Source of the DNA: Crenalkalicoccus sp.
GTDB taxonomy: Bacteria; Pseudomonadota; Alphaproteobacteria; Acetobacterales; Acetobacteraceae
Reading direction: 5' to 3'
Assembly (NCBI GenBank): GCA_035640795.1
Contig: DASQVL010000712.1
Location: 1 to 29,101 of the forward strand
DNA length: 29,101 bases
Of the stretch, positions 1 through 29,101 are shown piece after piece. Under the pieces are notes generated by a model that was not told where the DNA came from, searched no databases, and was given only the letters and a program-made list of their open reading frames with translations. How positions within the stretch are numbered: position 1 is the stretch's first letter; every line of letters begins with the position of its first letter. The position numbers and the translations under genes are program-made.

Positions 1-254
1 TATGGGGGCCTGCATTCAGGTGCCGGAAAGCAGAGTGTCTTTGTGCCGTGCGCCCGGGGCTGCGCCCACTCGGCCTGATAAGAAGCTGAACCGGCTCGCA
101 AATTGCGGCACGAGAGACGCGGCGCGCGGATGGTGATGAGAAATCCGGGCCAGATGGAGAATATGCTGGCGAGTACGAGCGAAAGCCAGATCAGCAACGG
201 CCGCATCAGTAGAGAGAAGGAGACCTGTTCCGCAAGCCAGAAATATATCGCATA
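1..254 (-). CDS. Possible small hydrophobic/membrane protein running off the window start (start coordinate approximate)
   Basis: Open minus frame MPIYFWLAEQVSFSLLMRPLLIWLSLVLASIFSIWPGFLITIRAP... with no stop before position 1; hydrophobic N-terminus; family not recognised. Confidence 0.25.
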
Positions 255-269
255 GCTATACCATATTAC

Positions 270-495
270 CTACTTTGTACATATTTCCTGAGGTTCCTTC
301 GCTACATCAAAGGAAATCCGGTCTAGAATAACATCGTCCATCCCATTATTAAAGCCGAGATTATAACAAACTCTCCCCCATCGGTCATTTATCTTGTCCA
401 TAGCTTCAGCGACGGCATGAGTAGGGGAGGCAAACATCTCCAGCTGCTCGTCAGTGCTTGGTACAAGGTCATAGACGCTAACCGCCAGGGGTCGG
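270..495 (-). pseudogene. C-terminal remnant of a Y-family (DinB/UmuC-like) DNA polymerase
   Basis: LAVSVYDL...EQLEMF...AVAEAMDKINDRWG...MDDVILDRISF resembles the Y-family C-terminal tail (QL-LF clamp-binding-like motif, then MDxINxRWG). No start or catalytic domain; the rest of ORF 270..602 overlaps the hydrolase 3' end. Confidence 0.55.
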
Positions 496-522
496 TTCAA
501 TTGAAGAGATAGGGCGGTCGCA

Positions 523-1908
523 CTAGTGATTGCGGCTGGATTTAAGGTATAAGACAGCGTCGCCGGTGAAGGGCGGGGTGAACGATTGATCCCCGGGACC
601 ATTCACTGTGCCGGCTGATTGAGGTTGTCCGGTCGCGGGATTGAACCATTCCACTTCGTACGTTCCGGGCGCGAGTGTTACGGTAAACGCGCCGGCGGCG
701 GGTTGATAGATAAGGTATTCTGCTCCTGAATTGGCGAGGGCGTAACTGGTCGAGGAGAGATTACCTTGGGGAGCCATGGCGTTCAGATTCATTCTTTGAG
801 CGTAAGAGGCTGTGTAGCCCATGGCGATGCGGGCGTCATTCCTCTCAGAACCGCTCCAGTTATCTACTTCGTCATCCATAAAGATTGGATTGTTTCCGCG
901 GAGAAAATTTTTCCAGATCCAATCGCGGTTTCCGCCCATACCAAAAACATGATCGGTATCAACGATTATGACCTTTCGGCCGTCGGCGGCGGTCGGGTCG
1001 CTTTCGTAGTTCATGCCGCCTGCGGTGGCGGGCGAGATCCAGTCTGCCGGACTGTCGAGTAATTTGGTGTTGGAAGGACTGCTCCAGGGTTCGATAGAGG
1101 TCATGCCGACGGGGTGCTGTTTGGGTTTTGCGGCTTCGTAGTCTTTGATGGCATGGATCATCTCGTATTGCCAGTCGTAAGAGGCAGGAGTGTCTTCATT
1201 GGCGATTTCGTACAGGACGTTATCCAGGTCATTGACAGTGTCGATCACTTTGTGCACATAGTCTCTTTGGATGGCCAGGATTTCAGGAAGAGCGAGAGTG
1301 TGGGTCTCGGCGCCGGAGTTGTCGTTGTTGGGGTCGCCGTTGATGTTGTTGACATTGTTGTTGATATTAAAAGGGTGAACCGGCCACGGGTTGCCATATG
1401 AGTGGTCATACAAACTCCATCCATTAAAAAGCATTACGCTGACATAGATTCCTTTATTGCCGGCTTCTATAATCCGGGATCGCATGCGGTCAAAGTAGGC
1501 CTGATTAAGCTGGGTCAGGTTATATTTGCCAGAGCTGTCTCTGGCCCAAGGCATGGGATCATGTGTATCGGTATTTATACCGTTTTCGTTCATCCACATG
1601 CGCATAAAGGTGTGATGGCGCTGCCGCATGAAGGCGAGATACGCAGTATAGTCGGAAATGACTCCGTTCCTGTCTTGCAGGTTGGTCCAGGTATGGGAGC
1701 CGGTGAGATAGACGGCCTTTCCGGTTCCGTCGGTAAAATATCTCGGGTTGGCGGGGTTGACGCGGAGGGGGCCGGCTGCCGCGGCATTACTTCCTGTGTT
1801 CTGTTTGCGGATGATATTTGTAACGGCGCCTAAAATTACGAGAAGGAGCAGTCCAGTGGCAAAAAATGATGCTATGAAGCGCGCGGAGAAGGGTCTTGGG
1901 TTTTGCAT
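523..1908 (-). CDS. N-terminally membrane-anchored glycoside-hydrolase-like protein (DUF6298/DUF4038-type TIM barrel plus C-terminal beta-sandwich), 461 aa
   Basis: ATG at 1908 (MQNPRPF...). TM segment FIASFFATGLLLLVILGAV; GPLRVNPANPRYF..G.GKAVYLTGSHTW start; YEIANE clan GH-A-like acid/base motif; C-terminal YEVEWFNPATG...F.PPF.GDAVLYL domain. The first 44 aa of track ORF 523..2040 are IS66-derived. Confidence 0.8.
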   Translation of the reverse strand: MQNPRPFSARFIASFFATGLLLLVILGAVTNIIRKQNTGSNAAAAGPLRVNPANPRYFTDGTGKAVYLTGSHTWTNLQDRNGVISDYTAYLAFMRQRHHTFMRMWMNENGINTDTHDPMPWARDSSGKYNLTQLNQAYFDRMRSRIIEAGNKGIYVSVMLFNGWSLYDHSYGNPWPVHPFNINNNVNNINGDPNNDNSGAETHTLALPEILAIQRDYVHKVIDTVNDLDNVLYEIANEDTPASYDWQYEMIHAIKDYEAAKPKQHPVGMTSIEPWSSPSNTKLLDSPADWISPATAGGMNYESDPTAADGRKVIIVDTDHVFGMGGNRDWIWKNFLRGNNPIFMDDEVDNWSGSERNDARIAMGYTASYAQRMNLNAMAPQGNLSSTSYALANSGAEYLIYQPAAGAFTVTLAPGTYEVEWFNPATGQPQSAGTVNGPGDQSFTPPFTGDAVLYLKSSRNH

Positions 1909-2163
1909 AGCCTGGTCCGGGAAGTGCCGCGCTGATTGATTGGCGAGCCGCTCGATGAGTGGCCCGGCCGGGGCGCGCTCGCGCATGTAGGCCAGCGCCT
2001 CCGCATCGACCACGTAGTCCGCATGGCCGGCCCGCAGCAACTCGAGGAAGTTCAGCCGGCTCCGGCTCGGCGTGGCGGCGAACCAGGCGAAGTGGTCGTT
2101 GCCGATCTGCGTGCAGCTGCCGTTCGCGCCCCTGTGGCGGGCCCCGGTGTCATCGGCCGTGAT
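1909..2163 (-). mobile_element. tnpC: Internal fragment (85 codons) of an IS66-family transposase, no IS ends
   Basis: Translates ITADDTGARHRGANGSCTQIGNDHFAWFAATPSRSRLNFLELLRAGHADYVVDAEALAYMRERAPAGPLIERLANQSARHFPDQA, the IS66 TnpC DDTGARH/CTQIGND/SRLNFLELLRAG block. Confidence 0.85.
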
Positions 2164-2226
2164 CGGCGTTCCCGATCAGGACGAGGCAGCGGAGCGGACC
2201 GGTATCCGCGACAACGATGCCGGCAC
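2161..2226 (-). pseudogene. N-terminal stub of a DUF3368/PIN-domain protein, truncated by the IS66 fragment
   Basis: Reads GIVVADTGPLRCLVLIGNAD (PIN-type IVVADT motif) just after UPF0175; the GTG at 2226 is one base out of frame. Confidence 0.65.
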
Positions 2227-2230
2227 GGGG

Positions 2231-2493
2231 TCAGGCGCGGAAGGCGCGCAGGTCCTCGAGATCGCGCTGGATGTCCTCGAGCGTCACCGGCTTATGGACG
2301 CCACGCTCCTTGAGGAAGCCGTCGAGCTCGTAGCGGGTCTCGATGCCGAGGACCTGGCGCAGCTCGTAGCGGGTCAGGCGGCCGGCCCGGAACGCCCCCA
2401 GGGCGAAGCTTCCAGCGCCTCGCGCTCGAGGTCGGCGCCCGCGGCGGTCGGCCGTTCGGCGATCTCGTCGGGGATGCGGAGGGTGACGTTCAT
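2231..2493 (-). pseudogene. UPF0175-family protein (putative antitoxin), frameshifted
   Basis: MNVTLRIPDEIAERPTAAGADLEREALEA, then after a 1-nt shift near 2408 FALGAFRAGRLTRYELRQVLGIETRYELDGFLKERGVHKPVTLEDIQRDLEDLRAFRA*. The span is 263 nt, one short of a multiple of three. Confidence 0.75.
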
Positions 2494-2537
2494 GGCGGGC
2501 GGGACTCTACCCGGCCCGTCCGCGCCGGGGCAACGCG

Positions 2538-2569
2538 TTGCGCATGATAAGGGGCGTTATCATGCGCAA
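2538..2569. repeat. Perfect 13-6-13 inverted repeat, candidate tyrosine-recombinase or repressor site
   Basis: TTGCGCATGATAA-GGGGCG-TTATCATGCGCAA; AT-rich arms in GC-rich DNA; ATAA-N6-TTAT core as in dif/Xer-type sites. Confidence 0.7.
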
Positions 2570-2608
2570 GAATCATGGAAAGGGCCTCTTGTCTCCGAGC
2601 GCAAGTAA

Positions 2609-2975
2609 CTAACCGCCGACGAACGTGACCGTCTCGTCGAGCGGGGCGCGGCCCGTACGGACGTAACTCACCGTCGGGTCCTCGTACTCGATCGACATGC
2701 CGCAGAAGAGGATGAGCCCATCCGGGGGTGACAGGAACTCCGCGACCGTCTCGCGAACCTGCGACCACGCCATCTGCGTGCAACTGTGCAGCCCTTCGGC
2801 GCGGAGCAGCAGCATGACGGTCTGCAGATACATGCCGACATCGGCCCATTGGGGCCGGCCCAGGTCGCGGTCGATGTAGCAGAACAGGGCGGCGGGCGCG
2901 CCGAAACAGTTCCAGTTGGCGATGGCCGCCCGCTGGCGCGCCTCCCAGTCCTCGCGCGCAATGCCGAGCGCGCAC
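2609..2975 (-). pseudogene. 5'-truncated nitroreductase-family gene
   Basis: ALGIAREDWEARQRAAIANWNCFGAPAALFCYIDRDLG...DVGMYLQTVMLLLRAEGLHSC.Q.AW is the C-terminal half of a nitroreductase. The N-terminal SRRSVR/APS region is absent and the upstream frame is non-homologous. Confidence 0.75.
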
Positions 2976-3179
2976 AGGGGAGTTTGCAAGGTTCTGACCC
3001 TCGACCAGCGGCAACTTTGCAAAACCGAATACTTCCCAAGCGCCCGAGAACCGCAGAAAACCACCGCATTCAGCCTATTTCACGGCCGACTATCTACCGG
3101 GATGGGGCGGTGCGGACAGTGAAGAAGCCTGCTCATCAAGCTAGAGAACCAATCTTTAGTACAGTGGCTCTCATCAAGC

Positions 3180-3974
3180 CTATTTGGAGATTTCGTCCGG
3201 TTTGCGCTGACCTAAATAGGCACGGAAAATGCTGAGTTCCGTTTGGCAGGAAACACTGATGAACCCGACGGCCTTCAGGGCCCCAAGTATGGCATCTGGC
3301 GGCACACACGCTTCAATAGTGTCCCAGTAATACTGCATGAGCGTCCGTTCATGCCTTGCATGCAGCATGCGACTTAACCATGGCACGACGTGTCCTAAAT
3401 AAATCTTTAGCATGTTTTCCCCCATGCGATTTCCGGGCGCGGTGATCTCCATGATCAGCAGCCGACCTCCCGGCTTCAGTACCCGCAGAAACTCTGAAAA
3501 GACACGTTCTAGATCGGAGACGTGGCGTAGTGCATAGCCGATACTGACGAAGTCCACCGTTGCATCGCCGAGCGGGATCGCCTCGGCACGTGCCTGGACA
3601 AGACCGATGGAGAGCTGCCGCCTGGCCTGCGCCAGCATGCCCTCGCTCACGTCGAGCCCGATGACGTTACGCGGCTGGCCGGTGATGAAGCAGGCCTCCC
3701 GCGCGACCAAGCCGGTTCCGACGGCAACGTCCAGGACGCGGTCGCCAGGCTTCAGGCCCGCCGAAAGAAGGGCGCGCCGGCGATACCGCTGACCGGTCCC
3801 GAGGGAGAAAGCCGCGTTCAGTCGATCGTAGGACGCGGCGGTCCGATTGAAGAGCCGCCGGACGAATTGCTCCCGGCTTTCGCCATCCACCTGATAGCCC
3901 GGCAGCGGTCGATGTGGGGCACCCACCTGGTCACGCGGTTGTAACGCACTGGACAGGCGTTCATGGCGGGTCAT
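3180..3974 (-). CDS. Class I SAM-dependent methyltransferase (UbiE/MenG-like fold), 264 aa
   Basis: LF...A..YDR, VLDVAVGTG (motif I), GLDVSEGML, LRVLKPGGRLLI; RBS GAGAGG; divergent from the PKS operon. Confidence 0.9.
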   Translation of the reverse strand: MTRHERLSSALQPRDQVGAPHRPLPGYQVDGESREQFVRRLFNRTAASYDRLNAAFSLGTGQRYRRRALLSAGLKPGDRVLDVAVGTGLVAREACFITGQPRNVIGLDVSEGMLAQARRQLSIGLVQARAEAIPLGDATVDFVSIGYALRHVSDLERVFSEFLRVLKPGGRLLIMEITAPGNRMGENMLKIYLGHVVPWLSRMLHARHERTLMQYYWDTIEACVPPDAILGALKAVGFISVSCQTELSIFRAYLGQRKPDEISK

Positions 3975-4133
3975 AGCGGTCCTCTCATGCGGCGCGCGCC
4001 CCGGCAGCGCCGACGGACCAGTAGTCCCGTGACCCTGCCCCGGCCACCGCGCGAGGCGGGCGCCCCGGCACTGTTCGGACGGGGACCGGGTCGGTAAGGT
4101 CCGCCGCGGCTTCCATGGCGGCTAGGAGCGGGC

Positions 4134-5426
4134 ATGCGTCGATTGCGCCTCTTGGCGTCCCTCTGGTGTCTGTTGACTGCCGCCTGCGGTCCGGACGACT
4201 TCGATCAGCCCGGCAGCATCGACAACCGCGCCTACGCCTCGCTGTTTCCGTACTTTGCCGAATTCTGCGCCTTGTCGCAGATCAAGCAGAAGCAGGGCAT
4301 GGGCGCCGAGAGCCTGGGCGGGATCGGAGGACATGCGGTCTTTTACCTGAACGGGGCATGCCGTGCCGCCGAAGCCGGACAGACGACGATCCAGCTCTGC
4401 GACGAGCCGGGCGCGGAGCCGTCCGACGGCGTCGGCATCAGCATGAACGCGCATTTCCGCTTCGCGAAATGGGTGGCCACGCCCGGTCGCGATTTCTTCC
4501 TGCATGGCAATCTCGCCCTGGGGGCTCCACTCACGCGAGCCGACTACGATGCCGTGCAGGCCGAAGCCCGGCGGCTCGGCATCTATGACGGCGTCGAATT
4601 CCACGCCTCCGTCTTCGACGACATGCCGGCCGGAACCACGCGCGAAATCTGGAAGTACGAGGTGTCGGTCGGCACCGATTACGGCATCAGCCTCGGCCGC
4701 GGCCGGTTCTGCGCGCGGCTGCCGGTGAACCGCGAGCAGCTCGCCGCGATGATCGCGTACCTCAATGCCCAGAACGCACCGTACCGGGCGCGGGAGCGGG
4801 AGTTCGAGTGGAAGCTGGTGCAGGACAACTGCATTCACCTGGCCCATAACGCGCTCGCGGCTGCCGGCGTCTGGACGAAGTGGCCCACGGATCAGCCGCT
4901 GCTCCTGGCGGTCTTCGACTTCCCGGTCCCCCTCAACGAATTCGTCGCGCTGATGAGGAGGACTGACGATGCAGGGTTGCTCGACCTGCGAACCCTGCGC
5001 GCCGACACGCCGGCCAGCACGGCGCTCATCGAGTTCGATCAGTTGCCGCTGCGTCCGGGCGCCATCATGGAATCGCGCCCGCCGCAGTCGCCGAACGCAC
5101 TCTACGACACCGACGTGAAGCTCATCTTCTACGATGACCCGAACCTCGGTCGGTATCCGCGTTGGTTCCAGATGATCCGCGAGGATCCGGCCCGCTTCGA
5201 CCTGCACGCCAATCTGCGGCGAGTCCTAGAGCAGTACCGGAGCGCGATCGCCGCGCGGCGGTCGCTGTCGCCGCCGGAGGTCAGGCAGCGCGGCGGCGTT
5301 GGCGCCGGTGAGCAATCGGCCGCCTTCACCGAGACCGAGAAACGTCTCTACCGCCTCCTCGAGGCACGGGCTGACTGGATCGAGACGCAACTCGCCGACA
5401 TCACCATGAGCACGCCTCGACGCTGA
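4134..5426 (+). CDS. Uncharacterised lipoprotein, 430 aa, first gene of the PKS operon, with putative permuted papain-like His/Cys pair
   Basis: AGGAG RBS; signal peptide ending LTAAC (Cys18); GGH67AVFYL and EWKLVQDNC233IH motifs; stop abuts the next ATG (TGA-ATG at 5424-5429). Confidence 0.75.
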   Translation: MRRLRLLASLWCLLTAACGPDDFDQPGSIDNRAYASLFPYFAEFCALSQIKQKQGMGAESLGGIGGHAVFYLNGACRAAEAGQTTIQLCDEPGAEPSDGVGISMNAHFRFAKWVATPGRDFFLHGNLALGAPLTRADYDAVQAEARRLGIYDGVEFHASVFDDMPAGTTREIWKYEVSVGTDYGISLGRGRFCARLPVNREQLAAMIAYLNAQNAPYRAREREFEWKLVQDNCIHLAHNALAAAGVWTKWPTDQPLLLAVFDFPVPLNEFVALMRRTDDAGLLDLRTLRADTPASTALIEFDQLPLRPGAIMESRPPQSPNALYDTDVKLIFYDDPNLGRYPRWFQMIREDPARFDLHANLRRVLEQYRSAIAARRSLSPPEVRQRGGVGAGEQSAAFTETEKRLYRLLEARADWIETQLADITMSTPRR

Positions 5427-6182
5427 ATGCAGGCTTCCCGCACGCATCTCGTCCTGATCCCGACCTACAATACCGGAGCCGACCTGCTCCTGCGCACCGT
5501 ACGGGAGGCGCGCGACGTCTGGGCGCCGGTCTGGGTCGTCGTGGACGGCAGCACCGATGGGTCGGCCGCCGCGGTGACCGGGCTGGCGACGAGCGATGCG
5601 GATATCCGCCTGATCGAACTCGTGGAAAATCGCGGAAAGGGGGGAGCCGTCCTCGAAGGGCTTCGCGCCGCGGAGCGCGATGGCTTTACCCATGTCCTCG
5701 TGCTGGACGCCGACGGGCAGCATCCGACCGACCGGATCCGCGAGTTCATGACCCGCTCCTCGCGCGACCCGGACAGGATGATTCTGGGCGATCCCGTGTT
5801 CGGGCCCGACGCGCCGCGCGCGCGCGTGCTGGGCAGGCGGCTTTCGAATGTCCTCGTCGACCTGGAGACTCTGTGGGCCGGGGTGGGCGACTCGCTGTTC
5901 GGCTTCCGAGTTTATCCCTTGCGACCGCTGCTGGATATCATGTCGGAAACCAGATGGATGCGGCGCTACGATTTCGACGCGGAAGCTGTTGTCCGGCTTT
6001 TCTGGTTAGGCATTTTACCCGTGCGGGTCCGGGTTCCAGTGCGTTACTTGTCCATGGCTGAAGGGGGCGTCTCTCATTATCGCTATTTGCGGGACAACGC
6101 CCTGATAAGCTTCATGCATGCCCGACTGCTCCTTGCCTGGGCAGGTCGGCTGCCACGCCTGCTGCGACGCAGGCTTGGCTAG
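5427..6182 (+). CDS. Glycosyltransferase family 2 (aryl-polyene/xanthomonadin-cluster type), 251 aa
   Basis: LVLIPTYN, VVVDGSTDGS, NRGKGGAV, LDADGQH, GFRVYPL, RYDFDAE, GGVSHY motifs. Confidence 0.92.
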   Translation: MQASRTHLVLIPTYNTGADLLLRTVREARDVWAPVWVVVDGSTDGSAAAVTGLATSDADIRLIELVENRGKGGAVLEGLRAAERDGFTHVLVLDADGQHPTDRIREFMTRSSRDPDRMILGDPVFGPDAPRARVLGRRLSNVLVDLETLWAGVGDSLFGFRVYPLRPLLDIMSETRWMRRYDFDAEAVVRLFWLGILPVRVRVPVRYLSMAEGGVSHYRYLRDNALISFMHARLLLAWAGRLPRLLRRRLG

Positions 6183-6221
6183 AGCATTTTCCGTTCATAT
6201 GCGTTCACGGCAAATGCTCTA
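6180..6221. repeat. REP-like intergenic palindrome
   Basis: TAGAGCATTTTCCG ... CGGCAAATGCTCTA, 14-bp arms with one mismatch and a 14-nt loop, starting at the GT2 stop codon. Confidence 0.6.
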
Positions 6222-6414
6222 TCTCGTTGTTTGCAGAGCAGATTCACGCCTCCGGGCGATGCCGCCCTACGGCGATCTGCTCTAGGCATCGGTGCCGATT
6301 TCGCCCGCCGTAAAGCTCGGTTGCATCGGCCGCGGCGTCTGAGGCATACACGCGCCAAGAGTTGCAGCTGTGGCAGGAACAATGGAGAGGCGTTTGCCCA
6401 AATCGGCCCCGACT

Positions 6415-6726
6415 ATGGAACAATCGGCCGACGGTTCCGTCGGAAGCGACGACCGGCAAACTGCTGCGGAGAAGGTGCTCGCCGAGCTGATGGTGGAAAC
6501 GCTGCAACTCGACCTGGCGGCCGCCGATATCGACCCCGAGGCACCGCTATTCGGCGAGGGCCTGGGGCTGGACTCGATCGACGCCCTGGAACTCGCCCTG
6601 GCCGTGTCCCGCACCTATGGGGTCGACCTGCGATCGAGCGACGACCAGAACCGGCGCGTTTCCGCCTCGCTGCGAAGCCTCTCGGCCCACATCGAGGCCT
6701 CTCGCAAGGCTGCCCCGAAATTTTGA
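6415..6726 (+). CDS. Acyl carrier protein, XanC-like, 103 aa
   Basis: QTAAEKVLAELMVETLQL...IDPEAPLFGEGLGLDSIDALELALAVSRTYG...SLRSLSAHIEA; DS phosphopantetheine serine; closely resembles the xanthomonadin ACP as I recall it. Confidence 0.92.
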   Translation: MEQSADGSVGSDDRQTAAEKVLAELMVETLQLDLAAADIDPEAPLFGEGLGLDSIDALELALAVSRTYGVDLRSSDDQNRRVSASLRSLSAHIEASRKAAPKF

Positions 6727-8072
6727 ATCCACAGCCCGGGTTCAAGCTGGTCGAGCGTCCCGCCGGCGCCACGCTGTTCCGGCGCCGCGGACAGGCGATC
6801 GACGCGGCGGCCTTGCTCGCGGACGCGCGGGTTATGGCGGGGACCCTTCCGGCAAGCCGCTATCTGCTGAACCTGTGCCGTGACCGGTACGCCTTCACGG
6901 TCGGCTTCATCGCCGCAGTCAGAAGCGATCGCGTCTGCCTGTCGAGCGGCGATCGTTCGCCGGCCGGTCTCGCCGCCCTCGCCGCCGAGTTTCCGGACTG
7001 CGTCGCCGTCGTCGACGATGACGGGCAGGAGGTACCCCCCGGCATGGCCTCCCGCCGCGCGACCCCCGAAGGTGTCGCGGCCGCGGCGCCGGGCGACAAT
7101 ATCCGCGTGCCCGCGGACCACGTGGCGGCGATCGTCTTCACCTCCGGCAGCACCGGGCGCCCGGTCGGCCATCCCAAGCGGTGGGGAGCCCTGGTTCAGC
7201 GCAGCATCGCGGCAGGACAGCAATTCGCACTGACGGAGCAGGCTCCGCCGACGATCATCGGAACCGTGCCGCCACAGCACATGTACGGGTTCGAGACCAC
7301 GGTCCTGCTGCCGCTGCACGCCCCGGCGTCCAGTTGGTGCGGGCCTGCCTTCTTCCCGGACGACGTGCAATTGGCCTGCGCATCGGTCCCGCCATCCCCC
7401 TTCGTGGTCACCACCCCGTTGCAGATCCGGGCGCTGCTCGCCGTCGATGCCGACCTGCCAGGCCTCGGCGCCATCATCTCCGCCACCGCGCCACTCGACA
7501 CCTCGCTTGCCACCGCGGCCGAGGAGCGCTGGAAGACGCGCGTCCTGGAGATCTTCGGCGCCACGGAGGTCGGCTCGATCGCCAGCCGCCGTACGCTGGA
7601 TGGCGAAGCCTGGTCCCTCTATCCGGGCGTCACTCTCCATGCCGAGGCCGATAGGGTGACCGCGCTGCTGCCCCTGACGGCGCCGCATCCGCTGGATGAC
7701 GAGGTCGAGTTGCTCGGCGACCGGCGCTTCCGGCTCATCGGCCGGCGTACGGATATCGTAAAGCTCGGCGGCCGCCGCGCCTCCATTGCCGGCCTGAATC
7801 GGATCCTGCTGGACATCGACGGCGTCGAGGACGGCACCTTCATTCTGCCGGAAGGCGAGACCGGCGCCACGACGGAGCGGTTGATGGCGGTCGTCGTGGC
7901 GCCGGGGCGCGATGCCGACAGCATCATCGGCGAATTGCGCAGGCGACTCGACCCTCTCTTCGTGCCGCGCCGCATCGTCCGGGTCGACAGCATGCATCGC
8001 AATGACGTCGGCAAGCTTTCGCATGAGCGGGTGCTGGAGATGCTGCGGGCGGTATCAGGCGACACCGCATGA
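6723..8072 (+). CDS. Acyl/aryl-AMP ligase (XanA2/ApeH-like starter-unit:ACP ligase), about 449 aa
   Basis: FTSGSTGRPVGHPK P-loop, GTVPPQHMYGFE, IFGATEVG, GRRTDIVKLGGRR, GKL. TTG start inferred from the TTGA overlap with the ACP stop. Confidence 0.88.
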   Translation: MNPQPGFKLVERPAGATLFRRRGQAIDAAALLADARVMAGTLPASRYLLNLCRDRYAFTVGFIAAVRSDRVCLSSGDRSPAGLAALAAEFPDCVAVVDDDGQEVPPGMASRRATPEGVAAAAPGDNIRVPADHVAAIVFTSGSTGRPVGHPKRWGALVQRSIAAGQQFALTEQAPPTIIGTVPPQHMYGFETTVLLPLHAPASSWCGPAFFPDDVQLACASVPPSPFVVTTPLQIRALLAVDADLPGLGAIISATAPLDTSLATAAEERWKTRVLEIFGATEVGSIASRRTLDGEAWSLYPGVTLHAEADRVTALLPLTAPHPLDDEVELLGDRRFRLIGRRTDIVKLGGRRASIAGLNRILLDIDGVEDGTFILPEGETGATTERLMAVVVAPGRDADSIIGELRRRLDPLFVPRRIVRVDSMHRNDVGKLSHERVLEMLRAVSGDTA

Positions 8073-8389
8073 TGCAGCCGCTCGGCGCGTTCAGCGTCCC
8101 GGCGGATCATCCCTGCCTGCCGGGCCATTTTCCGGGATCGCCGATCGTGCCCGGCGTGCTGTTGCTGGATGAAATCGCCGGCCTGGTGCTGCGGCACCAT
8201 CCCGGCTTCCGCTTCGCGGCCGTCGCGCAGACGCGCTTCCTGCTACCCGTGCTGCCGGACCAGGTCGTGCACGTGGCCGCTGCGCCGTCGTCCACCGCGA
8301 TGGGAACGATGCTGCGCGTTGCCTTCTCCGGCGAGGTCGCCGGCACCCTTGTCGTGAAGGGCAGCCTGGATCTCAGGGCCGCCGCCTGA
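8069..8389 (+). CDS. FabA/FabZ-type hotdog dehydratase (ApeI-like), 106 aa
   Basis: HPCLPGHFPGSPIVPGVLLL motif; ATGA overlap. Confidence 0.88.
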   Translation: MMQPLGAFSVPADHPCLPGHFPGSPIVPGVLLLDEIAGLVLRHHPGFRFAAVAQTRFLLPVLPDQVVHVAAAPSSTAMGTMLRVAFSGEVAGTLVVKGSLDLRAAA

Positions 8390-9291
8390 TGTCCGCGCAC
8401 TGGGCCACGCGGGTCGAGGGCGGCAGCCTCCGTGCGTTGCGGCTCCTGCTTCGGCTCGTCCTGCTGCTCGGCCCGCGCCTCAGCGCGATGCTGTTGCTGC
8501 CGCCCGTCACGGCCTGGTACCTGGCCAGTTCCGCGGACGCGCGCGCCGCCTCCCGGGATTTCCTGAGCCGCGTCCGGGGGCGGCCGGCAGGCCTCGCCGG
8601 CGTGGCGCGCCATCTGCATGCATTCGCCAGCGCAATCCTCGACCGTGTCTTCTTCCTCGCGCGCCGGACGCGGTCCTTCGACATCCGGGTCGAGGGCCTG
8701 GATCACGTCGAGCGGATCCTGGAGCGCGGTGCGGGCTGCATCATGCTCGGCGCCCATCTCGGCAGCTTCGAAGTCCTGCGAAGCCTCGGCCGGCAGGCGC
8801 CGGTCACGGTGCATCCGGTGATGTACCGCCGCAACTCCGGCGCGCTGACCGCGGTGCTCGACACCCTTGCGCCGGACCTCAGCGCCAACATCATCGAGAT
8901 CGGCGAGACCGACAGCATGCTGAAGGCCAAGGAAGCGCTGGAGCGGGGTGAGATCGTCGGACTCCTGGCCGACCGCTCCCCGCAGGGCGAAAGGACGATC
9001 CCCGTGCCGTTCCTCGGCAGCCCGGCGCCGTTTCCCGTCGGCCCCTTCATCCTGGCCGCTGCCCTGGGCGCACCGGTGGTCCTGTTCTTCGGACTGCGCA
9101 CCGGCGCCCGGCGCTATACGATCCGCTTCGAAGCCTTCCAGGACAGGATCGTCCTGCGCCGTGCCACGCGCGAGGCGGATCTGGCGACCATCATCGCGAC
9201 CTATGCCAGCCGTGTTGAAGACATATGCCGCGCGCACCCGTATGACTGGTTCAACTTCTTTCCCTTCTGGGAGATCGGCGGCAATGCCTGA
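8389..9291 (+). CDS. LpxL/HtrB-family acyltransferase, 300 aa
   Basis: HW...EGG start, AHLGSFE (HxxxxE/D), GLLADR, VPFLG.PA.FP.GP, PYDWFNFFPFW. Confidence 0.9.
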   Translation: MSAHWATRVEGGSLRALRLLLRLVLLLGPRLSAMLLLPPVTAWYLASSADARAASRDFLSRVRGRPAGLAGVARHLHAFASAILDRVFFLARRTRSFDIRVEGLDHVERILERGAGCIMLGAHLGSFEVLRSLGRQAPVTVHPVMYRRNSGALTAVLDTLAPDLSANIIEIGETDSMLKAKEALERGEIVGLLADRSPQGERTIPVPFLGSPAPFPVGPFILAAALGAPVVLFFGLRTGARRYTIRFEAFQDRIVLRRATREADLATIIATYASRVEDICRAHPYDWFNFFPFWEIGGNA

Positions 9292-9889
9292 CTGTCCGGG
9301 CCGCCGGAGCCTGCTGGTCCTCATGGGGTGCGTCGCCGCGCCTTCGGTGCTGCCACCGCGCGCGGCGGCGGTCGCCAGCGACGTCCTGGACATCGCGGCG
9401 CTGATGCAGGCGATGGCGGCCGTGCCCGAACGCCACCAGCGCTTCCGCGAGGAGCGCCGGTTCACGGCCCTGAGCTTCCCGCTCATCCTGACGGGCACAC
9501 TGCATTACTGGCGGCCCAGTCGCTTCGAGAAGCGCACCGAGACGCCTGAGCGCGAATTGCTGAAGGTCGATGGCGACAGGATCGAACTGACGGTCGGCAA
9601 CGAGCCGACGCAGCACATCGATCTCGGCCGCTCGCCGGAAATGCAGGCTTTGGTGAACGCCTTCCGGGCGCCGCTCAGCGGGGACCTGGCGACGCTGCAG
9701 CGATATTTTCGCATGGAGGGCAGCGGCAGCCCTGAACGATGGCTGCTGAAGCTCCAGCCGCTCGAGCCCCGCGCCGCGCGGCTGCTGCGGGAAGTGCGCC
9801 TGGGCGGCGTTGCCGCCGAGGTGCGGAGCACGGTGTGGGTACAGGGCAACGGGGACGAGTACGCCATGCAGACCGAGCCCCTGCCTTGA
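9284..9889 (+). CDS. LolA-like periplasmic carrier protein, 201 aa
   Basis: N-terminal RRSLL signal-like segment; F.EERRF.AL..PL...G.L.Y.RP..FEK.TETP and W.LKLQP pattern of the LolA-like genes of aryl-polyene clusters. Confidence 0.8.
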   Translation: MPDCPGRRSLLVLMGCVAAPSVLPPRAAAVASDVLDIAALMQAMAAVPERHQRFREERRFTALSFPLILTGTLHYWRPSRFEKRTETPERELLKVDGDRIELTVGNEPTQHIDLGRSPEMQALVNAFRAPLSGDLATLQRYFRMEGSGSPERWLLKLQPLEPRAARLLREVRLGGVAAEVRSTVWVQGNGDEYAMQTEPLP

Positions 9890-12225
9890 GGCCGGGCTTG
9901 CGACGCCGGGCCTGGCCCGTCCTGCTGGCGCTCACGCTGTCGGTCGTCGCGCTCCTGGCCGTTCTGCTGCTGATGGTTCGCGTCCGGGCTGACATGGCCG
10001 ACTTCCTGCCCCGTGGCGAGACGCCGGAAGCGCGGCTCCTGCTGCGGGAAGCCGGCATCGGCGCGGCCACCGGGATCATGCTCGTGGGCATCGATGGCGC
10101 GCCCCCTGCGGAGCTCGCGCGGATCAGCCGAAGCATGGCCGCTGATCTGTCCGGGAACCCCCTCTTCGCGATGGTGCTGGCCGGCGACGCGACCCTGCCG
10201 GATGCCGCGGCCATGGAGCGGTTGTTCGCGCGTCGCTATCTGCTCTCGGGGGCGGAGGCGGACACCCTGTTCTCCGAGGAGGCCTTGCGCAGCGGGCTGC
10301 GCGGCCTGCTGCGGCAATTGGGATCCTCCACGGCCTCGCTCGCTGCGGAGCTCGGGCTCGCCGACCCGACCGGCGCCTTCATGGGCATGCTGCGCGGCTG
10401 GGTGGGCGCCAGCCCGGTGCGGAGCGTGGATGGTGCGTGGCTCGCGGCCGAGCGCGACCGCGCGCTGCTGATCGCCCGCACCCGCGCGGGCGGGATGGAC
10501 ATTCCCGCGCAGCAGGCGGCGCTGGAGGCGCTCAGGGCCGCCTTCGCCGCCGCCGCGCCCGGCCCGGCTCGGCTGATCGTGACGGGACCGGCCGTCTTCG
10601 CGCAGGATGCGGCGCAGGCCATCCAGCGCGACGTGGAGCGGATCTCGCTCCTCTCCATCCTCCTGGTCGCACTTCTGCTCTGGTGGCGCTTCCGCTCCCT
10701 CCTGGTCATCGCCGCCGTGGCCGTGCCGGTCGTGCTGAGCATCGCCGTCGCCGCGCTGGTCGTGCAACTCGCCTATGGCGTCGTGCACGGCGTTGCACTC
10801 GGCTTCGGCATCACCATGCTCGGCGTCTCGATGGATTACCCCGTGCTGATGATCGGCCACCGCAAGGCGGGCGAGGCCGCGACGGCCACGCGAACGCGCA
10901 TCGGCCCTGCCTTCATCCTGGCGGTCGGCACGGCGACGCTGGGCCTCTCTGCCATGGTCTTCTCCGGCTTTCCCGGCATGGCGCAGCTCGGCGTCTTCTC
11001 CGCTATCGGCCTCGTCTCGGCCGCGCTGGCGACCTGGTGGATCCTGCCGCGCATCGTGATTGCGGCGGAACTGGCGCCGGTGGCCGCCGGCGATGCGCGC
11101 TGGCTCGCGCCGCTCGAAGGGCTGCGGCGCTGGCGCATGCTCGGCCTGCTGCCACTGCTTGCCGCCATCGCCTATCTAGGCATCCGCGGCGGGCCGGACT
11201 GGGAGGGCGACCTGCAGAAGCTCAGCCCCGTGCCGGCCAGGTCGCGGGCGCTCGAGGCGGAACTGCGCGCCGAACTGGGCGCGGGCCAGGACAGCAGGCT
11301 GATCCTGGTGCGGGGGGACATCCAGGCCGTGCTGCGCCGCCAGGAAGCGCTGCTTCCGCTGCTCACCGAATTGCAGGCGCAAGGCGCGCTCCGCGACGCC
11401 GAGATGGCGGCGAGGCTAATCCCCAGCGCGGCGCTCCAGCAGGCCCGGCAGGCGAACCTCCCGGACCGGGCGACCCTGCTCCACCGCCTGGCGGGCGCCG
11501 CGTCCGGCCTGCCGTTCCGTCCCGAGGCCTTCACACCATTCCTCGACGCCGTCGATCGCAGCCGCGACATGCCTCCCCTGCTGCCCGCCGACCTGGCCGG
11601 CACGCCGATCGGCCTGCGGCTCGCGCCGTTGCTGATGGAGCGGGATGGCGAATGGGTGGGGCCGGTCGTGCTGAATGGCGTGCGCGATCCGGCGGCCATC
11701 CGCGCGGCGGTCGCGGGGCAGGCGGGGGTCGTCTATACCGACGTCTCGGTGGAACTGGGCACGATCCTGAGCGGCTACATGCGGCAGGCGTGGCAATGGC
11801 TGGGCTGGAGCGGGCTGCTCGTCCTGGTCGTGCTGCTGGTCGGCACGCGGGACGTGGTGCGGGTCCTGCGCGTGCTCGGATCGGTGGGGGCCGCGATGCT
11901 CGTGGCCGTGGCGGTGCTCACGCTCAGCGGCGCGCAGCTTTCTCTCGTGCATCTCATCGCGCTGCAGCTTGTTGCCGGGGTGGGCCTTGACTACGCCCTG
12001 TTCTTTTCGCGCAAGTTGCTGGATGCCGAGGAGCGGCTGCGCACCCTGCGGACGCTGGTCACGTGCAACGCCATGACATTGCTGACATTCGGTCTGCTGG
12101 TGTTCTGCGAGACGCCGCTGCTGCATGATATGGGGTGGACCGTGGCGGTCGGGTCCGTGCTGGCCATGGGATTCAGCTTCCTGTTCTCCGGCGAGGCTCC
12201 GCGACCGGACGCGGCGAGAGGTTGA
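9886..12225 (+). CDS. MMPL/RND-family exporter, about 779 aa
   Basis: Two hydrophobic helix bundles with G.S.DY and GVGLDYALF motifs. TTG start inferred from the TTGA overlap. Confidence 0.88.
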   Translation: MRPGLRRRAWPVLLALTLSVVALLAVLLLMVRVRADMADFLPRGETPEARLLLREAGIGAATGIMLVGIDGAPPAELARISRSMAADLSGNPLFAMVLAGDATLPDAAAMERLFARRYLLSGAEADTLFSEEALRSGLRGLLRQLGSSTASLAAELGLADPTGAFMGMLRGWVGASPVRSVDGAWLAAERDRALLIARTRAGGMDIPAQQAALEALRAAFAAAAPGPARLIVTGPAVFAQDAAQAIQRDVERISLLSILLVALLLWWRFRSLLVIAAVAVPVVLSIAVAALVVQLAYGVVHGVALGFGITMLGVSMDYPVLMIGHRKAGEAATATRTRIGPAFILAVGTATLGLSAMVFSGFPGMAQLGVFSAIGLVSAALATWWILPRIVIAAELAPVAAGDARWLAPLEGLRRWRMLGLLPLLAAIAYLGIRGGPDWEGDLQKLSPVPARSRALEAELRAELGAGQDSRLILVRGDIQAVLRRQEALLPLLTELQAQGALRDAEMAARLIPSAALQQARQANLPDRATLLHRLAGAASGLPFRPEAFTPFLDAVDRSRDMPPLLPADLAGTPIGLRLAPLLMERDGEWVGPVVLNGVRDPAAIRAAVAGQAGVVYTDVSVELGTILSGYMRQAWQWLGWSGLLVLVVLLVGTRDVVRVLRVLGSVGAAMLVAVAVLTLSGAQLSLVHLIALQLVAGVGLDYALFFSRKLLDAEERLRTLRTLVTCNAMTLLTFGLLVFCETPLLHDMGWTVAVGSVLAMGFSFLFSGEAPRPDAARG

Positions 12226-13442
12226 CGCCAGTGACGCACAGGATGGCGCCCCTTGTGGTTACCGCCGGCACCGCGGTCAGCGCGCTTGGCCGGGGCGTGG
12301 ACGCGCACCTCCAGGCCTTGAGTGAGCAGCGCGGCGGCCTGCGGCCCAACGACTTCGAACCCGCTGTCGGGGGCTGGATCGGCCGGGTCGATGGGGTCGA
12401 GGACCACCGCCTGCCCGATCACCTCGCCGCCTATGACTGCCGCAACAATCGCCTCGCCGCGATCGCCCTCGCCGTGGACGGCTTCGCGGAGGCCATCGCC
12501 GCGGCCCGCGCCACCTACGGCGCGGGGCGGATCGCTGTCGTCCTCGGCACCAGCACCTCGGGCATCACGGCCGCCGAGGAGGCCTATCGTCAGCGCGACG
12601 CGGGTGGTGACCTTCCGGCCTCCTTCGACCTGGAGCATACGCAGGACCTCGGTTCGCTCACGCGCTTCGTCCGAACGGCGCTCGGTCTGCGGGGGCCCGC
12701 ATTCACGGTCTCCACAGCCTGCGCCTCCTCGGCCCGGACCTTCATCGACGCCGCGAATCTCATCCGGGCGGGCCTGTGCGACGCGGCCGTGGTGGGGGGC
12801 GCCGACAGCCTGTGCCGGCTGACACTGCACGGCTTCGCGGCGCTCGACCTGATTTCGGCGGAGGCCTGCCGGCCCTGCGATGCCGCACGGACCGGGATCT
12901 CCATCGGTGAAGCCGCGGGCTTCGCGCTGCTGGAGCGTGCCGAGGCCGCGCCGCGTGGCGACGCCCCGGATCGGCGCTTCGCCTTGCTGGGCGCCGGCGC
13001 CAGCAGCGACGGGCATCACATGTCGTCGCCGCACCCCGAAGGCGCGGGCGCCATCGCGGCGATGCGCGGCGCCCTTGCCAGCGCGGTCATGGACCCTGGC
13101 GAGGTCGATTGGGTGCACCTGCACGGCACCGGCACGCCGGCGAACGACGCGATGGAGGATCTCGCCGTCGCCGCCGTGTGCGGGACGGAGACGCCCTGCA
13201 GTTCCACGAAAGGCTACACCGGGCATACGCTCGGCGCGTGCGGGATCCTGGAGACGCTGATGGCCGGTGCCTGCTTCGCCCACGGCATCATCCCGGGCTG
13301 CCTCGGCGTGACGCAACTCGATCCCGGTTTCCGCTCCCGCGTGCTGACGGCGCCGCTGCATCGAACGCCGCGGACCATCCTGAGCAACGCATTCGGCTTC
13401 GGCGGCACGAATTGCAGCCTGCTGCTGGGCGGCGTCGCATGA
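12222..13442 (+). CDS. Beta-ketoacyl-ACP synthase (KS); start TTG 12222 or ATG 12243
   Basis: GTSTSG, STAC*ASS catalytic Cys, HGTGT and STKGYTGHTLGA His residues, SNAFGFGGTN end. Confidence 0.93.
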   Translation: MTPVTHRMAPLVVTAGTAVSALGRGVDAHLQALSEQRGGLRPNDFEPAVGGWIGRVDGVEDHRLPDHLAAYDCRNNRLAAIALAVDGFAEAIAAARATYGAGRIAVVLGTSTSGITAAEEAYRQRDAGGDLPASFDLEHTQDLGSLTRFVRTALGLRGPAFTVSTACASSARTFIDAANLIRAGLCDAAVVGGADSLCRLTLHGFAALDLISAEACRPCDAARTGISIGEAAGFALLERAEAAPRGDAPDRRFALLGAGASSDGHHMSSPHPEGAGAIAAMRGALASAVMDPGEVDWVHLHGTGTPANDAMEDLAVAAVCGTETPCSSTKGYTGHTLGACGILETLMAGACFAHGIIPGCLGVTQLDPGFRSRVLTAPLHRTPRTILSNAFGFGGTNCSLLLGGVA

Positions 13443-14251
13443 CAGCGCTCGAGGCATGGGTCATCGGCGTGTCCATTTGGGGGCCGGGGCTGGAAGGCTG
13501 GGAGCGCAGCCGCCCCGTGCTGGCCGGGGCGGAGCCGTACGCATGCCGGGAGTCGGCGCCGCCCGCCGCGATGGCGCTTCCCGCGGCCGAGCGGCGGCGC
13601 TGCGGCCCCGTTGTGCGCCTGGCCATGACGGTCGCCGGGGACGCCGCCGCGAGTTCCGGGTTGGATCCGGGCGTGCTGCGAAGCGTCTTCGCGAGCAGCA
13701 ACGGCGACGGGACCGTGGTCGGCAGCATCCTCGAGACCCTGGCCGCTGCCGGGCCGGAGGAGCGACCGGTGTCGCCGACCCAGTTCCACAATTCAGTCCA
13801 CAACGCGCCGGCCGGCTACTGGTCGATCGCCCATGCCAATGCGCAGCCTTCGGTCTGCATCGGGCTGTACGACGACACCTTTCCGGCAGCGCTGGTCACG
13901 GCCATTGCGGAGGTCGTCAACGACGGCGTCCCAGTCCTGATGTGCGCCTACGACTACCCCATGCCGCTGCCCCTGGGTCGGAAGCGGCCCACCCTGGCGC
14001 CGTTCGGCCTCGGCCTCGTCCTTGCGCCGCGCCAGGACGGGCGGGGGATGGCGACGCTGTCGCTGCGCTATGACCCTGACCAGGATAGCGCTCCACCCCT
14101 GCCGCAGACCGAGGCGCTGCGCGGCCTCGCCGCGGGCAATGCGGCGGCGCGCGGCCTCGGGCTGCTCGAGGCGCTGGCACGAGGCGGCACGGAATTGCAA
14201 CGTCTCCCCTATCTCGATGGATCGCTCGCAGTGCACGTCCGCCATGCTTGA
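13439..14251 (+). CDS. Ketosynthase chain-length factor (catalytically inactive KS partner), 270 aa
   Basis: PAAERRR, VFASSNGD, SPTQFHNSVHNAPAGYWSI; no catalytic Cys motif; ATGA overlap. Confidence 0.88.
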   Translation: MTALEAWVIGVSIWGPGLEGWERSRPVLAGAEPYACRESAPPAAMALPAAERRRCGPVVRLAMTVAGDAAASSGLDPGVLRSVFASSNGDGTVVGSILETLAAAGPEERPVSPTQFHNSVHNAPAGYWSIAHANAQPSVCIGLYDDTFPAALVTAIAEVVNDGVPVLMCAYDYPMPLPLGRKRPTLAPFGLGLVLAPRQDGRGMATLSLRYDPDQDSAPPLPQTEALRGLAAGNAAARGLGLLEALARGGTELQRLPYLDGSLAVHVRHA

Positions 14252-14678
14252 TCCTGGCCAGATCGCCGGCCTGCTGCCGCATGCGGGTTCCATGATCCTG
14301 CTCGACGCGATCGAAGGCTGGGACGCGAAGGAGATTCGCTGCCGCACGGAAAGCCACCTGCGGGCGGACAACCCGCTGCGCAGGGACGGCCGCCTCGCGG
14401 CCATTGTGGGCGTCGAATACGGCATGCAGGCAGCGGCGGCGCATGGGGCGCTCACCGCCGGCGATGCGAAGCCGGCAGCTGGCCTGCTTGTCGGCCTGCG
14501 CGGCGTCGCCCTGTCGGAGGAGCGGCTGGACGATGCCGCCTTCGGCTGCCTGCGTATCACGGCCACCCTGGAACATGCCGAAGAGCATGGAGCGGTCTAT
14601 GGCTTCACGATCGCCGCGGATGACGGGCGCCTCCTTGTGAGCGGCCGTGGCACGATCGCGCGGGTCGGCGCCCCCTGA
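14244..14678 (+). CDS. Second hotdog-fold dehydratase (ApeP-like), 144 aa
   Basis: LLPHAGSMILLD, NPL...G.L, EYGMQAAAAHG motifs. Confidence 0.87.
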   Translation: MLDPGQIAGLLPHAGSMILLDAIEGWDAKEIRCRTESHLRADNPLRRDGRLAAIVGVEYGMQAAAAHGALTAGDAKPAAGLLVGLRGVALSEERLDDAAFGCLRITATLEHAEEHGAVYGFTIAADDGRLLVSGRGTIARVGAP

Positions 14679-15394
14679 AGCGGGCCCTCGTCACCGGCGG
14701 CGCGAGCCCGCTCGGCGCGGCGATCTGCCGGAGGCTTTCCGCGGCCGGGCTGCATGTCATCGTGCATGCGCATGCCAGCCTGGCCCGCGCCCATGAGGTG
14801 GTGGAGGAGCTTCAGGCGCAGGGCGGCAGCGCGGAAGCGATCGCCGCCGATCTCAGGGACATGACGGCGACACGTGAGGCGATGGAGGCCCTGATCGGCG
14901 CGGGGGTTCCCCAGGTCGTCGTCCACAACGCCGGCACGCATGACGATGTGCCGATGGCGGGCATGTCCGAGACGCAATGGCGCAACGTCATCGACGTGTC
15001 GCTGGGCGGCTTCTTCGCCACCGTGCAGCCCCTGCTGCTGCCGATGATGCGCACGCGCTGGGGCAGGATCATCGCGGTCTCTTCGGTTACGGCGCTGCTC
15101 GGCAATCGCGGCCAGGCAAATTACGGGGCCGCCAAGGCGGGACTGATCGGCGCGGTGAAATCGCTGGCGCGCGAGGTCGCAAGCCGGGGCGTCACGGTGA
15201 ACGCGGTCGCGCCTGGCATTATCGCGTCCCCGGCCGTGGACGCGGCCATGGATGCGAAGCAGATCGCCGAGATCGTCCCCATGCGGCGCGCCGGCGAGCC
15301 GGCGGAGGTCGCGGATCTCATCGCGTTCCTCGCGTCGCCGGAGGCTGCCTACATCACGGCCCAGGTCATCTCCATCAATGGCGGGATGGCCTGA
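14675..15394 (+). CDS. fabG: 3-oxoacyl-ACP reductase (SDR), 239 aa, apparent CTG start
   Basis: KRALVTGGASPLG Rossmann motif lies upstream of the track ORF start; also VHNAG, VSS, NYGAAK, VNAVAPG, INGG. In-frame TGA at 14621 with no ATG/GTG/TTG before CTG 14675. Confidence 0.9.
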   Translation: MKRALVTGGASPLGAAICRRLSAAGLHVIVHAHASLARAHEVVEELQAQGGSAEAIAADLRDMTATREAMEALIGAGVPQVVVHNAGTHDDVPMAGMSETQWRNVIDVSLGGFFATVQPLLLPMMRTRWGRIIAVSSVTALLGNRGQANYGAAKAGLIGAVKSLAREVASRGVTVNAVAPGIIASPAVDAAMDAKQIAEIVPMRRAGEPAEVADLIAFLASPEAAYITAQVISINGGMA

Positions 15395-15421
15395 CCCCTG
15401 CAGCAGGAGTTGAGGACCCGC

Positions 15422-16717
15422 ATGCCTGACCAAGACATCCTCGACGTGGCCATCATCGGCGGAGGCCCTGCCGGCTCCACCGCCGCCGCGCTCCTCGCCA
15501 AGGCGGGGCGCCGTGTCGTCGTCCTCGAGCGGGAGGCGCATCCCCGCTTCCACATCGGCGAGAGCCTGCTGCCGCGAAACCTCGACATCCTGGAGCGGCT
15601 CGGTGTCCTTGATGACGTGCGCAGGATCGGGGTGCACAAGCCAGGTGCGGAGTTCGTCTCCGACCGGACCGGGCGCAGTTGCCGCTTCCCCTTCGACCAG
15701 GCGCTCAACAAGGCGCAGACCTCCGCATTCCAGGTCAAGCGCTCCGATTTCGACGCGCTGCTCTTCGACAATGCGCGCCGGTCCGGGGCCAGGGCGCTCG
15801 AACGGACGCGGGTGACGGAGGTTCACCTCGACCAGCACGACCGCGGCGTATGGCTCCGCGCGCGCGGCGCGGACGGGGATTCCCTGGAGTTCAAGGCGCG
15901 ATACCTGCTGGACGCGTCGGGCCGCGACACCTTCCTCGCGGGCCGCATGCGGGTGAAGGAGTCGAACCGCTACAACAACACAGCCGCGGTCTACGGCCAT
16001 TTCGAGGGTGTCGAGCGGCGCCAGGGGAATCTCGACGGCTACATCAGCATCCACCTGGCCGAGGATGGCTGGTTCTGGATGATCCCGCTGCCGGGCGGCC
16101 TGATGAGCATCGGCTTCGTGGGCAACCAGTCGGCATGGAAGGGCCGCACCGGCACGCCGGAGGAGTTGTTCCAGGCGCGCATCGCCGGCAGCCCGAGCGT
16201 CGCCGAGCGCACGCAGCACGCAAGCCTCGTCTCGGAAGTCTACAGCACCGCGAATTACAGCTACCGCGCGCGGCAGGGTCATGGACCCAATTTCCTGATG
16301 ATCGGCGACGCCTACGGCTTCGTGGATCCCATGTTTTCCACCGGTGTGCTGATGGCCATGACCGCGGGCGAACTTGGGGCGGAGGCGGCGGATGTCTGGC
16401 TCGACGACCCGGCCCGCGGCACGCGCCTCGCGGCGCGCGCCAATCGTGAGCTGGCGCGCGCGATGGATCGCATCGGCTGGCTTATCTATCGGATCAACGA
16501 TCCCATCATGCGGTCGCTCTTCATGGCGCCGAGCAATGCCTTCTGGATGAGGGACGGAATCATCAACATGCTCGCTGGAAACTTGCGCGGAGATCCACGC
16601 GGTGTGCTGCCGATTCTTTCGTTCAAGGCCGTCTTTCATACTTTGTCAGCCCTGCATCGCTGGGGCTTGGGCCCGCAGGTCGCGGAACAGCCTGCTGAGA
16701 TCCTCTTGAGATCCTGA
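15422..16717 (+). CDS. Flavin-dependent halogenase (XanJ-like), 431 aa
   Basis: IIGGGPAG FAD motif, HPRFHIGESL, conserved Lys in VHKPGAEF, WFWMIP (WxWxIP), IGDAYGFVDPMFSTGV. Confidence 0.85.
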   Translation: MPDQDILDVAIIGGGPAGSTAAALLAKAGRRVVVLEREAHPRFHIGESLLPRNLDILERLGVLDDVRRIGVHKPGAEFVSDRTGRSCRFPFDQALNKAQTSAFQVKRSDFDALLFDNARRSGARALERTRVTEVHLDQHDRGVWLRARGADGDSLEFKARYLLDASGRDTFLAGRMRVKESNRYNNTAAVYGHFEGVERRQGNLDGYISIHLAEDGWFWMIPLPGGLMSIGFVGNQSAWKGRTGTPEELFQARIAGSPSVAERTQHASLVSEVYSTANYSYRARQGHGPNFLMIGDAYGFVDPMFSTGVLMAMTAGELGAEAADVWLDDPARGTRLAARANRELARAMDRIGWLIYRINDPIMRSLFMAPSNAFWMRDGIINMLAGNLRGDPRGVLPILSFKAVFHTLSALHRWGLGPQVAEQPAEILLRS

Positions 16718-16746
16718 GAGGCGGTTTCTAGAATTCGCGTGCAAGC

Positions 16747-16809
16747 CGTCAGGCTGCGCCAGGGCGTGCCTTCGCGCAGGAAGCGGCGCAGCGTCGCCAC
16801 GGCCAGAAC
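16747..16809 (-). mobile_element. Short scar of an IS5-family transposase N-terminal region
   Basis: VLAVATLRRFLREGTPWRSLT matches the ...LR.G.PWR.L motif of IS5-type transposases; no start and no continuation. Confidence 0.5.
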
Positions 16810-16932
16810 GTCGACCCACTTCCGATATCTCGAGCGTCTCCTCGGGGCTGTAGTTCAGGCATTATGTTTATTCCAGACCCTTCGACTGATCTGCAACCAA
16901 GCCAACGCCGTGCGCCGCCCGCTCAGCTCCCT

Positions 16933-17637
16933 TCAATCGTCCAGGAATTTTGCGAATGCTTCGACCGGCTCGCGCGGGGATTGTAGCTGGTTTGCAGGCG
17001 CCTCCGGATCCACCCTTCCCAGAGCCATTCCACACACTATCATTTCCTGGTCGGGCACATTCAGCAATCTCCGAATAATCACATGATAGCTCTTGAACGC
17101 GGCCTGCGGACAGGTGTCAAGCCCGCGGCCCCGGGCCGAGATCATGATGTTCTGCATGAACATGCCAAGATCAAGCCAGCTGCCGTAACCCAACGTCCGA
17201 TCCAATGTGAAGATCATGCCGACCGGAGCACCGAAGAAGTCGTAGTTCCTGCGGTGCTGTCGTGCCGTCGCCTCTCGATCGCCTTTGACGATGCCGAGAA
17301 GCCCGTACAGCGCCCAGCCGATCTGTCGGCGCCGGTCGATATAGGGCGAGCGCCATTCCCGCGGGTAGTAGGCATATTCGGCCTCCGGCTCCTCGCCGCG
17401 GGCGTGGGATGCGGATATCTCGGCCGACAGCCGGTCGCGCGCCGCGCCTGTCACCACATACACCCGCCAGGGCTGGGTGTTGGTCATGCTCGGGGCACGG
17501 CTGGCCACCGCTAGGATCTCCCGTATGGTCGTGGCCGAAACCGGATCGGGCAGGAAACCGCGGACGCTGCGGCGCGAAGTGATGACCGAGTTGACCAGCT
17601 GCGCGGCGCTCGGCTCCGCCTCCGGGAACGGCCTCAC
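16933..17637 (-). CDS. Nitroreductase-family flavoprotein, about 234 aa
   Basis: SRRSVRGF, RAPSMTNTQPW, FFGAP, DLGMFMQNIM, TCPQAA; GTG start 8 nt after GGAG, beside the MaoC stop. Confidence 0.9.
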   Translation of the reverse strand: MRPFPEAEPSAAQLVNSVITSRRSVRGFLPDPVSATTIREILAVASRAPSMTNTQPWRVYVVTGAARDRLSAEISASHARGEEPEAEYAYYPREWRSPYIDRRRQIGWALYGLLGIVKGDREATARQHRRNYDFFGAPVGMIFTLDRTLGYGSWLDLGMFMQNIMISARGRGLDTCPQAAFKSYHVIIRRLLNVPDQEMIVCGMALGRVDPEAPANQLQSPREPVEAFAKFLDD

Positions 17638-17639
17638 CG

Positions 17640-18158
17640 CTAATACTCCGCCATGTCGTCCACGGCATGTCCTCGCTTCGGCACCAGCATCGTGCGCTCG
17701 AAGGTCATGAAGACGGTGCCGTCGGCCTTTTTCCCCGTGGTCCTGACGGTGACGATCCCCTGGGTCGGGCGTTTCGCCGACTCGCGCTTGGAGAGAACCT
17801 CCGACTCGGCATAGAGCGTATCGCCAATGAAGACCGGCGCGGTCAGGCGGATGTCGTTCCAGCCGAGGTTGCCGATGGCCTTCTGGCTGAGATCGCTGAC
17901 GCTCATACCCACGACGACCGACAAGGTGAGGCAACTATTCACCAGCGGCCGCTTGAACTCGGACTTGGCCGCGAAGGCGAAGTCAAAGTGCAGCGGATGA
18001 GTGTTCATCGTCAGCAAGGTGAACCAGGTATTGTCCGTCTCCGATATCGTCCGGCCGGGCCGATGTTCGTAGATGTCGCCTGGCTCGAAGTCCTCATAAT
18101 AGCGACCGAAGCTTTCACGCCAACGCTGTGGCCCGATCTGCTTCGCTATCCCGACCAT
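17640..18158 (-). CDS. MaoC-family (R)-specific enoyl-CoA hydratase, itaconyl-/mesaconyl-CoA hydratase-like, 172 aa
   Basis: GRYYEDFEPGDIYEHRPGRTI..TDN.WF.LLTMNTHPLHFD, NLGW..IRL..PVF.GDTLYAESEV, SKRES..RPTQGIV. Confidence 0.9.
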   Translation of the reverse strand: MVGIAKQIGPQRWRESFGRYYEDFEPGDIYEHRPGRTISETDNTWFTLLTMNTHPLHFDFAFAAKSEFKRPLVNSCLTLSVVVGMSVSDLSQKAIGNLGWNDIRLTAPVFIGDTLYAESEVLSKRESAKRPTQGIVTVRTTGKKADGTVFMTFERTMLVPKRGHAVDDMAEY

Positions 18159-19327
18159 GATCCCTCTCCTGATGCTGGATTTTGCCTCGTCTCGCCGCGG
18201 CGGTCTGTGCCTGTCGCAAGGGCGGTCCGCAGTTCGTCCGTATGCTCGCCAAGCAACGGCTCCCGCAGGCGAGGCTGCGGCGGCTCCTCGCGGAAGCGTA
18301 TGGCCGGGGCGATATGGCGGCGACCGGTCTCGTCCGTCAGGACCATCCCGCGCGCCAGCAGGTTCGGATCCCTGAAGGCTTCGGGCAAGGTGCTTACCGG
18401 AGCAAAGCACACATCCAGACTACCGAGCCAATCCAGCCAGTCCTGCAGGTCCCGTTGGCGAAAAGTCTCCTGCAGGAAGTCCACCACCGGCTGCTGGTGC
18501 GCGCCAGGTCCGCGGGTGCAGAGTGCCTCAAGGTCCGGCCGATCGAGTGCTCGCAGGAGGGTGTGCACGAACTTCTCCTCCTGCCCTGCAAGAACGAGCT
18601 GTCGGCCATCCCGCGTATCATAGATGCGATAGAAGGCGGATCCGCCGGTGGTCCGTTCCTCCTTGACGATGGGCTGGCGGTCCTCCGCGAAGGTCGGGCC
18701 CACGACATTGGCGCAGGCCGCAACCAGCGCGTCATGCATGGCAAGGTCGAGATAATCGCCGCGGCCCGTGCTGGTGCGCCGGAGCAGCGCCATCAGCACG
18801 CCGGAAAGGCCTTGCAGGGCGCTGATGATGTCGGCGGCCGGGATGCCGGGGATGGCCGGCCTTCCGTCGTCGCCGAGGGTCAGGCCGAGTACGCCGCTCA
18901 CCGCCTCCAGCGCCAGGTCGTGCGCCGGCCGGTTGCGGTAGGGGCCGTGCTGGCCGAAGGCGCTGATGGAGGCATAGACCAAGCCCGGATTGCGGGCGCT
19001 GACCTGCTCATAGCCGACGCCGAGCCGTGCCGCGACGCCGGGGCGGAAGGATTCGACGATGACATCAGCAGTGTCGCAGAGGCGGAGCAGCGCTTCCCTG
19101 TCCGCATCCTGCTTCAGGTCGAGGACGAGGCTCTTCTTGCCGCGATTGGTGTTGCGGAAGAAGACGCTGGTCCGTCCGTCCGGCGGCCCGATGCGCCGGC
19201 CCGGATCGCCTTCGCCTGGCGGCTCGACCTTGATCACCTCGGCACCATGGTCGGCCAGCGCCATGGTCAGGTAGGGCCCCGGCAGGAACCAGGAGAGATC
19301 GATGACGCGGAGGCCAGCGAGCTTCAT
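18146..19327 (-). CDS. Class III CoA-transferase (CaiB/BaiF) family, racemase-like AHD variant, 393 aa
   Basis: LRVIDLSWFLPGP, NRGKKS..LDLK, ESFRPGVAARLG, SISAFGQ.GP, AHD, AAD conserved Asp; ATGA overlap. Confidence 0.9.
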   Translation of the reverse strand: MKLAGLRVIDLSWFLPGPYLTMALADHGAEVIKVEPPGEGDPGRRIGPPDGRTSVFFRNTNRGKKSLVLDLKQDADREALLRLCDTADVIVESFRPGVAARLGVGYEQVSARNPGLVYASISAFGQHGPYRNRPAHDLALEAVSGVLGLTLGDDGRPAIPGIPAADIISALQGLSGVLMALLRRTSTGRGDYLDLAMHDALVAACANVVGPTFAEDRQPIVKEERTTGGSAFYRIYDTRDGRQLVLAGQEEKFVHTLLRALDRPDLEALCTRGPGAHQQPVVDFLQETFRQRDLQDWLDWLGSLDVCFAPVSTLPEAFRDPNLLARGMVLTDETGRRHIAPAIRFREEPPQPRLREPLLGEHTDELRTALATGTDRRGETRQNPASGEGSWSG

Positions 19328-20493
19328 GCCGCGCTGCCGGCCGGCGTGGCCGGCTCCTCCTGCTGCAGCAGCGCAGCATTGTCGGCGCCGAGCGGTGCGC
19401 AGGCCGATTGCTCGGGGCGCACACCGTTGAACTTCAGTGGGTTCGCCAGCACCTTCATCTCCGGTTTCGCCGGATGCGGGACGCTGCGCACCAGGCCGTT
19501 CGCGCGGACGAAGCTGCTGTCGAGCGCCTCCGGCAGGTCGTAGACCGGGGCGACCGGCAGCTGTCCCCCCAGGACCTTCAGCCAGTGTCCGGTGGGCGCC
19601 TTGCGCAGCTCGGCATCGAGCACTGCTGTCAGCGCCTCGCGATTGTCGTGGCGCGCCGCGAAGCTGGCGAAGCGCGGATCCTCCGGCAGGTCCGGCCGCC
19701 CGATCCCGTCGCAGAAGGCGCGCCAGAACTTCTCCGTCATGCACATGACGAAGATCCATCCGTCCGCGGTCGGGAAGGTTTGCACCGGCACGAGCGACAG
19801 ATGGGAGCTGCGGGAGAGGCGGCGCGAAGCGTCTCCCTCGTTCAGGTACCACATGGCGGGGTAAGAGAGCTGGTGCATGGCCACATCGAACAGGCAAGTG
19901 TCCACGTCACAGCCGATGCCGGTCTGCCTGGCCCGCAGCACAGCGCTCAGCAGGCCGATCATGCCGGTCATGCCAGTCATAGTATCGACCAGGGAGGCGC
20001 CGACCCGCGCCGGCGGCCCGTCCGGCTCGCCGGTCAGGCTCATCAGGCCGACCTCGGCCTGCATCAGGTAGTCATAGCCTGGCCAGGCGGCGCGCTCATT
20101 GTCGCGGCCATAGGCGGAGATGTGCAGGCAGACCACGGCGGGATTCACCCGCTTCAGCGCCGGGTAGTCGAGTCCGAGCCGGCCGGGAAGGTTGCCGCGC
20201 AGGTTGTTCACCACGGCGTCGGCCGTGCGCACCAGCGCCTCGAGCTGCCGGCGCCCTTCGGACGATTTGATGTCGAGCGTGACGCTCCGCTTGCCAAGAT
20301 TCCAGGCCTGGAAATACTGGCTGTCGGCAGGGCCCAGCATATGCGGCCCGACATGCCGCGCGGGATCGCCGCCCGTCTCGGCATTCTCGATCTTGATCAC
20401 CTCCGCGCCGAGCTCGGCGAGGAGCATAGTGCCATAGGGCGCCGCACCGAATTGCTCGATGCTGACGACCCGCATGCCCTGAAGCGGCTTCAC
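19324..20493 (-). CDS. Class III CoA-transferase (CaiB/BaiF), 389 aa
   Basis: GMRVVSIEQFGAAPYG, NLGKRSVTLD, SAYG, PGYD, LVD conserved Asp; GTG start overlapping the ACAD stop. Confidence 0.92.
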   Translation of the reverse strand: MKPLQGMRVVSIEQFGAAPYGTMLLAELGAEVIKIENAETGGDPARHVGPHMLGPADSQYFQAWNLGKRSVTLDIKSSEGRRQLEALVRTADAVVNNLRGNLPGRLGLDYPALKRVNPAVVCLHISAYGRDNERAAWPGYDYLMQAEVGLMSLTGEPDGPPARVGASLVDTMTGMTGMIGLLSAVLRARQTGIGCDVDTCLFDVAMHQLSYPAMWYLNEGDASRRLSRSSHLSLVPVQTFPTADGWIFVMCMTEKFWRAFCDGIGRPDLPEDPRFASFAARHDNREALTAVLDAELRKAPTGHWLKVLGGQLPVAPVYDLPEALDSSFVRANGLVRSVPHPAKPEMKVLANPLKFNGVRPEQSACAPLGADNAALLQQEEPATPAGSAA

Positions 20494-21665
20494 GACACGG
20501 GATTCCGCTTGATGAGCTGGCGGGCGATGATGATGCGCTGCATCTCGTTGGTCCCCTCCCCGATGCAGGTGAGTGGCGCGTCGCGGTAGAGCCGCTCGAT
20601 GTCGAATTCCTTGGAATAGCCATAGGCGCCGTGGATGCGCATCGACTCGATGCTGTTCTCCAGCGCGGCCTCGGAGGCGAAGTATTTCGCCATCCCGGCC
20701 TCCATGTCGCAGCGCTCCCCGCGGTCGAAGGCGGTGGCGGCGTCGAGCGTCAGCAGCCGGGCGGCGCGGGCCCGGGTCGCCATTTCGCCGAGCTTCAACT
20801 GGATCGCCTGGTGCTCACAGATGGGCTTGCCGAAGGTCCTGCGGATCTGGGCGTATTCGGTGGCGAGCCGCAGCGCGCCCTCGGCGATGCCGACGCCGCG
20901 CGAGGCGACGTTGATGCGGCCCAGCTCGAGCCCGCCGGTCGCCTGGTAGAAGCCCTGGCCCTCGACGCCACCGATCAGGTGGTCCGCCGGGATGCGGTAA
21001 TCCTCGAAGATCAGCTCGCCGCTGTCGATCGACTTGTAGCCGAGCTTCTCCAACTTGCGGCCGACCCGGAAGCCCGCCTGCTTGGGGGCGATGAACAGGC
21101 TCATACCCTTGTGGCGCTGTGCGGCATGTGGGTCGGTCTTGACCAGCAGGGCCACGCAATTGCCCTCGATGCCGTTGGAGATCCAGGTCTTCACGCCGTT
21201 GATGACGTAGTGGTCGCCATCGCGCCGGGCCGTCATGCGAATGGCCTGCAGGTCGGTGCCCGCATCCGGTTCGGTCAGCGCCAGGCCGCCACGGACCTCG
21301 CCGGTCGCCAGGCGCGGCAGCCAGGCCTGCTTCTGCGCCTCGGTGCCGAATTTCTCGATCGCCAGCGCCAGCATCAGATGCGAGTTGAAGATGCCGGTGA
21401 TCGACATCCAGACCGCGGAGATCCGCATGACGATCTCGGCATAGATGCGCGCCGGCAGGCCGAGGCCGCCATACTCCTGCCCAATCGTCGCGCCGAACAG
21501 GCCGAGCTCCTTCATCTGCTCGACGATTGGCGTCGGGTAGCGGTCGGCGTGGTCGTATTCCTTGACGACCGGCTTCACTTCCCGCTCGATCCAGCGATCG
21601 ATCGCCTGGATGAGCTGCGCCGCGTCGTCATCATTCCACTCTTGGTGCTTAGTGACCAGGTTCAT
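20490..21665 (-). CDS. Acyl-CoA dehydrogenase, 391 aa
   Basis: GLALTEPDAGTD, INGVKTWISNG, KLGYK, GRINVA, FGKPI..HQAIQ, QS.RIHGAYGY-type motif, IGEGTNEMQR; RBS AAGGAGG. Confidence 0.95.
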   Translation of the reverse strand: MNLVTKHQEWNDDDAAQLIQAIDRWIEREVKPVVKEYDHADRYPTPIVEQMKELGLFGATIGQEYGGLGLPARIYAEIVMRISAVWMSITGIFNSHLMLALAIEKFGTEAQKQAWLPRLATGEVRGGLALTEPDAGTDLQAIRMTARRDGDHYVINGVKTWISNGIEGNCVALLVKTDPHAAQRHKGMSLFIAPKQAGFRVGRKLEKLGYKSIDSGELIFEDYRIPADHLIGGVEGQGFYQATGGLELGRINVASRGVGIAEGALRLATEYAQIRRTFGKPICEHQAIQLKLGEMATRARAARLLTLDAATAFDRGERCDMEAGMAKYFASEAALENSIESMRIHGAYGYSKEFDIERLYRDAPLTCIGEGTNEMQRIIIARQLIKRNPVS

Positions 21666-21713
21666 CGCGGCAGGCCCCTCCTTCGCTCTGGCCGTTGCTA
21701 TCGCATGGCGGTG

Positions 21714-21725
21714 TTGTACGGACAA
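21714..21725. promoter_or_regulatory. Putative HutC/GntR operator 1
   Basis: TTGTACGGACAA, quasi-palindromic, 49 bp upstream of the ACAD start. Confidence 0.65.
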
Positions 21726-21815
21726 GGCATATTTGAGCGGACATGTTGCCGCGATGCGAGCTGCTCTCCTCAATGATGCTTGACATCGGCCCGAGAACCA
21801 ATCAAACGGAGCCGC

Positions 21816-21829
21816 CTTGTACTGACAAG
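21816..21829. promoter_or_regulatory. Putative HutC/GntR operator 2
   Basis: CTTGTACTGACAAG, just upstream of the gntR start. Confidence 0.65.
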
Positions 21830-21856
21830 TCCGGAACGGCATGGCGCCGTGGAGTG

Positions 21857-22633
21857 ATGCCGCGGATGGGCGAGCGCAGCGCAGGCAGGGAGCGGGCGAT
21901 CGGCAGCGACACGCCGCCCCTGTATCGGACGGTTATCGACGCGCTGCGGCAGGAGATCCTGGCCGGGACCTATGCCGTCGGCGACAGGCTGCCGACCGAG
22001 GACGCCCTCTGCCGCCGCTTCGGGTGCAGCCGGCACACCATCCGCGAGGCGTTGCGGCAGCTCCGGGAGGAGGGGCTGGTGGCCTCGCGCCAAGGCGCCG
22101 GCACGACGGTCCTTCGCCGCGGCGCCGCCCCGCCGCTCTACACCTCCTCGGTCTCCTCCGTGGAGGAATTGCTGCAATACGCGACGGAGGCTCGCTACGA
22201 GGTCGACAAGAGCGGGCTCGTCGTGACGGACGCCGCGCTGGCCGAGCGGATCGGCTGCCGGGTCGGCCAACGCTGGCTCCGCGTCGAGGGCTTCCGGACC
22301 GTCGCCGGGCAGGACGCGCCGATCTGCTGGACCGAGGTGTTCGTTCTCTCGGATTATGCAGGCATTGCGCTGATGATCGGTCGCAAGCCGGGCACCATCT
22401 ATTCCTGGATCGAGGAGATGTATGGGGTGCGCATCGGTGAGGTGCAGCAGGTCCTGCGCGCAGAGCCGATGCCCGAGGCCCTGGCCGCCGAGCTCGGCTG
22501 CCCGCTCGGCAGCATGGCGATCAGCATCCGCCGCTCCTATCGCCTGGTTGGCGGCGAGCTGGTGGAGGTCGCCTTCAACCTCCATCCGGCCGACCGCTTC
22601 ACCTACGAGGTGACGCTCCGGCGGCAAGGCTGA
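21857..22633 (+). CDS. GntR-family regulator, HutC subfamily (wHTH plus UTRA), about 258 aa
   Basis: LY..V...LRQEILAG.Y..GDRLPTE..LC.RFG.SR.TIREAL..L..EG....QG.GT; C-terminal UTRA-like domain; alternative ATG at 21866. Confidence 0.93.
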   Translation: MPRMGERSAGRERAIGSDTPPLYRTVIDALRQEILAGTYAVGDRLPTEDALCRRFGCSRHTIREALRQLREEGLVASRQGAGTTVLRRGAAPPLYTSSVSSVEELLQYATEARYEVDKSGLVVTDAALAERIGCRVGQRWLRVEGFRTVAGQDAPICWTEVFVLSDYAGIALMIGRKPGTIYSWIEEMYGVRIGEVQQVLRAEPMPEALAAELGCPLGSMAISIRRSYRLVGGELVEVAFNLHPADRFTYEVTLRRQG

Positions 22634-22640
22634 GCGCCGC

Positions 22641-23681
22641 CTACTGCACCTCGATCTTCGCGTCCCGCACCACACGCCGCCATCGGGTCAGCTCCGCCTC
22701 GATCAATTCCCGGAACCGTGCGGCCGGCTCAGGTGGTGCGACCTCGACGTTCTGAGCGGCGAAGCGTTCAGCGATGGCAGGCTCGGCGAGCAGCTTGCCG
22801 AGTTCCCGGTTCCAGTACTCCACAACCTCCGGCGGCGTTGCCGCGGCGCCGAGCAGGCCGGTCCAGGCGCGAACCTCCATGCCGACGATCTCCGGCACGC
22901 CGAGTTCCGAGATGGCTGGGATCTCCGGCGCCAAGGACGACCGGCGCTGCTGCATCACTGCGAGGGCACGCACCTGGCCGCCGCGGACCTGGGGCAGGGA
23001 GGTGCTCATGGCATCGATCATCAGGGCGACGCGGCCGCTGGCGACATCCATCAGGGCGGCGCCGCTGCCGCGATAGGGCACGGTCTCCATCCGCGTGCCG
23101 GTCTGCAACATGAACTGCTCGGATGCGAGATGCGTCACCGTGCCCGTACCAGGGGTGGCCATGGCATAGCGCCCTGCCGGTGCCGCGCGGAGCACCTGCA
23201 CGACATCGGCGAGGGTCTTTGCCGGGAAGTCAGGGCTGCATACCAGCAAGTAGCCGGTCCAGCCCATCAGCAGGATCGGCGCGAGGTCGCGCAAGGGATC
23301 GTAGCCGGGGTTGGCGGTGAGCACCGGGTTCACCGCGATGGGTGACACGGAGCTCAGCAGCAGCGTGTAGCCATCAGGTGGCGCCTGCATCACGGCGCGG
23401 ATGGCGATGCCGCCGCTGGCGCCGGCCCGGTTGTCAACAACCCAGGTGTGGCCCAGGCGTCGCTGGATCTCCTCGGCCGCCAGCCGCGCCGTGAGATCGG
23501 CCAGGTTGCCTGGCGGAAAGGGAATGATGAGGCGCACCGGCCGCGCTGGATAGTCCTGCGCCGAGGTCCGGCCGGCGAGGCCGGCAGCGGTGAGCATCCC
23601 GGCAACGACACGCCGTCGTCCGGCCGTCGGGGCCGCTGCATGGCGGGGCGGCGGGCCCTCAGTCTGGGGTTCCCTGCGCAC
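22641..23681 (-). CDS. Bug/TctC tripartite tricarboxylate transporter substrate-binding protein, about 346 aa
   Basis: YPARPVRLIIPFPPG..D..AR, VVDNRAGASG, PPDGYTLL, VPYRGSG.A..D; GTG start after GGGAGGAG RBS. Confidence 0.93.
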   Translation of the reverse strand: MRREPQTEGPPPRHAAAPTAGRRRVVAGMLTAAGLAGRTSAQDYPARPVRLIIPFPPGNLADLTARLAAEEIQRRLGHTWVVDNRAGASGGIAIRAVMQAPPDGYTLLLSSVSPIAVNPVLTANPGYDPLRDLAPILLMGWTGYLLVCSPDFPAKTLADVVQVLRAAPAGRYAMATPGTGTVTHLASEQFMLQTGTRMETVPYRGSGAALMDVASGRVALMIDAMSTSLPQVRGGQVRALAVMQQRRSSLAPEIPAISELGVPEIVGMEVRAWTGLLGAAATPPEVVEYWNRELGKLLAEPAIAERFAAQNVEVAPPEPAARFRELIEAELTRWRRVVRDAKIEVQ

Positions 23682-23731
23682 TTGCTCCTCCCTTCTCGGC
23701 GTTCCGGCGGCGCATTCAGAGCGCAACCTAT

Positions 23732-23743
23732 TTGTACGATCAA
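23732..23743. promoter_or_regulatory. Weaker putative HutC/GntR operator 4
   Basis: TTGTACGATCAA, 10/12 identical to operator 1, 51 bp upstream of the Bug start. Confidence 0.4.
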
Positions 23744-23883
23744 GTTGGAATTGACCGGGATCAGTCGCATGCCGCATCTCGCCCGACGCGAGACGCCGGA
23801 TGCGGCTTCCGGCCGCAAAAGCCCCGCCGACCGCTCGCCTGCTTCGACCGAAATCTTGACGAGGGTTTGGCGCTTAATCCAGT

Positions 23884-23895
23884 GTGTCCGGACAA
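23884..23895. promoter_or_regulatory. Putative HutC/GntR operator 3
   Basis: GTGTCCGGACAA with perfect TGTCCGGACA palindrome, 12 bp before ATG 23908. Confidence 0.6.
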
Positions 23896-23907
23896 ATAGG
23901 TGAGGCG

Positions 23908-25110
23908 ATGCAGCCAGACACGACCCTGCAGGACGGAGCGGCTCCCGGACCGTTGGCGGGCATCCGTGTCCTCGATCTCGCCACCTTCATCGCCGCACCC
24001 TATGCCGCCACGCTGATGGCCGAGTTCGGCGCTGACGTGGTGAAGGTGGAACTGCCCGGCAGCGGCGATCCGACCCGGCGCTTCGGCAGCATGACGAGTT
24101 GCGGCGACAGCCTGCCCTGGCTGAGCGAAGCGCGGAACAAGCGCTCCATCGCGCTCGACCTGCGCACGGCGGAGGGGGCCGCCACCCTGAAGCGCCTCGT
24201 CGCCGTGGCCGATGTGGTCTGCGAGAATTTTCAGCCGGGCACGCTCGAATCCTGGGGGCTCGGCTGGGACGTGCTGCGGGGCGTCAATCCGCGCCTGGTC
24301 ATGCTGCGCGTGTCTGGCTATGGGCAAACCGGCCCGTACAGCGGGCGGCCCGGCTTCGGGCGTATCGCCAACGCCTTCGGCGGCATCTCCTTCCTCGCTG
24401 GCGACCCTGAAGGACCACCGGTGACTCCCGGCTCTGCAACCCTTGCCGATTACATGTCCGGCCTCTACGGCGTGATCGGCGTGTTGATGGCGTTGCGCGC
24501 GCGCGACGCCGCCGGGGCGCCTGGCCAGGTGGTGGATATCGGACTCTACGAAAGCGTCTTCCGGATCCTGGACGAACTCGCCCCCGCCTATGACCTGTTC
24601 GGCAAGGTACGGCAGCGCATGGGCGCGGCGACCGTGAACGTCGTGCCGCACAGCCACTATCCGACCGGCGACGGACACTGGATCGCCATCGCCTGCACCA
24701 GCGACAAGATCTTCGCCAGGCTCTGCGCGGCCATGGAGCGGCCCGAACTGGCTGGACCCGACCGGTTCGCCACCATCGCACAACGTGAGGCCGCGCGGGC
24801 AGAGGTCGATGGCATCGTTACCGACTGGACTCGCGGCATGACGCGCGATGCGGTGCTCGCGGCCTGCGAACGCGCCCAGGTGCCTTGCGGACCGGTCTAC
24901 GCCATCGACGAGATCTTCGAGGATCCCCATTACGCGGCCCGCGGCAATATCGCGCATGTCTTCGAGCCACGCCTGGGCCGTACCCTGGCGGTGCCGGCAC
25001 CGGTGCCACGGCTCACCGGAACGCCGGGCGCCATTCGCTGGCTGGGGCCATCCCTCGGCGCGCAGGCCGCGGAGATCCTGTCGGAGTGGCTGGGCGAGAA
25101 GCGGACATGA
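23908..25110 (+). CDS. Class III CoA-transferase (CaiB/BaiF), GFG variant, 400 aa
   Basis: PLAGIRVLDLATFIAAP, RNKRSIALDLR, ENFQPG, SGYGQTGP, PGFG, LAD conserved Asp; RBS AGGTGAGG. Confidence 0.93.
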   Translation: MQPDTTLQDGAAPGPLAGIRVLDLATFIAAPYAATLMAEFGADVVKVELPGSGDPTRRFGSMTSCGDSLPWLSEARNKRSIALDLRTAEGAATLKRLVAVADVVCENFQPGTLESWGLGWDVLRGVNPRLVMLRVSGYGQTGPYSGRPGFGRIANAFGGISFLAGDPEGPPVTPGSATLADYMSGLYGVIGVLMALRARDAAGAPGQVVDIGLYESVFRILDELAPAYDLFGKVRQRMGAATVNVVPHSHYPTGDGHWIAIACTSDKIFARLCAAMERPELAGPDRFATIAQREAARAEVDGIVTDWTRGMTRDAVLAACERAQVPCGPVYAIDEIFEDPHYAARGNIAHVFEPRLGRTLAVPAPVPRLTGTPGAIRWLGPSLGAQAAEILSEWLGEKRT

Positions 25111-26012
25111 CGAGCGGACCGAACCGAACCTTCCTCTTCGCGCCGGGCGACCATGCACGGCGCGTCGAGAAGGCGCTGACGATCAATGCCGACGCCGTGA
25201 TCCTCGATCTCGAAGATGCCGTGGCGCTCTCCGCCAAGGAAGCGACGCGGGAGGCGGTGGTGGCCGCGTTGCAAAAGCCGCGGCGTGGACGTGCCTATGT
25301 TCGCGTGAACGGCTTTGCCACGCCGTTCTGCTTCGGCGACCTCGAGGCCGTGATCGGCCCCTGGCTCGATGGCATTGTGCTGCCGATGCTAGAGGATCCG
25401 GCCCAGCTCACCGCCGTGGACTGGGCGATGGCGGCGCTGGAGCGGCAGCGCGGCCTGCCAGAGCGCAGCCTGGACCTGATGCCGATCATCGAGACGGGGC
25501 GCGGCATGGCGGGGTGCCGTGGGCTCGCTGCCGCTGCCGCGGCACTCGGCGGCAGGATCAGACGGCTCGCCTTCGGTGCGGGCGACTACACGCTGGATCT
25601 CGGCATCACCTGGACGTCCGGTGAAGCGGAGCTCAACGCCGCACGGAGCGAGGTGGTGCTGGCCAGCCGCTGTGCCGAGCTGGAGGCGCCGATCGACACG
25701 GTCTTCACCGGCCTGCACGAGTCGGAGGCCTTCGCCAGTTCCTGTCGGCTCGGCGCAGCGATGGGGTTCCAAGGAAAGCTTTGCATCCATCCCGACCAGC
25801 TTTCGGTTGCCAACGCCGCCTTCGGCCCGACCGCAAGCGAGGTGGAGCGGGCACGGCGGATTGTCGCCGCCTTCGCCGAGGCGGAGGCAAGGGGCGTGGC
25901 TTCCGTCCAGGTCGACGGCCGCTTCGTGGACTACCCTATCGCTGCGCGGGCTCGGCGCACTGTCGAGCTCGCCAACCTGATCGAGTCCGCCGCGAGGCAT
26001 GCTCCAGCCTGA
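25107..26012 (+). CDS. CitE/malyl-/citramalyl-CoA lyase family protein, 301 aa
   Basis: RTFLFAPG, VILDLEDAV..SAK, YVRVN, PIIET, FGAGDY, GFQGK.CIHP.Q, G.FVD.P; ATGA overlap. Confidence 0.92.
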   Translation: MTSGPNRTFLFAPGDHARRVEKALTINADAVILDLEDAVALSAKEATREAVVAALQKPRRGRAYVRVNGFATPFCFGDLEAVIGPWLDGIVLPMLEDPAQLTAVDWAMAALERQRGLPERSLDLMPIIETGRGMAGCRGLAAAAAALGGRIRRLAFGAGDYTLDLGITWTSGEAELNAARSEVVLASRCAELEAPIDTVFTGLHESEAFASSCRLGAAMGFQGKLCIHPDQLSVANAAFGPTASEVERARRIVAAFAEAEARGVASVQVDGRFVDYPIAARARRTVELANLIESAARHAPA

Positions 26013-26130
26013 AATTTGCGCGACCCGTCGAGGCCATGGTCTGACGCAGCATCGCGTGTTCTACCGCCAGGCTGCACTAAGCCGGACGGTGCGCAAAGCC
26101 GGACGGTCCTTCGCGTGGTCCGTGCCCAGG

Positions 26131-26553
26131 TCAGCGGTGGTCGGGGGTCGTGAGCGGGTCGTCCCCCACGTCGACGACGAAGATGGCGAGCAGACGCGCC
26201 GACCGCGTGTCGCTGGCGTTTTCGCTTACCCTGTGGTGCGCGCCGGGCGGCTCGGACCAGCCCTCGCCGGGCCGGTAGACCCGCACCGGTTCATCGTCCA
26301 CCTGGCTCCGGATCTCCCCCTCCAGCACGTAAGCGTAGATGAAGGCCGATCCGGCATGGCGGTGCGGGACGGACCTGGCACTCGGTGGGTACTCGACCAC
26401 CACGGCAACCAGGCGCTTGCCAGGGGCATTGGGGATGGGCTGGTCGGCGGCAAGCGTGACGGTCTCGTGCCGGGGTTCGGGCTGTGCCACCCCGGGGGCT
26501 GGCGCGGAAAGTGCCGCAACGAGGGCCGCGCCCCAGAGGATTGCACGTCGCAT
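26131..26553 (-). CDS. Secreted cupin-domain protein, 140 aa
   Basis: Signal peptide (..APGVA); PHRHAGSAFIYAYVLEG and GEGWSEPPGAHH cupin motifs; GGAG RBS. Confidence 0.9.
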   Translation of the reverse strand: MRRAILWGAALVAALSAPAPGVAQPEPRHETVTLAADQPIPNAPGKRLVAVVVEYPPSARSVPHRHAGSAFIYAYVLEGEIRSQVDDEPVRVYRPGEGWSEPPGAHHRVSENASDTRSARLLAIFVVDVGDDPLTTPDHR

Positions 26554-26642
26554 CGGGACCACTCCGGCTGTTGGCGACGGCTGAAAACTGGGCCGCATCG
26601 CGGCCGGCAAACAGTGTCAAGACCGGCAGATCCGGCTGTACC

Positions 26643-28070
26643 GTGGATGGCGTGGCGACCCATTTTCCCATCGACGTCGACCGCGCCAGGAAGGCGCCAC
26701 TGGCCGCGCAGATCCACCGGGCCATCCGGGACGCCATTGTCGACGGGCGGATCGCCCCCGGTGCGAGGCTGCCCTCCTGGCGTGACCTGGCGGCCCAGCT
26801 CGGCGTGGCCCGCGGCACCGTGCAGGCGGCCTACCAACGCCTGGTGGACGAGCAATACGCCGTCGGCCTGGGGGCCGCGGGTACTCGGGTCGCCGATCGT
26901 CCGCCGTCGTCTTCGATGTCCGGCTGGTCACCGGACGCGGCGCCATTGCCGGAGCTCTTCCACAATTTCGGGACGGCGCCCCTACCGTTCCAACTGGGCG
27001 TGCCCTCCCAGGATGCCTTTCCCTTCGTGCTGTGGTCGCGCCTGCTCACGCGCGAGGCCCGCCGTGCTGCTGCGGCGCCGGTCGGGTACCTGGACCCGCG
27101 TGGCGATCCGGAGCTGCGGAAGGAGATCGCGGCCTACCTGGCCATAGCGCGCGGCATCCGGTGCACGCCGTCCCAGATCCTTGTGACAGCCGGCTTCTCC
27201 GGCGCCCTGGGCCTGGCCCTGCACGGTCTCCGGCTGGAAGGGCAGGCCGCCTGGATGGAGGATCCGGGCTATCCGCTCTCGCGCACCGCGCTCGGCCTGT
27301 CCGGCATGACGGTATCAGCAGTCCCGGTGGATGCTGAGGGCCTGGACGTCGCCACCGGAGTCCGATGCGCCGGGGGCGCTGCGCTGGCGGTGGTCACGCC
27401 GGGCCAGCAAGCGCCGCTCGGGGCGACGATGTCGCTCCGCCGGCGGCTTGCCCTGCTCGACTGGGCGCGGCGGAACGGCGCCCGGGTGATCGAGGACGAC
27501 TACCTGGGCGAGCTGCAGCTGAAGGGCCGGGCGGCACCGGCCCTCGCTTCCCTCGACCAGGACGGGCGGGTGCTGCACGTCGGCAGCTTCAGCAAGACCA
27601 TCAGCCCGGCGCTGCGCCTCGGGTTCCTCGTGGCGCCGCCGGAACTGGCCCGCGCCTTTGGCGACCTGACCGCCTGCCTGGCGCCCGCGCCGGCCGCGCC
27701 CGTGCAGCGCGCGGTGGCGGCGTTCCTGCGGGAGGGGCACTACCTCCGCCATCTCCGCCGCATGAAGCGGCTCTACGCGGCCCGCCGGGAGGTCCTGGTC
27801 GGCTGCCTGAGGGAGTTGGCGGCAGACGTGCTGAGGGTGGAAGCGGCCGCCGCCGGCCTGGCCGTGGTGGTCTCGCTGCCCGAGCATGCGGCGGACGTGG
27901 AAATCGCCTCGAGCGCCCTGCCCTTCGGCCTGGCACCCCGGCCACTGTCGCCCTGGTATCTGCAGTCTCCCGCACGGCGGGGGCTGCTGCTCGGCGTGAC
28001 CAACCTCGATGAGAGGCGACTACCGGCTGACTGCCGGCGGCTGGCGGAACTGGCACGACGGCACTCATGA
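26643..28070 (+). CDS. MocR/GabR-type PLP-dependent GntR regulator, about 475 aa
   Basis: wHTH GARLPSWRDLAAQLGVARGTV; aminotransferase-like domain with EDPGY, VTP..Q.PLG, IEDDY, SFSKT.SPALRLG; start GTG 26643 or 26652. Confidence 0.93.
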   Translation: MDGVATHFPIDVDRARKAPLAAQIHRAIRDAIVDGRIAPGARLPSWRDLAAQLGVARGTVQAAYQRLVDEQYAVGLGAAGTRVADRPPSSSMSGWSPDAAPLPELFHNFGTAPLPFQLGVPSQDAFPFVLWSRLLTREARRAAAAPVGYLDPRGDPELRKEIAAYLAIARGIRCTPSQILVTAGFSGALGLALHGLRLEGQAAWMEDPGYPLSRTALGLSGMTVSAVPVDAEGLDVATGVRCAGGAALAVVTPGQQAPLGATMSLRRRLALLDWARRNGARVIEDDYLGELQLKGRAAPALASLDQDGRVLHVGSFSKTISPALRLGFLVAPPELARAFGDLTACLAPAPAAPVQRAVAAFLREGHYLRHLRRMKRLYAARREVLVGCLRELAADVLRVEAAAAGLAVVVSLPEHAADVEIASSALPFGLAPRPLSPWYLQSPARRGLLLGVTNLDERRLPADCRRLAELARRHS

Positions 28071-28088
28071 CGCCGAGCGGCGTCATGA
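28065..28088. repeat. 10-bp perfect hairpin overlapping the MocR stop codon
   Basis: TCATGACGCC-GAGC-GGCGTCATGA; no U-tract, so not called a terminator. Confidence 0.5.
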
Positions 28089-28249
28089 AGGCGACCGTAT
28101 CGCTCGCCACCGCGACGCAGCGGTGCAATGCCATGGTCCCATCTGGGAATCGGCGCTTGGCGCTTTGATGCGGCGGATGTTCAGGATCGACCGGGACTTG
28201 GGTGGCAACCAGGCAGCCGCGGCAAAACCCCGGGCGGAGGGTTCAGGCG

Positions 28250-28360
28250 CGCGAGCGCCCCGGCAAGCTGCTGCACCTCGACGCCAAGCGCCTGGCCCGC
28301 TTCGAGCGCGTCGGCCACCGCGTCACCGACGTCCACCGCGGCGCCTCCGACAGTGGGGCG
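28250..28360 (+). mobile_element. IS481-family transposase remnant
   Basis: RERPGKLLHLDAKRLARFERVGHRVT resembles IS481 (ERPGEL.H.D.KKLGRF..VGHR.TG) around the first catalytic Asp; the flanks are non-homologous. Confidence 0.7.
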
Positions 28361-28548
28361 GCGCATCTGGGCACTACCCGCCCGGTGTGGGCGCCCATCG
28401 GGACTGCGCTGGATCCGCCTTCTGACCTTACCCGCGTTCTTTCGCGCGCCTTCAAGGGCAGAGAGCGGGCCCGGGATGGAGATCAGCGCCGAGTCGGGCG
28501 GCGGGCGCTGGCGGGACAGGTCAACACCCGCCGGCACCTCGCCGGAAA

Positions 28549-28690
28549 TCACGAGCCGCCTTGAGCCGCCAAATTGGAAGGCAGCCTCGCGCCCGACGAA
28601 AGCTGCCCCGTCTCGATGGCCTCTCTGATCGCCGAGTAGATCCATGCAGCCAGCGGTGTCCGTCGGCTACGATCCCGACGGGGGAGGGGG
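28549..28690 (-). pseudogene. Truncated MocR/GntR wHTH remnant
   Basis: DRSRRTPLAAWIYSAIREAIETGQLSSGARLPSNLAAQGGS* aligns by eye with the N-terminus of the intact MocR at 26643, with WRD replaced by N and an early stop. Confidence 0.75.
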
Positions 28691-28828
28691 CAGCCATCGC
28701 GCGATGGTACAGTCGGAATTGCCGGTCTCGGTACTGTCTTACGACCAGGACGGGGAGCATCTCTTCGCCACGACGCCGGCCGGAGAAACTCCGGTGCGGC
28801 TTCGAGCCCTCGCACAGGCAGGTGGACG

Positions 28829-29101
28829 TTGAAGGCAATCGTCGTGACGGATCAGGCTGCTGGAACGGCCGGGATGAAGCTGCGCGAGCGGCCCGAGCCG
28901 CCGGCAGCGATAAACGACGTCATCGTTCAGATTCATGCGTCGGGATTCGTCCCGACTGAGATGGAGTGGCCCTCGACCTGGATCGATCGCGCCAACCGCG
29001 ACCGAACACCGTCGATCCCCGGACACGAACTGGCCGGTGTCGTCACCACCCTCGGCTACGGCACGACAGGGGTGTCGGTGGGACAGCGGGTGCTCGGCCT
29101 C
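28829..29101 (+). CDS. NADP-dependent oxidoreductase, MDR/zinc-binding dehydrogenase-like (5' part only)
   Basis: TTG start, then KAIVVTDQAAGTAGMKLRERPEP...DVIVQIHASGF...PSIPGHELAGVV..LG.G.TGVSVGQRVLGL; open to the window end; not in the ORF track. Confidence 0.85.
   Translation, partial: MKAIVVTDQAAGTAGMKLRERPEPPAAINDVIVQIHASGFVPTEMEWPSTWIDRANRDRTPSIPGHELAGVVTTLGYGTTGVSVGQRVLGL

Follow-up and report, generated by a model that had tools for sequence, protein, structure and literature searches.

The 29,101-nucleotide stretch analysed here (the window) comes from a soil MAG that is 84% complete, and carries at positions 3180-16717 the genes of a type II PKS of the aryl-polyene (APE) kind next to a halogenase gene. 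The question raised by this locus is which product such a cluster makes, and whether the cluster is new for its host. A first-pass annotation had guessed an Acetobacteraceae-like alphaproteobacterial host, which was borne out, as the MAG shares its GTDB family (Acetobacteraceae) with Siccirubricoccus sp. G192. Our analysis indicates that the cluster probably encodes an APE lipid pathway of the xanthomonadin/arcuflavin type, in an Acetobacteraceae version that was inherited vertically.

Organization of the cluster

The locus consists of a divergent UbiE-like methyltransferase gene and a 13-gene, overlap-coupled operon (Table 1). ORF, Pfam and NCBIfam analysis found each function listed in the first-pass annotation at its place, and the operon was as tightly coupled as described there: at eight junctions neighbouring genes share 1-8 nt (ATGA, TTGA or CTGA type), LP430 and the GT2 gene directly abut with zero spacing, and the only gaps are 233 bp 5' of the ACP gene and 15 bp 5' of the halogenase gene. 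An alternative TTG start of the KS gene at 12222 would overlap the MMPL stop.

Table 1. Genes of the cluster and the evidence for their assignment
Feature	Coordinates	Strand	Evidence
UbiE/COQ5-family SAM methyltransferase	3180..3974	-	PF01209 110.9 bits; divergent from operon
LP430, 430-aa lipoprotein-like, papain-like (NlpC/P60-LRAT clan) core	4134..5426	+	fold search of AF2 model
GT2 glycosyltransferase (ApeJ/ArcE-like)	5427..6182	+	PF00535 76.5 bits
Dedicated ACP	6415..6726	+	NF006617 116.7 bits (cut-off 70)
Adenylate-forming ligase (XanA2/ArcT/ApeH-like aryl:ACP ligase)	6723..8072	+	PF00501 62.4 bits
Hotdog dehydratase 1 (FabZ/ApeI-like)	8069..8389	+	PF07977 28.7 bits; PF22818 ApeI-like 18.9 bits
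LpxL-type (lipid A biosynthesis family) acyltransferase	8389..9291	+	PF03279 54.2 bits
LolA-like lipid/lipoprotein carrier	9284..9889	+	PF19574 LolA_3 63.2 bits
MMPL/RND-type exporter	9886..12225	+	PF03176 62.1 bits; HpnN-like TIGR03480 match
ApeO-type ketosynthase (KS)	12243..13442	+	NF006618 489.5 bits (cut-off 407)
Truncated CLF-like partner (ApeC / Lysobacter ORF16 type)	13439..14251	+	PF13723 Ketoacyl-synt_2 94.5 bits
Hotdog protein 2 / DH2 (ApeP-like dehydratase, inferred)	14244..14678	+	weak profile match + position
FabG-type KR, apparent CTG start in CTGA overlap	14675..15394	+	NF004200 324.5 bits (cut-off 273)
Flavin-dependent halogenase (phenol/pyrrole, carrier-protein-type branch)	15410..16717	+	PF04820 95.6 bits

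Relationship to known aryl-polyene clusters

The proposed placement in the xanthomonadin-like branch of aryl-polyene type II PKS systems agreed with the comparison of KS proteins, in which the window KS had 52-55% identity to its counterparts in the Azospirillum and Burkholderia clusters versus 40.5% to E. coli ApeO. The arc cluster of Azoarcus sp. BH72 and the clusters of Azospirillum ramasamyi and Burkholderia sp. SFA1 share with the window the core order ACP, ligase, DH, acyltransferase, LolA, MMPL, KS, CLF, DH, KR, and also have the GT2, halogenase and UbiE-like methyltransferase genes. Identities to the Azospirillum and Burkholderia proteins were 53-61% for the KR, 50-51% for the methyltransferase, 44-45% for the CLF and the halogenase, 41-43% for the acyltransferase, 39% for the ligase and 34-36% for the MMPL exporter. 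The ACP and GT2 were each 60% identical to those of the Azospirillum cluster, while the GT2 was 37.5% identical to the E. coli ape cluster GT. The Azospirillum and Burkholderia clusters contained orthologues of the CLF, DH2, ligase, halogenase and methyltransferase (39-51% identity), but the E. coli ape cluster gave no match to any of the five (BLASTP, 1e-8). The label xanthomonadin-type is based on these comparisons with Azospirillum and Burkholderia clusters, whose agreement with the published arc architecture is one of annotation. In comparison with arc-type clusters, the window lacks a XanB2-type chorismatase, a polysaccharide deacetylase, a PlsC-type LPLAT, a MipA/OmpV protein, a second methyltransferase and a 225-aa protein between ACP and ligase. 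In contrast, it has LP430, for which no homologue was found in the Azospirillum and Burkholderia clusters at 1e-8.

Compared by description, the window also resembles the xanthomonadin (pig/xan) cluster of Xanthomonas campestris and the cluster of Lysobacter enzymogenes, both of which are type II PKS systems with a KS and a truncated CLF-like partner, an ACP (XanC), an aryl:ACP ligase (XanA2), a FabG3-type KR, dehydratases and a GT2-like gene. The halogenase is common to the window and the Xanthomonas cluster, and the xanthomonadin-class product is a methylated, halogenated aryl polyene on a membrane lipid. However, these hosts are gammaproteobacteria, and in Xanthomonas an in-cluster XanB2 supplies 3-HBA, whereas none was found in the window. 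The ape clusters (ApeA-R) of E. coli, Xenorhabdus and Acinetobacter share the logic and many families with the window, whose ACP, GT, acyltransferase, MMPL and KR are recognisably homologous to their counterparts. Unlike these clusters, the window has no second KS (ApeR), thioesterase (ApeK) or DUF3261 lipoprotein, and one ACP instead of two. The E. coli cluster lacks the halogenase and the UbiE-type methyltransferase, and its CLF, DH2 and ligase counterparts have diverged too far for a BLASTP match at 1e-8.

Distribution in the family

KS orthologues were present in 71 of the 200 sampled species of the family, about a third, and the whole gene order recurred in about 80 named Acetobacteraceae/Roseomonadaceae loci. 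In the KS tree, all family KS, including that of the window, formed a single clade (95*), with the Azospirillum/Burkholderia/Variovorax KS as its sister group, while E. coli ApeO branched far away from both. The tree followed genus-level taxonomy, and the window was sister to Siccirubricoccus sp. G192 (98*).

To the first-pass annotation, no halogenated aryl polyene was known from such a host. As a claim for the cluster in this taxon, novelty was overstated: such clusters are common, and a 2021 survey had already recorded "a probable halogenase" in APE clusters across the family (PMC8776678). Xanthomonadin-like clusters with a halogenase had been described in 2013-14 from genera other than Xanthomonas (Azoarcus, Dechloromonas, Variovorax). 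What stands is that no halogenated polyene has been characterised from the family, and no product is known from any of its cluster members (PMC8776678).

Halogenase and methyltransferase

The halogenase motifs GGGPAGS (GxGxxG), K77 (the catalytic-type lysine), GWFWMIP (WxWxIP) and GDAxxFxDPxFSxG (the second FAD motif) were conserved in 48 orthologues. Its nearest solved relatives, among the matches listed, were mostly named halogenases: 8zop (halogenase, 186 bits), ChlB4 (176), 3nix (168), CmlS (162.5), CndH (3e1t, 162), PltA (145) and 5bva, presumably Bmp2 (125). In the even sample of 200 species, a halogenase accompanied the KS in 69 of 71 KS-positive genomes, even when unlinked, which argues for purifying selection on an activity related to the cluster. 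These data weigh against the alternative that the aryl-polyene lipid is normally non-halogenated and the "halogenase" silent, halide-limited or another flavoprotein, which we regard as possible but doubtful. In its favour, Lysobacter makes a pigment without bromine, the halogenase frame matched in four family genomes has one TGA in frame, and a flavin reductase partner was not identified within the cluster. The arc cluster of Azoarcus likewise carries a halogenase gene, arcA, but the text of the arcuflavin paper does not mention halogen for the pigment (PMC3949708). By this analogy, a halogenated product need not follow from the presence of the gene.

The methyltransferase, which adjoins the cluster in 31 of 80 related loci, has its orthologues inside the Burkholderia SFA1 and Azospirillum clusters. 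The extra lipoprotein and the divergent methyltransferase had been taken to suggest a distinct product. This did not hold for the methyltransferase: neither it nor the halogenase marks a distinct product, because both are common to the Azospirillum and Burkholderia clusters, and xanthomonadins are also methylated and halogenated. The lipoprotein is the only lineage-specific part.

Starter supply and integrity of the cluster

Starter-unit enzymes (XanB2, UbiC and Rv2949c-like; PF21168, PF04345 and PF01947) were not found in the 84%-complete MAG, and the three profiles were also negative in four relatives, several of which have complete or near-complete assemblies. A XanB2/FkbO-type chorismatase lies inside the cluster locus in Bombella, Saccharibacter, two Acetobacter species and one MAG, which suggests that the family uses a hydroxybenzoate starter.

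The missing starter supply would also fit a cluster that is decaying or non-functional in this MAG. The PlsC-type LPLAT, MipA, polysaccharide deacetylase and 225-aa protein of other family clusters were not detected either, and broken genes and a low-GC block adjoin the cluster. The KR start may be damaged as well. No ATG, GTG or TTG was found upstream of its Rossmann motif, and the KR is full length only with a CTG start at 14675, a position that is ATG in 32 of 57 relatives. CTG start codons occur in bacteria. The CTG may impair expression of this core enzyme or may reflect an assembly error, as a single MAG base can be a consensus error and the genome is incomplete. However, decay is unlikely: all 14 ORFs were intact, with catalytic motifs conserved and the 4-nt overlaps preserved, and the gene set of Siccirubricoccus sp. 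G192, the nearest relative, is reduced in the same way and also lacks XanB2. The reduced set is therefore a trait of the lineage and not a sign of decay.

Core biosynthetic enzymes

The top solved relatives of the KS were 6qsp_A (247 bits) and 7f28_B (235 bits), which we take to be the Xenorhabdus and Acinetobacter ApeO-type KS, well over FabF (164 bits or less), and the Cys-His-His motifs TACASS, HGTGT and GHTLGA were conserved. The CLF, whose start overlaps the KS stop (ATGA), matched among solved structures only 7f28_A (2e-8) and 6qsp_B (0.0066), the chains co-deposited with these KS. The ACP contained the serine motif GLDSID. The ligase gene has a TTG start overlapping the ACP stop; its top NCBIfam match was the 4-coumarate-CoA ligase TIGR02372 (111.7 bits, under the cut-off), and no PDB match was found at 1e-10. 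The LolA-like protein weakly matched NF053544, flexirubin LolA2.

Of the two dehydratases proposed earlier, the first was confirmed by its FabZ/ApeI-like profile matches, and in the PDB it matched FabZ (1.5e-6) and Xenorhabdus 6qsr_A (0.0023). The second, DH2, had no match in Pfam, NCBIfam or PDB sequence searches. A DH2 profile of 79 sequences aligned with E. coli ApeP (hhalign probability 66.6%, E 5.4e-5), the (I/V)PHxGxMxLLD motif was conserved, and DH2 shared 46% identity with the product of an Azospirillum gene that bears the annotation hydroxymyristoyl-ACP dehydratase. This weak profile match, together with position, tentatively suggests an ApeP-like dehydratase.

A specialised fatty-acid or lipid pathway that shares its enzymes with APE, for example for an unusual unsaturated acyl chain of an outer-membrane lipid, would accommodate the FAS-II kinship of all core enzymes, the missing starter enzyme and a ligase substrate not fixed by NCBIfam or PDB matches, but is very improbable in view of the KS and CLF matches, the in-cluster chorismatase of family members, and the Azoarcus and Lysobacter clusters of identical architecture, which are genetically tied to aryl-polyene pigments.

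Proposed pathway

The analysis established gene identities, motifs, synteny, distribution and co-occurrence; from homology to the characterised XanA2/XanC, ArcT and Ape enzymes we infer the steps of the APE lipid pathway, including the substrate, step order, halide and final structure. The ligase would adenylate a hydroxybenzoate-type aryl acid and load it on the dedicated ACP. ArcT adenylates 3-HBA and 4-substituted benzoates (PMC3949708), and XanA2/XanC are a 3-HBA:ACP ligase and its ACP (PMC6859482). The KS/truncated-CLF pair would then add malonyl units iteratively, while the FabG-type KR and both hotdog proteins would convert each beta-keto group to a trans double bond, so that an aryl polyene builds up on the ACP. 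Its aryl or polyene part may be decorated by the UbiE-like methyltransferase and the flavin-dependent halogenase. The LpxL-like acyltransferase and GT2 would attach it to a glycolipid-type anchor; the APE end products of Xenorhabdus are galactosamine-phosphate-glycerol lipids (bioRxiv 10.1101/2020.12.19.423268). Finally, the MMPL pump and LolA-like carrier would deliver the product to the outer membrane, where such pigments guard against light and oxidants.

The lipoprotein LP430

LP430 is the freshest element of the cluster, combining a papain-like fold and an invariant NCxH motif with recurrence beside such clusters, and Pfam and NCBIfam searches gave no match. It has at least 452 homologues, and its invariant residues include C18 (lipobox), H67, H107 and N232-C233-x-H235. 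The core domain of the AF2 model (pLDDT 84.6) was searched against 48,161 chains, of which only 12 reached Z>=2. Essentially, these came from the NlpC/P60-LRAT clan, whose enzymes have a permuted papain-like fold, with TseH (Z 8.4), MARTX RID (6.6), YiiX (6.3), CLN5 (3.7) and PLAAT4 (2.7); the chains also included Cys peptidase 3kw0 (5.5) and DUF862 (4.0). As in this clan, an early strand of LP430 carries an invariant His, and a later helix begins with an invariant Cys, within NCxH. However, LP430 is far larger, with a long C-terminal helical extension and a lipoprotein signal, and its catalytic geometry and activity are predicted. On this model, LP430 most likely faces the periplasm and acts on the exported lipid as a Cys-His (papain-like) lipid hydrolase or transacylase. 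Of 34 genomes in the family sample, 19 had it no more than 10 kb from the KS or halogenase gene, in three distinct arrangements, and homologues also occurred off-cluster, as in Belnapia.

Gene organization of the cluster

The gene map of the window was made by ORF calling with codon-position GC and by family scans (Pfam and NCBIfam). Every function that the first-pass annotation had listed for the cluster was found, and its gene roster is thus correct. At most junctions the genes of the operon overlap by 1-8 nt (ATGA, TTGA or CTGA), gaps being noted only ahead of the ACP gene (233 bp) and the halogenase gene (15 bp). Rfam and tRNA scans of the window gave no match, and a promoter and terminator scan of positions 2900-17300 gave nothing informative.

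Genes of the cluster, with position in the window, strand and family match
Product	Position	Strand	Family match
UbiE-like methyltransferase	3180-3974	-	PF01209
LP430, 430-aa lipoprotein-like protein	4134-5426	+	no family match
GT2 glycosyltransferase	5427-6182	+	PF00535
ACP	6415-6726	+	NF006617, 116.7 bits
Adenylating ligase	6723-8072	+	PF00501
DH1, FabZ/ApeI-like hotdog protein	8069-8389	+	PF07977, PF22818
LpxL-type acyltransferase	8389-9291	+	PF03279
LolA_3 protein	9284-9889	+	PF19574
MMPL exporter	9886-12225	+	PF03176
Ketosynthase (KS)	12243-13442	+	NF006618, 489.5 bits
Chain-length-factor-like partner (CLF)	13439-14251	+	PF13723, 94.5 bits
DH2, 144-aa protein	14244-14678	+	no family match
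FabG-type ketoreductase (KR)	14675-15394	+	NF004200, 324.5 bits
Flavin-dependent halogenase	15410-16717	+	PF04820

Core biosynthetic proteins

The KS is of the ApeO type by its NCBIfam score, for which the cut-off is 407 bits. A PDB search showed that its closest solved relatives were 6qsp_A (247 bits) and 7f28_B (235 bits), which we take to be the aryl-polyene (APE) ketosynthases of Xenorhabdus and Acinetobacter, while FabF enzymes scored at most 164 bits. The motifs of the Cys-His-His triad, TACASS, HGTGT and GHTLGA, are present. The CLF is truncated and is linked to the upstream KS gene by an ATGA overlap; its only solved relatives were 7f28_A (2e-8) and 6qsp_B (0.0066), the partners co-deposited with the top KS chains. 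A truncated CLF-like protein, ORF16, has already been described (Wang et al., 2013, PMC3691225; Schoner et al., 2014, PMC3949708). Candidate counterparts of Q166 of Lysobacter ORF16 are the Gln residues in SPTQF and NAQPS, but neither was assigned because these positions vary across the orthologues.

The ACP is followed by a ligase with an AMP-binding domain, so that the pair of a dedicated ACP and an adenylating ligase typical of the APE family is present; the ligase is a predicted aryl:ACP ligase. The lipid-attachment and export set is complete by family (LpxL-type acyltransferase, GT2, LolA_3 and MMPL). DH1 resembles FabZ and ApeI with weak scores, and DH2 had no sequence match in Pfam, NCBIfam or the PDB. 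A profile of 79 DH2 orthologues matched E. coli ApeP, whose sequence was read through a frameshift with an X at the break, at an hhalign probability of 67% (E 5e-5), and the two proteins have the motif (I/V)PHxGxMxLLD in common. Because DH2 is assigned from this profile match and the PH motif, a second dehydratase in the cluster is likely, if weakly shown.

The KR assignment was clear. The Rossmann motif of the KR precedes the first ATG, GTG or TTG, and full length is reached only from a CTG at 14675 (14675-14677), which sits in a CTGA overlap with the DH2 stop and is replaced by ATG in 32 of 57 relatives. This CTG may be a start codon of a rare type, a genuine mutation with a weakening effect, or an error in the consensus of the metagenome-assembled genome (MAG).

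Relationship to known aryl-polyene clusters

The KS relatives found by tblastn in PLSDB fell into an upper tier of 52-55% identity (Azospirillum ramasamyi, Skermanella, Burkholderia/Caballeronia and a lone Variovorax KS) and a lower tier of about 41% (E. coli, Klebsiella and Ralstonia); identity to E. coli ApeO was 40.5%. The Variovorax paradoxus match (H5) was dropped as a comparator, its KS standing without a cluster. In the KS tree all Acetobacteraceae formed one clade (95*), with Azospirillum, Burkholderia and Variovorax as the sister group and E. coli ApeO far outside. The orthologues in the Azospirillum and Burkholderia clusters were 44-45% identical to the window proteins for the CLF, 46-48% for DH2, 39% for the ligase, 44-45% for the halogenase and 50-51% for the methyltransferase, whereas none of these five proteins had a BLASTP match at 1e-8 in the E. 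coli ape cluster. The E. coli cluster also differs in having a second KS (ApeR), a thioesterase (ApeK), two ACPs and a DUF3261 protein, all absent from the window.

The architecture of the Azospirillum and Burkholderia loci matches that of the published Azoarcus arc (arcuflavin) clusters, which begins with the ACP, ligase, dehydratase, acyltransferase, LolA, exporter, polysaccharide deacetylase and methyltransferase, and continues with the KS, CLF, dehydratase, KR, GT2, LPLAT, halogenase and MipA. Since the orthologues of the five proteins, the tiers of KS identity and the KS tree agree, the cluster, as judged by sequence comparison with the Azospirillum and Burkholderia clusters rather than with Xanthomonas itself, belongs to the xanthomonadin/arcuflavin branch of APE clusters. 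The earlier reading of the cluster as an APE system of the xanthomonadin type was borne out by the higher KS identity to the upper tier than to ApeO and by the sister-group position. A halogenase and a SAM methyltransferase accompany the cluster, as they do inside the Azospirillum and Burkholderia clusters. Xanthomonadin-like clusters with a halogenase gene are on record from Xanthomonas, Variovorax, Azoarcus and Dechloromonas (Wang et al., 2013, PMC3691225; Schoner et al., 2014, PMC3949708).

Distribution in Acetobacteraceae

The KS query gave 118 relatives in species-representative genomes, 80 of which were kept for locus comparison. Almost all of the 80 loci were from named Acetobacteraceae or Roseomonadaceae (Siccirubricoccus, Komagataeibacter, Acetobacter, Bombella, Saccharibacter, Tanticharoenia, Roseomonas and allies, Belnapia and Craurococcus), and most of them contained the whole syntenic cluster. 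The best KS relative (75% identity) was that of Siccirubricoccus sp. G192. This strain and the window genome are classified at the genome level in the same GTDB family, so the Acetobacteraceae host that had been proposed is confirmed by more than the cluster alone.

The distribution was then determined in 200 species spread evenly over the GTDB family, with a KS orthologue threshold of E<=1e-80. A KS orthologue was present in 71 of the 200 species, and in 54 of 164 high-quality genomes, the window genome itself being counted. A halogenase orthologue was present in 76 of the 200 species, and 69 of the 71 KS-positive genomes (97%) had one, sometimes at an unlinked locus. The KS tree respects genus boundaries, and for this reason the sequence data fit inheritance of the cluster core mainly by vertical descent.

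Among Acetobacteraceae type strains, APE clusters are carried by 44% of the acidophilic and 29% of the acetous ones (Guzman and Vilcinskas, 2021, PMC8776678), and with these clusters in print and the KS in 71 of 200 species the claim that the host is an exceptional taxon fails. An APE product has not been reported for any member of the family (PMC8776678), and our literature search gave no report of a halogenated aryl polyene from Acetobacteraceae. Overall, the observation made in the first-pass annotation was confirmed and its interpretation partly supported, but newness in kind was lost to the published halogenase clusters (PMC3691225, PMC3949708): the finding is real, and its kind is not new because the papers of 2013, 2014 and 2021 precede it.

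Several loci showed peculiarities. The Acetobacteraceae-type clusters of MAGs labelled Janthinobacterium lividum or Burkholderiaceae (loci L008, L010 and L056) nest in the Acetobacteraceae KS clade, and these MAGs are likely mis-binned or mislabelled. A second copy of the whole cluster (L122, G129:C1:5440500-5460400) lies near the end of the 5.48-Mb contig of Siccirubricoccus sp. G192; a real duplication was rejected, as the many split HSPs make it more probable that error-rich, overlapping ends of a circular sequence were left untrimmed in the assembly. In Bombella and Saccharibacter (L023, L024, L031-L033, L036 and L042), the interval from DH2 to the halogenase gave no KR gene, and Saccharibacter has two halogenase paralogues in tandem.

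Halogenase

The halogenase has the FAD motif GGGPAGS at position 17, GWFWMIP at 220 and GDAYGFVDPMFSTG at 299, and its K77 aligns with the Lys of 8zop and ChlB4. The GxGxxG motif, the active-site Lys, WxWxIP and the second FAD motif were all kept in 48 orthologues. The best halogenase match in the PDB was 8zop. The closest solved relatives are of the phenol/pyrrole type, among them ChlB4, CmlS, CndH (3e1t), PltA and 5bva, the last presumably Bmp2, and several of these relatives work on substrates bound to carrier proteins. By its motifs the protein is a flavin-dependent halogenase, predicted to halogenate an intermediate of the pathway.

In the halogenase tree, the window and G192 proteins grouped (100*) with those from four genera, Belnapia, Siccirubricoccus, Humitalea and Roseococcus. 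By their KS, these four genera belong to the second major clade of the KS tree, and they carry the halogenase gene downstream on the opposite strand. Because the halogenase and KS trees are not fully congruent, the halogenase gene has evidently passed from one cluster lineage to another and has a history partly separate from that of the core genes. One in-frame TGA was seen in each of the matched halogenase frames of family genomes G017, G062, G077 and G182; these frames may be pseudogenes or contain sequencing errors.

Starter unit and missing genes

Unlike the Azospirillum type, the window and G192 clusters are without the polysaccharide deacetylase, the PlsC-type LPLAT, MipA, the XanB2-type chorismatase and a 225-aa protein located between the ACP and the ligase. 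None of the five was found by tblastn in the 84%-complete MAG, and other Acetobacteraceae loci carry varied subsets of them. A XanB2/FkbO-type chorismatase gene lies within the cluster locus in Bombella, Saccharibacter, Acetobacter orientalis, A. cibinongensis and one MAG (loci L031, L033, L032, L036, L042, L023, L024, L027, L028 and L010). Because genes of the XanB2 type, the chorismatase that supplies 3- or 4-hydroxybenzoate, occur inside some clusters of the family, a hydroxybenzoate starter is likely for the Acetobacteraceae clusters as a whole.

The XanB2/FkbO N-domain (PF21168), UbiC (PF04345) and the Rv2949c-like lyase (PF01947) were not found in the 84%-complete MAG, nor in Siccirubricoccus sp. 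G192, Muricoccus, Humitalea and Komagataeibacter. An aromatic ammonia-lyase (PF00221) was present as one copy per genome in the MAG and four relatives, and this copy is most likely HutH.

The LP430 lipoprotein

At least 452 homologues of LP430 were found. Even at E<=5 it matched no family of Pfam or NCBIfam, NLPC_P60, LRAT and Lnb_N/DUF4105 included. Conservation is strong at the lipobox Cys18, H67, H107 and the invariant N232-C233-x-H235-L-A-H-N. In the AlphaFold model (pLDDT 84.6, pTM 0.88) the invariant H67 starts a strand (67-73) and the invariant C233 starts a helix (233-243), and the two residues are a candidate catalytic Cys-His pair.

Foldseek gave no match between the full model and the PDB at E<=0.001. 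Because matches to the helical tail swamped the fold search with the full-length model, a new model of the core domain was made and used as the query by itself. Only 12 of 48,161 chains reached Z>=2, nearly all from the NlpC/P60-LRAT-PPPDE papain-like clan: TseH (8.4), MARTX RID (6.6), YiiX (6.3), cysteine peptidase 3kw0 (5.5), DUF862 (4.0), CLN5 (3.7), PLAAT4 (2.7) and Aichivirus 2A (2.2). The modelled core thus appears to have a papain-like fold, the Z scores being modest and the list of matches coherent. Structural similarity to Lnb_N (Atlas) was only TM 0.34. Several of the clan members matched by the core are lipid acyltransferases or hydrolases.

LP430 was present in 34 of the 200 family genomes, 29 of them KS-positive and 4 more halogenase-positive, against a background of 35% KS-positive genomes. 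Its distance to the KS or halogenase gene is at most 10 kb in 19 of these 34 genomes. Three placements were seen: upstream of GT2, as in the window; immediately upstream of the KS, in clusters of a divergent type; and immediately downstream of the halogenase. Other copies lie in unrelated surroundings, Belnapia being one example. We infer that LP430 is a facultative accessory enzyme of these clusters, most likely acting as a periplasm-facing Cys-His lipid hydrolase or transacylase.

Proposed pathway and significance

APE clusters are among the commonest biosynthetic clusters of Gram-negative bacteria, and a handful of their products are known; we know of no APE product from Alphaproteobacteria. 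In the most likely pathway, for which the gene products are identified and the substrates, order of steps, halide and final structure are drawn from homology, the ligase would load a hydroxybenzoate-type acid onto the ACP, and the KS/CLF, KR and two hotdog proteins would assemble the polyene. The methyltransferase and halogenase would decorate it, the acyltransferase and GT2 would join it to a glycolipid anchor, and the MMPL and LolA-like proteins would serve export. XanA2/XanC is one characterized model for this pathway (PMC6859482). ArcT adenylates 3-HBA and 4-substituted benzoates (PMC3949708), and the APE lipids of Xenorhabdus have a galactosamine-phosphate-glycerol head (bioRxiv 10.1101/2020.12.19.423268).

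A fuller proposal, which we regard as rather unlikely in its entirety, is that the Acetobacteraceae clusters make an undescribed halogenated, methylated aryl-polyene lipid, that the window lineage obtains its aryl starter by a route involving neither XanB2 nor UbiC, and that the lipid-anchored LP430 transacylates or trims the exported lipid in the periplasm, a step that would be new to APE systems.

For the window cluster itself the result is mostly deflationary, since it is typical of its family and of a kind previously in print. Roughly a third of the species in Acetobacteraceae share one conserved version of the cluster, industrial acetic acid bacteria and bee symbionts among them. With cultivable carriers now named (Komagataeibacter xylinus K2G30, Acetobacter garciniae TBRC 12339, Belnapia rosea and Siccirubricoccus sp. 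G192), a halogenated pigment lipid can therefore be sought directly. LP430, a conserved and unannotated lipoprotein with a putative papain-like fold, is a candidate new accessory enzyme of such pathways. Interest is modest for the cluster and somewhat higher for the product, the source of the starter and the LP430 family.

Host genome and flanking sequences

The soil MAG consists of 835 contigs (4.49 Mb) with a completeness of 84% and a contamination of 3.1%, and the window is one entire contig of it (C712, 29.1 kb). The sole strong match in a search of sequencing runs was one 2017 soil metagenome, probably the source of the MAG, and no RNA run was among the matches listed. A further MMPL gene (61% identical) and KS gene (71%, broken by the contig end) were seen in the same order as in the window on a 3.6-kb contig of the MAG (C535), and belong either to a second cluster of the organism or to a co-binned relative, given the contamination. 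Besides this fragment, the KS-like matches in the genome were only 37-38% identical to the window KS.

The GC content is about 70% over the cluster vs 53% in the first 2 kb of the window, where positions 1-2040 encode a 505-aa apiosidase-like/collagen-binding-domain protein on the minus strand; this stretch is possibly a chimeric assembly or foreign DNA. The cluster is flanked by nitroreductase-family sequences, a C-terminal fragment on the left (2609-3064) and a full gene on the right (16933-17667), which are 33% identical to each other and of which neither is kept beside the cluster in the 80 related loci. Positions 16933-26012 contain three class III CoA-transferases, a MaoC/mesaconyl-CoA hydratase-like gene, an acyl-CoA dehydrogenase, a GntR/UTRA regulator, a TctC receptor and an HpcH-type lyase, and look like a CoA-dependent set for dicarboxylate catabolism.

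Follow-up and report, generated by a model that had tools for sequence, protein, structure and literature searches.

The window, by which we mean the whole 29,101-nt stretch of DNA analysed here, belongs to an uncultured soil MAG. Every gene named in a preliminary description of this DNA was recovered by Pfam at positions 16933-26012 (nine genes in all), and the chosen start codons match public gene calls exactly on two independent contigs. The features are as follows.

16933-17637, minus strand: nitroreductase, NfnB-like, FMN, 234 aa (PF00881, E 4.7e-34)
17640-18158, minus strand: MaoC hydratase, single-hotdog, RipB/Ich- and mesaconyl-CoA-hydratase-like, 172 aa (PF19315 MC_hydratase, 92 bits; PF01575, 83 bits)
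18146-19327, minus strand: CoAT_B, family III CoA-transferase paralogue B, 393 aa (PF02515, 344 bits)
19324-20493, minus strand: CoAT_A, family III CoA-transferase, 389 aa (PF02515, 371 bits)
20490-21665, minus strand: ACAD, acyl-CoA dehydrogenase, 391 aa (all three ACAD Pfam domains)
21714-21725: operator O1, TTGTACGGACAA, 49 nt upstream of the ACAD start
21817-21828: operator O2, TTGTACTGACAA, 38 nt upstream of the regulator start
21866-22633, plus strand: HutC-subfamily GntR regulator, winged helix and UTRA, 255 aa, as in the public gene call (PF00392, PF07702)
22641-23681, minus strand: TctC/Bug solute-binding protein, orphan, 346 aa (PF03401, 186 bits)
23732-23743: operator O3, TTGTACGATCAA, one mismatch, 51 nt upstream of the Bug start
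23884-23895: operator O4, GTGTCCGGACAA, one mismatch, 13 nt upstream of the CoAT_C start
23908-25110, plus strand: CoAT_C, family III CoA-transferase, 400 aa (PF02515, 391 bits)
25107-26012, plus strand: CitE-like acyl-CoA lyase, HpcH/HpaI fold, 301 aa (PF03328, 142 bits)

The nine genes form four transcription units, and the gene junctions across the cluster are operon-like. Within the minus-strand operon, which runs from ACAD to the nitroreductase, ACAD and CoAT_A overlap by 4 nt (GTGA), CoAT_A and CoAT_B by 4 nt (ATGA) and CoAT_B and the MaoC gene by 13 nt, and a 2-nt gap separates the MaoC stop codon from the nitroreductase. CoAT_C and the CitE-like lyase gene also overlap by 4 nt (ATGA) and are translationally coupled. 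With approximately 22 family III matches in 4.49 Mb, about 0.04 would be expected per 9 kb; three were observed, so the clustering exceeds chance. Because the genome is rich in both Bug and family III paralogues (approximately 99 and 22 matches, respectively), the genes could in principle be chance neighbours that form no functional unit. The start/stop codon overlaps inside the operons, the operator ahead of all four units with its conservation across classes, and the conserved synteny and genome-level co-occurrence all speak against this already disfavoured reading, which we consider extremely improbable.

One copy of a 12-bp palindrome, TTGT-N4-ACAA, lies ahead of each of the four units. 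The pattern TTGTNNNNACAA matches four times in the 29-kb window (shuffle expectation over the whole window, 1.79 matches), and all four matches fall within two divergent intergenic regions. In about 20 alpha-, beta- and gammaproteobacterial loci, the orthologous operon also has the palindrome, written as TTGTCCGGACAA or TTGTACGGACAA, immediately ahead of it. It additionally precedes a lyase gene placed apart from the operon in Variovorax and all three IS-scattered pieces of the cluster in Aminobacter. Many loci have a regulator orthologue (32-59% identity) beside the module. Since the palindrome fronts all four units as well as the orthologous operons, the genes appear to constitute one HutC-type regulon, which bears out the single regulon put forward in the preliminary description. 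We propose the GntR/UTRA protein as the repressor of all four units, and it presumably regulates its own expression through O2.

The position of the Bug gene is unremarkable by itself in a genome with approximately 99 TctC matches (and three TctA matches); the operator sites in its promoter region are what tie it to the cluster. No TctA or TctB gene was found within the 29-kb window.

The module is conserved in other genomes. Its core consists of ACAD, CoAT_A and CoAT_B, usually with the MaoC hydratase: the ACAD-CoAT_A-CoAT_B arrangement, with or without MaoC and GntR genes, recurs across 80 fetched loci, and MaoC adjoins in 10 of 12 ACAD-anchored loci. ACAD is the most conserved member (62-87% identity across related loci), and 46 of the 300 genomes sampled from the class have an orthologue of at least 62% identity. 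Most related loci have CoAT_A beside CoAT_B and ACAD; several lack CoAT_A, CoAT_B or the lyase gene in the vicinity. Orthologues of the CitE-like lyase were found in 10 of the 300 genomes, all 10 of which also have ACAD, mostly at unlinked positions, and CoAT_C orthologues in 24, 15 of them with ACAD. The lyase type varies among the other loci between CitE-like and HMG-CoA-lyase-like, with an HMG-CoA-lyase family protein replacing the lyase in Aminobacter, a Bradyrhizobium MAG and L119. Elsewhere the module is found together with MmgE/PrpD genes and with TRAP or Bug transporters, and a deacetylase-like hydrolase and MmgE/PrpD genes often precede it. Characterised MmgE/PrpD substrates all share a 1,4-dicarboxylate backbone (PMC12290011).

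The nitroreductase is an occasional, facultative accessory of this module. Its best solved relative is 3gr3 (253 bits), followed by the NfnB-type 7dp0 and 2wzv, and it is 55% identical to a nitroreductase adjoining the same module in Aminobacter pUSP2. It had been taken as a module member pointing to a possibly new substrate, but such genes adjoin the module in only four loci, and NfnB-like orthologues are common in the class (77 of 300 sampled genomes).

The catalytic Glu374 of ACAD, in a GEGTNE motif, is invariant among 53 sequences, and the best solved relative is M. smegmatis FadE3 (4iv6, 420 bits). This mycobacterial protein is itself uncharacterised. The hydratase matches NCBIfam RipB_Ich with 239 bits over profile positions 7-175 of 175 (cut-off 340), its best solved relative is the beta-methylmalyl-CoA dehydratase 8hgn, and it is the sole strong RipB-like match in the genome. 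Judged by sequence, it appears clearly nearest to the RipB/Ich (itaconyl-) and mesaconyl-CoA hydratase families. The lyase scores 199 bits against NCBIfam citE (cut-off 443) and 142 bits against RipC_Ccl (cut-off 375). Its solved relatives at 100-137 bits include 1sgj, malyl-CoA lyases, CLYBL, PA0883 Ccl and RipC, and neither P. aeruginosa Ccl nor Y. pestis RipC is among the best of them. None of the enzymes reached the NCBIfam equivalog cut-offs for characterised itaconate, mesaconate and glutarate enzymes, and the substrate is therefore assigned by family resemblance and context only.

The cluster is probably a HutC-repressed regulon for the uptake of a small branched 1,4-dicarboxylate and its breakdown in CoA-ester form, with methylsuccinate and the related acids itaconate, mesaconate and citramalate as the likeliest substrates. 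In the pathway that we infer from sequence and context, the Bug protein would pass the acid on to a TctAB channel whose genes lie in another part of the genome, and CoAT_A would activate it with succinyl-CoA as donor. CoAT_B, with a family III fold and a racemase-type His, may epimerise or isomerise the CoA ester, making both isomers usable. ACAD would then produce a mesaconyl-CoA-type enoyl-CoA, the RipB/Mch-like MaoC enzyme would hydrate it, and the CitE-like lyase would cut the resulting 3-hydroxyacyl-CoA, giving acetyl-CoA and pyruvate from a C4 ester or propionyl-CoA and glyoxylate from a C1 ester. CoAT_C, co-translated with the lyase, could directly activate hydroxy or unsaturated acids. 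The combination of transferase, dehydrogenase, hydratase and lyase for a branched dicarboxylate, as first proposed in the preliminary description, holds.

The same regulon and chemistry could instead serve another substituted dicarboxylate, such as 3-methylglutarate, 3-hydroxy-3-methylglutarate, ethyl- or other alkylsuccinates, or a diacid from a processed nitrogen-containing precursor, with C5 methylsuccinate-type acids as side substrates at most. The missed equivalog cut-offs fit this reading, as does the uncharacterised status of FadE3 as the nearest solved ACAD relative, and the hydrolase and MmgE/PrpD genes ahead of the module elsewhere suggest a feeder pathway. However, such feeder genes are absent from the window, which encodes only a binding protein for the acid itself, and the hydratase lies clearly nearest the itaconyl/mesaconyl-CoA hydratase families. 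The swap to an HMG-CoA-lyase family protein in Aminobacter, the Bradyrhizobium MAG and L119 would also favour another dicarboxylate, but citramalyl-CoA is cleaved by both CitE-type and HMGL-type lyases, as the Chloroflexus enzymes illustrate. We regard this alternative as rather unlikely.

CoAT_A carries a Tyr140-Asp141 pair of the transferase type together with the nucleophile Asp170; 56-57 of 57 sequences conserve these residues, and we propose CoAT_A as the activating enzyme. In CoAT_B, His136, Asp166 and Glu250 are invariant (79 of 79 orthologues) and occupy the columns of His126, Asp156 and Glu241, the active-site residues mutated in MCR (PMC10967716). His136 was aligned with His126 by way of the genome's own canonical MCR orthologue (430 bits against M. 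tuberculosis MCR). Across 18 family III paralogue segments from the genome, His stands at this column in CoAT_B and that orthologue alone; the five best solved transferase sequences have Tyr there. Overall, CoAT_B is nearer transferases (203 bits) than racemases (131-146 bits). Because its Asp loop is transferase-like, with the nucleophilic Asp kept, and the acidic residue at position 250 has an Asp counterpart in several solved transferases, only His136 discriminates racemase from transferase. On this residue we propose that CoAT_B may epimerise or isomerise the CoA ester; the epimerisation step suggested earlier thereby gains some support. The C4 ester of the Pseudomonas pathway is not a possible substrate for a racemase of the alpha-methylacyl-CoA type, so an epimerase role would imply a C1 ester or a different reaction.

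Alternatively, CoAT_B may be a second transferase or a transferase subunit, in which case CoAT_A and CoAT_B would form a heteromeric enzyme like BbsEF or Chloroflexus SmtAB, or two acid-specific transferases, and there would be no epimerase step. Their adjacency, ATGA overlap and co-conservation in most loci are consistent with this, as are the retained nucleophilic Asp and transferase-like sequence of CoAT_B and its better match to one BbsEF chain, with CoAT_A matching the other; the gene logic has a precedent in BbsEF, which the ACAD BbsG follows (PMC10818641). However, CoAT_B-like genes (51-67% identity, all with the invariant His) stand alone beside kup, mutS or ilvC, and such housekeeping contexts indicate that CoAT_A is not an obligate partner. 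Some ACAD loci likewise have CoAT_A without CoAT_B, and His replaces the Tyr of every aligned solved transferase sequence. We regard either arrangement as rather unlikely and favour the epimerase proposal.

CoAT_C has Asp at the nucleophile position, and its best NCBIfam match is succinate-glutarate CoA-transferase (274 bits, cut-off 750). Genes in excess of known operons had been read as a sign of a possibly new substrate. CoAT_C and the lyase, however, make up a separable two-gene unit with a precedent in C. necator operon3, whose Ict3-Ccl2 transferase and lyase unit is induced mainly by mesaconate (PMC13491972); neither this extra unit nor the nitroreductase argues for a new compound by itself. 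The substrate could be ordinary methylsuccinate, itaconate or mesaconate, and what is undescribed is the enzyme set and its regulator, not necessarily the compound.

Among the closest known systems are P. aeruginosa PA0878-PA0883 and C. necator operon1 (Ich, Mcd, Msi, Ict, Ccl; PMC12290011, PMC13491972), in which Ict/Mcd/Ich/Ccl constitute a pathway for methylsuccinate and itaconate (PMC12290011). They share with the present cluster a family III CoA-transferase, an ACAD, a hydratase and a CitE-type lyase, which there act on a branched C5 dicarboxylate, and a Bug/TTT binding-protein gene adjoins the C. necator cluster. The shared reaction logic and protein families (PMC12290011) would suit a plain orthologue of the Pseudomonas/Cupriavidus or Yersinia itaconate-methylsuccinate clusters, but we consider this improbable. 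The window has no MmgE/PrpD isomerase, LysR regulator or TRAP transporter, and a HutC-type regulator with a TTGT-N4-ACAA operator takes the place of the LysR-type ItcR (PMC13491972). The cluster also has two additional family III paralogues, one of them bearing the racemase-type His. The hydratase and lyase fall below the RipB_Ich (239 against 340) and RipC_Ccl (142 against 375) cut-offs, and other solved proteins match the lyase better than P. aeruginosa Ccl and Y. pestis RipC do. Given the missed cut-offs, the cluster does not represent a set of orthologues of the characterised Yersinia RipBC genes; the Pseudomonas comparison covers PA0883 Ccl only. Within that scope, the enzyme versions here most likely differ from those of both pathways and are unstudied.

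Y. pestis RipABC (itaconate CoA-transferase, RipB/Ich hydratase, RipC/Ccl lyase) resembles the cluster in its CitE-like lyase and in a hydratase whose counterpart here spans the whole RipB_Ich profile, although neither the hydratase nor the lyase here reaches its equivalog cut-off. The transferase here belongs to family III, unlike RipA, a family I CoA-transferase, and RipABC, without an ACAD, cannot use methylsuccinate. C. necator operon3 (mesaconate/citramalate), likened by gene content alone, shares the pairing of a family III CoA-transferase with a CitE-like lyase; here, in contrast, that pair shares its operator and regulator with the ACAD operon. CoAT_B shares the family III fold with alpha-methylacyl-CoA racemases (M. 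tuberculosis MCR, human AMACR) but is globally nearer transferases and lacks the GHDINY and LNLVGD contexts, and the genome has a separate canonical MCR orthologue. BbsEF with the benzylsuccinyl-CoA dehydrogenase BbsG also places two adjacent family III paralogues beside an ACAD for a 2-substituted succinate; sequence similarity to CoAT_A and CoAT_B is low (83-111 bits), and a crotonase, SDR and thiolase follow there, against a MaoC hydratase and CitE lyase here. Finally, the Mcd, Mch and Mcl segment of the ethylmalonyl-CoA pathway and methylaspartate cycle (with haloarchaeal Mct) comprises methylsuccinyl-C1-CoA dehydrogenation, mesaconyl-C1-CoA hydration and beta-methylmalyl-CoA cleavage. The enzymes there are assimilatory, with a double-hotdog Mch and an N-terminal extension on Mcd, and the cluster enzymes score far under the cut-offs of the haloarchaeal equivalogs. 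If CoAT_B is a 2-methyl epimerase, it is this Mcd-Mch-Mcl C1 route that would be implied.

Every gene that the preliminary description had listed for the cluster at 16933-26012 was recovered in Pfam and NCBIfam scans, and our start-codon analysis of the nine proteins agreed with the public annotation of two independent contigs carrying the same DNA. The genes are arranged in four transcription units:

21665 down to 16933, minus strand: acyl-CoA dehydrogenase (ACAD), two family III CoA-transferase paralogues (CoAT_A and CoAT_B), MaoC hydratase and nitroreductase; the genes at the first three junctions overlap by 4, 4 and 13 nt, and the last two genes are 2 nt apart
21866-22633, plus strand: GntR/UTRA regulator, divergent from ACAD
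23681 down to 22641, minus strand: Bug/TctC-type solute-binding protein
23908-26012, plus strand: third family III paralogue (CoAT_C) and CitE-like lyase, which overlap each other in the sequence ATGA; the unit is divergent from Bug

The flanking genes are unrelated to the cluster on both sides, with a halogenase and an aryl-polyene-type cluster upstream and a secreted cupin and a MocR regulator downstream, and the boundaries originally drawn are therefore correct. The cupin that follows the lyase gene (26131-26553) was compared with the cupin beside the Variovorax version of the module and showed no similarity to it. This small protein with a signal-peptide-like N-terminus is divergent from the MocR-type regulator (GntR plus aminotransferase; the pair spans 26131-28070) and belongs with it. 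The GntR/UTRA regulator and Bug genes converge with 7 nt between their stop codons (22633-22641), leaving no room for separate terminators. A consensus scan of this high-GC DNA for sigma-70 promoters and terminators gave nothing informative. At the left end of the window, GC content over positions 1-2000 is 0.53 versus 0.60-0.74 over the remainder; the contig may be chimeric there, far from the cluster.

The regulator belongs to the HutC subfamily of GntR proteins, with an N-terminal winged helix (PF00392, 78.6 bits) and a C-terminal UTRA domain (PF07702, 55.5 bits). When one mismatch was allowed, the palindrome TTGTNNNNACAA occurred four times in the 29-kb window compared with a mean of 1.79 in shuffled sequence, and all four copies fell within the two divergent intergenic regions, one before each unit. 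In about 20 loci, including those of Bradyrhizobium, Stellaceae, Thalassobaculum, Kaistia, Steroidobacteraceae, Chromatiales and Variovorax, the orthologous operon has TTGTCCGGACAA or TTGTACGGACAA directly ahead of its first gene. The palindrome also precedes a separately located CoA-ester lyase gene in Variovorax, and on plasmid pUSP2 of Aminobacter sp. MSH1, where IS5 and IS3 elements split the module into three pieces, a copy stands before each piece. Loci without the regulator, such as those of Reyranella, have no operator site. The original proposal of one regulon around the HutC-type regulator is supported by this phylogenetic footprinting, which provides evidence that the regulator would control all units; by analogy with the habit of its subfamily, we infer that it acts as a repressor. 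The conserved 12-bp operator offers a handle for regulon prediction and biosensor design. On pUSP2, a glutathione S-transferase gene follows CoAT_B.

CoAT_B was used to scan species-representative genomes and matched 80 loci, most of them from Alphaproteobacteria (Reyranella and relatives) and others from Burkholderiales and Gammaproteobacteria. The module is found in beta- and gammaproteobacteria as well. Its backbone in these loci is the trio ACAD-CoAT_A-CoAT_B, with ACAD identities of 62-87%. MaoC is often attached, at either end of the trio, and the regulator is common. A CitE-like lyase adjoins the trio in some loci; the one locus where CoAT_C does so belongs to a Chromatiales MAG with the complete set. 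In 12 ACAD-anchored loci, MaoC was adjacent in 10 and each of the transferase paralogues A and B in 7. Among 300 genomes sampled evenly from the class, ACAD orthologues were present in 46 (about 15%), CoAT_C orthologues in 24 (15 of them ACAD-positive) and CitE orthologues in 10, all ACAD-positive, with CitE and ACAD adjacent in only one; these counts are indications and not statistics because related genomes are not independent. On pTM2 of Tistrella mobilis, the annotation divides the CoAT_B orthologue into two coding sequences that overlap (L107:9001-10096), which suggests a frameshift or pseudogene.

The nitroreductase, an NfnB-type FMN enzyme, has been recruited recurrently but rarely and does not define the module. 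Its orthologues occurred in 77 of the 300 genomes, 28 of which also have ACAD, and the two genes were adjacent in a single one of these (G212), where the nitroreductase gene lies inside the operon between CoAT_B and MaoC. It also adjoins the module on Aminobacter pUSP2, in the order HMG-CoA-lyase, nitroreductase, ACAD, and in a Bradyrhizobium MAG it lies about 5 kb away, beside two lyase genes. Our guess is that it might reduce the methylene group of itaconate. Another nitroreductase/CoA-pathway neighbourhood was seen in genome G142 (L124:7950-12254) and also in G292, where an orthologue (55% identity) is transcribed away from a different ACAD (32%) and from a transferase resembling CoAT_C (52%).

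None of the proteins of the cluster reaches an NCBIfam equivalog cut-off. The MaoC hydratase scored 239.4 bits against the RipB/Ich itaconyl-CoA hydratase model NF038241 (profile positions 7-175 of 175; cut-off 340) and is the sole strong match to that profile in its own genome. Its top Pfam model is mesaconyl-CoA hydratase, and among solved proteins it is closest to a beta-methylmalyl-CoA dehydratase. The lyase scored 141.8 and 142.6 bits against the RipC/Ccl (S)-citramalyl-CoA lyase model NF038242 (cut-off 375) and 198.6 bits against the citrate lyase beta subunit model TIGR01588 (cut-off 443); its solved relatives place it in the CitE/malyl-CoA-lyase/CLYBL group. A role in citrate lyase was rejected, as the gene calls of the region include no citD- or citF-type gene. 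In some loci an HMG-CoA-lyase family protein replaces the lyase.

ACAD appears to be a true dehydrogenase, as its catalytic Glu374, in the sequence GEGTNE, is invariant in 53 orthologues; we take this C-terminal (Y/G)EGTxE motif to be positioned as in MCAD and SCAD. The presence of this residue, together with a score of 222 against a cut-off of 600, led us to reject a 3-sulfinopropionyl-CoA desulfinase, and glutaryl-CoA dehydrogenase was rejected on a score below its cut-off. Among the NCBIfam matches of ACAD there was no model for (RS)-methylsuccinyl-C4-CoA dehydrogenase of the PA0879 type. The window encodes the Bug/TctC protein with no TctA or TctB among its called genes, the usual arrangement of an orphan Bug protein. 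Expansion of the Bug type is extreme in this 4.5-Mb MAG, with about 99 TctC matches versus 3 TctA, the latter elsewhere in the genome, and about 22 family III CoA-transferase matches.

The three family III paralogues each contain a full-length PF02515 domain (344-391 bits, profile positions 1-366) and are only 31-34% identical to one another. All keep the nucleophilic aspartate, which we take to be Asp169 in the numbering of formyl-CoA transferase: Asp170 in CoAT_A, Asp166 in CoAT_B and the aligned Asp in CoAT_C; it does not vary among A and B orthologues. Thirty residues before it, CoAT_A has Tyr140 and CoAT_C a Phe, and CoAT_B alone departs from the Tyr or Phe of transferases, with His136 in a column that is Tyr in the five best solved transferase sequences (10uh, SUGCT, 4ed9 and YfdE among them). 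His136, Asp166 and Glu250 of CoAT_B are invariant in 79 orthologues and fall in the columns of His126, Asp156 and Glu241 of alpha-methylacyl-CoA racemase (MCR), the active-site residues that have been mutated in that enzyme (PMC10967716). We mapped these columns through the canonical MCR orthologue of the same genome (L098:1426-2553, contig C155), a gene separate from CoAT_B that scores 430 bits to M. tuberculosis MCR and carries the three residues in GHDINY, LVGD and IEPQF. Among 18 family III paralogue segments of the genome, His occupies this column only in CoAT_B and the MCR orthologue. Only the His discriminates, because several solved transferases have Asp or Asn in the Glu241 column. 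Overall, CoAT_B is closer to a transferase (203 bits) than to Far (146) or MCR (131), so that a racemase is not its nearest relative. In other genomes, CoAT_B-like genes that share these residues occur on their own among housekeeping genes, and CoAT_A is therefore not an obligate partner. ThnP (PMC11659651) was rejected as a precedent since it is a family I enzyme. We see a roughly even chance that CoAT_B would not transfer CoA but would act as an epimerase or isomerase, removing the alpha-proton of a CoA ester. A racemase-like CoAT_B, if the assignment is true, would be a new reaction type in the transferase branch of family III.

An MCR-type reaction needs a substituent alpha to the thioester, which speaks for a C1 ester and hence for beta-methylmalyl-CoA and cleavage to propionyl-CoA and glyoxylate. 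The likeness of the hydratase to RipB instead points to a C4 route. The hydratase, the lyase, the neighbouring genes and the logic of the pathway all point to a substituted succinate, most simply of the C5 family, as the predicted substrate. In other genomes, the module occurs together with MmgE/PrpD genes, TRAP systems and Bug proteins, and a 1,4-dicarboxylate backbone is common to every MmgE/PrpD substrate characterised (PMC12290011). MmgE/PrpD-anchored loci in Variovorax and Roseomonas had a different gene content and were of no help in identifying the substrate. A polysaccharide-deacetylase-family gene is recurrently paired with an MmgE/PrpD-family gene (L107:1033-6390, L069:3806-6100, L080:5298-7600, L108:1349-6400 and L120:7081-9380); the pair often precedes the ACAD module (Tistrella, Kaistia, Hoeflea and G212), lies once beside amidase, CoA-transferase and crotonase genes (Variovorax), and may be a feeder step yielding the diacid.

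A more speculative proposal, which we think improbable as a whole, is that the module is an independent, widespread route by which either enantiomer of methylsuccinate, or of other 2-alkylsuccinates, could be used. The transferase-derived CoAT_B would have gained its racemase-type His convergently and would epimerise 2-substituted succinyl-C1-CoA, acting at the level of the CoA ester as the counterpart of the Pseudomonas MmgE/PrpD isomerase, which acts on the free acid. The pathway would be a catabolic mirror of the ethylmalonyl-CoA segment, from methylsuccinyl-C1-CoA through mesaconyl-C1-CoA and beta-methylmalyl-CoA to propionyl-CoA and glyoxylate, and the occasionally recruited NfnB-like flavoenzyme would feed this C1 route by reducing the methylene of itaconate or its CoA ester.

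The host is an uncultured soil bacterium represented by a MAG of 835 contigs that is 84% complete. The sequencing runs holding the sequence were DNA only, from soil, digester and mine metagenomes, and no RNA runs holding it were found among them. A literature search aimed at the gene set found no paper on a module of ACAD, two family III proteins and MaoC, and the supplements of PMC12290011 contained none of the genera that carry it. An itaconate cluster was also sought through MmgE/PrpD matches on Paraburkholderia chromids, where the matches lay in unrelated contexts.

To our knowledge, the catabolism of methylsuccinate and itaconate has been elucidated only in recent work, which covers the gene sets of Pseudomonas/Cupriavidus and Yersinia alone. 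The known pathway comprises Ict, Mcd, Ich and Ccl (PMC12290011) and follows exactly the same logic as the module described here; C. necator has in addition a separate transferase and lyase unit that responds mainly to mesaconate (PMC13491972). Among solved lyases, however, others are nearer to the one encoded here than P. aeruginosa Ccl and Y. pestis RipC, and ItcR of the known cluster is of a different regulator type from our HutC-type protein. The Pseudomonas-type cluster has an MmgE/PrpD methylsuccinate isomerase beside the dehydrogenase, whereas none occurs among the called genes at 16.9-28 kb of the window; such genes lie on other contigs of the same genome and beside the module in other genomes. 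Simple orthology to the known cluster is thus opposed by the sub-cut-off scores, the relatives of the lyase, the type of regulator and the absence of MmgE/PrpD from the window. Judged from its sequence, the cluster is genuine and conserved and represents an uncharacterised variant of a branched-dicarboxylate CoA pathway, with a well-defined operator and one unusual paralogue, for which the substrate and the role of CoAT_B are predicted. If the assignment is true, many soil bacteria annotated only with CaiB/BaiF, acyl-CoA dehydrogenase and MaoC could be credited with the use of branched dicarboxylates. Compared with the known systems, the module would carry the same chemistry on different enzyme lineages, under its own conserved repressor and operator.
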